From Candidatus Latescibacterota bacterium (GTDB lineage Bacteria > Latescibacterota > UBA2968 > UBA8231), in assembly GCA_965243025.1 (NCBI GenBank), contig CBDETY010000003.1:800001-864000 (forward strand): a DNA stretch of 64,000 nucleotides. The letters are read 5' to 3'. The notes beneath the pieces were generated by a model. It ran no database searches and was not told where the DNA came from. It saw only the letters and a program-made list of their open reading frames with translations. Positions 1-64,000 of the stretch are shown in pieces. The position numbers and the translations under genes are program-made. The first letter of the stretch is position 1; the number at the start of each line of letters is the position of its first letter.

Positions 1-239
1 GGATCCAGTTCCGACCCCCACATCCCCTCTGCGAAGTCGAGCAGGGTCATCGTCGGCTCGCCGACCAGATCGTACCACTCGTCCACCGATCCGTCGTCGA
101 GCTGGATATCGGCCAGCATCCCGTCGGTGAGATAGGGGATCGGATAGACGCGGCCGCCGGCGTGGGCAAGGGCAGACCCTGCCAGCAGGAGGAGGACGAA
201 GGTTGCGTGCAGCAGTTCCCTGATTCTCAAGGCGTTCAT
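1..239 (-). CDS. Secreted putative sugar-binding protein, 5' part only (runs off the window); tandem paralog of 344..1288
   Basis: The reverse strand from ATG at 239 reads MNALRIRELLHATFVLLLLAGSALAHAGGRVYPIPYLTDGMLADIQLDDGSVDEWYDLVGEPTM, nearly identical to the N-terminus of 344..1288. Confidence 0.8.
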   Translation of the reverse strand, partial: MNALRIRELLHATFVLLLLAGSALAHAGGRVYPIPYLTDGMLADIQLDDGSVDEWYDLVGEPTMTLLDFAEGMWGSELD

Positions 240-343
240 GGCGGTTTTCCTCGAATATCAACTCATGGGCATCGGCTGTTCACGACCGAATGCAGGACAA
301 TTCCCTACCCCATGAGGATTGGAATCCCGGAGACCTGGGCCGG

Positions 344-1288
344 TCAATCCATCTCCAGGGAGGCCTTGATCCGGCCCCAGGAAACCGGTTCGGCGGCAGT
401 GCCTGTTTCCTGCCCGCCCGGGTCGGGGGAGAGGAGGAGGCCGTCGATGAAGGCGTCGGCTCGATGCTGCAGCAGGTGAGCATAAGCGGGAAGCTCCCCC
501 CCGAATCGCACCATGGGTTCGGGGGACCAGCCGGTCGCGATTTCAGACCGATCCCAGTCGTTCAGCAGAATCCCGAAGCCGATGACCTTTCCCGGCTGCA
601 GGTCGCTGACAACGCCGTTCTCCGGTTCCTCCTGGGCCCCGGAATCGAAGGGAGTGACATACAGCTCGGTCACGCTGATGACGGGGTTTTCCCCGGCTGT
701 GCCGCCGCCTGCCTCGGCGTATGGGGGGAGGATTGTCCAGGGGGTCTCCCACCGGATCGGGACCTCTTCCATGGGCGGCCCGCCGCTGGCGTGGGCAATG
801 GCCATGTAAACCTGGGTCTTCCCGTCGACCTTCCCCCAGTCCGGACTTCCATCATATCCCGCCCCCCCGCTGTGGTCGGCGTCGATTCCCAGGATGATGT
901 TGTCCTGGAACAACATCCAATTTTCGAGCTCGTCCGGGTAGCCGGGGACATAGGTGTTCTTGTACAGGTCGTCGCTGACTGAAACGGCCAGGTACAGGCG
1001 GGCGGGGTCGTCGTGCCAGGCGAGCCAGATGCCGAAGTCGAGGTCGGCCGGATCGGGTCCCGGCCCCCACGACCCGTCTTCGAAGCCCAGCGGCGTCATC
1101 GTCGGCTCGCCGACCAGGTCGTACCACTCGTCCACCGATCCGTCGGCGAGCCGGATATCTGCAAGCATCCCGTCGGTCAGGTAGGGGACCGGATAGACGG
1201 GGCCGCCGGAGTGGGCGCCGGCCGAAACTGCCAGCAGAAGGAGGCAGAGAGCCGCGTGCAGCAGTTCCCTGGTTCTCAATGCATCCAT
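344..1288 (-). CDS. Secreted putative carbohydrate-binding (CBM9/DOMON-like) protein with C-terminal SWGRIKA motif
   Basis: Signal peptide; 'DGSVDEW', 'WLAWHDDPARLYLAVSVSDD' and 'IGFGILLNDWD' resemble the CBM9-like fold; C-terminal AAEPVSWGRIKA. Confidence 0.6.
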   Translation of the reverse strand: MDALRTRELLHAALCLLLLAVSAGAHSGGPVYPVPYLTDGMLADIRLADGSVDEWYDLVGEPTMTPLGFEDGSWGPGPDPADLDFGIWLAWHDDPARLYLAVSVSDDLYKNTYVPGYPDELENWMLFQDNIILGIDADHSGGAGYDGSPDWGKVDGKTQVYMAIAHASGGPPMEEVPIRWETPWTILPPYAEAGGGTAGENPVISVTELYVTPFDSGAQEEPENGVVSDLQPGKVIGFGILLNDWDRSEIATGWSPEPMVRFGGELPAYAHLLQHRADAFIDGLLLSPDPGGQETGTAAEPVSWGRIKASLEMD

Positions 1289-1298
1289 GGGCTTTCTC

Positions 1299-2303
1299 TC
1301 AATTGCCGGTTGAACCCCCTTCTTCCCGCACCGAGGCCAGGATCTCGAGAGACCGGTGGCATGCCGCCGGATCGAAGATGCGGCAGGTGGTGATCAGCTC
1401 GTCCGCCGCGGTCCGTTCGATAATATCCTTGATCCCCGCTTCCACCGCATCCGGGTCCCCGACCACGGAGCAGCTCAGCTTCTCCTCTACGGCCGGTTTC
1501 TCCAGGCCGGTCCAGCAGGTCTCGATGTCGTCGACGGGAGGCCCCAGCTGGTCGCGCCGGCCCCGCATCATGCCGATCGACTGCACCTGCTGCGAGGTGA
1601 ACAGCCGCCGTGCCTCCTCTTCGCTGTCGGCGCCGACGACGTTGACCCCGACCATCGCGTACGGCTGCGCCAGCTGCTCCGATGGCTTGAAGGTGGAGCG
1701 GTACACGTGCAGGGCGTCGGCCAGCAGGGCGGGGGCGAAGTGGGAGGCGAAGGCGTAGGGGAGCCCGAGGTGGGCGGCGAGCTGGGCGCTGAACAGGCTC
1801 GACCCGAGCAGCCAGATCGGCACCTGCAGCCCGGCGCCGGGGACCGCGCGCACCGCCTGGTCCGGCTCCGGGTCGCCGAACCAGGCCTGCAGCTCGAGGA
1901 CGTCGCGCGGGAACTGCTGGTCGCTGCCGGTCCGTTCCCGCCGCAGGGCGCGAACCGTCATCCGGTCGGTGCCCGGAGCCCTGCCGAGGCCGAGGTCGAT
2001 GCGCCCGGGGTAGAGGGACTCGAGGGTGCCGAACTGCTCGGCGATCACCAGGGGGGCGTGGTTGGGCAGCATGATGCCCCCGGAGCCGACCCGCATCCTT
2101 TCGGTCGCCTCGGCGACGTGGGAGATCAGGACCGAGGTGGCGGCGCTGCCGATGCCGGCCATGTTGTGGTGCTCGGCGATCCAGTAGCGGTGGAACCCGA
2201 GCTTCTCGGCGTGCCGGGCCTGGGCGCGCATGGTGCGGAACGCCGCGGCCGCGTCGCTCCCCAGGCGGATCGGGGCGAGGTCGAGGATCGACAGCGGGAT
2301 CAC
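1299..2303 (-). CDS. LLM-class flavin-dependent oxidoreductase (luciferase-like monooxygenase)
   Basis: [53 protein letters not shown] and WLLGSS motifs; the real start is GTG 2303, overlapping the upstream TGA (the ORF-track extension to 3059 is spurious). Confidence 0.9.
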
Positions 2304-3106
2304 GGTACGGTCTCCCGTCTCTGGGGCGCCTGATCCCCCTTTACGCAGTACTCCAGCAGAAAGCGGACGGCGTCGAGCCGCGACTCCCGCGACGGCGAGT
2401 GCCCCGGGGAGTCGACGACGTGGAGCTGGCTGAGAAGGGTTTCCTGCCGCCGCTCGCGGCGCTGGATCTCGAACAGCTCCATGGCGAAGTCGACGCAGGC
2501 CCGGGTGCCGACGACGTCGTCCTGGCTGCCGACGCTGAGATGGACGGCGGTGGCGGCGAGGTCGCCGGCCCAGTGGCTGATGCGCAGGGGCCAGGTGCGG
2601 GTGCGGGGGCAGGTTTCGGTGAACTCCTCGGGGATTCCCCAGTCGGTCACCGGCGAGAGCGCGGCGACCGCCAGCAGGCGGGGATCGGCCGCGGCCAGGC
2701 GCAGCAGGCAGTACCCGGCGCGCGAGACCCCGTAGCCGACCACCCGGCCGTTGCCGGCGCCCCGCTCGAGGCAGGCGTCCACCGCGGCCTTGCCGTCCCG
2801 GACGAACTGCGCGAAGGGGTCCTCGCCGGCCAGGAAGGCCCGGCCCATGCCCGAGAGGGCCTCGCCCTGCCCGGGGCGGACGCGCTCTCCGTGGCAGGGC
2901 AGGTCGAAGCTGGCGACGAAGTGCCCGGCGTCGAGAAACGGCTGCACCGGGTGGTTCTGGGTCTCGTCGCCCAGGGCGAGGTCCGCGGTGGCGCTGATGT
3001 TGAGCAGCAGCGCCGAGTGCTCCCCGGCGAGCCCCTCCCCGGGGATGGCGAGGGTGCATTTGAAACCGGCGCCGCCGGACCGCACCGGAAACTCGGTCGC
3101 GTTCAT
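2300..3106 (-). CDS. Alpha/beta-fold hydrolase
   Basis: FDLPCHGER, nucleophile elbow GVSRAG (GxSxG-like), GSQDDVV and C-terminal GH; overlapping stop/start codons with both neighbours. Confidence 0.75.
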
Positions 3107-4533
3107 TCCGAGGGTCCCTGCTGGAAGGAGTAGAGGCGGGCGTTGCGCAGGTAGAACTTGAGGCGGACCACCCGGCCCCTGAGGTCGTCGAAGCGGGCGC
3201 GCCTCCAGGTCATTTCCCAGCGCACCGAGTCGCCGTCGAACAGGGCGCTGTCCGGCCTGCCGAAACCCTCCTGCTGCACCCCGTCCGCGTCGAGTACGGC
3301 GACCGCCAGCTCGCCTCCGCGGGCCGCGGCGTTGATCCTCAGCGAGCCCCCCTCGCAGCGGAACGGTTTCGTGACCAGGGTGCCGGTTTCGGCTCCGGCG
3401 TCGACCGACACGAAGCCGTCGAGCCGCAGCTTGGCGAGGTTGATCGGCCCGCTGCGGCCGGTGGGGCCGTGTTCGACGCCGCAGGGGGAGTAGTAGAACC
3501 AGAGCTCGTCCCCCACCTCGACAGGGGCGTTGGCCATGTAGATCTCACCGGCGTCGTCGCTGCCGGCAGGCCCGTTCTCCATGAACCCGGCCCGATCGCA
3601 CACCCGCTCCCAGCGGACGCCGTCGCGGCTGACCGCGAGCTGGATGTCGATGGTCCCGTAGAAGCGGATGTGCGGCTCCTCCGGGTTGGTGTGGTACACG
3701 TGCAGCAGGCCGATGTAGAGACCGGCGCGGCGGAACACCGCCATGCAGTAGAACTGCGTCCCGGGGGGATCGCGTTCGTCGGGGACCAGCACCTCCTCCG
3801 GGTCGTTCCAGTGGATGAAGTCTTCGCTGGTGCACCGCCCGATGCGGCGCACCGGGTTGCCCTCGTGCACGGAGGGCCGGCAGTAGGCGACCCATGCCCG
3901 GTGGCGGTCGTCCCACCCCAGCAGCCGGTGGGCGTCGCTGGCCCGGCGGATCACCGGGTTGCCTTCGTATTTCGTCCAGCTCAGCCCGTCCGGGGAGAAG
4001 GCGACGGATACCCCGTCCCCCTCGTTCGGGGTGCCGCCCGGATCGCGGGCCTCGTAGAAGAGGGCCTTGTAGCGGCGCTGCGGGTCGTCGAGGCGGTCGT
4101 CGCAACAGACGTTGCCCCCGGCCGCGTCGAGCATGAGGAGGTTGTTCTCCTTCGAGCCGGCGTACTCGACCAGTCCGAGGTTGGGGCGCTCCCAGAAGAT
4201 GCCGTCCTGCGAGACCGCGTAGCAGTAGCTGTAGAGGAGGTTGGCCGGGTCGAAGCCGAGGTGCGCCCACTTTCCGAGGGTCGCTCCCATGCGGGCGACC
4301 CCCATGCCCCCGAGCCCGGTGTACCACATGCGGAAGCCGTCGGCGCCGCGCAGCACCGTGCCGTAGAGCTCGAGGCGGCCCTCCCACGGGTAGATGGGGA
4401 ACATCAGCGGGTTGCCGGCGTAGCGCACCGGCTGGTTGAGGGTGCGCTCGAGGCCGCGCATCTCCGCGACGATCAGCTCGTCGCAGAAGAGCTGCCTTTC
4501 GGTGCCGGCTACGATCGGTTCCTGCTTTTTCAT
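3103..4533 (-). CDS. Five-bladed beta-propeller glycoside hydrolase-like protein (GH32/GH43/GH130-like)
   Basis: Repeated Asp-box motifs SQDGIFW, SPDGLSW, SEDFIHW and SRDGVRW; RPNLGLVEY; C-terminal LRLDGFVS...ARLYSF domain. Confidence 0.7.
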
Positions 4534-4560
4534 GAGGCTCGATCCGCACTGAATCCCGGC

Positions 4561-4602
4561 AAAAAAGAATGCCCGCCCCGGATCAGGCTCCAGGGGCGGG
4601 CA
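4561..4602 (-). terminator. Rho-independent terminator
   Basis: 10-bp perfect stem tgcccgcccc (4570-4579)/ggggcgggca (4593-4602), followed on the minus strand by TTCTTTTTT, just downstream of the 4628 stop. Confidence 0.7.
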
Positions 4603-4627
4603 GGCTATCCCGATTCCTCCGATTGAC

Positions 4628-4894
4628 TTAGACGGGATGTTGAGCGATGGCGTCAGCGGGAAGCGTTTGAATTCGCTGCCACGTCCGGGCGTCTTCAGCA
4701 GTGATGGGAAATTGAATCCTGGTATCCACTTTCCAATAGCTGTCGCCGTAAGGGTCTCTGTATTCGTAGCGCACTGTTTTGAGTAGCAAACACTCCCCTT
4801 TCGGGCTCACTTCGAGCGTCTCCGAAAGGACGGTAGCCTTTGGCTCGATTCTAGAGGGGTAGATCCCAGGGGACAAGGACTCATCGGCGCTCAT
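4628..4894 (-). CDS. Small hypothetical protein (88 aa)
   Basis: ATG overlaps the upstream stop (TGATG); lower GC than the flanks; terminator downstream. Confidence 0.5.
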   Translation of the reverse strand: MSADESLSPGIYPSRIEPKATVLSETLEVSPKGECLLLKTVRYEYRDPYGDSYWKVDTRIQFPITAEDARTWQRIQTLPADAIAQHPV

Positions 4895-5103
4895 CACTCT
4901 GCTCCTTTGGACTGTTCCTGGTGGACGTGGACAAACCGAACCGGCTGTTCTCCGCCAGAATGGGCGTCTGAATGGGTGTCGATTCGACTGTTGGTCCTGT
5001 CGATGCGGGCACCCAGATCTTTGCGAAGATCTTTGATTTCTCGCCACAGGGCGAGGCCCACCGCCAACACTACCCCCGGCGTGAGAAGCTGCTCTACGTT
5101 CAT
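4894..5103 (-). CDS. Small membrane-anchored coiled-coil protein (69 aa)
   Basis: GGGAGG RBS before ATG 5103; hydrophobic GVVLAVGLALW followed by the heptad-like REIKDLRKDLGARIDRTNSRID. Confidence 0.55.
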   Translation of the reverse strand: MNVEQLLTPGVVLAVGLALWREIKDLRKDLGARIDRTNSRIDTHSDAHSGGEQPVRFVHVHQEQSKGAE

Positions 5104-5228
5104 TCTGCCTCCCCCATTTTGGGACGATGACGACGAGTACCTCTCCATCTTCGACCACTGCACATTCGTGCAGAATGTAAGGGGCTGAAGCGATGTGTCA
5201 ACTTCCTTTTTTCCTTCCGCGAGGCCGC

Positions 5229-5256
5229 TTGTGAGACGGCTGTCAGGCGGCTGTCA
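5229..5256 (+). promoter_or_regulatory. Possible OmpR/PhoB-type binding site (Pho-box-like direct repeats)
   Basis: TTGTGA (5229), CTGTCA (5240) and CTGTCA (5251) at an exact 11-bp period in an intergenic region. Confidence 0.3.
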
Positions 5257-5643
5257 GGCGCTTTGGTGGGGGAAGAGATCAGGGAGCCGAACCCACAGGC
5301 CGACAACGAAGATCAGCCCTATAAAGCCCGATGTCGAAAACGCCGACTGGGGGGTAATTGCTCACATCGTCGACAAAGGGCAACTCCCGATCGAATGACA
5401 CGGGTGTAGATGCCGAATCCCATTGACTATCTCCCCTTTCCTGGCAAATCAGCCTGATTCCATCGCACCCGTCAAAGCGCATTCCGGGTGCCAGTGGATC
5501 CCTGTCCCTGCCCTTGCGGCGAAGTCCGGCCATTACTCGATTTTGCGAGGGCCCGACTGGGAAGGGTGTCCCCCGTCAGCCTGGGTGAACACGGCAGAAA
5601 TCGTTGTCACGAAGATTCGCACCTTCGAAAGGACAGGAGCAAG

Positions 5644-6777
5644 ATGAAAATCACCGAAATCAGGACCGCGGAGGTGACCGTCAAAATCGGCGGCGCCCCC
5701 AGCTACACCTACCACTACGTGCGCGTCCACTCCGACGCCGGGGTCTGCGGCACCGGGGAGGCCAGCCACGTCGACGGCGGCTGGCGCGGCTCGACCCGGA
5801 CCATGGCGCGGCAGCTGATCGGCAGGGACCCGCGCGACGTCGACGCCTGCTTCGAGGGGATACGGCGCAGCTACATTTTCCGCGGGGGATACTCCGGCCT
5901 CGGGATCTCCGCCCTGACCGGGCTGGAGGTCGCGCTCTGGGATCTTGCCGGCAAGGCCCAGGGGGTTCCGGTCTACCGCCTGCTCGGGGGCAAGTTCCGC
6001 GACCGGGTGCGGCTCTACGTCGACAGCGCCCGGGAAGACTGCGGGGAGCGGGCGGCGGCGGTGAAGGGGGACGGCTTCACGGCCATCAAGTTCGACCTCG
6101 ACGACGCCGCCAACCCCCACAAGCTCGACCCCTGGAACTGGTCGGTGTCCCCCGGGGAGCTCGGCATCATGGTCGACCAGGCCCGCGAGATCCGCGAGGC
6201 GGTCGGCCCCGAGATCGATCTCGCCATCGACCTGCACGGCCGCTACGACGCCACCGCCGGCGCCAAGGTCGCCCGGGAGGTGGAGGACCTGAACCTGATG
6301 TGGCTGGAGGAGCCGGTGCCGCCGGAGAACATCGACGCCCTCAAGCGCGTCACCGAGTCGACGAGCACGCCGATCTGCGCCGGCGAGAACGCCTACCTGC
6401 GCTACGGCTTCCGCGAGATGCTCGAGCGCCAGGCCGTCGACGTCATCATGCCGGACATCTCCAAGTGCGGGGGGCTGTCCGAGTGCCGCAAGATCGCCAA
6501 CATGGCGGAGATCTACTACATCCCGTTCGCGCCGCACAACAACTCGAGCGCCCTGAGCACGGTGGCCGACGCCCACGTCTGCGCCAGCGTGCCGAACTTC
6601 CTGGCGCTGGAGTTCCACCGCTACGACGACCCGACCTGGAACGACGTCATCCTCGCGGACGAGCCGGCGATCCAGCAGGGGCACGTGGTGCTGTCGGAGA
6701 AGCCGGGGCTCGGGGTGGAGCTCAACGAGGAGTTCCTGCAGGCCCAGCTCGACGAGGGGGAGCCGCTCTGGCAGTAG
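5644..6777 (+). CDS. Mandelate racemase/muconate lactonizing enzyme family protein (galactonate dehydratase-like)
   Basis: AGGAG RBS, MKITEI start; ALWDLAGKAQGVPVYRLLGGK, GFTAIKFD, DLHG, WLEEP, GEN, MPDISKCGG and APHN enolase-superfamily motifs. Confidence 0.9.
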   Translation: MKITEIRTAEVTVKIGGAPSYTYHYVRVHSDAGVCGTGEASHVDGGWRGSTRTMARQLIGRDPRDVDACFEGIRRSYIFRGGYSGLGISALTGLEVALWDLAGKAQGVPVYRLLGGKFRDRVRLYVDSAREDCGERAAAVKGDGFTAIKFDLDDAANPHKLDPWNWSVSPGELGIMVDQAREIREAVGPEIDLAIDLHGRYDATAGAKVAREVEDLNLMWLEEPVPPENIDALKRVTESTSTPICAGENAYLRYGFREMLERQAVDVIMPDISKCGGLSECRKIANMAEIYYIPFAPHNNSSALSTVADAHVCASVPNFLALEFHRYDDPTWNDVILADEPAIQQGHVVLSEKPGLGVELNEEFLQAQLDEGEPLWQ

Positions 6778-6914
6778 CCGCGGGTGCGGGCACGGAAGCG
6801 GGCGGGGCAATGACGGCCTCCGGGGCCGGCGGTCACGTGGAACGGGGGTTGTGCAGCCGCGAGTGGCCGGGGGCCTGCCGGCCGGGGCCGTAGAACCGCG
6901 CAGACTCCGGCCGT

Positions 6915-7802
6915 TCAGTCGAAGGCGATCCCGAGGCGGTTGGCGATTTCCACGATGCAGCGCCGCGCGCGGGTGTTCTCCACCTCGGTGGGGTAGTAGA
7001 CGATGTTGGGGGAAATCGTCGCGCCCGACACCCCGACGTCGCGGAAGTGCTCGATGATGAACGGGAGGCCGGGGCAGGGGACTTCGCTGAGTCTTCTCAG
7101 GTAGGTCTCGTAGTCGAGCAGGCCGGTGCCGATCGGCACCTCGTCGAGCTTCAGCACCCAGTGCGAGAGGTCGAGGCCGACGTCCTTGGCGTGGGCGCCG
7201 ATTATGTCGGGCGTCAGCAGGTCGAACATCGAGTTGAGGAAGTCGGTGGTGTTGTAGCAGGTGCGGTGGGTGCTCATGTTGACGGGGTCGAGCATGACCT
7301 TCAGGTGCGGAGAGCCGACGTCGTCGATCAGCCGCCGCAGCTGCTCGGGCGAATCGATCGGGGCGCCGTTGGTCGGGTGCAGGGCGATGGGGACGTCGAC
7401 CTCCGCGGCGGTTTCGGCCGCCTCCTCGAGCGAGGAGCACAGCCGCCGCCAGGTCGCCTGCGACCACCAGTCGCCGTCGGCCCCGAACGGCCGGCTGATC
7501 CCGACGCACCAGGCGTTCAGCTTCCGCGCGTCGCGCAGGACCTTCTTCAGGAAGGCGACTCCCCCCCGGCGCTGTTGCTCGTCGTCGCTGGCGAGGTACC
7601 CGTGCCGGTAGGCGGCGACCTCGGCGACGAACTTGCCCCCCGCCTCGAAACAGGTGCGGACCCGGTCGATCTCCCCGTCGCTGTATCCGTCCACCCCGGG
7701 CACCAGCACCGTGCCGGTGACGCCGATGGTGTCGAGCCGGTCGACCGCGTCCCGGGGATCGTCGACGCTCACCCCGCCCCAGAATGCCGCTCCAAGTCTC
7801 AT
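6915..7802 (-). CDS. Sugar phosphate isomerase/epimerase (xylose isomerase-like TIM barrel)
   Basis: LKVMLDPVN, AHAKD, PIGTGLLDYETYL and IIEH motifs. Confidence 0.8.
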   Translation of the reverse strand: MRLGAAFWGGVSVDDPRDAVDRLDTIGVTGTVLVPGVDGYSDGEIDRVRTCFEAGGKFVAEVAAYRHGYLASDDEQQRRGGVAFLKKVLRDARKLNAWCVGISRPFGADGDWWSQATWRRLCSSLEEAAETAAEVDVPIALHPTNGAPIDSPEQLRRLIDDVGSPHLKVMLDPVNMSTHRTCYNTTDFLNSMFDLLTPDIIGAHAKDVGLDLSHWVLKLDEVPIGTGLLDYETYLRRLSEVPCPGLPFIIEHFRDVGVSGATISPNIVYYPTEVENTRARRCIVEIANRLGIAFD

Positions 7803-7830
7803 CTTCGCGAACCTTTCCCGTTCCGCTGTC

Positions 7831-8724
7831 TCAGTTGATCCGGGCGCCGACCCGCAGCGCCGCCTCCTCGACGAACTCCCGGGCGCGCCGGTTCTCCCGG
7901 TCCCCTTCCGGGTAGCTGACGTACACCGGGGAGGCCACGGTCCCGGAGACGCCGACGTCGCGGTAATGCTCGATCGTCAGCACCACCCCGGGGTCGAGCT
8001 GATCGAGGCGCCGCAGGTAGGTCTCGTAGTCCATGCCGCCCATGCCGAGCGGCACCTCGTCGAGCTTGGTTATCAGGTGCCGGTAGTCGAAGTGCACGTC
8101 CTTGGCGTGGGCGGCGACGATGTCGTCGCCGAGCAGGTCGAAGCAGCGGTTGAGAAAGCCGGTGTTGTCGTGGTAGTTGCGGTGGTCGGTCATGTTGACG
8201 GGGTCGAGGATGACCTTGAGGCGCGGCGAGGCGACCTCGTCGAGGATGCCGCGCAGCTGCTCCGGGGCGTCGAGGGGGCCGCGGTTCCCCGGGTGGAAGG
8301 CCATGTCGACGCCGATGCGCTCGGCTTCGGCCGCGGCCTCGGCGGCGCCGGATACCAGCCGTTTCCAGAGATCCTCCGACCACAAGTCCCCGTCCCCGGG
8401 CCCGTCGGCGATGACGCTGACGCCGACGCAGCGGGCGGCGAGGGCGGCGGCGTCCTCGAACCCTTTTGCCAGGGTGGCCACCGCTTCCCGGCGCTGCGCC
8501 GAATCGGTGCCGGCCAGCGGCCAGCCGCACTGGTACAGGGTCACCTCGCCGACGAACATCCCGCGGGCCTCGAACTTGCGCGCGCATTGCCGGATCTCCG
8601 CGTCGCTCCAGCCCTGCACGGCGATATGGCCGAGCCCCCGGACCCCGATCCCCTCGAGACGCTCGAGGGTGCGGTCGACCCGCTCCGGACTGATCCCGTG
8701 CCAGAAGGCGACTCCCAGTCTCAT
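7831..8724 (-). CDS. Sugar phosphate isomerase/epimerase, tandem paralog of 6915..7802
   Basis: Same motifs (LKVILDPVN, AHAKD, TIEHYRDVGVSG); both proteins start MRLG. Confidence 0.8.
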   Translation of the reverse strand: MRLGVAFWHGISPERVDRTLERLEGIGVRGLGHIAVQGWSDAEIRQCARKFEARGMFVGEVTLYQCGWPLAGTDSAQRREAVATLAKGFEDAAALAARCVGVSVIADGPGDGDLWSEDLWKRLVSGAAEAAAEAERIGVDMAFHPGNRGPLDAPEQLRGILDEVASPRLKVILDPVNMTDHRNYHDNTGFLNRCFDLLGDDIVAAHAKDVHFDYRHLITKLDEVPLGMGGMDYETYLRRLDQLDPGVVLTIEHYRDVGVSGTVASPVYVSYPEGDRENRRAREFVEEAALRVGARIN

Positions 8725-8946
8725 CGATTCTCTCCTGTCGCGTTTCCCCTGCTGAACAGCATTAAGTTAAGGCATTGGTCCGCGGGGCCCCGATGCAGGA
8801 GGTCGAGACCTTCGGCGGCCTGGTGGTGTGCGATGGCTGGGACCCCGAGGGCCATCGCTTTCAGATATCGAACCGGAGGTAGCCGTCGATTGGTCCGGTC
8901 TACAGCAACCGGAGGTGCCGGCTGATGAAAAACCGGGGGGCAGACT

Positions 8947-11307
8947 TCAAGGTTCGTCGGGTCGGGGCATGCGGTAACCCACACCCCGGTGGTTGAAGAT
9001 GTAGGCGGGCTTTTTCGGGTCCTCGTCCAGCTTGCGGCGGAGTTTCTTGATGTAGACGCGCACCAGGCCGGTGTTGCCATAGGCCTGCCCGCCCCAGACC
9101 TGGCGGAGCAGGACCTCGTAGGTGGCGACCCGCCCGGCGTTGACCGAGAGCACGCGCAGCAGCTCGAATTCCCTGGCGGTCAGCTCCACGGGGCGGCCGG
9201 CAACGGTCACGCGGCGCTCGGCGTAATGGATGGCCAGATCTCCCAGGGCGAAAGGCTCAGGTTCGGCCCGCCCGCGCAGGGCAGCGCCGATGCGGGCGGC
9301 CAGTTCCGTCGCCGAGAAAGGCTTGACGATGTAGTCGGTGGCGCCGCTGGCGAGCGCTTTGGCGATCGTCTTGTCCCGTCCGTATGCGGAGATGAAAATG
9401 ACCGGCTGGTCGGCGAGTTGGGGAACGGTCCGCATGAGCTCGATGCCGTCGGCATCGGGCAGCATCAGGTCGAGCAGGACCAGGTGGGGCTTCTCCGTCT
9501 CGATGAGACGGGAAAGCTCATGGTGGTCGCCGGCGACCAGGGGGACGTAGCCCGCCTCCGTGAGGGCGTCGCGGACGAAGCGCAGCGTCTGCGGATCGTC
9601 GTCGACCACGAGGATGCGCGGCTGATCGACCTCTTCGGGCCGTAAATCCGGGGGGCCGTGGCCGGGGGCCGGGTCTCGGCCCGCTTCGCTCATAGCCGGG
9701 ACCGTGAAGGTGAAGCGGGAGCCTTGGCCGGGACCGTCGCTCTCGGCCCGGATCCGCCCTCCGTGCGCCTCCACCAGCCCCTTGCAGATGGCCAGGCCCA
9801 GCCCTCCCTCGACACCTCGCTCCCCGTCGGTTTCGCTGCCGCCGGAGTACTTGCGAAACAGGTGCGGCAGGCGCGCGGGCGCTATGCCCTTGCCCTCGTC
9901 GCGGACCGAAACCGCAACATGGACCCCGTCGCGCACCGCGGCGACCCGTATGGGGGACGATCGGGGCGAGTGTCTGGCGGCGTTGGAGAAGAGGTTGTTC
10001 AACACCTGGACGATGCGCCGCGGGTCGACCATCACCCGGGGAAGGTCCGGCGCCAGATCGATGAGGACGTCGTGGCCGTTGCCTCCGGCAAGGAACGTGT
10101 TCCTCGCCCGGTCCACCAGTACGGCCACCTCGGCTGGCTCGGGGGTCACCGAGAGGGTGCCCGAATCGATGCGTCCGGCATCGAGCAGGTCGCTGATCAA
10201 ACCGCGCATGTGATCGGCCTGCTCGGCGATGATCCGGAAGAACGCGCGCATCTCCGCCCGGTCCAGGGTCGACGAGGCTTCCTGCAGGGTGGCGGCCGAT
10301 CCCTTGATGGAGGTCAGGGGCGCGCGGAGCTCGTGGCTCACCATGTCGAGGAACTCCGCCCGCAGCCGCTCGAGTTCCTCCAGGGGCGCCAGGTCCTGCA
10401 GGGTGACGACCACCGATTCGACGGCACCGTCGGCGGCATGGATGGGGGTGCAATTGACCAGCGTGGTGACACTGCGTCCGTCGGGTACGGAGAGCACGAT
10501 TTCCTCGGCGCGCTTCGTCTCGGCGCTGCTGAGTTCGCGGGACAGCGCAAACTGATCGAGGGCGACCTCGCGCCCGTCCGCAAAGCGGCAGGTCATGACC
10601 TGGAGCAATTGCTCGATCGGTTCCCCCTGGGTGCGCAGGACGTCGACGAGGCGCCGCGCTTCCCGGTTGAACGACACCGGGGTGCCGGTGCGGGCATCGA
10701 ACACCGCGACGCCCACCGGCGAGGTGTCGATCAGGGCCTCGAGGTCGCCGCGGGCCCGGCGCTCGTCGCGGTAGGTGCGCGCGTTGGCGATCGCGGCGGC
10801 GGCCTGGGAGGCGAACAGCACCAGGGTCTCCTCGTCCTCGTCGGTGAACGCCGCCTCGTCCTCCTTGTCGACCAGGTAGAAGTTGCCGACGTGTATGCCG
10901 CAGTGGCGCATCGGCGCGCCCTGGAAGGTCCCCCACGGCAGCCGGTCCGCGGAGAACCCCAGGGCGCGCACATAGTCCGGGCCGTCGGCGATCCGCAGCG
11001 GCCCCTCGAGATCGCGGAAGTGCTCGAAGAGGCGCGGGCCGTCCGCCCACTCCACCATCGCCCGGTGCTCGGCCTCGGTGAAGCCTGAGGTGACGAAGTC
11101 CACGGGTTTACCGGTCTCGTCGATGGTGGCAATGGCGGCGTAGCGGGCGCCGGTCAGCGCCCGGGCGCTGTCGGCGATCTCGCGCAGCACGGTGTCGAAG
11201 TCGAGGCTCGAGCCGATGCGCAGGCTCGCAGCGCTCAGCCGCGACAGGCGTTCGCGCAGCGCCGCGTTCTCGCAGGCCAACTTTTCTTTGCTCGTCAACG
11301 GTCCCAT
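8947..11307 (-). CDS. Cytoplasmic hybrid sensor kinase/response regulator (GAF-PAS-HisKA-HATPase-REC-OmpR wHTH)
   Basis: H-box VSHELRAPLTSIKG, N-box QVLNNLFSNA, G-boxes DEGKGI and GLGLAI, receiver ILVVDDD/LLDLMLP/YIVKPF, wHTH LTAREFELL...HRGVGY. Confidence 0.92.
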   Translation of the reverse strand: MGPLTSKEKLACENAALRERLSRLSAASLRIGSSLDFDTVLREIADSARALTGARYAAIATIDETGKPVDFVTSGFTEAEHRAMVEWADGPRLFEHFRDLEGPLRIADGPDYVRALGFSADRLPWGTFQGAPMRHCGIHVGNFYLVDKEDEAAFTDEDEETLVLFASQAAAAIANARTYRDERRARGDLEALIDTSPVGVAVFDARTGTPVSFNREARRLVDVLRTQGEPIEQLLQVMTCRFADGREVALDQFALSRELSSAETKRAEEIVLSVPDGRSVTTLVNCTPIHAADGAVESVVVTLQDLAPLEELERLRAEFLDMVSHELRAPLTSIKGSAATLQEASSTLDRAEMRAFFRIIAEQADHMRGLISDLLDAGRIDSGTLSVTPEPAEVAVLVDRARNTFLAGGNGHDVLIDLAPDLPRVMVDPRRIVQVLNNLFSNAARHSPRSSPIRVAAVRDGVHVAVSVRDEGKGIAPARLPHLFRKYSGGSETDGERGVEGGLGLAICKGLVEAHGGRIRAESDGPGQGSRFTFTVPAMSEAGRDPAPGHGPPDLRPEEVDQPRILVVDDDPQTLRFVRDALTEAGYVPLVAGDHHELSRLIETEKPHLVLLDLMLPDADGIELMRTVPQLADQPVIFISAYGRDKTIAKALASGATDYIVKPFSATELAARIGAALRGRAEPEPFALGDLAIHYAERRVTVAGRPVELTAREFELLRVLSVNAGRVATYEVLLRQVWGGQAYGNTGLVRVYIKKLRRKLDEDPKKPAYIFNHRGVGYRMPRPDEP

Positions 11308-11847
11308 CTCCTCCTGTTCCTCCTCCGGATCGGTTCCCCCCGAACCGGCGCGGAGTCGATGGACAGCGGCAAGATCCGGGCCCGGGCCCTGTCCGCATGG
11401 GAGTGGTCGGATTCGGGCGGAGGGGAAGGATTCATCAAAAGATCTCTCAAATTACACCGTTCGTTCACAAATATAAACGGTTTATTCACTGAAAAGATAT
11501 AGGAAATGGGGTATTTTCTAAACGATTCCTTCATACCTCCCCACTGCGCTTCCCGGCTCTCCAGACGCATGAGGGGAAGCGAAGCCGGCTGTCACACCTC
11601 AGGAAGAAACCGTTACCGGGAGGAACCGGGGTCATGCTTTGGAAGGTCCGGCGGTATGACTCTCCCCGGGACGAGGCCGACGGGCTGAGTTCGACATCCG
11701 GTTCAACCTTGCGGTCGACATCAAGTTGACGGCCAAGTTCTGCAGCCCCGAAGACTTGGTCCTGGAGGAGGGCTTCGGCCTCGACAGGACGCCGGGGCAA
11801 CTGGAGCCCGACATGGTCCGGGTCCCGGGGCCGGCTGCGGGGAATCG

Positions 11848-13116
11848 GTGATGCTTTCGGTCCGCGAGGCGGTACGATCCGGTGCAGCCAACCTGGTGGT
11901 CCTGCCGGAGCGCTGGCAGAGCGGACTGGCGTACAACCCGCTGTCGGCCCGGATGGTCCGGGATCCCTATCCCGTGTATGCGACCCTGCGCGCCAGGGCA
12001 CCGGTGCACCGCAGCCGGTTGCTGAAGGCCTGGCTTTTCACCCGCCATGCCGATGTGGACGCGATCCTGCGCGACCATCGGCGCTTCGGCAACGATCCGC
12101 GCAAGGGTACGTTGTCGTCTCGACAGCGGGCCATGCTGCCGCCCCCGGACGAATTCTCGCTGCTGTACCTGGATCCCCCGGACCACACGCGGCTTCGGGC
12201 GCATGTCAGCAAAGCTTTTTCGCCGAAAGCGGTCGAGGCGTTCGAGCCCCGCATCCGCGGGATTCTGGGTGACCTGCTGGACGACATCGACGACCCGGCC
12301 TCCTTCGATCTCATGGAAGCGGTGGCCGGGCCTCTTCCCGCGATCGTCATCGCCGAGATGCTGGGTTTTCCCGCCGAAGACCGGGCCCGGTTCAAAGCCT
12401 GGTCGGCGCAGCGCGCGCGTCTTCTGGAGCCGACGGGAAGCCGGCGCGAAGGCGAGGCCGGCAGAAAGGTCTCGCTGGCGTTCGACGCCTACTCCCGGCC
12501 GATCCTCGAGGAGCGTCGGGCTTCGCCGCGCGACGATATCGTCAGCGCCCTGGTGCGGGCGCAGGACCGAGGGGGGCTCCTGAGCGAACGGGAGATCCTG
12601 AACCTGCTGCGGCTGCTGCTGGCCGCCGGCAGCGAGACCACCACGAACCTGATCGGCAACGGCATCCTCGCCCTTCTCCGCCATCCCGATCAGCTTCGGC
12701 GGCTCCGGGAAGCCCCGGGCCTGATCCCGGGAGCCGTGGAGGAACTGCTCCGTTTCGACGCTCCGGTGCAGGCGGATATCCGGCGTGTGCTGACCGACTG
12801 CGAGGTGAACGGCATCCCGTTGCGGAAAGGCGACACCGTCGTGCCTCTCCTGGGCGCCGCCAACCGGGACCCGGAGGCGTTCGACCATCCGGACCGGCTC
12901 GATGTCGAGCGCCGCCCGGTTCCCCACCTTTCGTTCGGCAGCGGGATCCACCATTGCCTCGGGGCGCCCCTGGCGCGTCAGCAGGGCAGGATCGTTCTCG
13001 AGATGCTTCTCGCCCGGTTCCGGTCGATGAGCCTGCTCGGGGACCGCCCCCGGTTTCGCAGGAGCATCATATTCCGAAGCCTGGAGTCCCTCCCCCTGCG
13101 CTGCGTCCCCTCCTGA
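11848..13116 (+). CDS. Cytochrome P450
   Basis: DPPDHTRLR, I-helix AAGSETT, ExxR (EELLR) and heme ligand HLSFGSGIHHCLG. Confidence 0.95.
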   Translation: MMLSVREAVRSGAANLVVLPERWQSGLAYNPLSARMVRDPYPVYATLRARAPVHRSRLLKAWLFTRHADVDAILRDHRRFGNDPRKGTLSSRQRAMLPPPDEFSLLYLDPPDHTRLRAHVSKAFSPKAVEAFEPRIRGILGDLLDDIDDPASFDLMEAVAGPLPAIVIAEMLGFPAEDRARFKAWSAQRARLLEPTGSRREGEAGRKVSLAFDAYSRPILEERRASPRDDIVSALVRAQDRGGLLSEREILNLLRLLLAAGSETTTNLIGNGILALLRHPDQLRRLREAPGLIPGAVEELLRFDAPVQADIRRVLTDCEVNGIPLRKGDTVVPLLGAANRDPEAFDHPDRLDVERRPVPHLSFGSGIHHCLGAPLARQQGRIVLEMLLARFRSMSLLGDRPRFRRSIIFRSLESLPLRCVPS

Positions 13117-13191
13117 GGCGGGGTCGCGTGAGTCCCCCGAAGCCTGGTCCCTCGCTGCTCCAAGGGAGTATCCGGAAGTCAGGGCACTGTC

Positions 13192-14343
13192 ATGAGTGAG
13201 CGCGACGCGTTCGATCGCGTTCTGGGATTGTTGCACGAAGCTGCCCTCGACGAGGCCCGCTTTCCCGCCGCCTCCGCCCTCATCGACGAGGCGTTGGGGG
13301 CGAAGGGGAATTCGCTGGTGTTCGGAGCAGGGCGACCCGGGGAGGGCGTCCAGATCTTCTACGCCGGGTTCTTCTACCGCGGGCAACGTAACCGGGAATT
13401 GGAGCGCAGGTATTTCGATGTCTACTACCCCCGGGACGAACGCATTCCGCGCCTCCGGGGCCTGCCCGACAGCCAGCTGGTCCACTGCAGGGACCTCTAC
13501 ACGGACGCGGAGTTGAAGCGCTCCCCGGCCTGGAACGAGGCGCTGCCTCTCGGCCACACCCAGAACAGTCTCAACGTGCGCCTGGATGGACCGGACGGCA
13601 CGCGCATCGTCTGGGTCGTCAACGACCCCGTCGACACGGACGGCTGGTCGTCTTCGCAGATCGAATCGGTCCGGCGCCTCCTGCCTCACATCCGCCAATA
13701 CGTGAGAGTCCGCCAGGCACTGGCCAACGCAGGAGCCCTCGGAACGTCGCTGGACGACATGCTGGACACCGCCGGGTCGGGTATCGTCCAGTTGGACTGG
13801 CGCGGACGGATCCTCGAGGCGAACGACCGCGCCCGGGAAATGCTTCGAGTCGACGACGGCCTTTTCGACGAGGGCGGGTTCCTGTTTGCGCGCGAGCCGG
13901 AGGACAACGCCGGCCTTCAACGACTGCTGAGCCGTGCGTTGCCGCCTTTCGGCGCCCGGGGCGTCGCCGGCTCGATGATGGTAAGGCGTTCGGAGGTTTT
14001 TTCCCCGCTCCGGTTGCACGTCACCCCGGCGGGCAGCCGGGAGACGGAGTACCGCGCCTGGCCGGTGGCGGCGCTGGTGTTGGTAACCGACCCGGGAAGC
14101 GAGACCCCTGTCGATCCGGGTCTCGTAGGGTCGGCCCTCGGCCTGTCGCAGGTGGAGAGCCGGGTGGCGGCGCTACTGGCCGAAGGCAAGACCGTCAGCG
14201 AGATCGCTGCGGCGACAGGGCGCAAGGTAAGCACCATCCGTACGCACGTGCAGCACATTTTCGCCAAGCTCGGAATCAACCGCCAGGCAGACCTTGTGCG
14301 GCTGGTGCTTTCGAAGGTGGACGCTCCTCCCCCTCGTCGTTGA
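13192..14343 (+). CDS. LuxR-family HTH transcriptional regulator with N-terminal sensor and PAS-like domain
   Basis: C-terminal LSQVESRVAALLAEGKTVSEIAAATGRKVSTIRTHVQHIFAKLGINRQADLV; central PAS-like GIVQLDWRGRILEAN. Confidence 0.9.
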   Translation: MSERDAFDRVLGLLHEAALDEARFPAASALIDEALGAKGNSLVFGAGRPGEGVQIFYAGFFYRGQRNRELERRYFDVYYPRDERIPRLRGLPDSQLVHCRDLYTDAELKRSPAWNEALPLGHTQNSLNVRLDGPDGTRIVWVVNDPVDTDGWSSSQIESVRRLLPHIRQYVRVRQALANAGALGTSLDDMLDTAGSGIVQLDWRGRILEANDRAREMLRVDDGLFDEGGFLFAREPEDNAGLQRLLSRALPPFGARGVAGSMMVRRSEVFSPLRLHVTPAGSRETEYRAWPVAALVLVTDPGSETPVDPGLVGSALGLSQVESRVAALLAEGKTVSEIAAATGRKVSTIRTHVQHIFAKLGINRQADLVRLVLSKVDAPPPRR

Positions 14344-14423
14344 AGGCGAGCGGAAGCGCTGTCGCGGCTGACCTCGGCCGTACCCCCGCAGTTCCCCCGG
14401 ATTTCCCCGAAAAACTCCTGAAT

Positions 14424-14441
14424 ATCATCAATTTTGATGAT
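14424..14441. promoter_or_regulatory. Palindromic putative operator ATCATCAA-TT-TTGATGAT
   Basis: Perfect 8-bp inverted repeat between luxR and the adhesin array; largely retained in the second copy near 24073-24091. Confidence 0.45.
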
Positions 14442-14598
14442 TCAAAACTTCGCTTGCTGGTTTAAGTTTCAAATTGATCGGATGCATCCCCGATGCAGGG
14501 TCGAAGGATTTCAAGGCTCTCTACGGTGATAATCTCATTGGCATCGGTGGGTTGGAAAAGGAACGGATCCATGAAGCGGTCATTTCGCTTGAGACACC

Positions 14599-14738
14599 GG
14601 GAGGTCTATAATGAATGGATGAGATACCAAATTTAATTTTTTGATTTCCAAGAACCCTGATTCCACAGGAGGTCTGATTATAAATAGATGAGATACCAAA
14701 TTTAATTTTGATGTCCAAGTTACCCTCTGAATTCCACT
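14599..14738 (+). repeat. Imperfect tandem duplication (~70 bp x2) in the AT-rich region upstream of the adhesin gene
   Basis: ggaggtct...atgagataccaaatttaatttt...tccaag..accct..ttccac occurs twice in succession. Confidence 0.7.
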
Positions 14739-14782
14739 TTAGTTCCCGTTCGTCACGTCCAGGTCCTTGAAGCTGCCGAGAG

Positions 14783-17700
14783 ATGAAAATGAAAAATCGA
14801 ACAGGTAATCTCTGGTGCACCCTGCGTCCAGGTCCGATCGCTGCCCTGATCGGCCTGCTTGGGTCGATCGCGTTTCACGACCCCGCCCAGGGCAGCGGAT
14901 TCTACCTCGAATGCTCTACTACAGAGGTTCGGGAAGGCGATTCTTTTGAAGTCACCTTGGTGTACACAGGAACCGTCGGTTCAAATTCATACATAGGCGC
15001 GGCCTGGCACACCGAGGCGGGTACGGCCGACTCCACCGACTACGTGCCCCAGGATACAGAAATCATCTGGGGCAGCAGGGAAGATTCGGCGGACAGCCGG
15101 CTGGACCGCACTTTCCGCACCCGTGAAGACACCCTGATGGAAGGGAACGAGACCTTCACGGTTTTCTTCACCCCCACGAGCAACGTCGTGAACATGAACG
15201 ACCCCGACCGCGACAACAGGTGCGGAATCACCATCATCGACGACGACCCCGGCATCACTGACGTCGACATCGTCTCGACCCCGGCCAGGGACGAAACCTA
15301 CGGAGTGGGCGAGACCATCAGGTTCGGGGCGACCTTCAGCCGCGCGGTGGAGGTGGACGGCAATCCGGCACTTGGCCTCCGGGTCGGCAGCAACTGGAGG
15401 TCCGCCCGTTACCTCTGGGGTTCCGGCACCAGGAGACTGGCGTTCGGCTACACGGTGAGGTCCGAGGACAGCGACGAGGACGGCGTCTCAATGGGCGGAG
15501 GCTACCAGGACAGTGAAGGCCAGTGGCACAACTTCATCAACCACACCGCGGTCACGGCCGTGGGAACCGACACCGTGGCCTACCGGGGTTATGCCGGCAT
15601 CGATGATCAGTCGCGCCACAAGGTGAACGGCTACCTCACTCCCATCGGCACCGGAATGGAGATCACTTCCACGCCTTCCGGTGGGGACAGCACCTACCGC
15701 TACGGGGAGACCATCACCGTTGCCCTCACCTTCAGCGCGGCCGTGGACGTTGACGGGACGGTTCTGTTGAACGCTCGAGTGGGAACCGGTGACGACACCT
15801 GGCGCGGGGCCAGGTACCAGGAGGGCTCCGGCACCCGAACCCTGGTCTTCGGCTACACGGTGCAGTCGAAAGACCTGGATACCGACGGATTCAGGGTGGA
15901 GGGAAGCTACGTCCAGGACGGTGTCCGCCGCGGTTTCGGCGGCAACGGCACCGTAAAGGTCAAGGGCTCGGACACCGAGGTTGTCCCACCGAACTTCTCC
16001 GGCCTGTCGGACCAGTCCGGCCACAAGCTGGACGGCCGGCCATACGCCAGAGCGATCTCCATCACCTCCACCCCCACGGCCAGGAGCGATACCTACGGCA
16101 AGGGCGACGTAATCCAGGTCAGCATCGACTTCGGCCAGGCAGTGGACGCCGCGGACAGTGTATTCGCCATCATCAGGATGGGTTCGATCTGGAACCAGCG
16201 GCATCCCCCCGTCGTTTCGGGCAGCGGCACCGACACTCTGCGGTTCGAGTACGAGGTCGTGGAAGGGGACCGGGACAGCAACGGGATCGACGCCTTCCTC
16301 CCCCATGGCCTGAACATCAAGGCTGCGGGCACCGACATCGCCTACCTGCCCAACCCTGGAGGCGAGACTCCCGCCATGGGCGAAAACCCGGCCCACAAGG
16401 TGGACGGCAGGCTCATAGGAAACGACACCCGGGCCCCCACCATCTCTTCGATAACCTTCACCGACAGTCCGGGGCCGGGTGCGGATTCCACCTACGTCGC
16501 CGACGACTACATCGGGGTCTGGGTGACCTTCAGCGAGAGCGTGCTCGCCACCGGCGCCCCCCAGGTGGAGCTCGACGTCGGCGGCAGGGCGCGGATGGCC
16601 GAGTACGGACAACTGGCCGGGGGAAGGACGATCGACCCGAAGGTCCAGGGCGTCGCCAACCCCACGTTGGTATTCGGCTACACCGTGCAGGAAGGGGACG
16701 TCGACAGCGACGGCATCTCCATCGGAGAGAACAAGGTGTCACTCAACGGCGGCACGATCGCTGACGAGGCCGACAACGCGGCGGTGCTGACCCACAGCGC
16801 CGTGGCGGCCGACCCGGGGCACAAGGTGGACGCACCGGACGACACGGCGCCGACCGTGTCGTCGGTGGCCATCACCTCGAGCGCCGGGGACGACTCCACC
16901 TACGCCATCGGCGACAGCGTCCGGGTGACAGTGACCTTCAGCGAGGACGTGACGGTGAACGTGGGCGGCACCCTGCAGCTGCGGGTCGAGCTGGATGTCG
17001 GCGGCACCGCCAAAAACGCGGACTACCACAGCAGCGATTCATCGGATGTGGTCTTCAACTACACGGTGGTTTCCGGGGATGAGGATGCCGACGGCATATC
17101 GATCAGCGCGGACAAGATCAGCCTGGACGACGGCACCATCCGGGACGCGGCGGACAACGATGCGACCCTGACCCATACGGCGGTGGCCGCGGATGCCGCC
17201 CGCAAGGTGGACGGCGTGCGCCCGGCCTTCTCGAGCGCCAAGACCTCCACGGACGGCACGAAGGTGATCGTCACCTTCAGCGAGGAGACCACCGTGCCGG
17301 CGCTGCTGCGCTCGATCAGCACCATGGTGAACGTCGCCCTGGACCGGTTCTACATCGCGGTCGTGGGCGTTACCGTGGACGACGACGAGGTGGTCCCAAC
17401 CGCCGCGAGTCTTGCCGATACCACCCTCACAATGACTTTGGGATCGGCTGTAACCCAGAGCCAGGAAGTGGAGGTGGCCTACGACAACATCTTCGCCCGC
17501 GACGCCGTCGGCCTCTTCATCGACGGGGCCGGCAACGCCCTGCACCCCTTCTCCTCCCGGGATGTCACCAACAACTCCACGGTTGCCGACGCCGACACGG
17601 GGGACGACCCGCCGGCCCTGACGCTGAGCCACACGGAGCTCGAGATCACCGAAGGGGCGACCTTCGACTACACCGTGGTCCTGGGAAGCGAGCCCACGGC

Positions 17701-17935
17701 GGGCGTGACCGTGACGGTTACGAGCTCTTCGAGCAAGCTTTCGGCGAATTCGACAACCCTCACGTTCACCACCGACGACTGGGAGACGGAGCAGTCGGTA
17801 ACGCTCACCGCCAACCAGGACGACGACGAGCTCAACTACTGGGTGAGCGTGGCGCACACGGCCAGCGGCGGAGGCTACGACTCGTCGTCGGCGAACCTGT
17901 ACGTAGTCATCGACGACGACGATGACCACGAATAG
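14783..17935 (+). CDS. Large secreted surface/adhesin-like protein (Calx-beta-like domain, 5 Ig-like repeats, SwmB-like domain)
   Basis: Signal peptide; EGNETFTV; repeats of TYxxGxxIxVxxTFSxxVxVxG...GSGTxxLxFxYxVxxxDxDxDG...HKVDG; acidic C-terminus VIDDDDDHE. Confidence 0.75.
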   Translation: MKMKNRTGNLWCTLRPGPIAALIGLLGSIAFHDPAQGSGFYLECSTTEVREGDSFEVTLVYTGTVGSNSYIGAAWHTEAGTADSTDYVPQDTEIIWGSREDSADSRLDRTFRTREDTLMEGNETFTVFFTPTSNVVNMNDPDRDNRCGITIIDDDPGITDVDIVSTPARDETYGVGETIRFGATFSRAVEVDGNPALGLRVGSNWRSARYLWGSGTRRLAFGYTVRSEDSDEDGVSMGGGYQDSEGQWHNFINHTAVTAVGTDTVAYRGYAGIDDQSRHKVNGYLTPIGTGMEITSTPSGGDSTYRYGETITVALTFSAAVDVDGTVLLNARVGTGDDTWRGARYQEGSGTRTLVFGYTVQSKDLDTDGFRVEGSYVQDGVRRGFGGNGTVKVKGSDTEVVPPNFSGLSDQSGHKLDGRPYARAISITSTPTARSDTYGKGDVIQVSIDFGQAVDAADSVFAIIRMGSIWNQRHPPVVSGSGTDTLRFEYEVVEGDRDSNGIDAFLPHGLNIKAAGTDIAYLPNPGGETPAMGENPAHKVDGRLIGNDTRAPTISSITFTDSPGPGADSTYVADDYIGVWVTFSESVLATGAPQVELDVGGRARMAEYGQLAGGRTIDPKVQGVANPTLVFGYTVQEGDVDSDGISIGENKVSLNGGTIADEADNAAVLTHSAVAADPGHKVDAPDDTAPTVSSVAITSSAGDDSTYAIGDSVRVTVTFSEDVTVNVGGTLQLRVELDVGGTAKNADYHSSDSSDVVFNYTVVSGDEDADGISISADKISLDDGTIRDAADNDATLTHTAVAADAARKVDGVRPAFSSAKTSTDGTKVIVTFSEETTVPALLRSISTMVNVALDRFYIAVVGVTVDDDEVVPTAASLADTTLTMTLGSAVTQSQEVEVAYDNIFARDAVGLFIDGAGNALHPFSSRDVTNNSTVADADTGDDPPALTLSHTELEITEGATFDYTVVLGSEPTAGVTVTVTSSSSKLSANSTTLTFTTDDWETEQSVTLTANQDDDELNYWVSVAHTASGGGYDSSSANLYVVIDDDDDHE

Positions 17936-17986
17936 GCGAACATCGAAGGCACCGGAACTTCACCACCCCCAAAGGGAGGAATCCCG

Positions 17987-18739
17987 ATGAAACGCACCGT
18001 GTCTTTTTCAATTGCTCTGTTCACGGGTCTGGCATCCACCGTTCGGGCCGACCTGGTACCGTTCGAAGGACAGGTGCTGGATCTGAGGTCCGCCCCGGTC
18101 CATCGCGCCGAGGTCGTGCTTTTCAACCTCGACAACCCGAGTTCGAGGGTGAGCACGACCACGGACGAAAGCGGCTCGTTCTCGCTGTCCCTGAACGACC
18201 TGGTCCTGCCGCGGTCGAACGCGCTGGGGCAGAACTACCCCAATCCCTTCAACCCTTCCACCCTGATACCCTTCGAGATCTCCGAGAGCGGACACGTTCG
18301 CCTGGACGTGTTCAACATCCTGGGCCAGCGCGTGGTCACGCTGATAGATGAACCGCGCCGGGCGGGTCTTTACAAGGCGCAGTGGGACGCCACCGACGCC
18401 GCGGGCCGTCCGGTCGGTACCGGGGTCTACCTCTACCGGCTCGCCACAGGGAACTGGCAGGAGGCGCGCAAGCTGGTGCTGATCGACGGCCCGGCGGGGA
18501 GCCCGGGCGGGAGCGGCGGGAACATCGAGGGAGGGGGGGCCAGGTACGGGGTGGAGATCTCCGGCGGGGAGATCATCCCGGCGACCTTCACCTGGAGCCC
18601 GGACATGGGCTCACTGGCGGCGCAGGTGACCAGCGTGAACAACGTCATTCCCCTCGATCTCGGGGATTCCGGGATGGCCTCCAATCCCTTCTACGGGACC
18701 AGCCTCGCCTCGGTCATCCAGGTCGTTTCAGCGTTCTGA
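17987..18739 (+). CDS. Secreted protein with carboxypeptidase-regulatory-like domain and internal FlgD-Ig/T9SS-like domain
   Basis: GGAG RBS; signal peptide; TTTDESGSFSL; QNYPNPFNPST...WDATDAAGRPVGTGVYLYRL. Confidence 0.8.
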   Translation: MKRTVSFSIALFTGLASTVRADLVPFEGQVLDLRSAPVHRAEVVLFNLDNPSSRVSTTTDESGSFSLSLNDLVLPRSNALGQNYPNPFNPSTLIPFEISESGHVRLDVFNILGQRVVTLIDEPRRAGLYKAQWDATDAAGRPVGTGVYLYRLATGNWQEARKLVLIDGPAGSPGGSGGNIEGGGARYGVEISGGEIIPATFTWSPDMGSLAAQVTSVNNVIPLDLGDSGMASNPFYGTSLASVIQVVSAF

Positions 18740-18748
18740 CCCAGAATC

Positions 18749-21631
18749 ATGATTCGTCGACTTCAAGCGAGAAACCGAATGAGTTCACGCCATTTTTCGA
18801 ATGATCGAGGTGCGAAACCGAGAACAGGCACCCTCCGGTTGCCCGCAGCCAGCCTGGCCTTGGCGGCTTTCCTGATGCTGAAGGGCGTCCATGGCCCGTC
18901 CGAGGTCTTCGCCGACCACGAGATTGCTACCATGACGGCGATGAACGTGATCTCCGTACCTCCGGATTCCGCCTTCTTCAGCGTTTTCTTTTCGAATGAC
19001 TCCAATGGGGAGACCTACGGGCTGGGAGAGATCATTGAAATCGAGGCCACCTTCAACAGGAGCATGCTGGTAACCGGCAGCGGCGAGGTCAAGATGGACC
19101 TCACCGTCGGCGACTCGACGCGGACCGCCACGTACCATCGCGGATCCGGCACGAGAAAGCTGGTCTTCCGTTACGAAGTGATCGCGACGGACGCGGACAC
19201 CGACGGGATCAGCGCACCCGCGACAGCCTGGAGCGGCAGCGGCACGGTGAAGACCTCCGTTTCCAACTTTGCGGCGGTGTTCACGCCCATAGGGCTCGAC
19301 ACCCAGCCGGGTCACAAGGTGAACGGCAGCCTGGGGCCCTGGGTCACCAACGTGGAAATCACCTCCACCCCTGCCTCCGGCACCGCCTACCGGCATGGAG
19401 AAGAGGTCGAGATCGACGTGACGTACACCGCTCCCGTGCGGGTCGACAGCGTCGACCAACCCTGGTTGCCCTATTTCTGGAACAGGGCGTCGGATGGCAC
19501 GGAACAGCAGAATCTCGCCTGGTACCGGAGCGGAAGCGGTACCAACACGCTGCGCCTCTCCTTTACGGTGAGATCCGAATTCAAGGACACCGACGGGGTC
19601 CGGATCGCGAGTGCTGCCCCTGACAGCCCAGGCCAGAGAAGGGAAAGAATCGTCTGGGCGTTGAACCACGACGGCGTGAGGGCGCCCTGGAGAATGTCAG
19701 GGCTCGATGCGGATGCCAACCACCAGATGAACGGGGAGCCGTACATCAAGGGGGTTGCCATCACCTCGAGCCCGGCCTACGGCACCACCTACCGGCGCAC
19801 GGAGGTGATCCGGATCGCGTTCACCTTCGACCAGAACGTCCGGGTAGAGGGCACCGTAACCAAGAACTTGAAGTTCACCCATGGCGACGGCGAGTTCACC
19901 AGCCCCCATGCCCAATACGCCTCCGGTAACCGCACCAAGGCCCTGGTCTTCAAACACACCGTCGTGGAAGGGGATGAAGACACGGACGGTCTCACCGTCC
20001 TGGCGGGCGATGACGGCGGGTGGGGGGGGAGCGGCAAGATCTGGTCCTCGCGCCCAGATGGTTCTTTGGAGACTTCAGCGCAAGCCGATCTGAGCCACGG
20101 CGAAATCGCGAACGCCGACAGCCACAAGGTGAACGGAGCGCTGACCCTGCCCGCTCCCGGCATCTCGTCGGTCGAGCTGGTAACGGATCCGGGGGACGAC
20201 TCCACATATGTCGCCGGCGACTGGATTGGCGCCAAGGTGACCTTCGACGAAAGCGTGTCGGTCACGGGCACTCCGCAGCTCGGGTTGGCAATCGGGACAA
20301 CGGAGAAGACCGCCCGGTTCGGGCAGGGCTCGTTCGAGGGAAGTGTGAGCCCCGGCGACAGGACCGCCGGCCCGGAGGTGGTCTTCGGCTACCAGGTGCA
20401 GGAAGGCGACCTCGACAGCGACGGCATCGCCATCGGGGAGGACAAGCTCACCCTCAACGGCGGCGCCATCAAGCAGGCCGTGACGGACGTGGCCGCGGAC
20501 CTGAACCACGATCCCGTGACCTCCGATGCCGGCCACAAGGTGGATGCCGTGGCCCCTGTCGTCTCATCCATCGCCGTCAGCTCCCGCGCGGGCGGCGATT
20601 CCCTCTACGCCATCGGCGACAGCATCGAGGTGACGATGACCTTCAGCGAGGAGGTGACCGTTTCCGGCGCCCCGCAACTGGAGCTGGACCTCGGCGGAGA
20701 GGCGAAAGCGGCCGCCTACGATTTCACCGGAGACTCGACCGCGGTCTTTGCCTACGTCGTTCAGGAGGGGGACGCCGACACGGACGGCATCGCCATCGAC
20801 GCCGACACCCTCAGTCTTGGGAACGACAGCGCCATCACGGACCGCGCCGGCAACTCAGCGGAGCTGGCCTACGGGGCCGTAACCGCCGACCGCGCCCACA
20901 GAGTCGACGGGGTGTCTCCGACTCTCAGCTCCGCGGAGGTCTACCACACCGGCAGGAAGGTCAACCTGTTTTTCAGCGAGCACGTCACCGTTCCCCGGAT
21001 TCTCTACACGATCAGGAGCATCGTCAACGTGAATCTCGGTCAGTTCTTCATAGCGGTCCTGACGCTCGAGGTGGACGGCCATCAGGTGAGGCCCAGTTCC
21101 GCCTCTATTCACGGTCTCTCGTTGCAGCTGCAGCTCTACCCCTCGGATCGGGTGACCGAGAGCCAGCGGGTCAAAGTATCCTACGACAACATCTTCGCCA
21201 GCGATGCGGTGGGGCTCTTCATCGACAGGGTCGGCAACCCGTTGGCCAACTTCGGCGCCACCAGTGCACAGAATCTTTCCAACCGGGCGGACGCGGAGGA
21301 ATCGGACGTCGGAGAACTGGTGTTGAGCAGGAACGAATTCAGGGTCACCGAAGGGGAGACAAAAGGGTATACGGTGGCCCTGGAGTCCCAGCCTTCCGAC
21401 AGCGTGACCGTTGCCATCAGCAGCTCCTCGAGCAAGCTGTCGGCCAATCGCGACAGCCTCACCTTCACCACGGATAACTGGAATACGCCGCAGAGGGTGA
21501 GGCTCACCGCCAATCACGACGACGACGACCTGAACTACTGGGTGGCCGTGACCAACAGGGGCAGCGGGGGCGGTTACGAGGGTGCCAGGAAGTGGGTGTT
21601 TGTGGTCATCGACGACGACGATGTGGAATAA
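18749..21631 (+). CDS. Large secreted adhesin-like protein, paralog of 14783..17935
   Basis: Same Ig-like repeats and same C-terminal block (YDNIFAxDAVGLFID...LNYWV...VIDDDDVE); the start may be 18779. Confidence 0.75.
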   Translation: MIRRLQARNRMSSRHFSNDRGAKPRTGTLRLPAASLALAAFLMLKGVHGPSEVFADHEIATMTAMNVISVPPDSAFFSVFFSNDSNGETYGLGEIIEIEATFNRSMLVTGSGEVKMDLTVGDSTRTATYHRGSGTRKLVFRYEVIATDADTDGISAPATAWSGSGTVKTSVSNFAAVFTPIGLDTQPGHKVNGSLGPWVTNVEITSTPASGTAYRHGEEVEIDVTYTAPVRVDSVDQPWLPYFWNRASDGTEQQNLAWYRSGSGTNTLRLSFTVRSEFKDTDGVRIASAAPDSPGQRRERIVWALNHDGVRAPWRMSGLDADANHQMNGEPYIKGVAITSSPAYGTTYRRTEVIRIAFTFDQNVRVEGTVTKNLKFTHGDGEFTSPHAQYASGNRTKALVFKHTVVEGDEDTDGLTVLAGDDGGWGGSGKIWSSRPDGSLETSAQADLSHGEIANADSHKVNGALTLPAPGISSVELVTDPGDDSTYVAGDWIGAKVTFDESVSVTGTPQLGLAIGTTEKTARFGQGSFEGSVSPGDRTAGPEVVFGYQVQEGDLDSDGIAIGEDKLTLNGGAIKQAVTDVAADLNHDPVTSDAGHKVDAVAPVVSSIAVSSRAGGDSLYAIGDSIEVTMTFSEEVTVSGAPQLELDLGGEAKAAAYDFTGDSTAVFAYVVQEGDADTDGIAIDADTLSLGNDSAITDRAGNSAELAYGAVTADRAHRVDGVSPTLSSAEVYHTGRKVNLFFSEHVTVPRILYTIRSIVNVNLGQFFIAVLTLEVDGHQVRPSSASIHGLSLQLQLYPSDRVTESQRVKVSYDNIFASDAVGLFIDRVGNPLANFGATSAQNLSNRADAEESDVGELVLSRNEFRVTEGETKGYTVALESQPSDSVTVAISSSSSKLSANRDSLTFTTDNWNTPQRVRLTANHDDDDLNYWVAVTNRGSGGGYEGARKWVFVVIDDDDVE

Positions 21632-21640
21632 GGGAGAGGC

Positions 21641-22906
21641 ATGACAAATCGAGGCTGCAAGATGAAACTGTCGGTACTCGCTCTTGCCCTGATGGTTCCA
21701 CTTTCGCTGCGGGCCGACCCGGACGCTCCCCGGCCTCTCGATTCCTGGGAGCTGGCGGACAACAGCCTCAAGTTCCGCGTCGAAACCATCATGGCCCAGC
21801 CGGAAGAAGGGGATGAACCCATACCCGCGATGCCCTCCGTCACCCTGGAACTGTACCAGGGCAACTTCTACAAGCTCTCGATCCTCACCGAGGCAGCGGA
21901 GGGGTATACCTTTCCCCATCCCGGCCCCCCTGTCCACAGTCCTCCCCCTTCAACGAGGGCTACGGCGGGGTTCGGGTATTACAGCACGCAGTCCGATACC
22001 CTGCGGTTCAATGCCCACTATCTGAAGCTGTTCGCAAACGGGAAGGACCTGGAGGAGCTCATCGAGCAGTCTGGCGATGCCGGGGCCCTCGAGGAATACA
22101 AGCTCGTCATTTCCCTGGTCAACGGTCTCTACCTGGATCTGTTCAACCACCTGTACGCGTACGAGTCGGGCGACCGGCTGGTGTTCCTGCTTCCGGCGGG
22201 CAGCCCCTTCACCGCCGGAATGGGGGATCCCGCAAGTGGGGTCGTCTGGGAGCTGGAGAGATCCGGACCACCGCCGTCGACGTCGATGACGGCGGTGGAG
22301 GCCACGGTGCCGGGCGGCGAGACCGCAGGCATGACCGTGGAGTTCGCGCGCGCCGTTTCCGGGCGGGCCGTCCACTACGCCTGGGGCGGGATCACCGACG
22401 AAACCGGCCGGGTGGAGTTGGACCTGTCCACTCTGGACCGGTCCGGAGCCACCGGTTTCTACCGTGCCCGGGCCAGCAACCAGGCGGGCGAAGTGGTGGG
22501 CAAGTGGCACAGCATTCCCCTCAACGAAAACCGCCGCCAGGTCCTGGAGCTGACCCCGGGAGGAGAGGCCCGGGTGGTGTCCAGCGAACGGCTGGACGCG
22601 GCCAAGGCGGTGGCCGGGGGAGAGCCGGTTGCCATCGGCCTGGCGCCCAACTTTCCCAACCCCTTCAACAGCAGCACCCGGATCGTCTACCGGCTGGCAA
22701 GCCCGGGGCCGGTGCGGCTGGAGGTCTACAACACCCTCGGCCAGCCGCTGCGGACGCTTGTTGACGAGGTCCAGCCCGCCGGGCGGTACCAGGTCCACTG
22801 GGACGCCCGCGACCAGCGCGGCGCCGCGGTGGCCGCCGGGGTCTACCTGACGCGCCTGGTCTATCCGGGAGGAGTGGAGACGCGGCGCGTGCTGTATCTC
22901 AAGTAG
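21641..22906 (+). CDS. Secreted protein with C-terminal FlgD-Ig/T9SS-like sorting domain
   Basis: GGAGAGG RBS; signal peptide; PNFPNPFNSST...WDARDQRGAAVAAGVYLTRL at the C-terminus. Confidence 0.75.
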   Translation: MTNRGCKMKLSVLALALMVPLSLRADPDAPRPLDSWELADNSLKFRVETIMAQPEEGDEPIPAMPSVTLELYQGNFYKLSILTEAAEGYTFPHPGPPVHSPPPSTRATAGFGYYSTQSDTLRFNAHYLKLFANGKDLEELIEQSGDAGALEEYKLVISLVNGLYLDLFNHLYAYESGDRLVFLLPAGSPFTAGMGDPASGVVWELERSGPPPSTSMTAVEATVPGGETAGMTVEFARAVSGRAVHYAWGGITDETGRVELDLSTLDRSGATGFYRARASNQAGEVVGKWHSIPLNENRRQVLELTPGGEARVVSSERLDAAKAVAGGEPVAIGLAPNFPNPFNSSTRIVYRLASPGPVRLEVYNTLGQPLRTLVDEVQPAGRYQVHWDARDQRGAAVAAGVYLTRLVYPGGVETRRVLYLK

Positions 22907-22980
22907 CTCTCCTGAACAGGTCCCTGTGCATACATGAAACCAGGAATCGCGTTACCCCATCCCAAAAGGGAGGAATCCCG

Positions 22981-23736
22981 ATGAAACGCATCGTGCCCTT
23001 TTCAATTGCGGTATTCCTGGGTCTGGCATCTGCCCTTCGGGCCGACCTGGTACCGTTCGAAGGACAGGTGCTGGATCTCAGGTCCGCCCCGGTCCATCGC
23101 GCCGAGGTGGTGCTTTACAAGCTGGACAACCCGGGCTCGAGGGTGAGCACGACAACGGACGAAAACGGTTCGTTCTCGCTGTCCCTGAACGACCTGGTCC
23201 TGCCGCGGTCGAACGCGCTGGGGCAGAACTATCCGAACCCGTTCAACCCCTCCACGCTGATTCCCTTCGAGATCGCCGAAGGCGGGCACGTCCGCCTCGA
23301 CGTGTTCAACATCCTGGGCCAGCGCGTGGTCACGCTGATAGACGAACCGCGCCGGGCTGGTCTTTACAAGGCGCAGTGGGACGCCACCGATGCCGCGGGC
23401 CACCCGGTGGGTACCGGGGTCTACCTCTACCGGCTCACCACCGGGCAATGGCAGGAGGCGCGCAGGCTGGTGCTGATCGACGGTCCTGCGGGAGCTCCGG
23501 GCAGCGGCGGCGGGAACATCGAGGGAGGGGGGACAACCAGGTACGGCGTGGAGATCTCCGGTGAGGAGATCATCCCGGCGACCTTCACCTGGAGCCCGGA
23601 CATGGGCTCCCTGGTGGCCGAGGTGACCAGCGTGAACAACGTCATTCCCCTCGATTTCGAGGATTCCGGGATGGCCTCCAATCCCTTCTACGGGACCAGC
23701 CTCCCCTCGGTCATCCAGGTCGTTTCAGCGTTCTGA
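22981..23736 (+). CDS. Near-identical duplicate of 17987..18739
   Basis: Protein and DNA nearly identical over the full length, with a similar upstream RBS context. Confidence 0.85.
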   Translation: MKRIVPFSIAVFLGLASALRADLVPFEGQVLDLRSAPVHRAEVVLYKLDNPGSRVSTTTDENGSFSLSLNDLVLPRSNALGQNYPNPFNPSTLIPFEIAEGGHVRLDVFNILGQRVVTLIDEPRRAGLYKAQWDATDAAGHPVGTGVYLYRLTTGQWQEARRLVLIDGPAGAPGSGGGNIEGGGTTRYGVEISGEEIIPATFTWSPDMGSLVAEVTSVNNVIPLDFEDSGMASNPFYGTSLPSVIQVVSAF

Positions 23737-23756
23737 CCCGGGACCATCCCCACCGG

Positions 23757-24092
23757 GGCCGGTCGCGGCGCTGGTGTTGGTAACCGACCCGGGAAGCGAA
23801 ACCCCTGTCGATCCGGGTCTCGTAGGGTCGGCCCTCGGCCTGTCGCAGGTGGAGAGCCGGGTGGCGGCGCTACTGGCCGAAGGAAAGACCGTCAGCGAGA
23901 TCGCTTCGGCGACAGGGAGCAAGGTAAGCACCATCCGTGCGCATGTGCAGCACATCTTCGCCAAGCACGGAATCAACCGCCAGGTAGACCTTGTGCGGCT
24001 GGTATTTTCGTCGGTGGCGCTCCTCGCGCCCGGCGTTATTCCCCTCGGATTCCCCCCAAAAAACCCGCCAGTCTCATCAGTTTTGATGATTC
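23757..24092 (+). pseudogene. Duplicated 3' fragment of luxR plus downstream palindrome (direct repeat of 14060..14443)
   Basis: LVTDPGSETPVDPGLVGSALGLSQVESRVAALLAEGK... is nearly identical at DNA level to 14060-14313; no 5' part. Confidence 0.85.
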
Positions 24093-24402
24093 GGGGCATC
24101 GCTTTTTCCTCCATATTTCCGGACCGGAACTGGTGGGTTTGTTCACCGATGCTGTAATCGACGAATTCTCCCGAGGAGGTATCCGACTGGCATTATGCGG
24201 TGCTGGCCTACCAGAAAGACCTGAAAGCCAAGCTGGACGCTGGTCCCCAGGAAGGTCAGTCCGAGGACGAATTTCTTATCGGGCTGCTGTTTTCCCTTGC
24301 ACTGGAACATCAACCCGACCTGAGTCAAGCCGTTTCCGATATGGATCAGGGAGTCCTGGCTCGCATGCTGCAGGCAGGGTGCATCGATGAGGATATCCTT
24401 AA

Positions 24403-25182
24403 GGAGGGCACATCGACCTGCTTCGCCTCCAGCTGAACCTCGACGAAGCCCTCTCGCTCTACCTGGCGGCCCGCATGCTGTCGGCCTACAGCGACAAGCA
24501 CAATCCGCACGTGGTCGCGTCCCTGCTCAAGCTCGCCGCAACCCTGCCCGACGCCATCGGAGAGCACGTCGAGCAGGCCGCCGTGGCTGTTTCCCAAAGG
24601 CGGCTTGCCCCGGACTACCTGAAAGTTCTGGAAGGCCTTACCCGGGCCTGGGCGGGCAGAAGGCAGGTGCAGCTTGTTTATCGCGATCCCATCACCGGGG
24701 AGCGCTCCGAGCGCCTGTTCGATCCCTTCTTCATCGAGCCCTCCTTCGTGGGCTATTCCTGTTATGTGTTCGGGTTCGATCACTTCCGCCAGGCGATCCG
24801 CTCATTCAAGGTCGAGCGGCTGGAAGATGTAGAGGTGCTCGATACCCGCTTCGAGCCTCTGCCGGACTTCGACCCCTACGACTACCTCAAGCACTCCTGG
24901 GGAATCAGGGGCGGCGACGAGGTAGTGGAAGTGAAGCTGCGCTTTTCCAGAAACGCGGTCTACCGGGTGAATGAATCGGACTGGCCCGGGGTTGTTGCCC
25001 ACGAGGAAGACCGGGAGGGGCGCTGTACGCTGACTTTCCTGGTCAATCACGTTCTGGAAATCAAGTCCTGGATCAGGGCATGGGGACCGGAGTGCGAGGT
25101 GCTGTCCCCGGAGGAACTGCGCCGGGAGATCGGGGAGGAGATGAAGGCGGCGAGGGAGTTGTATGCCGACAACGGGAAATAG
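24403..25182 (+). pseudogene. WYL-domain transcriptional regulator, N-terminally truncated (wHTH missing)
   Basis: LNLDEALSLYLAARML, SCYVFG...IRSFKVERLE, FDPYDYLKHSWGI and WCX motif WIRAWGPECEVLSPEELR; the frame is closed by a TAA just upstream. Confidence 0.75.
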
Positions 25183-25364
25183 CGGGAATCCCGTTTTCTG
25201 TTGGCGTGCCCGCTGCCTGGGAAATCGATCGGCGATGCGCGATGGATCCGTGACTATCGAATAACGAGCTCCTGCCTTTCGAAACCGCAAGGCAGGGCTG
25301 AAAACTCTTCTGCCAAGAACGCAGCAGATATCCCGAAAGGGCACATGCACGGGGAATTGACCTC

Positions 25365-28300
25365 ATGAAGGTTGCGATCGGCTGTCTCGTATGGTTGTTG
25401 TCGAGCCTGCAGACGGAGGCCGAGCCCTTCGTCGAGGGCCGGGTGAGGCTGGCTTCGGGAGACCCCGCCGCCGGGGCTCAGGTGCTGCTGTTCGATCTGA
25501 CCGACCTGCGCCTGGCGCCGGCGGCGGCGACGACGGACGAGGCGGGATACTTCGCCCTGCCATTCGGGGGATTGCGGGGACGGGTGCCGGTCCGGCCGGA
25601 GCGGTTCGAGCTGGGCCACAACTACCCCAATCCGTTCAATCCCTCCACCGTCATCCCCTACCAGCTGCCGGCCCCGACCCGGGTGCGGCTGGAGATCTTC
25701 AACATCCTCGGACAGCGGGTGACGACCCTGGCCGACGGGGAACGTCCGTCCGGTTTTCACACCGCCCGCTGGAACGCCACCGATGCGTCGGGGCGGGCGG
25801 TGGCCGCCGGAGTCTACTTCTACCGGCTGAAAGGGGACGGGGTGCACCTGACCCGGCGCATGGTGTTGATCGACGGGCAGGCCGGGATTCCTTCGGCCGG
25901 GGCGGGCGGTCCATCCACCGCAGCCCGGGAGGAGGTGGAAACGCCTCCGGTGGCCGGGTTGACGGTCTCGGGAGAGGGGCTGGTCCCCTACCTCGACCCC
26001 GCCTTCCGGGTAGAGCCTGGAATGGCGCCCGTGGACATTGTCGTCGAAGCCCTGGGCGGGGTCCGGCATGGGAAGGCGGCCTCCAGCGGAATCCTGGGGG
26101 ACGTCGACAACAACAGCCGGGTCGACATTTTCGACGCCCTGCTGGTTGCCGTGTACAGCGCCAATCCCAGCCTCGTCATGCCGAACAACGGGGATATAAC
26201 CCTCGGCGACGTCAACCGGGACGGCCGCACGGATCTCACCGACGCCTACCACATCGCCGCCTACACAGTCGATCCCTCAGACCCGACGCTGCCTCCAGGA
26301 ATAGGGGAGGCCCTGACCCAGGGGACCGGGACCGCATCGCTGTCCCCCCTTCCCTCCACCGTCTCCTTCGAGGACGACGGAGTATGGCACCGGTTTACGG
26401 TCCGGGCAGGCGAGCCGATCGTGGTGGTTGCCAACCCCACCGGAACCACCCCGCGCGTGGAGATCAACGCCACCAGCGGCTCCAATTACTGTCCGGCGGA
26501 AGCCGAGGACGACCGGGCGCGCCAGGACGGTCAGGAAGTCTACCTCGCCGGCTGCTCCTCCGGTACGGGTACAGTTGAACTGCGGCGGGCGTCCGACCAG
26601 ACCGTCCTGCAGACCTATACCTTCACGATACGGGAACAGGGAACAGGTGGAGGCGGCGGCGGCACCGGCCCCGACCTGGTCGTCGAGGCCCCTACGGTCA
26701 GCAACGGCAGCCCGACCGCCGGCGCCTCCTTCACCCTGAGGGCCAGAGTCCGCAACCAGGGCGCCGCCCGGTCCAGCTCGACCACCCTGCGCTACTACCG
26801 GTCCACCGACGCGACGGTCTCGGCCAGCGACACCGAAGTCGGAACCGACCTGGTCAGCAGCCTGTCCGCCTCCCGCACCAGCTTCGAGTCGATCAGCCTG
26901 CGCGCTCCATCCAGCGCCGGAACCTACTACTACGGGGCCTGCGTCGAGAGCGTCAGCGGAGAAACCAATACGGGAAACAACTGCTCCGCTTCCGTAACCG
27001 TTACCGTGGGAGCGGCCCCTGCCCCGGATCTCGTCGTCGATGCCCCTACGGTCAGCAACAGCAGCCCGGCCGGCGGCGGTTCCTTCACCCTGAGGACCAC
27101 CGTCCGCAACCAGGGAACCGGGAGGTCAAGCTCGACCACTCTGCGCTACTACCGTTCTACCGACGCGACCGTCTCCACCAGTGACACCGAAGTCGGGACC
27201 GACCGGGTCAGCAGCCTGTCGGCTTCCCGGACCAGTTCCGAGTGGATCAGCCTGCGCGCCCCCTCCAGCGCCGGGACGTACTACTACGGGGCCTGCGTCG
27301 AGAGCGTCACTGGAGAAACCAATACCGGAAACAACTGCTCCGCTTCCGTTACCCTGACCGTAGGGGCGGCTCCGGCCCCCGACCTGGTCGTCGAGGCCCC
27401 TACGGTCAGCAACAGCAGCCCGGCCGCCGGCGGCTCCTTCACCCTGAGGACCACCGTCCGCAACCAGGGAACCGGGAGGTCAAGCTCGACCACTCTGCGC
27501 TACTACCGTTCTACCGACGCGACCGTCTCCACCAGTGACACCGAAGTCGGGACCGACCGGGTCAGCAGCCTGTCGGCTTCCCGGACCAGTTCCGAGTTCA
27601 TCAGCCTGCGCGCCCCCTCCAGCGCCGGGACGTACTACTACGGGGCCTGCGTCGAGAGCGTCACTGGAGAAACCAATACCGGAAACAACTGCTCCGCTGC
27701 CGTGACCCTGACCGTGGGTGCCGCACCCGCCCCGGATCTCGTCGTCGATGCCCCTACGGTCAGCAACAGCAGCCCGGCGGCCGGCGCTTCCTTCACCCTG
27801 AGGACCACCGTCCGAAACCAGGGATCCGGGCGATCAAGCTCGACCACCCTGCGCTACTACCGGTCCACCGACGCCACCGTTTCCACCAGCGATACCGAAG
27901 TCGGCACCGACGTCGTGAGCAGCCTGTCCGCCTCCCGCACCAGCTCCGAGTTCATCAGCCTGCGCGCCCCCTCCAGCGCCGGCACCTACTACTACGGGGC
28001 CTGCGTCGAGAGCGTCACCGGAGAAACCAATACCGGGAACAACTGTTCTGCTGCCGTGACCGTTACCGTGGACGCGGCACCGGCCCCTGACCTGGTCGTC
28101 GACACCCCTACGGTCAGCAACAGCAGCCCGACCGGCGGAGCCTCCTTCACCCTGAGGGCTACGGTCCGCAACCAGGGTGCCGCCCGGTCGGGCTCGACCA
28201 CCCTGTACTACTTCCGATCCACCCACGCGAGGGTCTCCACCGGCGACACCGTCGGCACCGACCCGGTCAGCAGCCTGTCGGCTTCCCGGACCAGTTCCGA

Positions 28301-31300
28301 GTTCATCAGCCTGCGCGCCCCCGCCAGCGCCGGCACCTACTACTACGGGGCCTGCGTCGAGAGTGTCAGCGGAGAAACCAATACCGGAAACAACTGCTCC
28401 GCTGCCGTGACCGTAACCGTTCCCGGAACCGTCACTCCGCCACCCCCCCAACCGGGAGTGGCGAAGCTGTACTGGTCGGACTGGGGCACGGACAAGATTC
28501 AGCGTGCAAACCTCGACGGCTCGAATGTCGAAGACCTGGTCACAAGCGCCGGACTGGACGGTCCGGACGGGCTGTCCCTGGATCTGGCCGGCGGCAAGAT
28601 CTACTGGGCGGATGCGGGGACGAACAAGATCCAGCGCGCCAACCTCGACGGCTCCGGGATCGAAGACCTGGTCACCGGCCTGGGGATTCCATACGGCCTG
28701 GCACTGGACGTGGCCGGCGGCAAGATGTACTGGACCAACCGGCAGACGAACAAGATCCAGCGGACAAACCTCGATGGCTCCGGGGTCGAGGACCTCGTCA
28801 CCAGCGGCTTGACTTTCCCCGGAGCCCTGGCTCTCGACGTAGCCGGCGGCAAGATGTACTGGACGAATCCCGGCGCGACGAAAATCCAGCGGGCAAACCT
28901 GAGCGGCTCACATGTCGAAGATCTCGTCACCAGCGGCTTGAGCAGTCCCACCGGGCTGGCCTTGGATGTAGCCGGCGGCAAGATGTACTGGACCGACCGG
29001 GGCACGGACAAAATCCAGCGGGCAAACCTGAACGGCTCCGGGGTCGAAGACCTCGTCACCAGCGGTCTGAACACTCCCAGTGGGCTTGCCCTGGACGTAG
29101 CCGGGGGCAAGATGTACTGGGCGGACACGGGTACGAACAAGGTACAGCGGGCCAATCTCAATGGCTCCGGGATCGAAGACCTTCTCACCAGCTCGGACGG
29201 ACTGGACGACCCATCCGGTATCGCCATCGGGGGAACCGGGCCCGGTGGTGGCGGCGGCACGTCCCCTGCCCCCGACCTCGTCGTCGATGCCCCCACGGTC
29301 AGCAACAGCAGCCCGACTGCAGGCGCTTCCTTCACCCTGAGGGCCACGGTTCGCAACCAGGGGACCGGGAGGTCAAGCTCGACCACCCTGCGCTACTACC
29401 GATCCACCGACGCGACGATCTCCACCAGCGACACCGAAGTCGGCACCGACCTGGTGAGCACCCTGTCCGCCTCTCGCACCAGTTCCGAGTCGATCTTCCT
29501 TTCCGCCCCATCGAACGCCGGAACCTACTACTACGGAGCCTGCGTCGAGAGCGTCAGCGATGAGAGCGATACCGGCAACAACTGCTCCTCGGCCGTTACC
29601 GTAAACGTGGGCGCGGCTCCCGCCCCCGACCTGATTGTCGAGGCCCCAACGGTCAGCAACAGCAGCCCGACCGCCGGAGCCTCCTTCACCCTGAGGGCCA
29701 CGGTACGCAACCAGGGAACCGGGAGGTCAAGCTCGACCACCCTGCGCTACTACCGATCCACCGACGCGACGATCTCCACCAGCGACACCGAAGTCGGCAC
29801 CGACGCGGTGACCACCCTGTCCGCATCCCGCACCAGTGCGGAGTCGATCAGCCTCCGCGCACCCTCGAGCGCGGGGACCTACTACTTCGGAGCCTGCGTC
29901 GAGAGCGTCAGCGACGAAACCGATACCGGAAACAACTGCTCCTCAGCGGTGACCGTAACCGTGGGCGCCGCCCCTGCCCCGGATCTCGTCGTCGACTCGC
30001 CTTCGGTCAGCAACAGCAGCCCGACAACGGGGGCTTCCTTCAGGCTGAGCGCCACCATTCGAAACCAGGGAACGGGCCAGTCCGCTTCGACCACCGTGCG
30101 CTTCTACCGCTCGAGCGACGGGACGATCTCTGCCAGCGATTCAGAGGTGGGATCAGCCCACACAGTGGGCGGCTTGGCGGCCTCACGAACAAGTACCCAT
30201 TCAACCGACCTGACCGCCCCCTCGAGCGCCGGAACCTACTACTACGGCGCCTGTGTCGAGAGCGTCAACGGCGAATCCAATACCGGCAACAACTGCTCTT
30301 CAGCGGTGACCGTCACCGTTTCTGCGACCGTCACTCAGCCGGACCCCCAACCCGCCGGGATATCAAAGGTTTACTGGTCGGACTGGGGCACGGACAAGAT
30401 CCAGCGCGCCGACCTCGACGGCTCCAATGTCGAAGACCTGGTGACAACCGGACTTGATGGACCGGATGGGCTGGCCGTGGACGCTGCCGGCGGCAAGTTG
30501 TACTGGACCGACGCGGGCACCGCGAAGATTCAGCGGTCCGACCTCGACGGCTCCAACGTCGAAGATCTGGTGACCAGCGGTCTGGGCATCCCATACGGCC
30601 TGGCCCTGGATGTCTCCGGCGGAAAGATCTACTGGACCGACCGGCAGTCGTCCAAGATCCAGCGGGCGGATCTCGACGGCTCAAACGTCGAAGACCTCCT
30701 GACGCTGGCTGGATTGGCTTTTCCAGCAGAAATAGCCGTCGACCCGGCCGGCGGAAAGATCTACTGGACGAACCCGGGAGCGGACAAGGTTCAGCGGGCC
30801 GACCTCGACGGCTCCAATCTCGAAGACCTGGTAACCAGCGGCCTGAGCAGCCCCAACGGGGTGGCCCTGGACGTGGCCGGCGGGAAGATCTACTGGACCG
30901 ACCGGGGCACGGACAAGATCCAACGGGCCGACCTGAGCGGGTCCAATGTCCAGGACCTGGTAACCAGCGGCCTGAGCGGTCCCAACGGTCTGGATCTGGA
31001 CGCAGCTGGGGGCAAGATCTACTGGACCGACGCAGAGACGAACAAGCTTCAGCGGGCCAACCTCGACGGCTCCGGAGTCGAAGACCTTCTCACCAGCTCC
31101 GACGGACTGGTCGATCCATCCGGAATTGCCCTGGGAGTTGAGAGTTCCAGTAGCAGCAGTAACACCTATGGGGTGGGCGATGCGCTCCCCGGTGTCCCCA
31201 CGGGCTCCTTCTTTCCGGCGCGCCTTTCCGGTGGTGCAAGGCTTTCCAGCTCCGGGGGAACCACGACCATCACTTTCAACAATGGAGCCGAAATGGAACT

Positions 31301-31385
31301 GCAGGATGGGACCACTTATACCTGTATCGCTTCAGGGGGATGCAGAGTGGAGAACGGACGCGTCACCATGGGGGAATTCGAATAG
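25365..31385 (+). CDS. Giant secreted protein (2006 aa): N-terminal FlgD-Ig, dockerin-like pair, 8 CARDB-like repeats, 2 YWTD/LDL-receptor beta-propellers
   Basis: HNYPNPFNPST; GDVDNNSRVDIFD...GDVNRDGRTDLTD; PDLVV...GTYYYGACVESV...NNCS x8; KMYWTD...[10 protein letters not shown] repeats in two blocks. Confidence 0.9.
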   Translation: MKVAIGCLVWLLSSLQTEAEPFVEGRVRLASGDPAAGAQVLLFDLTDLRLAPAAATTDEAGYFALPFGGLRGRVPVRPERFELGHNYPNPFNPSTVIPYQLPAPTRVRLEIFNILGQRVTTLADGERPSGFHTARWNATDASGRAVAAGVYFYRLKGDGVHLTRRMVLIDGQAGIPSAGAGGPSTAAREEVETPPVAGLTVSGEGLVPYLDPAFRVEPGMAPVDIVVEALGGVRHGKAASSGILGDVDNNSRVDIFDALLVAVYSANPSLVMPNNGDITLGDVNRDGRTDLTDAYHIAAYTVDPSDPTLPPGIGEALTQGTGTASLSPLPSTVSFEDDGVWHRFTVRAGEPIVVVANPTGTTPRVEINATSGSNYCPAEAEDDRARQDGQEVYLAGCSSGTGTVELRRASDQTVLQTYTFTIREQGTGGGGGGTGPDLVVEAPTVSNGSPTAGASFTLRARVRNQGAARSSSTTLRYYRSTDATVSASDTEVGTDLVSSLSASRTSFESISLRAPSSAGTYYYGACVESVSGETNTGNNCSASVTVTVGAAPAPDLVVDAPTVSNSSPAGGGSFTLRTTVRNQGTGRSSSTTLRYYRSTDATVSTSDTEVGTDRVSSLSASRTSSEWISLRAPSSAGTYYYGACVESVTGETNTGNNCSASVTLTVGAAPAPDLVVEAPTVSNSSPAAGGSFTLRTTVRNQGTGRSSSTTLRYYRSTDATVSTSDTEVGTDRVSSLSASRTSSEFISLRAPSSAGTYYYGACVESVTGETNTGNNCSAAVTLTVGAAPAPDLVVDAPTVSNSSPAAGASFTLRTTVRNQGSGRSSSTTLRYYRSTDATVSTSDTEVGTDVVSSLSASRTSSEFISLRAPSSAGTYYYGACVESVTGETNTGNNCSAAVTVTVDAAPAPDLVVDTPTVSNSSPTGGASFTLRATVRNQGAARSGSTTLYYFRSTHARVSTGDTVGTDPVSSLSASRTSSEFISLRAPASAGTYYYGACVESVSGETNTGNNCSAAVTVTVPGTVTPPPPQPGVAKLYWSDWGTDKIQRANLDGSNVEDLVTSAGLDGPDGLSLDLAGGKIYWADAGTNKIQRANLDGSGIEDLVTGLGIPYGLALDVAGGKMYWTNRQTNKIQRTNLDGSGVEDLVTSGLTFPGALALDVAGGKMYWTNPGATKIQRANLSGSHVEDLVTSGLSSPTGLALDVAGGKMYWTDRGTDKIQRANLNGSGVEDLVTSGLNTPSGLALDVAGGKMYWADTGTNKVQRANLNGSGIEDLLTSSDGLDDPSGIAIGGTGPGGGGGTSPAPDLVVDAPTVSNSSPTAGASFTLRATVRNQGTGRSSSTTLRYYRSTDATISTSDTEVGTDLVSTLSASRTSSESIFLSAPSNAGTYYYGACVESVSDESDTGNNCSSAVTVNVGAAPAPDLIVEAPTVSNSSPTAGASFTLRATVRNQGTGRSSSTTLRYYRSTDATISTSDTEVGTDAVTTLSASRTSAESISLRAPSSAGTYYFGACVESVSDETDTGNNCSSAVTVTVGAAPAPDLVVDSPSVSNSSPTTGASFRLSATIRNQGTGQSASTTVRFYRSSDGTISASDSEVGSAHTVGGLAASRTSTHSTDLTAPSSAGTYYYGACVESVNGESNTGNNCSSAVTVTVSATVTQPDPQPAGISKVYWSDWGTDKIQRADLDGSNVEDLVTTGLDGPDGLAVDAAGGKLYWTDAGTAKIQRSDLDGSNVEDLVTSGLGIPYGLALDVSGGKIYWTDRQSSKIQRADLDGSNVEDLLTLAGLAFPAEIAVDPAGGKIYWTNPGADKVQRADLDGSNLEDLVTSGLSSPNGVALDVAGGKIYWTDRGTDKIQRADLSGSNVQDLVTSGLSGPNGLDLDAAGGKIYWTDAETNKLQRANLDGSGVEDLLTSSDGLVDPSGIALGVESSSSSSNTYGVGDALPGVPTGSFFPARLSGGARLSSSGGTTTITFNNGAEMELQDGTTYTCIASGGCRVENGRVTMGEFE
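26670..28420 (+). repeat. Intragenic tandem array of five 354-bp CARDB-coding units (three more at ~29271-30320)
   Basis: Antisense ORF ends recur at 27139, 27493, 27847 and 28201 (period 354); the DNA units are near-identical. Confidence 0.9.
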
Positions 31386-31592
31386 GCATTCCTGACGGAT
31401 GAAAACGCCAGGCGTGAACGGGAAATACCTCGGGGGCGGTTGTTCCCTTCCCAAGCGGGGCAGGCCTCTACCGACTGGAGAGCGCCGAGGAAGTGCTGAC
31501 CCGGAAACTCACTTTTTTTCCGGTGAGCGACTGGTATGCCAGAATTCCACCAAGGGTTCCGGAACATGGACACGAAACACGGGCATTGCCCC

Positions 31593-34500
31593 ATGAAAAC
31601 TCCCCTTCTTCACTTCTCATTGGCGGTGCTCGGTTCTTTTGGCTCACCGCTGGCCTTTGCCCATCAGCCGTCTTCGTCATCGGATGCCACGAATTTCCAA
31701 CCCTTCGATTCCGAGCAGTGGGAGCGCGCACTCCGCCCTGCGGGCAAACAGCTCCAGGACCTGAACGTCGGCGAACCGCGCACCGTGCGACTCTTCTACT
31801 TCCTGCCCAACGACATGACGTACCGCGCGAAGGTGGTTGCGGCAATGAAAACCGGGATCGTCGAACTTCAGACCTTCTTTGCAGAGCAGATGGAAACGCA
31901 TGGGCACGGTCGAAAAACCTTCCAATTTGAAACCGATGACCAGGGGGACCCGGTCGTTCACCGGGTCGATGGAGACTACTCCGACAGCCATTACACCAGC
32001 AGCGGCAATACAGAGGGCGAAATTGCCCGTGTTTTTGATAACTCGGCAAACGCCGCCCTTATAGTAATGGACATTAGTGGACGGTCTGGCAGTGGACAAG
32101 GCACCGGAACAAAGAGTAGTGGTTGGCTGATAATTTACGGAGGATGGAATTGGACTGCTGCTGCCCATGAGCTCGGGCACATCTTCGGTTTGCACCACGA
32201 TTTTCGGGATGATACATACATCCTGTCGTATGGACGTCCGAATCAATCATCTGCCAAGTTGTCAGGGTGCGCTGCGGCATTTTTAAAGGTGCATCCCCTA
32301 CTTCAACCCCGACGTACCCCTTGAGAACGAATCTCCGCCCACGGTTGAACTCACTTCGTCTGAATTCCCGTTCGGGTCCGAAAGTACCAAGGTCGGACTG
32401 AGAGTCCGCGATGACGAAGCCCTTCATCAGTTAATCCTGTTCGTCCATCCAAAGAACCCCTTTCTAGGCGGCACCCCGGAAGTGAAAGCGTGGCAGAGAT
32501 TGGCGGCAAATACAGATACCGTTGTTGATTTCGACTTCGATGGCAGGCTTCCGTCCGACAATGTCGGCACCAGTCCTGAGGCTCATACGACACTTTCCAA
32601 CACGGCCCAGCATCCCATTTATGTCGTGGCAGTCGATACCGAAGGGAACAGGACCAATACTTTTTCTCCCATGAGTTTTACCCTTGAGGCAGGGCATTCG
32701 CCGCAACACATCGCCACAGTTGACCGGCACTACAATGATCACCCCAGCCTGGCGATTTCTCCTGATGGCTCGCATTTGGCGATCGGGAGCGGAGGTATAG
32801 TAGAGTTACTGGATACCGGAATACGGGAAAGTATAACAACCTTTCGCCATACTCCGGGAAACCGGTATGGTAACAGGGTCGCGTTTTCACACGATGGGAC
32901 GCTGCTCGCCTCCGGATCGGGAAATAGCACGATCAAGGTGTGGAACGTGGCAACAAGACAAAACATCGCCACACTCGAAGGGCATACGGATCAAATCTTG
33001 TCTGTGGACTTTTCAGCCGACGGGACACTGCTCGCTTCCGGATCACTTGATCGCACAGTCAGGTTGTGGAACGTGGCAACATGGACCGGTGGCGCCAGCC
33101 TTGAAGGACACTTAAGTGGAATTGTCTCGGTTGCCTTTTTACCTGATGGAACGCTTGCTTCCAAGTCCTCTGGCGGCACCGTCAAGCTGTGGAATGTGGC
33201 ATCAGAATCAGAAATTTCCACCCTTGATACGGAAGCGGGGGGACTAGCGATTTCACCCGATGGTACAATCCTCGCATCAGGGCATCCTTACAGCTACGCG
33301 TTTAAGCTGTGGGACCTGGCGACAGGAATGGAAACCGCCACCCTCAACCGTATGCGCGACTACTCTTGGGTTCGTTTCGCATTTTCGCCCGATGGTACAG
33401 TCCTCGCGGTAGCGGCCAATGGCTTGATTGAAATGTGGGACGTTCAGAAGGAAGAATTCATCGCCGTCATCTCAGGGGGACCGGGAGGGGTGGGAAGCTT
33501 GTTGTTCTCACCCAATGGAAAGCAACTTATTGGCTCTGCAAGCAAGGGAATCAAATTCTGGGACGTTTCCGAGTGGACGGCTCCCACAACCCCAGTCAGC
33601 GACCGTACGCCTCAGGTTCGCGACGCCATCGTAGGCTTCGCCGGGGTAAATTCTGCAAACGATGTGACTGATGCACATCTCGCGGAAATCACGAGCCTCA
33701 ATCTGGGGTATAACTCGATCACCGCGCTGAAAAGTGGAGATTTTAGCGGGTTATCCTCCCTGAGAATCCTAAACATCGAAAATAATGGGCTGACCAGCCT
33801 GCCTGAGGATGTTTTCGACGAATTATCTTCCCTGGCACTACTGAACATCAACGATAATGGGTTAACCAACCTGCCTGAGGATGTTTTCGACGGGTTATCT
33901 TCCCTGGAAAGCCTGAACATCCACAATAATGGGCTGACCAGCCTGCCTGAGGATGTTTTCGACGGATTATCTTCCCTGAGAATCCTGAACATCGAAAATA
34001 ATGGGCTGACCAGTCTGCCTGAGGATGTTTTCGACGGATTATCTTCCCTGAGAATCCTGAACATCCACGGTAATGGGCTGACCAGTCTGCCGGAGGATGA
34101 TTTGTTTGGCGGATTATCTTCTCTGCAAAGAATTGTGCTGGCCAACAATGAACTGACGACATTGCCCAATGGCATATTTAAAGGGTTAACGACACTGTCG
34201 ATACTCCTGTTGCAAGGCAACTCCGTTGACTCGCTCCCCCTAACCGTTTCGCTAGGACGGGTTGGCGCTGATCAGTTCAAGGCGGTTGCTCCCACTGGAG
34301 CCCCGTTCAATATCCTGCTGCCACTCAACGTTACCAATGGAAGCATTAATGAGGGTGCCACAACCGTTACGATTCCCATAGGCAGCGTGGAAAGCGGCCC
34401 CCTAACCGTGACCCGGACGTCCGGTTCGAGGGCTGCGGTCACCGTAGATATCGGTGCCTTGCCCGGGCTTCCATCAAACCATCAGGGCTATTCCCTCTTC

Positions 34501-35037
34501 AAATCCCCCGATCTTCCGCTGGAAGTCATCAGCAGGACAACTGACCAACAAGCCGCAACCGATTTCAACGGGGACGGCAAGACCGATTTTGTCGACTTCT
34601 TCCTCTTTGCCGACGCCTTCGGCAGCACGGACCCAAAGTTTGACCTCGACGGCAGCGGTACGGTCGATTTCGTCGACTTCTTCCAGTTCGTCGATGCCTT
34701 CGACCAACCGGGGCAGGCCAAGTTGCTTGCGATTGCCCAGGAGATGATCGGACTGCCTGCCGAAACCGAACTGCAACAGAACGCCCCCAACCCATTCAAC
34801 AGCGAGACCGTGATTTCCTGGTTCCAGGTGGAACCGAGCGCGGCGCGAGTGGAGGTGTTCGCCTTGACCGGGCAGCGGCTTGCGGTCCTGCACCAGGGGC
34901 CGCACCAGTCCGGGTTCCACCGCATCCACTGGGACGGCCGCGACGATGCAGGCCGCGCCCTGGCCAGCGGGGTATATCTCTACCGGCTGGTGAGCGCCGA
35001 CCGCGTCCTGACGCGCAAACTCACCCTGCTGAGATAG
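31593..35037 (+). pseudogene. Secreted zincin metallopeptidase + WD40 + LRR + EF-hand/dockerin-like + FlgD-Ig protein, split by a +1 frameshift (or a sequencing error)
   Basis: AAHELGHIFGLHH zinc motif; CCCC at 32295-32298 where paralogs have CCC (cat/aat ccc tac); removing one C joins ORFs 31536..32324 and 32482..35037; 72-bp LRR repeats at 33751-34110. Confidence 0.85.
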
Positions 35038-35049
35038 TCGAATTCCCCG

Positions 35050-37389
35050 ATGAAAAACCAACTTTTCAATCGGACACTCATCGTGCCGATCCTGGCGGTG
35101 ATGCTGGTGTTATGCATCCTGCCTGGAACCAGCCACGGTGGAGGCGTCGGCGATGTAATCGGAGGAATCGTCGAGGTCACCGTCGGCCTCGTGGAAGTGA
35201 CCGTCGGGATCGTCGAGATCGCCGTCGGGGTAATCGACCTTACCGTCAGCCTCCTTGCCACCCTCGCCTTGCATACGGCTGCCGTCACCGCCGCAATCAT
35301 CAGCCCGGACGGCGCGACGCTGATCAGCGCAAGCCTCGACCTCACAATTGCACTGTGGGATCTCACGACCGGGTTACTCACGGCGACTCTGGAGCATCTG
35401 TCTCCGGTCCTGAGCCTAGCCCTCTGCCCCATCGATGCCTGCCTTCTCGCAAGCGGAACCGAGGACGGCAAGCTCCACCTGTGGGACCCCGACACCGGGC
35501 AACTCACCGCCACCCTTACCGGGCACACGGCTGCGATACTGAGCACGGCCTTCAGTCTCCTTGACCACTGCCTGCTGGCAAGCAGCAGTGCGGACGGGAC
35601 CATCCGTGTCTGGGATGCGGAAGCGGGTACACACCATCGGACCCTCACCGGACATGGCGACAGCGTCCTGAGCGTTGCCTTCAACTCCACTGGCGACAAG
35701 CTGGCCAGCGGGGGCGCGGACGGCACCATCCGTCTCTGGAACCCAGGGACAGGCGCTCACCAACAGACACTCACCGGGCACACCGAAGCCGTCAGGAGCC
35801 TTGCCTTCAGTTTCAGCGACAGCTTGCTGGCCAGTGGCAGTGGGGACGGAACGGTGCGGGTGTGGAATGCCCTCACCGGGGAGCACCTCGCCACTCTCGA
35901 TCACAAGTCTCCTGTCCTGAGCGTGGCCTTCGGTCCCGGAGACAGTCTGTTCGCCACCGGCAGTGAGGATGGCAACGCGCGCTTGTGGGACCCCGCGGGC
36001 GAACTATTGGCAACACTCGGGCACGAGTCTCCCGTCCGGAGCGTGTCCTTCAGTCCGGATGGCGGCACGCTGATCAGCGGGGCGGAGGACGGCAAGGTCC
36101 GGCAGTGGCAGGTAACGTCCGTCGCCAGTTGTTGTCCCCGGAATCCGGCGAACGACTTCAATACGATGAAAGCTGCCGGGAACGAATCGCCGCGAGGCAT
36201 CTGGTCGGACGGAACCACCATGTGGGTTGTGGACGACTGGGACGACAAGCTGTACGCCTACGACATGGCCTTCAGAAACCGGGATTCCGCCAAGGACTTC
36301 ACTACCCTGGATGCGGCTGGAAACAAAAAACCATCCGGCATCTGGTCGGACGGAACCACCATGTGGGTCGCCGACTATTTCGGAAGAAAGCTGTACGCCT
36401 ACGACATGGCATCCAAAGCCCGGGATTCCTCCAAGGATTTCAATACCCTGGATGCAGCCGGGAACACCAGGCCTCAGGGCATCTGGTCTGACGGAACCAC
36501 CATGTGGGTGGCGGACGACTGGGACGAGAAACTGTACGCTTACGACAGGGCATCCAAGGCCCGGGATTCCGCACAGGACTTCGACACTGGCGGGAATAAC
36601 TACCCTACGGGCCTCTGGTCGGACGGAACGACCCTGTGGGTGGCCAACTATGCCGGCTCCAAGCTGCATGCCTACGACCTGACCGCCAAGGCCCAGGAAC
36701 CGGCCAGGGACTTCCTTACCCTGCGCTCCGCGGGAAACACCCTCCCTGTCGGCATCTGGTCTGACGGAACCACCATGTGGGTAACGGACGATTCCGACAG
36801 AAAGCTTTACGCCTACGACATGCCAACCGATGGTGATACACCGGCCGGGGACACACCCCAAAATCCCGGTACGGGTACAACGACACCGCCTCCGCAAACC
36901 TCAACGGCCACCGATTTCAACGGGGACGGAAAGACCGATTTCGTCGACTTCTTCCAGTTCATCGACGCCTTCGGCAGCACGGATTCCCGCTTCGACCTCG
37001 ACGGCAGCGGCACGGTCGATTTCGTCGACTTCTTCCAGTTCGTCGATGCCTTCGGCCAGGAGGAGCGCGCCAAGATGGTGGCAATAGCCCAGGAAACGAT
37101 CGGCTTGCCAGCGGAAACTCAGCTCCACCAGAATGCGCCCAACCCGTTCAACAGTGATACGGTCATTTCCTGGTTCCTGCTGGAGCCGGGGCCGGCGCAA
37201 TTGGAGGTGTTGTCCCTGACCGGACAAAGGGTGGCCGCCCTGCATCAGGGCCCGCAACAGGCGGGACGCCACCGGATCCATTGGGACGGTAGGGACAATG
37301 GGGGCCGTCCCCTGGCCAGCGGGGTTTACCTGTACCGCCTGGTTACGAACGAAAGTGTCCTGACGCGGAAACTCACCCTGCTGCGATGA
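35050..37389 (+). CDS. Secreted WD40 protein with GIWSDGTTMWV repeats, EF-hand/dockerin-like pair and C-terminal FlgD-Ig
   Basis: TLTGH...LASGS.DGT.R.W repeats; five GxWSDGTTxWV repeats (about 141-bp period); TDFNGDGKTDFVDF; QNAPNPFN...TRKLTLLR. Confidence 0.88.
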   Translation: MKNQLFNRTLIVPILAVMLVLCILPGTSHGGGVGDVIGGIVEVTVGLVEVTVGIVEIAVGVIDLTVSLLATLALHTAAVTAAIISPDGATLISASLDLTIALWDLTTGLLTATLEHLSPVLSLALCPIDACLLASGTEDGKLHLWDPDTGQLTATLTGHTAAILSTAFSLLDHCLLASSSADGTIRVWDAEAGTHHRTLTGHGDSVLSVAFNSTGDKLASGGADGTIRLWNPGTGAHQQTLTGHTEAVRSLAFSFSDSLLASGSGDGTVRVWNALTGEHLATLDHKSPVLSVAFGPGDSLFATGSEDGNARLWDPAGELLATLGHESPVRSVSFSPDGGTLISGAEDGKVRQWQVTSVASCCPRNPANDFNTMKAAGNESPRGIWSDGTTMWVVDDWDDKLYAYDMAFRNRDSAKDFTTLDAAGNKKPSGIWSDGTTMWVADYFGRKLYAYDMASKARDSSKDFNTLDAAGNTRPQGIWSDGTTMWVADDWDEKLYAYDRASKARDSAQDFDTGGNNYPTGLWSDGTTLWVANYAGSKLHAYDLTAKAQEPARDFLTLRSAGNTLPVGIWSDGTTMWVTDDSDRKLYAYDMPTDGDTPAGDTPQNPGTGTTTPPPQTSTATDFNGDGKTDFVDFFQFIDAFGSTDSRFDLDGSGTVDFVDFFQFVDAFGQEERAKMVAIAQETIGLPAETQLHQNAPNPFNSDTVISWFLLEPGPAQLEVLSLTGQRVAALHQGPQQAGRHRIHWDGRDNGGRPLASGVYLYRLVTNESVLTRKLTLLR

Positions 37390-37423
37390 AGTACAGGAAA
37401 ACTTTCACTTAAAGAAGAGATGG

Positions 37424-37453
37424 ATCGTTGGGGAGCGTCACCAAACGATTTTT
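37424..37453 (+). terminator. Possible Rho-independent terminator
   Basis: Imperfect stem atcgttgg/ccaaacgat followed by a T-run, after the 37389 stop. Confidence 0.4.
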
Positions 37454-37580
37454 CCCCACCGGTTCGGAGTCCCTTTTAAAACAGAAACCAAAGATCTGGT
37501 GTCTACACAAATACACAAGGTGTTCTACATTGGCTTAAGTAATTTGTAACGGGCCCTTTTGATCGACAGGAGAAACGTAT

Positions 37581-38267
37581 ATGCAGTGTTTTTTTCTGGT
37601 CTTCTGCCTGACCGCGCTTGCAATGCACTCCCCGCTCTTCGCCCAGAAGATTGAAGATGTCATTCACTTGAAGAATGGAGAAACTGTTCGCGGCACCATC
37701 ATCGAGCAGATTCCGGGCGAATCGCTGAAGATACAAACCGCAGACGGCAGCGTCTTCGTCTATACGATATACGAAATCGCGGAAATAAGCAGGGAACCGG
37801 TGATGAAAATGGGAGAAGGATTCATCAAGGCCAAAAGGAAAAATCCCTGGCTTGCTTCGGGCCTGTCGTTGCTGATTCCGGGTACGGGACAATTTTATAA
37901 CGACCAACACAAAAAGGGGTTGCCACAACTCGGTGCTGCACTTGCAGGGGCAGGGCTTATGTGGTGGGCTGTGAAAGATAATTATGAAAGTTGGGAGAGT
38001 TATGAGGAAAACCCGTCCTGGAACCCGCTTGATTGGATCGATGAGGATGGAGACGACAAGCTATTCTACTTCGGGACTCCCCTCTGGTTAGGCAGCCTGG
38101 TCTGGTCGGTGATTGATGCAAACCGCTCGGCCAACCGAATCAACCAGGAAGGTGAACAACCTGATTTCGGCCATCTGCTGGAGTTGGGTACAGACCAGGT
38201 CACGCTTGGAGTGGATCCCGTCTTCGGGCGCTACGGACCAGGTGCGAAACTTGTGCTTCATTTTTGA
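37581..38267 (+). CDS. Hypothetical membrane protein (TM2/DUF5683-like)
   Basis: AGGAG RBS; signal peptide; DVIHLKNGETVRGTIIE; KNPWLASGLSLLIPGTGQFYN; terminal Phe. Confidence 0.65.
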   Translation: MQCFFLVFCLTALAMHSPLFAQKIEDVIHLKNGETVRGTIIEQIPGESLKIQTADGSVFVYTIYEIAEISREPVMKMGEGFIKAKRKNPWLASGLSLLIPGTGQFYNDQHKKGLPQLGAALAGAGLMWWAVKDNYESWESYEENPSWNPLDWIDEDGDDKLFYFGTPLWLGSLVWSVIDANRSANRINQEGEQPDFGHLLELGTDQVTLGVDPVFGRYGPGAKLVLHF

Positions 38268-38409
38268 TCTCCACGCAATTGCCAGCTCTCCATCCTGACC
38301 GTGAGAGTGCAGGAAACTCTCTATATCTCTTTTCAAGAGCAACCGGATCGGGAATGACTGACCATCAATTAAAAACCCGTTTATCCAGTTACCCGCAAGG
38401 AGACAGGCT

Positions 38410-40245
38410 ATGAACAACTATGCCCTGATTTTGTTGTTGGCCCTGGGCCTGGCCGCATGCAGGGGACCTCAGGGCCCTCCGGGCACTGATGGCCAGATCG
38501 GCCCGATGGGACCTTCAGGCGAACAGGGTTCCCAAGGGGAAAAAGGGGATAAAGGCGATGAAGGGCCTCAGGGAGAAACTGGGGAACAGGGACCTCAAGG
38601 ACCCCAGGGGGAAACAGGACAGCAAGGGCCTCAAGGGGAAACTGGGGAACAGGGACCTCAAGGATCCCGGGGGGAAACAGGACAGCAAGGGCCTCAAGGG
38701 GAAACTGGGGAACAGGGACCTCAAGGACCCCAAGGGGAAACAGGACAGCAAGGGCCTCAAGGGGAAACCGGGGAACAGGGACCTCAAGGACCCCAGGGGG
38801 AAACAGGCCAACAGGGACCCCAAGGTGACCCAGGACCTGAGGGACCCCAAGGCCCGGAAGGACCTCCAGGCCAACAGGGACCCCAAGGTGACCCAGGACC
38901 TGAGGGACCCCAGGGACCGGAAGGATCGCCAGGCGAGCAAGGACCTGAGGGCCCCCCGGGACCGGAAGGACCCCAAGGACCAGAGGGACCTGAAGGACCC
39001 GGCGGTGGCGAAGAAGGGCCCCCAGGACCTCAAGGACCTCCAGGAGAACAGGGACCTCCAGGAGAACAGGGACCGGAAGGACCGGAGGGACCTCAAGGAC
39101 CTCCAGGGGAGCAAGGACCTCCAGGGGAGCAGGGGCCGCAGGGACCGGAAGGACCCGAAGGGCCTGAAGGACCTCCAGGCGACCAAGGTCCGGAAGGACC
39201 GGAGGGACCTCAAGGACCTCCAGGATCTGGAGAATCCGGAGGCGGACAAGGGGGACAGGAACCTCCCGTCTTCGAGGCCACGGGTGATAGTGCCGCCCTG
39301 GTCGCTCTTTACTATGCCGCGGGCGGGGAATCCTGGACGGATAATTCCCAGTGGCTGAGCTCGGCTCCTATCGCAGAATGGTACGGCGTCACCACCAACC
39401 CCAGCGGCCGCCAGATCCTTCGGCTGGACCTGTCAGACAATGCGTTGTGGGGGCCAATTCCCCCCGAACTTGCTGACCTCGCCTACCTGGAATACCTGGA
39501 CCTCTCCGGTAACGGGTTGAGGGAGGACATTCCACCGGAACTGGCAAACCTCGAAAACCTGGAAGTTCTGAATCTTTCAAACAACGATTTCCATGGGGAA
39601 GTTCCACCGGAACTGGCAAACCTCGAGAGCCTGGAAACCCTCAACCTGTTCGGCAACGAATTGGAGGGGGAAATTCCACTGGAACTGGGGAACCTCCGCA
39701 ACCTGAGAACCCTTTCCCTGGGTTCTAACAAGTTGGAGGGGGAAATTCCACCGGAACTGGCAGACCTCGAAAACCTGGAAGTCCTTAACCTGGCAAATAA
39801 CCGGTTGGAGGGAATTCTGCCGGACTTTCTGGCGGACTTCTCCAACCTGGATAACCTGCTCCTAAGTGGAAACACCCAACTGAATGGGTGCTTACCGGAA
39901 GGGGCGCCGGTGCCGTTCTGCACACTGCCAGGCAACCTGAATGCAAGGCGCGAAAACGGCGATACAGTCCTCACCTGGGATCCTGTGGAAGGAGCCACCC
40001 ACTACAATCTTTACTGGAACCCTGAACCTTTCGGTACAGATTGCACAGTGACCTCCGGTGGTTCCACAGGGACATCGTTCAGGGGTTGTTCAGCATTAGC
40101 TACCGAAATTACTGAGACAACCTACATCCACGACCGCTCCGATTTGGAATACGAATACTGGGTTACTGCCTGTACCAGCGATGGGTGCGGGACCATCACA
40201 TGGGTGGAGGACGAAAGCGAGCAGGATCCTCCAGCTAAAATTTAG
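38410..40245 (+). CDS. Lipoprotein with long collagen triple-helix stalk, plant-RLK-type LRR domain and FN3-like C-terminus
   Basis: Lipobox LAAC; long GXY tract with 63-bp DNA tandem repeats (38572-38820); DSAALVALY...WYGV and LxGEIPPELxNLxNLExLNLxxN repeats. Confidence 0.9.
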
Positions 40246-40411
40246 GATTACTTGGACCAGGAATACTCTTCTTTTTCAGTTGTCAGACCAAGCTTGGACC
40301 GAATGAGTACGACTCTTCCCTGTCGGACCGATTGCGACATGTAAAGAATAGTCCTTCACCCAAAAGGGGGCATCGGAAAACCAGCCCTCCTCATCTGAAA
40401 GGAAGAATGCA

Positions 40412-41380
40412 ATGAAATATTTTGCGTTTTCCTTGTTGCTTGCTTTTGCCTTCTCTGCATGCACCGGCCCTCGGGGGGAACAGGGCCCGATGGGACCTCA
40501 AGGGCCCCAAGGAGAAAAGGGGGAACAAGGCCCGCAAGGACCTGAGGGACCTCAAGGCGAAGGTGAACAAGGCCCGCAAGGACCTGGGGGACCTCAAGGA
40601 GAACAGGGACCCCAGGGAGAACAGGGACCTCAAGGAGAACGAGGTTCGATGTACAGGATGCTGTACTGGGCGGACTCCGACGCGGGCAAGATTCAGCGAG
40701 CCAATCTCGATGGTTCCGAAGTTCAAACCATCGTCTCCGGATTGGAGGATCCGGAGGGCATTGCTCTCGACGCGGTCGGCTGGAAGATATACTGGACTGA
40801 ATGGGGGAGCGTTAAGCGGGCAAACCTCGATGGCTCCCAGATCGAAAGCCTCGGCACCGTATGGGGAAGTGACATCGCTTTGGACGTGGCTGGAGGAACG
40901 TCTTACCTGGCGAACTGGAAAGAGACGATCTACCGCACGGGCCTGGGCGGTTCCCCAGTCGAAACCCTCGTCACCGAAGCGGGTGCGTCCGAGGCAATCG
41001 CCCTGGATCTGAGAAGGGGCAAGATGTACTGGGGTGGATGGCGCGGAGAGGAGATCAGCCGGTCCGACCTCGACGGTTCCCAGGTCGAAATCATCGTCAC
41101 CGGCGTGGATCGGGTACACGACCTGGAGGTCGACGAGAGTTGGGGCAAGCTGTACTGGGCATCGAATGCGGGGGTCCAGCGGGCAAACCTCGACGGGTCC
41201 CAGGTCGAAACCCTCTTCTCCGAAAACAGCATGGGCATTGCCCTCGACCTCGGCGGGGGCAAGATATACTGGACTGAATGGATCGAGGAGAGGATTCGGC
41301 GGGCAAATCTCGACGGGTCCCAGGTCCAGACCATCGTCACCGGGTTGGAGTGGCCGCGCGATATCGCCCTGGCCCCCTGA
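40412..41380 (+). CDS. Lipoprotein with short collagen stalk and YWTD/LDL-receptor beta-propeller
   Basis: Lipobox FSAC; GXY repeats; KIYWTE...RANLDGSQV repeats. Confidence 0.88.
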
Positions 41381-41469
41381 AACCCGGAACTAACGGGAAT
41401 ACCTCGGAAGTTGCGGTTTAACCCGGAATTTTCCCAAGCCTCGACGGCAATTCTGAACCGTAAGGAATC

Positions 41470-43044
41470 ATGAGAAAGCAACTCCTTTTCTCAGTCTTTA
41501 TTTCGGGAGCGGCCTGGAACTTTTTCCCAAGGTTTCTCGAGGCCCAAATAGACGTCGGTGTGGTTTCTGAAAGCATCGTCCGTGTTCGTGCGTACCAGAT
41601 AGACGGGGTTGAAGTCGAGGGAGCCGGGTTTGTCGTCAACGAAATGGGGCACGTCCTTACGAATGCCCATCTCATTGAGAAAGCGGATAGAGTAACGGTA
41701 TTGTCCCTGAAAACGGACGCCGAGGCAATTCCCGAGCAGGTGTTCGCCGACCGCGAAATCAACCTCGCCCTTTTGCAAACACAGAATTTGAACCTCCCCC
41801 CCCTCAGGCTGTCCGAAAGGGCAGCCGGTGCAGGCCGAATCGTCCAGACGCTGCGCTTCGGCGTCATGGGGGATGTCTCGCTTTCCCAGGGAACCATAAG
41901 CACCTGGGAAACCATTTTCGAAAAGAAGGCAGGACGGGTCGTTGGGCGCCTGCTGCAACACAATGCCTTGATATCCGCAAAAGCCTTCGGCATGCCGTTG
42001 TTCAACGAATGCGGAGACGTGGTGGCAATCAACATGCCGAATCCCCGCGGCGGACCGTGGCCGTTTCGAACAGCGAAACCGAAAGGGGCCGTTTTTGCCT
42101 TGAGCAGCAACGACTTGGTAGCTGCTCTCGACGGCCGGAAAATCCCGCATCAGGCGGTAAATACTGAATGCCTGGGTGCACTCGAGCGGGCCGAACGCGA
42201 CAAACTGGCCACCGAGGACAGCCTGAAACTGGCAAGGGCGGAAGCCGACTCGGCGATAAAGGCCGCATCAGAAGCCGGGGAGAAGGAGAAGGCGGCCCGG
42301 CAAGAGGCTGAAAGGGTTAAAGCCCGGGCGGAGGCTGCGAGAAAGGCGGCTGCCCGGAGCATTCAGGCTGCCAGAGCCCAGGCGGAGAGTCTGAAGACAG
42401 CGACAGTGCGGGCGGTCACGGCGGTAAAAGCTGCGCCCGATGGCCCGCAGGCTTCCAAGGTTCAAACGGATAGCCTGGAGACAGGGAAAGCGTTCCCCGA
42501 TTCGACGACTGACGAGACCGCCGACAGCAGCGAACAACCTGCCCGGGAGATCCCGCTGAGCTTGAAGTGGGGGATTCCAATCGGGGGAGCCGTTGTGTTG
42601 CTCATCCTGCTCGGCTGGTTGCTTGCCGCCCACCGGAGAAAGGAACAGCTGCGCAGCGCCGAGTCCCGTTTGAGCGCAGCGCACCAGGCTGCGGCGGCCG
42701 CACCGAAGCCGGCGCCTTTCAGATGCCTGCTGGAAGGCCGGGACAGCTCCGGCCGGGAATTCGCATTGACCATATCGGCCCTGGCGCTGGGTGATCCGGC
42801 CGGTGTAACGCTTGGGAGGAGTCCGGCGAATGCCGATTTCGTCGTCGATCACGATGAAGTCTCCCGCGAACACGTCCGCCTCAGGTGCACTGGCCCCACC
42901 CTCTACGCGGAGGATTTGAACGCCCTGAACGGGACCAGGGTAAATGGCCGTTTGCTGAATCAGGAGGAAAGGGTGCCCCTGCAAAACGGGGATCGGCTCG
43001 AGACAGGCCCGATTGTTTTCTCCGTGCTCCTGGTCCAGGAGTGA
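41470..43044 (+). CDS. Membrane protein: trypsin-like (probably inactive) domain, Ala-rich helical stalk, TM helix, C-terminal FHA
   Basis: GAGFVV...VLTNAHLI; INLALL and SAKAFGMPLFN replace DLALL and GNSGGPL; TM GAVVLLILLGWLLAA; FHA LGRS...VSREH...NGTRVNG. Confidence 0.8.
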   Translation: MRKQLLFSVFISGAAWNFFPRFLEAQIDVGVVSESIVRVRAYQIDGVEVEGAGFVVNEMGHVLTNAHLIEKADRVTVLSLKTDAEAIPEQVFADREINLALLQTQNLNLPPLRLSERAAGAGRIVQTLRFGVMGDVSLSQGTISTWETIFEKKAGRVVGRLLQHNALISAKAFGMPLFNECGDVVAINMPNPRGGPWPFRTAKPKGAVFALSSNDLVAALDGRKIPHQAVNTECLGALERAERDKLATEDSLKLARAEADSAIKAASEAGEKEKAARQEAERVKARAEAARKAAARSIQAARAQAESLKTATVRAVTAVKAAPDGPQASKVQTDSLETGKAFPDSTTDETADSSEQPAREIPLSLKWGIPIGGAVVLLILLGWLLAAHRRKEQLRSAESRLSAAHQAAAAAPKPAPFRCLLEGRDSSGREFALTISALALGDPAGVTLGRSPANADFVVDHDEVSREHVRLRCTGPTLYAEDLNALNGTRVNGRLLNQEERVPLQNGDRLETGPIVFSVLLVQE

Positions 43045-43050
43045 GTTGAA

Positions 43051-44001
43051 ATGAAAAGACGCAGACCCGAACTGACGATTTTCAGTATGTCCGCGCTCGA
43101 TCTGCTCGCATCGGCCCTCGGTGCTTTCATCCTGATAACCGTAGTGCTTATCCCCCTGTTCCCGAACCTGGAAATCCTGGGTCAGGTGAGGGGCGAGTTG
43201 GCCCAGAAAAAAACCGAGTTGGAACAGACCAGGGAAGATCTCGACCTGGCAATGGCCGAATTGGACCGGAAGAAATCCGAATTCCAGTTGGACAAGGAGA
43301 AATCGGAGCGGGAAAGGACTCAACTGGAGCAGAAGAACGTCGAGCTGAAACGGGAAAAGGCCGGACTCGAGCAGAAAAAGGCATTGGCCCGGCAGACCAG
43401 AACCGAACTTGTAGAACAGATCCAGGCGTTACAACAAAAGATTGACGACACCAGTGTCCTGCTCGGCATAAGGACAATCGCCAGGAAATTCGTTTTCGTC
43501 ATCGATATGTCGGGCAGCATTTACCACCCCGGGGAGCACGACTACCGCCAGTTCATAAGGCTGTCCATACAAGACATGCTCGCTTCCTTCAAATCCGAAA
43601 TAGAAGTCTGCCTGATCGGTTTTCAGACTCCTGAACGGGGAACAACCTTGCATTTCTGGCCCGAGAACAAGGAATACTTCCAGGTCGGGAAGGATGCACA
43701 TGATCAACTGATTGAAAAGGTAAACGACTGGATGGGAATGGTAGACGGCGTCACCCCTACCCGGGCGGCGTTGCTGGAGGCCATTGCCCTGCAACCTGAG
43801 GAAATCATCCTTCTGAGCGACGGGGCTCCCTCGGAGGACTGGCGCACGGTGGTGCGAGCCGTAACCGCCGAAAACAGGCAGAGAATACCCATACACGCAG
43901 TAGCCGTGGGAAATTACACCGCGGACCGGAAGTTCATTGATTTCCTCGTGAATCTGACAAAGCAGAACAACGGGTACGTGGTGGGAGCAAAACCGGGCTG
44001 A
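43051..44001 (+). CDS. vWA-domain membrane protein with N-terminal Asp-containing TM helix and coiled coil
   Basis: MKRRR...FSMSALDLLASALGAFILITVV; E/K/Q-rich coil; MIDAS residues FVIDMSGS, TPT and LSDG. Confidence 0.82.
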   Translation: MKRRRPELTIFSMSALDLLASALGAFILITVVLIPLFPNLEILGQVRGELAQKKTELEQTREDLDLAMAELDRKKSEFQLDKEKSERERTQLEQKNVELKREKAGLEQKKALARQTRTELVEQIQALQQKIDDTSVLLGIRTIARKFVFVIDMSGSIYHPGEHDYRQFIRLSIQDMLASFKSEIEVCLIGFQTPERGTTLHFWPENKEYFQVGKDAHDQLIEKVNDWMGMVDGVTPTRAALLEAIALQPEEIILLSDGAPSEDWRTVVRAVTAENRQRIPIHAVAVGNYTADRKFIDFLVNLTKQNNGYVVGAKPG

Positions 44002-44027
44002 CATGTACGGCTGAGAGGAGAAGGAGA

Positions 44028-44828
44028 ATGGCGGAATCCAACATGGTAAAACCCAGAAGCATCAACAGGGACCAACGACTGATCGCCAGCGTCGTCAGTC
44101 TGGCCGGGGGCATTTTTTACATAGCTGTCCTGAGCTTTGTTTTCGATCATCCCGATTCCATCGCGGGCGACTTCCTGCTGGATCGCAACTCCAGAAACTT
44201 CACCTACCCGTTCACCATCCAGAACCTCATGTGGCTGTTGTTCTGGTTCGGGTGCGGCGAACTGTTTGTGCGGTTCAACCAGGCCAAGCTCGAAATGGAG
44301 CAGATTTCCAAAGGTTATCTGCCGGAAGGTGACGAGGTAATGCTTCAGGCCCACGAATTGGGGCCCTTGCACCAGAAATCCATGCCCGTCGCCAGGGAAC
44401 GGACCTTTTTCCTGCCGCGTCTGATCGTGCGCTGCATCCTGCAATTCCAGGGAAGCCGCTCCGTCAACCAGGCCAACTCCCTGCTCAATTCCTCCCTCGA
44501 GTTGTTCCAGCACGAGCTCGACCTCAAATACTCGATGCTGCGCTACCTCGTCTGGCTCATTCCGACGATGGGTTTTGTGGGCACTGTTCTCGGCATCGCC
44601 TTGTCCCTGGACTACGCGGCGAAAATCGTGGACCCCCATGACCCGGACTTGCTGCGCCAGATCACCGGGCGGCTCGGGGTCGCCTTCTACACCACCCTGC
44701 TTGCCCTGGTCCAGTCCATTCTTCTGGTGTTTGCGCTCCACATTGCCCAAAACCGGGAGGAAATGGCCCTGAACCTGTCCGGGCAGTACTGCCTGGACAA
44801 CCTGATCAACCGCCTCTACGAAAAGTAA
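44028..44828 (+). CDS. MotA/TolQ/ExbB proton channel family protein
   Basis: IPTMGFVGTVLGI and GVAFYTTLLAL helices with the conserved P/G/T pattern. Confidence 0.88.
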   Translation: MAESNMVKPRSINRDQRLIASVVSLAGGIFYIAVLSFVFDHPDSIAGDFLLDRNSRNFTYPFTIQNLMWLLFWFGCGELFVRFNQAKLEMEQISKGYLPEGDEVMLQAHELGPLHQKSMPVARERTFFLPRLIVRCILQFQGSRSVNQANSLLNSSLELFQHELDLKYSMLRYLVWLIPTMGFVGTVLGIALSLDYAAKIVDPHDPDLLRQITGRLGVAFYTTLLALVQSILLVFALHIAQNREEMALNLSGQYCLDNLINRLYEK

Positions 44829-44881
44829 ATCTCCTTCGAGAAACTCCGCGTCTCAGGGAACCCCAAGGAAGGAAGGGAACC

Positions 44882-45535
44882 ATGCCGGTTTTTCGCCGCC
44901 CCGATGGAAACATAACCGAGAAAAAAACCGGGAAATCAGAGAAGGATTCCCCGCCGCCCGACCAGGCCAACAGGCCGCTGCCGCCGGCATCTCAGGAAGG
45001 GGGTCAAGCCGCTCCCCCCGGTCGTTTCGATGCTGCCACCAAGCGGATGGAGACAGACCCTTCACCACCCCGCCCTGGAGATGACGAGAAAACACGGCTG
45101 GTCGGTGGACGGGCGCCGCGGTCAGACAAAGGGGTCGTCCAGGAAAGCGCCGCGGAAAGCCGCGGGATGGACGATCCGGTCGTTGGATGGCTGGTGATCG
45201 TCGAGGGGCCGGGAAAGGGCCGGGCGGTGCAACTGGGGTATGGATCCAATTCCCTCGGGCGCGGCGCAACCGACCGCGTCAAGCTCGATTTCGGCGACGA
45301 CCAGATTTCCCGGAATGGCCATGCGGTGGTCACCTACGACCCCCGCGGCCGGAAGTTCTACGTGCAGCACGGGGGCGGCACCAACCTGACGTATCTCGGC
45401 GATCAGCCGGTCTTGACTCCGGCAGAGTTGCCGCCAATGGGCCGGATCGGAATCGGGAATACCGTTCTCCGGTTCGTGCCCTTCTGCGGTACGGAGTTCG
45501 ACTGGCAGGACTCGGAAGAAAGCGAAGACGCTTGA
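44882..45535 (+). CDS. FHA-domain protein with disordered Thr-containing N-terminus
   Basis: VVGWLVIVEGPGKG, LGRG, ISRNGHA and TNLTY; N-terminal ATKRM and KTRLV possible phospho-sites. Confidence 0.85.
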   Translation: MPVFRRPDGNITEKKTGKSEKDSPPPDQANRPLPPASQEGGQAAPPGRFDAATKRMETDPSPPRPGDDEKTRLVGGRAPRSDKGVVQESAAESRGMDDPVVGWLVIVEGPGKGRAVQLGYGSNSLGRGATDRVKLDFGDDQISRNGHAVVTYDPRGRKFYVQHGGGTNLTYLGDQPVLTPAELPPMGRIGIGNTVLRFVPFCGTEFDWQDSEESEDA

Positions 45536-46410
45536 GCGAAAGCGGTCGCTGTGCCGCGGGGCAAATCCGCGGCAAACGGAGCTGCCAGGAAGACGACTAC
45601 GGCTTCGTCGATGCACGCGCCCTCGGAACAGACCGTAACGAACACTCCCTGTTACTGGTGGCCGACGGCATGGGCGGCCACGCCGGCGGCGCCACTGCCA
45701 GCGGTCTTCTGAGAAAGACCTTTGTCGAGGCCTACCCGCGGGCTTCCGGGCCGATCGTCCATCGCCTTCAAGGTTGTCTCCAATCGGCCAATGCAGCCAT
45801 GGCGGACGCCGTTGACCAGAATCCCGAGCTGGCCGGCATGGGTTCCACCCTGGTCGCGGCCGTCGTCTCCGCCGGGGGCCTGAACTGGATCAGCGTCGGG
45901 GATTCCCCGTTGTGGTTGTTCCGCAAGGGCGCGCTGGAGCGGTTGAACGCAGACCACTCCATGGCACCGGTCCTCGCCGACCTCGTTTCCACCGGGCGGA
46001 TGACCGAAGAGGACGCCGCCCGGGATCCCGCCCGGCATTCGCTCAGGTCCGCGGTCACGGGCGAGGACATACATCTGGTTGACATATCGCCGCAACCGGT
46101 TCCCGTGGAGAATGGCGACCGGCTGCTGTTGGCCAGCGACGGGCTGATGACTCTCGGAGATCGGGAGATCGCCGGTATCCTCGAGGAAACGCAGGACGCG
46201 TCATTGGAGGACAGCACCGCAGCCCTTATCCAGGCAGTGGAAGCCGCGGGAAATCCCCGGCAGGACAATACCACTCTTCTGTTGTACGCCCCCGCCGGAG
46301 GCACCCAACCCCCCGGGGCCGATGTGGCCGGGTCGGAAGCCGACCGGGGCATTCCCCGCCTGAAACGCTGGGCGAGACTGTTTGGCAGATCCGCAGGACG
46401 GAAACAGTAG
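45532..46410 (+). CDS. PP2C-family Ser/Thr protein phosphatase
   Basis: TTG start overlapping the upstream TGA; RSCQEDD, VADGMGGH, MGSTL, VGDS, DHS, LASDGL and QDNTT motifs. Confidence 0.92.
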   Translation: MSESGRCAAGQIRGKRSCQEDDYGFVDARALGTDRNEHSLLLVADGMGGHAGGATASGLLRKTFVEAYPRASGPIVHRLQGCLQSANAAMADAVDQNPELAGMGSTLVAAVVSAGGLNWISVGDSPLWLFRKGALERLNADHSMAPVLADLVSTGRMTEEDAARDPARHSLRSAVTGEDIHLVDISPQPVPVENGDRLLLASDGLMTLGDREIAGILEETQDASLEDSTAALIQAVEAAGNPRQDNTTLLLYAPAGGTQPPGADVAGSEADRGIPRLKRWARLFGRSAGRKQ

Positions 46411-46483
46411 GGGGTCAGCCGGGAGGCCGGGGAAGCAGAAAAGGTGCCTTGGCGGCCCTGCGATACACGCACGGTCCGGTCTG

Positions 46484-48376
46484 ATGGGTGAGGAACAACA
46501 GCATCGCCTGGCGCTGCCGAAGGGGACTCGCATTCGCGACTTCGAGTTTCACCGGGTCCTCGGCCACGGCGGATTCGGGATCACCTACCTGGGATGGAAC
46601 ATCACCCTGGATATTCCCGTTGCGATCAAGGAGTACTTCCCTTCTGATCTCGCTACCCGCGAGAGGAACCTTTCCGTCGTGCCCCAAACGACTCAGGCCG
46701 CCCCTGATTTCAAATGGGGCCTCGAGCGCTTCCTGGACGAAGCCCGCACTCTCGCCCGCTTCCAACACCCCGGCATCGTCCGCATCCATCACTTCTTTGA
46801 GGCCCACCGCACCGCCTATATCACGATGGAATACGTGGAGGGGGAAAGTCTGTCCGCATATCTGAAGCGCAAGGGAACGCTGAGCGAAAACGAGCTGAAA
46901 GGGATTCTGAACCCGTTGCTGGGCGCTTTGGAAGTGGTGCATCGAGCAGACTTTCTGCACCGGGACATCAAACCCGCCAACATCGTCCTCAGGGAAAAGG
47001 ATGGCTCGCCGGTTTTGCTGGACTTCGGGGCCGCGAGGCAGGCAATGGGCGCCAGGAGCCGCTCGGTCACGTCGATAGTTACCCCGGGGTATGCGCCGAT
47101 AGAACAGTATTCGACCCGGGCTGCCCAGGGAGAGTGGACGGATATCTACGCCCTGGGGGGGGTCTGTTATCGGGCGTTGACCGGAGAGAGCCCCTTCGAT
47201 GCAACCGACCGGATGCGGAACGACCCGCTTGTTCCGGTGGCTCAGCGCTGCGCTGGCAAAGCAAGTCAAGGATTTCTCGCGGCGATAGATGCCGCCCTGG
47301 GGGTGGATGCTCACGATCGTCCCCAGAGCATTGCGGAGTGGCGAGAGGTGCTGCGCGGTGCGGGACAGGAGGCGGCGCCATCGAAGCACGGGAAGCGCTT
47401 CCCATACAAGCGTCTTGCGGCCGTCCTGGGGCTGGTTGCTCTCCTGATCGGTGGCCAGAGGTATGTGGAGCACGTCGAACAGGTGGCTGCGGCCCGGGAA
47501 AGACAGGAACAGGCGGCGCTGGAAAAACAGCGCCAGGAAGTGGCCGTGCTGGAGAAGCGGCAACGCGTAGAAGCGGACCTGGAGAAACAGCGTAAGGAAC
47601 GGTCGAAACTGGAGCAGCGGCGTCTGGACCAAGCGGAGCTACGGAAACGAGCCCGGCAAAAAACCGCGTTGGAGAAGCAGCAGCGCGAAGAAGCGGCAGT
47701 GGAGAAAGAGCGTCGGGAACAAGCCGAGCTACAGCAACGGGCCCGGGAACAGGCAGGGTTGGAAAAGCAGCAGCGGGAACAGGCGGCGCCGGACGTACAG
47801 CGCAAGGAAGAAGCGGCGTTGGAGAGACAGCGCCAGGAGCAAGTATTCGTCCAGGAGGTGGGACGCCCTCCGAGTCCGGGAGGAATAAGCAAGGGCGATA
47901 CCGATCTGCATATCGCCGCGCGGCTGAACCTGCCTCTGCTGGCTGTATCCCTCTTCGAGCAGGGTGCCGATGTCCACGCCAGGAACGAGGACGGCTGGAC
48001 ACCGCTGCACGTTGCCGCGAAGGAGGCCGCTTCCGGGGCCGCGGAAGTCCTGATCGAGCAGGGCCCCGATGTCAACGCGAGGGAAACACTGTTTGGCTGG
48101 ACGCCGCTGCACCTGGCCGCGGCGGAAGATGCTATTGCGACTGCCGAGGTCTTGCTCAAACAGAATGCCGATCTCCACGCCAAGGACAAATTCGGCTGGA
48201 CGCCGCTGCATTCAGCGGCGGCCAACAATGCCCATGAGACCGCCGAGGTCTTGTTGAAGGCCGGGGCTGACGTGAACGCAGAGGACAACCATGGCTGGGC
48301 ACCGCTCTACTGGGCCTCACGCAAAGAGGCGGTCCAGGCGGTGGACGTCCTGCGTCGTTACGGTGGTAGAAAGTGA
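46484..48376 (+). CDS. Hanks-type Ser/Thr protein kinase with TM helix, 10-aa-repeat helical stalk and C-terminal ankyrin repeats
   Basis: LGHGGFGITY, VAIKE, HRDIKPAN, DFG, YAPIEQ and DIYALG; TM LAAVLGLVALLIGG; about 5 GWTPLH-type ankyrin repeats. Confidence 0.93.
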   Translation: MGEEQQHRLALPKGTRIRDFEFHRVLGHGGFGITYLGWNITLDIPVAIKEYFPSDLATRERNLSVVPQTTQAAPDFKWGLERFLDEARTLARFQHPGIVRIHHFFEAHRTAYITMEYVEGESLSAYLKRKGTLSENELKGILNPLLGALEVVHRADFLHRDIKPANIVLREKDGSPVLLDFGAARQAMGARSRSVTSIVTPGYAPIEQYSTRAAQGEWTDIYALGGVCYRALTGESPFDATDRMRNDPLVPVAQRCAGKASQGFLAAIDAALGVDAHDRPQSIAEWREVLRGAGQEAAPSKHGKRFPYKRLAAVLGLVALLIGGQRYVEHVEQVAAARERQEQAALEKQRQEVAVLEKRQRVEADLEKQRKERSKLEQRRLDQAELRKRARQKTALEKQQREEAAVEKERREQAELQQRAREQAGLEKQQREQAAPDVQRKEEAALERQRQEQVFVQEVGRPPSPGGISKGDTDLHIAARLNLPLLAVSLFEQGADVHARNEDGWTPLHVAAKEAASGAAEVLIEQGPDVNARETLFGWTPLHLAAAEDAIATAEVLLKQNADLHAKDKFGWTPLHSAAANNAHETAEVLLKAGADVNAEDNHGWAPLYWASRKEAVQAVDVLRRYGGRK

Positions 48377-48439
48377 AGACTGCCCCGGAATCACGTTCCA
48401 CACTATGTGACTTCTTCCGAATTTCCGGAGCCTGACCCC

Positions 48440-50773
48440 ATGAACCTCCCCGTTCTTCACTCTGTCTCGTTCGCGTTGCTCGCTCTCTTGCTCTCGCCGC
48501 CCGTCAGCCATGCTTCTCCCCCGCTAGCCGGTAGTGTGCCTTTCTGCCAGCCTCTGGATCTCGAGCAGCTGGACCGAGACCATGCCCGCGCACCTGCCGA
48601 TCTGCCGCTAGTGTTCAACGTTTCCGACATAGGGGAGGTCGAAGAGAGCATTGTTCAGGAGCCTGATCCACCCGAACAACCCAAAGAGGTCGGCGAACCA
48701 CGCACCGTGCGGCTCTTTTACTTCCTACCCAATGACCGGACGTATCGCGCCGAGGTGGTTGAGGCGATGAAAACGGGGATTGTCGAGGTTCAGTCCTTCT
48801 ATGCTGAGCAGATGGAGGCGCATGGATACGGGAACAAAACTTTTCCGATTGAAACCGATGACCAAGGCGACCCGATCGTTCATCGCGTAGATGGAGACTA
48901 TCCCGAAAGCAATTACATCAGAATAAATTATTTTACGCAGGGTGAGATTAACCGAGCGTACGATAACTCTGCAAACGTCATACTAATAGTCATGGACGCG
49001 AGTAACTCTTCTACTATTCAGGGACACGCCATATACAGGGGTAAAGAGAGAGGAGAGGTGACACTTTATGAAGAGTGGGATTGGTCTACTGCGGTCCATG
49101 AACTTGGACACGGCTTCGGCCTACAACACGATTTCAGGTCTAATGCGTACATCATGTCGTATGGATGGTCAGATCGGGAAACTGTCCAATTATCTGCGTG
49201 CGCTGCCGAGTTTTTAGCCGTGAATCCCTACTTCGATTCGGATATCCCACTTGAAAACGAATCACCGCCCACGGTTGAACTAATTTCATCAGAAACGTAT
49301 CCATTCGGATCAGTAAGCGTGCCGGTCCAACTGAGAGTCCGCGATGATGATGGACTTCATCAGGTAATTTTCCTCTCTCAACCCCGAGATCCCTTGCACC
49401 CCCCCACCCCCGCAGTAAGAGAGTGTCGTGGATTGGCCGGTGAAACAGATACCGTCGTTGAATTCAATTTTGCTTGGAGATTTGACGCCGCAGTTAGTCA
49501 GCGTTCCGTTTATGTCGTGGCAGTCGATGCGAATGGGAATAGTAAGGAAGTGCCTTTTATCCTTGAGTCAGAACCTCCACCAGAACTTCCTCCAGGCACA
49601 GTGATCACTCCGGTCTGCGATCGTACGCGGCAGGTACGAGATGCCATCGTCGATAACATTAGTGGCATCTCGGACTGCGCGCAGGTGGCCGAGACTCACC
49701 TCGTGGCGATTTCAGGACTTAACTTGCCCGGCAGGAACATCACAGCACTGAAAGCCGGTGATTTTGATGGACTGATCTCGCTGAGATCAATCTCCCTGTT
49801 CAACAACCAGTTGAGTTCCTTGCCTGTCGGCCTCTTAGACGGACTGACCGCACTGGAATACCTCTCCCTGTTCAATAATCAGTTGACGGGGCTACCCGAG
49901 GGCCTGTTTGACGGGCTGACTGGGCTAACTACGCTCTACTTGCAGGGTAACACCGTGGATCCGCTGCCGCTTACGGTGTCCTTAGAGAAAGTTGGCACAG
50001 ATCAGTTCAAGGCCGTGGCACCCATCGGTGCACCGTTTGAGATGGTGCTGCCACTCACCGTTACGAACGGCAGTATTAGCGGTGGTGCAACCACCATTGC
50101 GATACCCGTCGGCAACCTGGAAAGCCAACCACTCACCGTGACCCCCACCCCCAGTACGACGGCTGCGGTCACCGTGGACATTGGCACCTTGCCGGGGCTG
50201 CCCTCAAACCATCAAGGCTACGCCCTCGTCAAATCCGCCAACCTGCCGGTGGAGATTTTCAGCAGTGGCGGGCCCGGCACTACAGTGGCACGGACCGACT
50301 TCAACGGCGACGGCAAGACCGATTTCGTCGACTTCTTCCAGTTCGTCGACGCCTTCGGCAGCACGGATGCCCGGTTTGACCTCAACGGCGACGGCAGGGT
50401 CGACTTCGTCGACTTCTTCGCGTTCGTCGATGCCTTCGGCTCGTCGGGGCAGGCCAAGCTGGTGGCCTTGGCCCGGGAGATGCTCGGTCTGCCGGGCGGA
50501 CCGGAGCTACAGCAGAACGCCCCCAACCCGTTCAACACCGAGACGGTTATCTCCTGGTTCCTGCTGGAGCCGGGTCTGGCACGACTGGAGGTGTTCGCCC
50601 TTACCGGGCAACGGCTGGCGGTGCTGCATCAGGGGCCGCTGCAGGCCGGGTACCATCGGCTCCACTGGGACGGCCGCGACGATGCTGGCCGGCCCCTTGC
50701 CAGCGGCGTCTACCTGTACCGGCTGACAACTTTCGAGGGCGACCTGACGCGCAAGCTCACCCTGCTGCGTTAG
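48440..50773 (+). CDS. Secreted zincin metallopeptidase + LRR + EF-hand/dockerin-like + FlgD-Ig protein
   Basis: VHELGHGFGLQH...IMSY Met-turn; LRRs; TDFNGDGKTDFVDF; QNAPNPFN...TRKLTLLR. Confidence 0.88.
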   Translation: MNLPVLHSVSFALLALLLSPPVSHASPPLAGSVPFCQPLDLEQLDRDHARAPADLPLVFNVSDIGEVEESIVQEPDPPEQPKEVGEPRTVRLFYFLPNDRTYRAEVVEAMKTGIVEVQSFYAEQMEAHGYGNKTFPIETDDQGDPIVHRVDGDYPESNYIRINYFTQGEINRAYDNSANVILIVMDASNSSTIQGHAIYRGKERGEVTLYEEWDWSTAVHELGHGFGLQHDFRSNAYIMSYGWSDRETVQLSACAAEFLAVNPYFDSDIPLENESPPTVELISSETYPFGSVSVPVQLRVRDDDGLHQVIFLSQPRDPLHPPTPAVRECRGLAGETDTVVEFNFAWRFDAAVSQRSVYVVAVDANGNSKEVPFILESEPPPELPPGTVITPVCDRTRQVRDAIVDNISGISDCAQVAETHLVAISGLNLPGRNITALKAGDFDGLISLRSISLFNNQLSSLPVGLLDGLTALEYLSLFNNQLTGLPEGLFDGLTGLTTLYLQGNTVDPLPLTVSLEKVGTDQFKAVAPIGAPFEMVLPLTVTNGSISGGATTIAIPVGNLESQPLTVTPTPSTTAAVTVDIGTLPGLPSNHQGYALVKSANLPVEIFSSGGPGTTVARTDFNGDGKTDFVDFFQFVDAFGSTDARFDLNGDGRVDFVDFFAFVDAFGSSGQAKLVALAREMLGLPGGPELQQNAPNPFNTETVISWFLLEPGLARLEVFALTGQRLAVLHQGPLQAGYHRLHWDGRDDAGRPLASGVYLYRLTTFEGDLTRKLTLLR

Positions 50774-50797
50774 ATGAACAGGACCCAGGAGACCTCC

Positions 50798-52222
50798 ATG
50801 AGAGCTTCGGTAATTCAATCCGCAGTAATGGTGTTTTTTCCTGTTCTGCTCTTTCAGGCCCCCGGCCACGCCTCCCCCTTCCCTATTGACTGGGCCCACT
50901 CCTGCCGGCCCCTCGATGCCGAGCAGTGGGAGGGCGACCACACCGGCGTTCCAGCCGCAAAGTTGCTCACCACGAACGCCGGCCAGACGCGCGACGTGAA
51001 GTTGATCTACTTCATTCCCAACGACCGCTCGTTCGACTCCGACGTGGTCGACTCTATAAAAGTCAGGATTCCCCGTATACAGACTTTCTTCCGCGACCAG
51101 ATGCAAACCCACGGTCACGGCACCAAAACCTTCCAGTTGGAAACCGACGCCCAGGGAGACCCCGTTGTGCATCGCGTTGACGCGCCGAACTCCGATGCCA
51201 GCTATCTCCAGTCGTACCGAAGGGTCGGCGTCGGCAACGTTCTCAGGGACCTGAGACCGACGTTCGATTACAGCAGCAGCATTCTGTTCATCGTGGTCGA
51301 CCACAGCACCTACGACAACCTAGGTTGGGGCAACGTGGCAGGGTTCGGAGGGGGGGCAAAGAACAGCGGGTACGCGCTTCTCCCGGCCAGCTTCATTGAC
51401 GAAACCGCCGCCCATGAGCTGGGCCATGCCTTCGGCTTGCAGCACGATTTCAACGACGACGCCAACATCATGTCCTACGGCCCGGGATGGAATCGGTTAT
51501 CCGCGTGCAGCGCCGGGTTCCTGGCCGTGCATCCCTACTTCGATTCCGACGTCCCGATTGAAGAGCAGCAGACCTGGGATCTTCTGGCGCCGACCGTCGA
51601 CCTTGTATCCCCTCTCAGGTATGCAGCAGGCTCAACCAGCTTGTCCGTTCAATTCAGAATCACCGCCTCGGGAAATCCGGGGCTTCACCAGGTGCTTTTC
51701 TTCCTCAAATCAAGAGCGCCCCACCCTGCCGCGGGATCTCATGAAGTGAAGGGATGCCATGACCTGCATGGCGTGCAGGATACCGTAGTTGTATTCCAAC
51801 ATGACGGGGTGATCCCGTCGGAGGGCTCCGGAAGTCTTTCCGCCTCCCCTGCGCACTACATATCCGTGCAGGCAGTCGATACCGAAGGAAACGCGAACAC
51901 GGGACCCTATAAAGCCACTCATTACGTTCTTGCTGAAGATTCGCCTCACCACCTCGCCACGCTTGTCAGATATACAAGCAAATACTCACCGGAGATCTAC
52001 GGAGCGAAGTTTTCACCCGACGGGACGATCTTCGCCGTCAATTCGTCGGCGGGGATCCAGATATGGGACATGGCGACGCCAGCTTTTGTCGCTACCCTCA
52101 GCGGGGGCAGCTCTGCAATGGCGTTCTCGCTCGACGGGACTACCCTCGCTTCCGGGTCCACCAGAACCGATGAGGCCAACATCGGGATATATGTATTTAA
52201 TTACACAAGACAATTTAAGTAA
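50798..52222 (+). pseudogene. Third zincin metallopeptidase paralog, truncated within its WD40 region
   Basis: AGGAG RBS; AAHELGHAFGLQH; ends AFSLDGTTLASGS and then runs into AT-rich foreign DNA at ~52162; lacks the family's C-terminal cassette. Confidence 0.75.
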
Positions 52223-52248
52223 TCTCATCCGCGAAATTAAAAGAATTC

Positions 52249-52257
52249 TGGTATAAT
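52249..52257 (+). promoter_or_regulatory. Putative extended -10 promoter (TGgTATAAT) in an AT-rich leader
   Basis: Exact TGnTATAAT match inside an AT-rich segment (52185-52285) of an otherwise GC-rich genome. Confidence 0.45.
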
Positions 52258-52369
52258 ATAATAGAGAAAATACAGAAAAACGGACATCCTTAGTCCCACT
52301 GTATAGCCGGGAGATGGGGGGATGTCGACTGGCTGGCAATTCCACATGATTGCCTGCTGATCCGGAAAC

Positions 52370-53503
52370 CTGCCAGAATGGCACCCTGGATCGAAAAGGC
52401 CACCGCTCTGATCGAGGTGGAAACCGGGGCTCCTGCTCTGATCTCGATGAGGTGAGCAGGAATTCATTCCGTTTTGTCGGCAAGTTGGCAAGCAGGATAG
52501 CCCACTGGTGAAGGCGTCTTTTCTGCGCAAGACGGCAGGCACCGAACAGCGGGATGTCGCCTTGTTGACCATTCGAGAAGATTCGCCGCTTCCATCCAGA
52601 TGGGGATGATCCAGTTCAGCCGGCGATGGGACCGGAGGCAACGAGCAGCAGCATATTATCCTCAAAGTCAGGCAGTCTGCATCCGGCGATGTATCCAGAC
52701 TCGCAGGTACCTCCCCCCTGAAGTCGGCACCGTGAATCGAAAGGCCACCGCTCTGATCGAGGAGGAAATCGGGGCTCCTGCTCTGATCTCGATGAGGTGA
52801 GCAGGAAATCATTCCGTTTTGTCGACAAGTTGGCAAGCAGGATGACTGAGGATTCCTCGGGTGCAGGCTGAGCTGTCAGGCGCAACAGGGGAGGCAGCCG
52901 GCAGGGATGTCGCCTTCCTGACCATTCGAGAAGATTTCGCCGCTTCCATCCACAGACTCCGTTCGGCCGACAATGCGAAGAAAGACAGGGGACCAGCGGA
53001 ATGGATGGGGATCTCAAGGCCCTTTGATTGTCCCAAATTGGGACATTTAACTCCGTGGGCGGTGGATCCGAATCTGAATGTCGGCGACTCGCCGTAGGTA
53101 TTATCCCAGACTCCTCGGTACCTCTCCCCGGAAGTCGGCACTCTGGATCGAAAAGGCCACCGGGCTCTGATCGAGGAGGGGGATGCGCGGACTCCCTGAA
53201 TCTGCAAAGCCGTCGTCGTCGAGGTGAGCAGGAGATCATTCCGTTTGGTCGACAAGATGGAAGCAGGATGACTAAGGATTCCTCGGGTGCAGGCTGAGCT
53301 TTTCGCGCAAGAGGGGAGGCAGCCGACAGGTATGTCGTCTTGCTGACCATTCGAGAAGGATTTTCCCTCCATCCACAGACCACAGTTGAGAATCGATTCC
53401 GTTCCGCCGGCGATGCGGGTATTCTCCGCAGGAGACTTGACGGCAGGCAACGACCAGCGGGAATGTCGCCTTGCTGACTACTCGAAAAGACTCGCCCTTT
53501 CCT
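52370..53503. repeat. Array of about 3.5 degenerate non-coding repeats (periods 346 and 411 bp) downstream of the IS1595 transposase
   Basis: atcgaaa(a)ggccaccg at 52390, 52736 and 53147; variants of ggatgtcgccttgctgaccattcgagaag at 52551, 52904, 53329 and 53459. Confidence 0.85.
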
Positions 53504-54482
53504 TCGACCGATGGTGCGTGAAGGGGACCGGAGGGATCTCCGTCGCCAGCAGATCCCGGTAGGTCAGCCGTTTCCCCAGCATCCCTCGAACGAGGTATTC
53601 CATCTGATCCAGGAGAGCCATTTCCCGGATATTGTACCTGCCGACGACCTCCCTCAGGTAGCGCGGAAAATACTTGGGGGACACATGGCGATAGGTCCCG
53701 AAGATAACCGCCTTCAGCTTGGCCCAGAACGACTCGATGGTGTTGGTATGGGCCTCGTCCCGGACGTATTCGCCTTGTTGGTGGTTGACGACCAGGTGCC
53801 TTCCGGGCCAGGTCAAGGCCCCATAGACCGGGGCCTCGTCGGTGCACAGGGTTTCATTTTCTTCCAGGTGCTTCTCTACGAGGGGGGCCACGGTCTCCTG
53901 ATCGGCTTTGAGGATCATCCTGGCGTCCCCTCTGCGGCTTTCCCGGTCTACCACTGCGAGGGCCTGAACCCTGCCCTTCCTCCAGTTGCGACCGAATTTC
54001 TTGTCGGCGTGCCTCTTCTTGTCGTTCCCTCCGACCCAGGCTTCGTCGACCTCGAGGAACCTGCTGCGCAGCGGTTCGGGATCCGGCCAGGCTTCCCGGA
54101 GGCGGTGCAGCATGAACAGAGCCGACCGGTAATTGAGTCGGAGTTTGCGGCTCAGCTGCACGGCGTTGATCCCCATGGGGTCGGACAGATACAGCCAGAC
54201 GCCGAAAGCCCATTTCCGATAGGAGATCCTGGAGCGGTACAGTACCGTTCCGATGCGCACGCTGAACCGCTTTTGACAGTCGCTGCACCGGTAGGGCATC
54301 GGCTTGCGGTTGCGACACTCCCGGATGCGGTCGCCGCCGCCGCAGTGCGGACAGCGTATGAATTCGGGCAGGCCGTCTACCCTCTTTCCCCATCTGATCT
54401 TCTCGATCCATCTCTCTGCTGCTGCATTGTCTGGAAACAGTATGTACAAATCAATCAACGAGACATCTTTACCTTTGTTCAT
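53478..54482 (-). mobile_element. IS1595-family transposase
   Basis: Zn ribbon CPHCG...YRCSDC, EVDEAWVGG, LCTDEAPVY, VNH...HTNTIESFWAKLK, YRHVSPKY..RY..E...RYN and RLTYRDL; terminal inverted repeats not resolved. Confidence 0.93.
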
Positions 54483-56196
54483 TACGATTACCTGCGGGCC
54501 GTGGAATACCGTACTGGAGGCCAGCGGCCCTCACAATAGATGTTGATTCACGCTCCCATGGCAGTCCTTTCGGGTTTCAGTGGGATGTGACTCCGTCGGG
54601 GTTCCGCCGACAGATAGGGACTGGGGAAGCGGCAGCGGATGCTGCCGGCGTCTCCCGTTCGCCTATCAATATACCCGAAAATTTAAAAAAGTAAAGCGGG
54701 CTTCGGAGTGCATTCGAAAACACCCGCAAGGAGGTCGGGAAACTTTGGTTTTCTGGGAGGGAGAGAGGGCGGGAAGGGCGGGGGGAGCGAAGAGCGGGGG
54801 GGGGTGCAGGAAGCCCGATTCAAGGGGGGTGGAGCCGGGGTGTAGCGGTCCCCGGCAATCGGGGAAACGGAGGCGCACTTACGAGGTTGAGACGGGGAAG
54901 ACGCGGATCTCTCGAATCAGGAGGACGCGGAGGGGAGGCTTCGAAAAACCCCAGTCGCGGGGTATCCGGGAGATTTCAGGAACGGGGGGCGAGGTGGCGA
55001 TGAGCGGAAATGCGACATAGTGGCCTCTGTTCTTCGACCGGAAGGCCTCGCAGATGATCAGGAGATCCTTGATCCCCAGGGGGTTCCCATGCAGGCAGAA
55101 TCGAAAAACGAGCGATCAGCCGATTACCCTGATTTTGGCCGCGTCCCATCGGGTTCGGCGTGCGCGGATATTGTGCTGGCTATCCATTCTTTCGCTTGCG
55201 TCGGCGTCGCCACCACCAAGAAAAAAACAGAGTAGCATCCAAAACACCGAAAGCTATCAGGATGAGAAGCCAATTATCCATCTTTTTCCTGCTGCCCCTA
55301 CGGATCGTGTTTCATGCGGCGCATTCGATTCTTGGAATTCAAAGTAGGGGCATCTGGTAGTCGTGCTTACCCGTGTAGGGGGTCCAGCATGGCCGGCAGG
55401 TGCGGATGGTGTCCGGCGAAGTAATCCTCAAAACTAATCGGATGCAGACTGTCATATCGGGATTGGGAATCTCGCGGCCTTCGTCATTCATTCCTTCCCA
55501 AGCCACCTGACTACCGATTCCCATACGTCAAGGATTATATCGCCAAATGAGATAAGCAGTAAGGCTGCTCCTACTAATCCAGCAATGACAAACTTCAGCC
55601 ATAACAGCTTGTATTCAGAATCTTTCACAGCTCGAAAATCGCCTTCGAAAATCGGGGCACCAATTCCCAGATGACAATGACCACATCAAGCATTATTAAC
55701 AGTACTCCAGTCAGTACCAGCAAGAGCATGATGGCCATCTTCAGTCAAAACCTTGTACTGAAAATCCTTCATTGAACCGCGCCACCTTATCGCTACGCTT
55801 TCGCCCGGGTTCCATCAGATACCGCAATTCCTTTTTCGGCGAATTCCGCATGACCCCCTTGGCGATGTTCTCCGGGTTATCGTCTATGGCAATCCCGCAA
55901 GCTGGGCGCATTCCAGGAGCGATCCCTGCAAGGCTTCGACTTGATGCCTCTGTTTCTCGATGGAAGAGCTTCGTCGACGAGGATATCAGCATCGCCAGAG
56001 AGGAACGACTTCAATCAGAGGCCGCAGCAAGTATAACGGCATGACCCTGCTGCAGGCTCACAACAAGCCTACCCCGAGCAGGGGGCGAGGGTCCTCCAGC
56101 TTGCCCGAGGTACCGGAGTGCGGATGCAAGGCATACACCCGGCGCAGGGCGGCATGAACGGGGAAGGGGAATCACTCTGCCAAATACTCCCACGGC

Positions 56197-57835
56197 TCAG
56201 TCGTCGTCTATGGTGTGGCTGATGCGTCCCTGCTCATCGCCTACATAGATCGTCCCAAGAGCTCCCAAATAGGAGTTATGGCTGGCGACTGGCTTCGCGC
56301 TTGCGGTTGGGGCCTGCCGGGTGCTTACCGAGGCGGGGAGCCTATACGGGTCCGCCCGACTTTCATCGACGACGTAGCCCAGATCGGCGATGGACTGGAT
56401 CGTGATGGCGCTAATTGCCATCTCGAAATCTATCCACGGCGTCATAATCTCCGATCCGATCCTGCGGCTCCCGTTGAACACCTCCGACCTCCAATGACCG
56501 CCGACCCCACAAGTAGATTGCCCAAGCGTTAAAGGAACCTTATTCCCGCTGTAGTCCATGCCTCCCGCCGTGTCGAACGCCTGAATCGCCAGCTCACCAC
56601 TGAAGTATGTGTCTCCTGACAATTCATGAAGCAGGCCTAATTCCAACCAAAGCGGAGAGAATCCCAGCACGTGGGCTATTTCGTGAAACATCACGTCCCT
56701 TACGAAGCGCTCCGCCATAGAGAGTGACATCCTCTGCAGATCGCCAAGGAAACCCTTGTCGATCCCGACAAAACCTGTGGCTGGCAGGCCGGTCGGGTTT
56801 CCTGAGCGCACATAAGACAGCCCTGCCAATGCCGCTACCGTTTTCCCGGACTCGATCTCTTCGACGAAGATCCGCAGATCGTCGACAGTATCGTTGACAA
56901 TCGTCTCACCCTGGTAAGTGCGGGAATAATGCGGATTAGCCGAGAAGTTCACATCCGGTAGGCCCTCGGTAACGAGGGTCTCCCAATGTCTGGCTGCTTA
57001 TTGCATCCCATCCTTGTGCGCGTCGGTAAAGTCGCTGAGGAAGACGAGTTCGATATTGAAGGGATCCTCCCTGGAAGGGACAACCCGAACGTAGGCGCCG
57101 GTGGAGCAGTTGTTATCGGTATTGGTCTCGCCGGGGACGCCATCGACGCAGGCGCCGTAGTAGTACGAGCCAAGCCTTGAGGGCGCCCTCACACTGATTG
57201 CCTTCCGGCTGATGCCCGAGGCGGCAAGGCGGCTTCCGGGGCCGCTGAAAAAACCGTCAAAGCCCGTAATGCTGGCCACGGTTCCGGTGCCGACAAGCAT
57301 GTCGGCGGAGTCTATAGTCGCGTCGTCCGAGCGGTAGTAACGCACCGTCGTCGCCGCTGCTTCGTGGGGTCCCTGGTTTCTCACCGTCGTCGTCAACGTG
57401 AACGACTGCCCAGCCAGCGGGGCACTGGTGCTGCCCCAAGTCAACCCGAACGCCAAATCCGGAACGCCGACGTTCATGGGTACCGCCTCCGAGCAATTGT
57501 TGTCCGTATTGGTCTCGCCGGGGACGGGATCGGCGCAGGCTCCGAAATAGTACGTGCCCGGACTCGTCGGATCCGCAAGGAATGGGACGAGCTCATATTC
57601 ATAGTCACTGTTTTTGGAATCCCCCCCAATCGGGAGGTTGTACACGTTATCGATGCCGCCTGGCGTGTCGGTGGCGTCGATGGTCGGGTCGTCCGAGAGG
57701 TAATAACGCAACGTCGTCTGGGTAGATGGGCCAGAACCTATATTTTTAACCGCCTGCCAAATTCCAACCTCTCCGGTCTTCGGCCTGTAATCGAGGATCT
57801 CAGGCCGTTTAACAATCAGGTCGGGGCGCCTGTCG
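56197..57835 (-). pseudogene. CARDB x2 + leishmanolysin-like (M8) zinc peptidase, 5'-truncated and with an in-frame stop
   Basis: PDL...GTYYFGAC...NNCS CARDB repeats; FNIELVF; TAA at 56998-57000 is in frame with the downstream FHEIAHVLGF, GGHW and EIMTP. Confidence 0.8.
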
Positions 57836-57939
57836 CCCGGCAAGTCGTCAATCGTGTGGATGTGCAGGTCGGCCTTGAACCACCGAGCGCCCGGTATCTC
57901 CCGGTGCCAGTTCTCAGCATCTCTTCGCGCAAACGTCAT
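57836..57939 (-). pseudogene. N-terminal stub of a PHP-domain protein (TrlF/Ppl-like PHP-ATPase)
   Basis: GGAG RBS; MTFARRDAENWHREIPGARWFKADLHIHTIDD matches the PHP first motif W.K.DLH.HT; follows the defence operon. Confidence 0.6.
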
Positions 57940-58065
57940 TACGCAATCTCCAGACAAGCAGTGCAACTCACCCTGATGGTATACGCCGCAGTCAACATAG
58001 AATCATCAAACCCGACCCAGACATCTTTATCGGTTCGGAAAAAGGCGTCGATCAGGAAGTACATC

Positions 58066-60573
58066 TCAGGTCTCGACTTGGACCGTTCCGGCGATGAGAT
58101 TCGCGACCTCCGCGTAAAGATCCACGGCGACCTCCGGCGCTTTAATGCTGATGATCAAGGAGTATCGTGCAGTTTGGTCGTATCGTTCCATCGCGGGACG
58201 CGTCTTCCACCAACCTGCGGTGGGATAGACCGCGATATTTCCACGGCTCGCCAGATCCGCTGCGGTGCCTCGCCAGAGGTCACTGTGCAACGAACCTCGG
58301 TGACGCCCCTGTGTTCCGATCAGCCACGCAGGGTCGCCGTCGCTCTTGCGGCGGCGGGTCCCTTCGTCCTCGTCTCGCGCCGCCAGATTGATCCGCTTCC
58401 GAAACTCGTCAACGGATTCGGTTGGTCGCTTCACGTCAAAACGCAAACCGTGAGATTCGTACCGGTAACGTGAACGGACATCCCTTCCGGACGGGTTGGG
58501 TTCGATGAAGTAGGACAGCGTAACTCGCATCTCGACCTGTGTTTCTCCCAAGCTCTCCAGCACGTCGCTCGGCCAAGGCAATCTGTGGAGGTGCATATCG
58601 CGAAGGGTTGGCTGCTTGCGTGTTTCTCGTTTGAATGGCCGCAGGCTTTCTTCAACCACCATCGTCAAGGAATTGTTGAGGCTCCATAAAGCGCGGTCGA
58701 TGTCCGGGACCCCAAAGCCGCACCGTCGCAGTAGATTCAGATAGTCCCTCTTTTGTGGAGTACCGGTCGCAGGCAGAAACTGTTGTTTCATCGTGTTCGT
58801 CCACTCCGCCGAATGCACGATCAAGGCGCGGATTGTCTCGGGCCACAATCCGGGATAGGACGCCATGACCCGGGCGGCGAAGCGCGAGGCGAGCGCGGTG
58901 GCGGCGCTGGTACCATTGGTCGTCGTGAATTGCCGGTCTGCCAGGAGGTGATTAGTAGTCAGAAGACTTAGACTGGCCATCGATACCGAGCCCAATGAGT
59001 CTTTTCCAACGTTGCCGCCTTCGAGAACGACATCCGGCTTTTGCGGCCAGTGTCGTTCCCAGGTGAGTGAAGTCGTACTGAAAGGGCTCAGGCATCCCCT
59101 TGGAGCGACTGGCGAGTAACCGCCGGCCTCCGGCTCGGTAATTCGGACGAGGTCGGTACAGGCTCCAACCGTAAGTGCATTCCATGCCTGAGCCGGGTCG
59201 TGTACCCCGTCGCTGTCATTGGAATCAGGGTACCGAGACCAAGCACTTGGATCGTTGATGTTCCCCCCGGACACGACCAGTAGGCGCGGATTGGCCCCGT
59301 ACCTGTGGACATCCGCCGCCAGTGCATCAATCGCCCCTGACCATGCCGACGGACGACCCCGGTCCCGATTGTCCCGAGCGGTGACCGCCATTCCGTAGAC
59401 CCGAATCCGGGATGGTGCGGTGACTTCGGGCCTGGCCACCGCTTCCACGGTCAGATATCCATGGTGCCGGGAATCAGTTCCGGTCGCACCATCCGTTTTC
59501 AGCAGCTTCACCGACTCGAGCCGGTGGCTGATTTCTACAGGCCTGTTGTCGGCGAGGAGCTCGGTCAGGTTGCCTGCGAGAGCCACCCCCGCCATCTCGG
59601 TACCATGACCATCCGCATCGTCGGTACCCCAACCAGGTTCGACAGTGTGAAGGTCGCCAGGAGCGAGCGCGGGGCTGATTAGTCGATGGCCACGGTTGAC
59701 ACCCGTATCGAGTAGACAGACATAAGGCGTCTGTCCGGTTTCGGCTGCAAATCGGGTCCGGCTCAGCAGGTCGTCAAGCCGCTCGACCTGTTCGTCGGGG
59801 GATAAGGAATCGAAGAATTCCGCCGTCTCCTTTGGACATCGTAGTTCGGCAATGCTGTTGAGCGTGACCATGGAGTGCTGCATCTGTTCCACGGATGCGC
59901 GCGCAAGCAGTACAGTGCGTTCCGGAAAGATCAGCTCTCCTTGAGGAATCTCGATTTTTTGGGCTTGGGCTCGCTCGCGAAACGAATCAATTGTCGCGCG
60001 CCGGTCCCCAAGGACGGGCAGCCAGACCTCCCACCAAATCGATCCCTCTTCTGCGGAAGGAAATTCAGCAGTATCGGTCCAAAGCGCTTCCAGGGTAGCC
60101 GCCCTGATGGAAGAAATTGCATTCAGCAGCCTGTGATTCCTTGGGCCAGCTTTCGTATCTCTGGACTCATCGAGGTATGCGGCAATCAGGTTCTCAAAAA
60201 TCACCAACTTTCCGTCAGGAACGAAGACGGTTGCCAGAGTTCGATTTTCTTCATGACGGACGTTTAACAGTTCGATCCCTGACCGTTCTCGCGCCAAGCT
60301 CTCAAACGCCAACTCGACATCGGGGAAGCTCTCGAATTCCAACCGAAGCCCCAGACCATCCTCCATCCCGGCGGCCTGTTGGGCTTCGCGAGCGGATTCC
60401 GCCTCACCCCGAACCCCCTCAATCTGCCCTTTCAACGCCCCACCCTGGCGGAGGCGATCCCGTTCGGGAATCGTGGAACCCCCATCGCCCCCACCTGGAT
60501 AACGATACTCCTCAGTCTCGGTTATCCCTTCGAGGAGGAAATGCGGATGTCGTCCTCCAGTTGCTTCGGTCAT
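58066..60573 (-). CDS. ietS: S8 subtilisin-like serine protease, IetS-like
   Basis: Catalytic triad LLDTGV, DGHGTEMAG and NGTSAAT; KPDVV; directly downstream of an AAA+ ATPase. Confidence 0.85.
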   Translation of the reverse strand: MTEATGGRHPHFLLEGITETEEYRYPGGGDGGSTIPERDRLRQGGALKGQIEGVRGEAESAREAQQAAGMEDGLGLRLEFESFPDVELAFESLARERSGIELLNVRHEENRTLATVFVPDGKLVIFENLIAAYLDESRDTKAGPRNHRLLNAISSIRAATLEALWTDTAEFPSAEEGSIWWEVWLPVLGDRRATIDSFRERAQAQKIEIPQGELIFPERTVLLARASVEQMQHSMVTLNSIAELRCPKETAEFFDSLSPDEQVERLDDLLSRTRFAAETGQTPYVCLLDTGVNRGHRLISPALAPGDLHTVEPGWGTDDADGHGTEMAGVALAGNLTELLADNRPVEISHRLESVKLLKTDGATGTDSRHHGYLTVEAVARPEVTAPSRIRVYGMAVTARDNRDRGRPSAWSGAIDALAADVHRYGANPRLLVVSGGNINDPSAWSRYPDSNDSDGVHDPAQAWNALTVGACTDLVRITEPEAGGYSPVAPRGCLSPFSTTSLTWERHWPQKPDVVLEGGNVGKDSLGSVSMASLSLLTTNHLLADRQFTTTNGTSAATALASRFAARVMASYPGLWPETIRALIVHSAEWTNTMKQQFLPATGTPQKRDYLNLLRRCGFGVPDIDRALWSLNNSLTMVVEESLRPFKRETRKQPTLRDMHLHRLPWPSDVLESLGETQVEMRVTLSYFIEPNPSGRDVRSRYRYESHGLRFDVKRPTESVDEFRKRINLAARDEDEGTRRRKSDGDPAWLIGTQGRHRGSLHSDLWRGTAADLASRGNIAVYPTAGWWKTRPAMERYDQTARYSLIISIKAPEVAVDLYAEVANLIAGTVQVET

Positions 60574-60581
60574 TTGAAGAG

Positions 60582-61583
60582 CTACTCCGTACGGGACTGG
60601 CTTTTCTGGCCCAGCCTTTGGGCGACGTTTTTTCGCTCACCGAGCATTGATTGGATGTCGGTTGACTGAACCCGTGTACGATTATGAATCAAAGCATCCT
60701 TCAGGGTCTCGTTGGCCGCACGGCTGATCTCGGCGTGGCTCAAGCCCGCCGAATAATCCGCCAGTCTCTGCCACTGAGTACCCTTTTCAGCGGTTCCGGT
60801 GAGGCGGGTCTTCAGTAGTTTTGCAATCTGAACCTTGTCAGGCAGATCGTAATGAAGGATGTCGTCGAAGCGGCGGAAAAGCGCAGGGTCGAGTATTCCG
60901 GGGTGATTCGTTGCCGCGATCACGAGGCTGTGAGAGCGGTCTTGTTCGAGCATTTGAAGAAAGCTGTTCAGTATCCGCCGGATTTCTCCCACATCGTTTG
61001 TCAGTCCGCGTTGGGAACCAATGGCGTCAAACTCGTCAAAAAAGTAGATGCCCCGGGTTTTGCTGGTGGCCTCGAATATCTGCCTCAGCTTGGCTGCAGT
61101 TTCGCCCATGAACTTGGTGATTAGGCCGTCGAGTCGAACCTGAAGGAGAGGGAGACCGAGTTCCCCGGCCAGAACGAACCCAGTCAGAGTCTTGCCCGTA
61201 CCCGGAGGACCTGTCAGTAGTAGTTTGCGCCTGGGCGCCAGGCCATGCTCCACGATCCGCCCCGCATGGCGTTGCTCACGAATGACCCGCTGAATCTGAT
61301 CCGCGAGAGCGTCACTCAGAACCATCTCTCCCAGCCGGGCCTTCGGGTACGACGCTTCCAGGAGATTTGCCAACTCCCCACTCGGGTGGGAAATCGGTAA
61401 CACCGAATCCATTCCACGCCGGCCCTTTGCTTCGTCGATCAGGGTTCGCAGTTCTTCGGCGAGCTTCCCGTGTCCAAGTTTTGCTTCGTGGGCAGCGACT
61501 TGCATGGCAACAGAGAAGAAGCGGTCGTCGTCACCTTCCAGGTGCGACTTAAAAAGTGCCTTGATATGGTTAGCACTGGCCAT
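60582..61583 (-). CDS. ietA: AAA+ ATPase, IetA-like
   Basis: Walker A GPPGTGKT, Walker B FFDEFD, AATNH and DPALFRRF; adjacent to the S8 protease. Confidence 0.87.
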   Translation of the reverse strand: MASANHIKALFKSHLEGDDDRFFSVAMQVAAHEAKLGHGKLAEELRTLIDEAKGRRGMDSVLPISHPSGELANLLEASYPKARLGEMVLSDALADQIQRVIREQRHAGRIVEHGLAPRRKLLLTGPPGTGKTLTGFVLAGELGLPLLQVRLDGLITKFMGETAAKLRQIFEATSKTRGIYFFDEFDAIGSQRGLTNDVGEIRRILNSFLQMLEQDRSHSLVIAATNHPGILDPALFRRFDDILHYDLPDKVQIAKLLKTRLTGTAEKGTQWQRLADYSAGLSHAEISRAANETLKDALIHNRTRVQSTDIQSMLGERKNVAQRLGQKSQSRTE

Positions 61584-61805
61584 GGGGAGTATTCCAGCTT
61601 CGTGTGGAGTGAGCTAAGTTCCACCGGACACCTTGGCTGATTCCGTCGGAGGAGAGATGTGAGTAGCGGCCTCTTCCAGCTTGTGGAACCGCAGACTCGG
61701 CTGAGCAGGATTCAATTGAAGGCAAAGGGCCTTTACAGCCTTCTGCTCGTTTATCGGTGTGTTTGAGGAGACTATCGGTGAAAGTGTCGGGGATGCGGGT
61801 ATTCA

Positions 61806-63926
61806 TTATTGATCCTCCTCCTCCTCAGCGGTGGAAGTTCCACCCCTTTCTCCTCTTCCTTGCCAGTCTTGGGCGATTTGTCCCCAATCCACCTCACGTG
61901 AAATGGGCTCGCCTTCCTCATCTTTGCCTACCCACACCCCCCAGAACTCCGGGTCATCGGAGCGGGGTTGCTGCGTCTTGGGCAAGTCGTTCATCTTCAC
62001 CAGAATCGGCAACTCCGATGCCCACCCAAGCAGAATCGCACTCTGGGACGGCAGAGAAGGCAGCTCCCGCAGAAGCCCACGAAGATTGTCAGGCACGAAC
62101 CGATGCACAAGATTCTGGTCACGGTCGTTGCTGATCCGATGAAGGAGGAATGTATTGCACTGAGACAGCACCGTGGGGGACAGCTCGGATGGCCGTTGCG
62201 ACGACAGGACCAGCCCCAGTCCGAACTTCCGCCCTTCGCGGGCGATGCGCTCAAAGACCTGACAGCAAATAGTCGCCGCGTCCTGATTCTCCATGTCCTC
62301 CCTGTAACGCTTGATGAACGTGTGCGCTTCCTCCATCACGAGAACGCTCGGAAGAGCGACACCGTTCACCTTGACGTAACGCTGCAGTGCCTCGAAGACC
62401 ATGCGAGCAATGACCGCCGTAACAATGTGAACGACTTCGGTTGGCACAAGCGACAAATCGATTACTGAAACGCAACCACCTTCAGCATCACCATCTTCTG
62501 CCTCGTTCGTTCCGATGTAGTCTTTCAGCCACCCATCCAGCGTTATGTCGACACCTCCCATGATTGGCATCATCCGGGAATCCGTGAGTAACGTACGGAT
62601 TCTGACCAGCAACGTTTCGACATGCTCAGATACGTTGAGCATTTCCGCTACCGCCTCCACGCTACGAAGGAGCGATGTGCCCTCGAAAGGGCGAGGGGCA
62701 TCTACATCCGAAGGCAGAGTGTCTGACTCCGTGCCGCCGAAGGCGGAATGTGCAACGCTCGTCGCGGTCAGTAGGTCCTCAACATCCTGTCTAGTGAAAT
62801 CGTAGTTGGCGTATTGTTGACGGCGGGGTTCACAAAGCGCTTCGATCTTACTCACGAGCGCCTGCAGCTTGTCCTTTTGATCTCCACCGAAGGATCCAAG
62901 GTCAGATTCCAGTCCCAACTTCCATTTCTCTAGCTTTTCCAAAAACGACTTCGGTTTTGGAAAACTGCTCCACGGACTACCAGCGTTTTGCTCGATCCGG
63001 ATAGTTGCCACGAGCGTGCGCAGGAAGCGGCGCGTGTCATGGCTCGCATCCTCTGTTGGTACATCGTGGCCATCACGAACGGAGCGAAGCGCTTGGATGA
63101 GAGTCGGGCGCTGCGTTCTCGCGCTTGCCTGCGTGAACGAACACCACTCCGCACTGTTCCAGAACCACAGCGGCACTTTCAACGCGATCTCGCCTTTGTC
63201 CGGATTAACTTTGAAGATCCTCGCCTTGATCGGATCGTCGGCCCCGAATGCCCGTGAATATTCGCCGTTGGGGTCGAGGATGATAAACCTCGCATTGGGC
63301 CGGCCCTCACAGCGGGCCTGTTTTGCCTGCTCCAGGCTCCAACGGATCAGCCCGGCAACAGAGCAGGACTTACCGCTACCGGTGTTTCCAAGAACGGCCA
63401 GATGGCGGCCGAACAAGCGATTCGGGTCGACCCGCACCTCCGCATCGCCCGCTAGCGGGCTCGACCCGATCTTCACGTGCCGTCGTTCGCCCGATTCGAT
63501 GATGGATCGGAGTTGGCTTTCAGTGGGGAGCACAACGGCGGCGCCTACCGACGGCAGCGCATCAGCGCCCCGCTTGAAGGCATATTGCTCGTCCGTCCCC
63601 TTTGGTCGTAGCGTACCAAGCGGGTTAAGCCTCAGCTTGCGGAGTGGATAGGGCAGATCTACCAGCCCGAAGTCCTGCATCCCGCGCCGCTTCGGGAATG
63701 CCGATCTTTCGACTGTTAACCACTCGACCTGACCAACCAGAAAAGCCTCATCGACCGAGATCAAAAGGTAACCGTTGACCCTGGGGAACGGACGAGGGCC
63801 ACCCGTATTCAGGGCGATCGACTCGGGCGCCTCGATATCAAGGGCAACCCTAATCTCGTCTGGAGACACAAAGTCCACTGTGCCGACACGCAGGCTTCCC
63901 GCCTGCTCGAGAGGGGTCTGAGTCAT
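61806..63926 (-). CDS. herA: HerA/DUF87 FtsK-HerA family ATPase (anti-phage-associated type)
   Basis: N-terminal HAS barrel; HLAVLGNTGSGKS, VMEEAH, ERIAREGRKFG and SQRPSELS. Confidence 0.88.
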   Translation of the reverse strand: MTQTPLEQAGSLRVGTVDFVSPDEIRVALDIEAPESIALNTGGPRPFPRVNGYLLISVDEAFLVGQVEWLTVERSAFPKRRGMQDFGLVDLPYPLRKLRLNPLGTLRPKGTDEQYAFKRGADALPSVGAAVVLPTESQLRSIIESGERRHVKIGSSPLAGDAEVRVDPNRLFGRHLAVLGNTGSGKSCSVAGLIRWSLEQAKQARCEGRPNARFIILDPNGEYSRAFGADDPIKARIFKVNPDKGEIALKVPLWFWNSAEWCSFTQASARTQRPTLIQALRSVRDGHDVPTEDASHDTRRFLRTLVATIRIEQNAGSPWSSFPKPKSFLEKLEKWKLGLESDLGSFGGDQKDKLQALVSKIEALCEPRRQQYANYDFTRQDVEDLLTATSVAHSAFGGTESDTLPSDVDAPRPFEGTSLLRSVEAVAEMLNVSEHVETLLVRIRTLLTDSRMMPIMGGVDITLDGWLKDYIGTNEAEDGDAEGGCVSVIDLSLVPTEVVHIVTAVIARMVFEALQRYVKVNGVALPSVLVMEEAHTFIKRYREDMENQDAATICCQVFERIAREGRKFGLGLVLSSQRPSELSPTVLSQCNTFLLHRISNDRDQNLVHRFVPDNLRGLLRELPSLPSQSAILLGWASELPILVKMNDLPKTQQPRSDDPEFWGVWVGKDEEGEPISREVDWGQIAQDWQGRGERGGTSTAEEEEDQ

Positions 63927-64000
63927 GACCTCGAGCCTTCCCCCTCTGCTGGAGGGACCGGGTTACCGTCGTTGTCACGCGGCTCCGTACCCCACCGGGC
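63923..64000 (-). CDS. 3' end of an upstream gene, probably the SIR2-family partner of HerA
   Basis: Open frame ARWGTEPRDNDGNPVPPAEGEGSRS* whose TGA overlaps the herA ATG (ATGA); identity inferred from context only. Confidence 0.4.
   Translation of the reverse strand, partial: ARWGTEPRDNDGNPVPPAEGEGSRS

Follow-up and report, generated by a model that had tools for sequence, protein, structure and literature searches.

Six co-oriented open reading frames (G1 to G6), spanning positions 41470-48376, were identified by ORF calling and Pfam searches in the window, a stretch of 64,000 nucleotides from Candidatus Latescibacterota (Table 1). Neighbouring genes either overlap (in two cases) or are separated by gaps of 6, 26 (from the G2 stop to the G3 start) and 53 nucleotides. 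All six genes named in the preliminary description are present with the domains it ascribed to them, and hydropathy places transmembrane (TM) segments where it had put them, at residues 369-387 of G1, 18-36 of G2 and 345-359 of G6. Its remark that Tol/Ton, flagellar, T6SS and Zorya effector genes are missing from the neighbourhood also holds for the flanking and other large ORFs scanned, and the window ORFs that were scanned yielded neither T6SS core families nor flagellar genes. No protein of the ExbD/TolR/MotB family is encoded by the six genes or their flanks, and no TolA/TonB, TolB/Pal or TonB-dependent receptor was found in the cluster or its flanks.

Table 1. Positions of the genes and other features in the window.
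Feature	Position	Strand	Basis
E, 228-aa protein with signal peptide	within 37581..41380	+	
F, lipoprotein with about 255 residues of collagen-like GXY repeats and LRR	within 37581..41380	+	
G, lipoprotein with collagen-like repeats and YWTD/LDL-receptor-B propeller	within 37581..41380	+	
Upstream neighbours E, F and G together, lineage-specific	37581..41380	+	Pfam, sequences, lipoboxes, synteny
G1, signal peptide, periplasmic HtrA-like pseudo-protease, coiled coil, TM segment, FHA domain	41470..43044	+	Pfam, alignment, hydropathy
G2, B-type (MotB/ExbD/TolR-like) subunit with vWA head	43051..44001	+	Pfam, conserved Asp, AF2, Foldseek
G3, divergent A-type MotA/TolQ/ExbB-family subunit, 266 aa	44028..44828	+	Pfam, alignments, AF2, Foldseek
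G4, cytoplasmic FHA protein	44882..45535	+	Pfam, NCBIfam below cut-off, alignments
G5, PP2C phosphatase, 292 aa, most likely start TTG	45532..46410	+	Pfam, NCBIfam below cut-off, start codon
G6, Hanks-type Ser/Thr kinase, TM segment, stalk, ankyrin repeats	46382..48376	+	Pfam, motifs, hydropathy
Tract identical to the paralogous locus, 3,489 nt	42655..46143	not applicable	pairwise alignment

G3 matches the Pfam family MotA_ExbB (PF01618; E 7.6e-10, 39.1 bits against a cut-off of 22.9, and 40.5 bits in the genome search), of which four canonical members are encoded elsewhere in the genome. The AF2 model of G3 (pLDDT 86.6) indicates a TolQ/ExbB/MotA-like fold: the top Foldseek matches are TolQ (9avi_A/8vlw_A, probability 1.00, TM 0.49/0.57), followed by ExbB and then PomA/MotA, with E-values of only 5e-3 to 8e-2. 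The sequence itself is only remotely similar to those of solved stators by profile comparison (PomA, E 0.28; TolQ, E 0.82). G3 has four hydrophobic helices, and its C-terminal GQYCLDNLINRLYEK is near-invariant (alignments A1 and A2). In an alignment of 62 sequences, the last two helices have invariant T186 and T222/T223, which a profile alignment pairs with GT and TT of PomA; we infer that these are channel-lining positions. The same 62 sequences contain no invariant cytoplasmic Thr, and G3 itself is therefore probably not an FHA target. No other protein of the set is conserved as strongly as G3, which is more than 50% identical across phyla.

G2, which matches VWA_3 (E 1.7e-08), consists of a short basic N-terminus, a transpore helix containing Asp17, a single helix of 92 residues (42-133) and an adhesion-type vWA head (135-312) with a MIDAS-type motif (D152xS154xS156 ... 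D257). The transpore-helix Asp is kept in all 81 related TPH ORFs, and D17, D152 and D257 are invariant in alignment A4; the helix has no His and no SHLS/His motif. The closest Foldseek matches of the AF2 model (pLDDT 81.5) are ITIH1, CLCA1 and integrin I-domains. PADLOC returned weak matches to ZorA2 (E 2.6e-05), with 21.4 bits over an 84-residue stretch, and, for G2, to the N-terminal part of ZorB (15.2 bits, E 0.0025-0.0029), and otherwise generic kinase matches. Thus G3 and G2 look like the A/B pair of a 5:2-type ion motor, as had been proposed, in the PF01618 match, the TolQ-like model and the invariant Asp.

G1 combines Trypsin_2 (E 1.5e-15) and FHA (E 8.1e-16) domains, the latter cytoplasmic and C-terminal (446-511). 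When aligned to MucD/HtrA1, the catalytic triad positions read H67/N98/F173 instead of His-Asp-Ser, which rules out an active HtrA/DegP serine protease and agrees with the earlier label of pseudo-trypsin. The same HNF triad occurs in 8 orthologues, and HDS is kept in 19 of 42 related trypsin-FHA ORFs, none of which belongs to the genome of the window.

The remaining genes encode components of phospho-signalling. The FHA domain of G4 (E 4.6e-06) is preceded by a disordered N-terminal half bearing conserved Thr motifs, at T16, T53 ('DAxTxxM') and T71 ('EKTRLV', kept in at least 90% of 40 alignment rows), and is accompanied by a conserved C-terminal tail ('RFVPxCGxxFDWQD'). In this respect G4 looks like a phospho-switch, to judge from its sequence; a Thr motif ahead of an FHA domain is the layout of GarA/OdhI and FhaB-type proteins. 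The best NCBIfam match of the FHA domains of G4 and G1 is FhaB/FipA (FhaB_Rv0019c), with scores of 44.5 and 38.5 bits where the cut-off is 125. G5 matches PP2C_2/SpoIIE/PP2C in Pfam and the Stp1 type in NCBIfam (134.5 bits, under the cut-off of 230), and DGMGG, GDS, SDG and DNTT, which we take to be the usual PP2C motifs, are intact. Its start is most likely the TTG at 45532, overlapping the stop of G4, in place of the first ATG of the ORF at 45187. G6 (Pkinase E 5.9e-38, 131.2 bits) retains the kinase motifs VAIK80, HRD193, DFG214 and APIE238; beyond its TM segment come a stalk rich in E/Q/R/K/A, some 140 residues long, and C-terminal ankyrin repeats (approximately 505-660), and an alternative start exists at ATG 46484. 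With their motifs intact, both G6 and G5 are predicted to be active enzymes. The kinases of 10 other loci have ectodomains of FGE-sulfatase (4), Sel1 (3), PEGA (2) and beta-helix (2) type, one having both PEGA and beta-helix; the sensor of the kinase thus varies on a conserved core, with ankyrin repeats in G6.

Synteny of the three genes upstream of G1 with the cluster is limited to the closest relatives (loci L003-L005 and L011) and a paralogous copy. The genome contains 9 collagen-like ORFs, of which 5 flank the two cluster copies, and among the best 80 of 474 related loci only 6 have collagen-like neighbours. Control of the secreted-protein array, which the preliminary description had suggested, would therefore be lineage-specific at most.

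The paralogous copy is located at C3:2.42 Mb of the same 6.8 Mb genome. The 3,489-nt tract identical between the copies takes in the FHA domain of G1, G2, G3, G4 and most of G5, and is read as a gene-conversion tract, with dS of 0 inside it versus 0.07-0.93 outside. The window is reproduced, with no differences, by short-read contigs of 4 runs from a single study, possibly of the source samples. These contigs end exactly where the identical tract does, and two variants continue from there; a contig of exactly the extent of the tract was found in each of the 4 runs. Both copies are under purifying selection (dN/dS 0.12-0.47 between them), and each has one TPH gene. The copy in the window is a reduced variant with one vWA subunit, only a dead protease and no small FHA gene upstream of G3. 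Two Pkinase matches exceed the Pfam cut-off in 6.8 Mb and one falls just under it, and all are inside the two cluster copies, as are both FHA matches among the matches listed genome-wide, in agreement with phmmer. On this exclusivity the kinase/FHA set is considered a closed circuit within the genome. Since each over-cut-off Pkinase match has one of the G3 copies at a distance of about 2 kb, and since the set recurs in other phyla, the adjacency of these genes is not due to chance.

Relatives of G3 numbered 474 in species-representative genomes, and the best 80 loci were kept, 46 of which have full flanks (at least 6 kb on both sides of the G3 homologue). Near the MotA-like gene of these 46 loci, a TPH gene is present in 43, FHA in 39, kinase in 37, PP2C in 26 and trypsin-FHA in 21, and 19 loci have all five partners together; at least two TPH genes are present in 13 loci and one in 30. 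The phylum labels are Latescibacterota, Gemmatimonadota, Acidobacteriota, Rhodothermota, and Alpha- and Gammaproteobacteria, and the gene tree mixes them. The coupling of a motor pair to kinase, PP2C and FHA genes, claimed from the window alone, is thus found as genetic linkage across phyla. Of the 46 full-flank loci, 7 have a G3 homologue but no detected kinase, FHA or PP2C gene (a TPH gene lies within 8 kb in all but L058), indicating that the motor can exist without the switch; 6 of these 7 are in an 11-locus Gemmatimonadota clade. A small FHA gene directly upstream of G3 is found in 57 of the best 80 of 474 loci. A G3 homologue occurs in 7 of 40 related genomes, a patchy distribution even within a genus.

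Taken together, the domain content, fold, conserved residues, gene linkage and exclusivity described above are best read as those of a phospho-gated envelope motor. We give about an even chance to the proposal that G3/G2 are the core of an uncharacterised ion motor of the MotAB/ExbBD/TolQR kind, coupled to a phospho-threonine switch of its own. In a 5:2 arrangement, proposed by analogy with those motors, TolQ-like G3 subunits would form a ring around two G2 transpore helices, and Asp17 of each helix is predicted to bind a proton. The stalk of G2 is predicted to extend about 14 nm into the periplasm and to be tipped by a metal-dependent vWA binding head. G6 would be a membrane kinase with a variable periplasmic sensor that phosphorylates Thr motifs, with its likeliest targets located in its own activation loop and in the disordered N-terminal half of G4; the phospho-marks would be read by the FHA domains of G4 and membrane-anchored G1 and erased by G5. 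The phospho-state may then decide whether the motor assembles or engages, so that proton flow would be turned into force on a cargo held by the vWA head in the periplasm or at the outer membrane.

A possible but rather unlikely alternative is that G3/G2 act, as in Zorya, primarily as an envelope sentinel, with the vWA head, dead protease and ankyrin repeats detecting an invader or envelope damage (candidate triggers being phage, an epibiont or a host factor) and a change in ion flow or rotation being passed to the FHA, kinase and PP2C proteins of a conflict or threat-sensing system. The patchy distribution within genera agrees with this, although it fits an accessory system and does not separate a motor from a defence role, and the mixing of phylum labels in the gene tree would fit horizontal spread. 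The kinase ectodomains are variable and include FGE-sulfatase domains, which the Aravind group has tied to sensing in conflict systems (available text of PMC7159879). Against this alternative, the two paralogs show a dN/dS below 1 in their ectodomains. A threat pathway (Esr) that runs from a surface sensor through kinase/phosphatase to FHA has been demonstrated experimentally in Actinobacteria (available text of PMC13622651); the present cluster, however, has no effector or transcription-factor domain, and the genome has no further listed FHA match or over-cut-off kinase to relay a signal. The weak PADLOC matches to ZorA2 and ZorB point in the same direction as these precedents, but G3 is without a long ZorA-type cytoplasmic tail, no gene resembling ZorC/D/E was found by PADLOC or in the scanned flanks, and the flanking ORFs scanned do not resemble a defence island. 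The conflict or defence role put forward in the preliminary description is thus without direct support.

We consider it improbable that the locus is simply the widespread signalling cassette of vWA, Ser/Thr kinase, FHA and PP2C proteins, in which G3 would be a membrane scaffold or ion channel anchoring G2 with no part in rotation or force generation. An operon of vWA, kinase, FHA and PP2C genes without a MotA-like gene has been described in Deinococcus radiodurans (available text of bioRxiv 10.64898/2026.01.23.701218), and neighbourhoods of kinase, PP2C and stand-alone vWA genes have been reported in Actinobacteria (PMC7159879, likewise), but at the loci studied here G3 is the protein most strongly conserved, the residues of the stator ion path (Asp17 of G2, and in G3 the Thr residues of the two C-terminal helices) are invariant, and the G3 gene is kept at the 7 loci without a detected switch. 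That the genes are chance neighbours or an assembly artefact is highly improbable: the fully identical tract is at first sight suggestive of an assembly or polishing artefact, but the linkage recurs in several phyla and dozens of loci, adjacent genes overlap (as the start of G5 does with the stop of G4) or have little space between them, and the short-read contigs resolve both variants at the tract ends.

Comparison with known envelope machines places the cluster outside the T6SS, Zorya, Tol and Ton loci, as the PADLOC results, flank scan and related loci all indicate and as had been suggested. Tol-Pal and Ton membership was rejected on the absence of TolR/ExbD, TolA/TonB, TolB/Pal and receptors from the cluster and flanks, and a flagellar MotAB/PomAB stator on the vWA domain at the end of G2, where an OmpA-like domain would be expected, and the absence of flagellar genes from the scanned ORFs. 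The anti-phage 5:2 motor ZorAB is likewise a MotAB-like pair outside motility, but ZorA has a long cytoplasmic tail; the lack of such a tail in G3, the vWA head of G2 in place of a peptidoglycan-binding domain, and the lack of ZorC/D/E argue against Zorya membership.

The phospho-signalling genes also have parallels. In the H1-T6SS of Pseudomonas aeruginosa, the PpkA kinase, the PP2C protein PppA and Fha1 constitute a threonine phosphorylation pathway, in which, as here, the writer is a Hanks kinase of the membrane with a domain in the periplasm, the eraser a PP2C and the reader an FHA protein, the set being dedicated to switching one envelope machine. The machine so controlled would in the present case be a stator-like motor; all three functions are represented, but the absence of T6SS core families from the scanned ORFs of the window argues against a T6SS threonine phosphorylation locus. 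The mycobacterial PknB/PstP/FhaA/FhaB(FipA) operon, which acts in envelope processes, similarly encodes a kinase, a PP2C and two FHA proteins, and FhaB/FipA is the family that G4 and G1 match best, but with scores far under its cut-off; PASTA domains are absent here, and the partner machinery is different.

The Agl-Glt system of Myxococcus xanthus comprises an AglR5-AglQ/S motor, GltG and CglB (available text of PMC11761067, to which this comparison is limited). It resembles the present cluster in having a TolQR-type motor, a vWA-domain ligand-binding protein, and a single-pass protein with an FHA domain beside its TM helix: for GltG, docking of this domain on the cytoplasmic side of the AglR pentamer has been predicted, which is a precedent for the favoured reading. 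It differs in that its vWA protein, CglB, serves as an adhesin of the outer membrane instead of as the motor's B subunit, that GltG has N-terminal FHA domains and a TonB-like C-terminus, G1 having the reverse orientation and a dead protease, and that no dedicated kinase or PP2C is described in that text. No Glt proteins were seen at the window cluster.

The closest counterpart of G3/G2 is a motor core of a TolQ-like protein and a TM-tethered vWA protein that was predicted in silico in 2025 (PMC12204202, available text). As here, the TolQ-like gene adjoins the vWA gene with no tolR/exbD/motB, the transpore helix of the vWA protein is of the ExbD/TolR type, with a conserved Asp but without the SHLS/His motif of TolA/TonB, and the A subunit has conserved Thr residues. 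The TPH-vWA genes form predominantly heterologous pairs in those motors, whereas there is one at this locus; because the pairing is only predominant, a single TPH gene is compatible with membership. The preliminary description, which had named the system a candidate undescribed one, is thus supported as to the motor pair and its genetic coupling to phospho-signalling but only in part as to novelty: the motor core is known as a prediction, and a link of kinase, FHA and PP2C to such a TolQ-like/TPH-vWA motor is the part for which no paper was found in the literature searched. As the available text of PMC12204202 makes no mention of a kinase and has FHA only in the name FhaC, the kinase/PP2C/FHA and protease-FHA partners appear as additions to the motor core predicted there.

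The six genes G1 to G6 (Table) constitute a real, conserved system, and we regard it as about an even call that this is an ion-driven motor of the TolQ-like/TPH-vWA type (TPH, transpore helix) gated by a kinase/PP2C/FHA switch of its own: the switch would gate the motor, and the motor would act on the ligand of its vWA head in the periplasm or outer membrane. The genes are separated by gaps of 6, 26 and 53 nt, with two overlaps, and every domain listed for them in the preliminary description was confirmed by Pfam. Hydropathy indicates single transmembrane segments in G1 (369-387), G2 (18-36) and G6 (345-359), and four hydrophobic helices in G3. The protease domain of G1 is dead, as the earlier label of pseudo-trypsin had implied, with H67, N98 and F173 in the triad columns when aligned to MucD and HtrA1. 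The G6 kinase retains VAIK, HRD, DFG and APIE, and the G5 PP2C its metal-binding motifs; the start of G5 is most likely the TTG at 45532, which overlaps the G4 stop codon. Scans for sigma-70 promoters and terminators found sites rarer than in shuffled sequences and are thus uninformative on operon limits.

Features of the window, with coordinates in nucleotides
Feature	Coordinates	Strand	Content
Hybrid histidine kinase	8947-11307	-	785 aa; GAF, PAS, HisKA, HATPase_c, receiver and Trans_reg_C DNA-binding domains
~250-aa gene, first copy	17963-18742		CarboxypepD_reg, FlgD_ig; weak Por_Secre_tail match
Small repeat ORFs	17987-18739		FlgD_ig match, weak Por_Secre_tail match
~250-aa gene, second copy	22957-23739		CarboxypepD_reg, FlgD_ig
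Segmental duplication (~28 kb)	24401-52184		Counterpart G000:C3:2404175-2431470; 75-94% nucleotide identity
Large repeat protein	25365-31385		2006 aa; CARDB x8, LDL-receptor-B repeats x11
C-terminal module (~480 nt)	34555-35035, 36907-37389, 50294-50773
E		+	Secreted protein, 228 aa
F	38410-40245	+	Lipoprotein; lipobox LAAC; ~255-residue collagen-like GXY repeats, then LRR
G	40412-41380	+	Lipoprotein; lipobox FSAC; ~60-residue collagen-like GXY repeats, then YWTD/LDL-receptor-B propeller
Six-gene cluster	41470-48376	+	G1 to G6
G1		+	Trypsin_2, FHA (Pfam)
G2		+	VWA_3 (Pfam)
G3		+	MotA_ExbB (Pfam)
G4		+	FHA (Pfam)
G5		+	PP2C (Pfam)
G6		+	Pkinase, ankyrin repeats (Pfam)
Identical tract (3,489 nt)	42655-46143		G1 FHA domain, G2, G3, G4, most of G5
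IS1595 element	~53.1-55.0 kb
IS1595-family transposase	53478-54482	-	DDE_Tnp_IS1595, Zn ribbon
Adjacent trio	58066-63926	-
Trio: subtilase S8	58066-60573	-
Trio: AAA ATPase	60582-61583	-
Trio: HerA-like helicase/ATPase	61806-63926	-	DUF87

Scans of the flanks and of other large ORFs found no Tol/Ton, flagellar, T6SS or Zorya effector families, in keeping with the preliminary description. PADLOC returned generic kinase matches (PD-T4-6, MAD6) and weak ZorA/ZorB matches only. A Zorya-like sentinel, of which the phospho-signal would be the output, is an unlikely reading of the cluster. NCBIfam gave zero matches over any family cut-off.

That the six genes belong together, as had been proposed, is borne out by the relatives of G3. 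A word-indexed search found 1963 proteins at E <= 0.001, and a search of 1.84 billion representatives yielded 197 that stand for 50%-identity clusters at E <= 1e-30. Confirmed loci in species-representative genomes numbered 474; the best 80 of them were fetched and all their ORFs searched with the window's domains (phmmer). Partners within 8 kb were counted at the 46 loci where the G3 homologue has 6 kb or more of sequence on either side, the remaining 34 of the 80 being interrupted by contig ends. A TPH protein was present at 43 of the 46, an FHA protein at 39, a Hanks kinase at 37, a PP2C at 26 and a trypsin-TM-FHA protein at 21, the PP2C and trypsin counts being lower bounds because the searches used single sequences; all five partners were present at 19, and seven G3 homologues had no detected FHA, PP2C or kinase. 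Ten TPH proteins unlinked to the G2 head by phmmer were sampled, and seven have a Pfam vWA domain. Thus, the genes do co-occur in other genomes, under the labels Latescibacterota, Gemmatimonadota, Acidobacteriota, Rhodothermota, Alphaproteobacteria and Gammaproteobacteria among the best 80 of 474 loci.

A quick maximum-likelihood tree (midpoint root, SH-aLRT support) contains a well-supported 20-row clade with the order G3-FHA-PP2C and mixed Latescibacterota and Gammaproteobacteria labels, and places a Gemmatimonadota group without the phospho-genes among switch-bearing loci; bin labels may lie behind some of the mixing of phyla. The closest loci L003, L004 and L005 are labelled Latescibacterota, Gemmatimonadaceae and Acidimicrobiaceae, respectively, and their domains match those of the window at phmmer E 1e-23 to 1e-177, with 87-92% identity in G3, which reflects either inconsistent labels or bins, or very recent transfer. 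Among 40 other genomes related to that of the window, the G3 gene is patchy (seven genomes): it is present in both genomes of the same genus, in one of two from a neighbouring genus, and in 4 of 12 from one genus of a second family of the same class.

Within the MotA/TolQ/ExbB superfamily, G3 is a divergent member. Its 15-sequence profile matched solved structures weakly (PomA at E 0.28, TolQ at E 0.82 at best), so that placement needed a fold search; Foldseek with the AF2 model (pLDDT 86.6) ranked TolQ and ExbB best, then PomA and MotA, with probability 1.00, TM 0.49/0.57 and E-values of only 5e-3 and weaker. T186 and T222/T223 in the last two helices and a large part of the cytoplasmic loop are invariant among 62 homologues, and the C-terminal GQYCLDNLINRLYEK is kept in at least 90% of these. 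No ExbD, TolR or MotB gene is present at the cluster. The N-terminus of G2 is a basic stretch followed by the helix SALDLLASALGAF, the Asp of which occurs in 81 of 81 related ORFs from other genomes and is invariant in a 29-sequence alignment. The G2 model has this helix (14-36, of low confidence as a monomer), one unbroken helix (42-133) and a confident vWA domain (135-312) with the MIDAS residues D152xS154xS156 and D257, of which D152 and D257 are invariant in the same alignment. Nearest to this head are extracellular MIDAS-type vWA folds: ITIH1, CLCA1, integrin I-domains and CMG2/TEM8. A signalling cassette in which G3 would be no more than a scaffold or channel is somewhat less likely than the sentinel. 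TolQ-like pentamers without TolR/ExbD, with 'TPH-vWA' partners whose transpore helix bears a proton-binding Asp, were predicted in 2025 from genomes and AlphaFold3 models (PMC12204202). Because this is the arrangement of G3 and G2, we read them as subunits A and B of a motor of this kind, for which we infer a 5:2 assembly.

The switch that would gate this motor appears to be closed within the genome. The Pkinase model has two matches over its cut-off in 6.8 Mb, one in each of two cluster copies, and one further match just below the cut-off elsewhere; the FHA model has two among the matches listed, the G1 FHA domains of the two copies. Searches of the genome with the window's domains (phmmer) likewise placed every match to the kinase, the PP2C and the two FHA types within the two cluster copies. 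No further partners of the writer, eraser or readers are thus detectable in the genome, which argues that the targets of the kinase circuit would lie inside the cluster. The best candidate target is G4, judging from its sequence: the disordered half before its FHA domain holds three conserved Thr motifs (T16, T53 in DAxTxxM, and T71 in EKTRLV, the last conserved in at least 90% of 40 sequences), and a conserved tail, RFVPxCGxxFDWQD, follows the domain. We take this layout to resemble the GarA/OdhI and FhaB-type switches; NCBIfam matches to FhaB/FipA and OdhI fall below cut-off. G3 is probably not itself the FHA ligand, since it has zero invariant cytoplasmic Thr. A complex prediction of G3 with full-length G4 (score 0.00, mark 0.32) speaks neither for binding nor against it. 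The FHA domain of G1 lies approximately 60 residues past its transmembrane helix. As the membrane-adjacent FHA domain of GltG in the Myxococcus Agl-Glt machinery is predicted on the cytoplasmic face of the TolQ-like AglR pentamer (PMC11761067), similar docking of G1 on the motor is plausible. The ectodomain of G6 consists of ankyrin repeats, and those of kinases sampled at ten other loci contain FGE-sulfatase (4), Sel1 (3), PEGA (2) or beta-helix (2) domains, one kinase having both PEGA and beta-helix; the pattern is that of a conserved core fitted with variable sensors.

The cluster of the window is a reduced variant. A small FHA protein of approximately 130 aa, whose gene immediately precedes that of the G3 homologue in 57 of the 80 loci (L006-L082), is a common part of the system and is absent from the window and the whole genome; its conserved C-terminal LPxGPVRRNxxTGEII possibly presents a phospho-acceptor Thr with Ile at +3. 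An apparent MotA-FHA fusion, P0021 (N-terminal FHA, low-complexity stretch, MotA-like part), looks like a merged gene call in which this small gene runs into the MotA-like gene, and was given no weight. The TPH-vWA gene of the window cluster is single, without a pair. His-Asp-Ser is kept in 19 of 42 trypsin-TM-FHA ORFs at the related loci and the rest are degenerate; the close relatives L006, L007 and L010 each have one intact and one degenerate protease, and the genome of the window has the dead HNF form only.

The second cluster copy, at C3:2.42 Mb, belongs to a segmental duplication that spans both the secreted-protein array and the six genes; the same-genus genomes have one G3 copy each. 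Synonymous divergence between the paralogs (dS) is 0 in an identical tract and higher outside it: G1 beyond the tract has 0.07-0.21, the kinase domain 0.36, and the stalk and ankyrin part of the kinase 0.66-0.93. We read the tract as a product of gene conversion, which would hold the motor core uniform as the periplasmic sensor parts of the two copies diverge. At segment resolution the sensor domains show no sign of positive selection, dN/dS being 0.12-0.47 in every segment. An assembly artefact was rejected as the source of the tract: among independent short-read contigs, each of four runs (one study, possibly the source samples) has one that is exactly the 3,489-nt tract, contigs stop at its borders and two sequence variants continue beyond them; the depth of the tract contig, approximately twice that of flanking contigs, is suggestive only.

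Directly upstream of the cluster lie E, F and G, the mature parts of F and G opening with their GXY repeats. The preliminary description suggested that the cluster may control the secreted-protein array around it. E, F, G and G1 stand in the same order in L003-L005 and L011, the closest relatives, and in the paralogous copy, so that such a link is possible in the lineage of the window. The system as a whole does not conserve it, collagen-like neighbours being found at only 6 of the 80 loci. As integrin I-domains and the A domains of von Willebrand factor do with animal collagen, the G2 heads might grip the triple-helical lipoproteins F and G via MIDAS, making the cluster a proton-driven, kinase-gated winch that would tension, move or release a surface layer of collagen, LRR and propeller proteins in what is probably a sponge symbiont. 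Compatible with this are the kept gene order, the fold of the G2 head near integrin I-domains and CMG2/TEM8, the position of five of the nine collagen-like ORFs of the genome beside the two cluster copies, and a peptidoglycan-binding and LRR protein encoded directly upstream of the G3 homologue in a Gemmatimonadota clade; the rarity of collagen-like neighbours counts against it, and we consider it a long shot. If true, the winch would stand as a bacterial equivalent of integrin-collagen mechanics, turned on and off by a phospho-switch of its own.

Several other features of the window were noted. The C-terminal module recurs in many places elsewhere in the genome (76-88% nucleotide identity) and ends several WD40, LRR and metalloprotease proteins, with a FlgD_ig match in one; together with the FlgD_ig and weak Por_Secre_tail matches of the small repeat ORFs, this suggests that the array proteins carry a type-9-secretion-like sorting domain. 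The two copies of the ~250-aa gene, 5 kb apart and 91% identical, bracket two large ORFs without a Pfam match. The 2006-aa protein has internal nucleotide repeats of ~350 and ~700 nt, and paralogs at several other chromosomal places. The IS1595 element has more than 10 other chromosomal copies (74-88% identity). The HerA-like/AAA/subtilase trio may be of defence type, and the 785-aa protein joins a hybrid histidine kinase to an output of OmpR type in one chain.

If the reading as a gated motor is right, the family would show how bacteria gate a proton motor by threonine phosphorylation, and would add a motor in which the moving part, whether it rotates or pulls, carries an integrin-like binding head at its end; the cluster would be of lesser importance as one more accessory signalling cassette without mechanical output. 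With the circuit closed in the genome (no kinase over cut-off outside the cluster copies, and no FHA outside them among the matches listed), the kinase targets should be few and easily found. Cultured carriers among the related loci (Alteromonas lipotrueae, Corallincola platygyrae, Nioella ostreopsis, Pseudomonas sp. WN033 and Halioxenophilus sp.) open the system to study.

Among ion-driven 5:2 motors are those of flagella, Ton/Tol transport, gliding, type 9 secretion and Zorya defence, and to our knowledge none of these has its own Hanks kinase, PP2C and FHA readers. The cluster lacks the defining partners of Zorya, Tol/Ton and flagellar stators. Its signalling half presumably operates as do the threonine phosphorylation pathway of the T6SS and the PknB/PstP/FhaA/FhaB set of mycobacteria. 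A resemblance to the Esr threat-sensing pathway is seen as well (PMC13622651), and the cluster is a member of none of these three. No paper describing a link between a motor and kinase/FHA/PP2C genes was found in the main texts of freely accessible papers; in the text of PMC12204202 the word 'kinase' is absent and FHA occurs only as FhaC. The TolQ-like/TPH-vWA family of that paper is nevertheless the closest description of the cluster, which shares all the features that define the family except the 'heterologous pair'.
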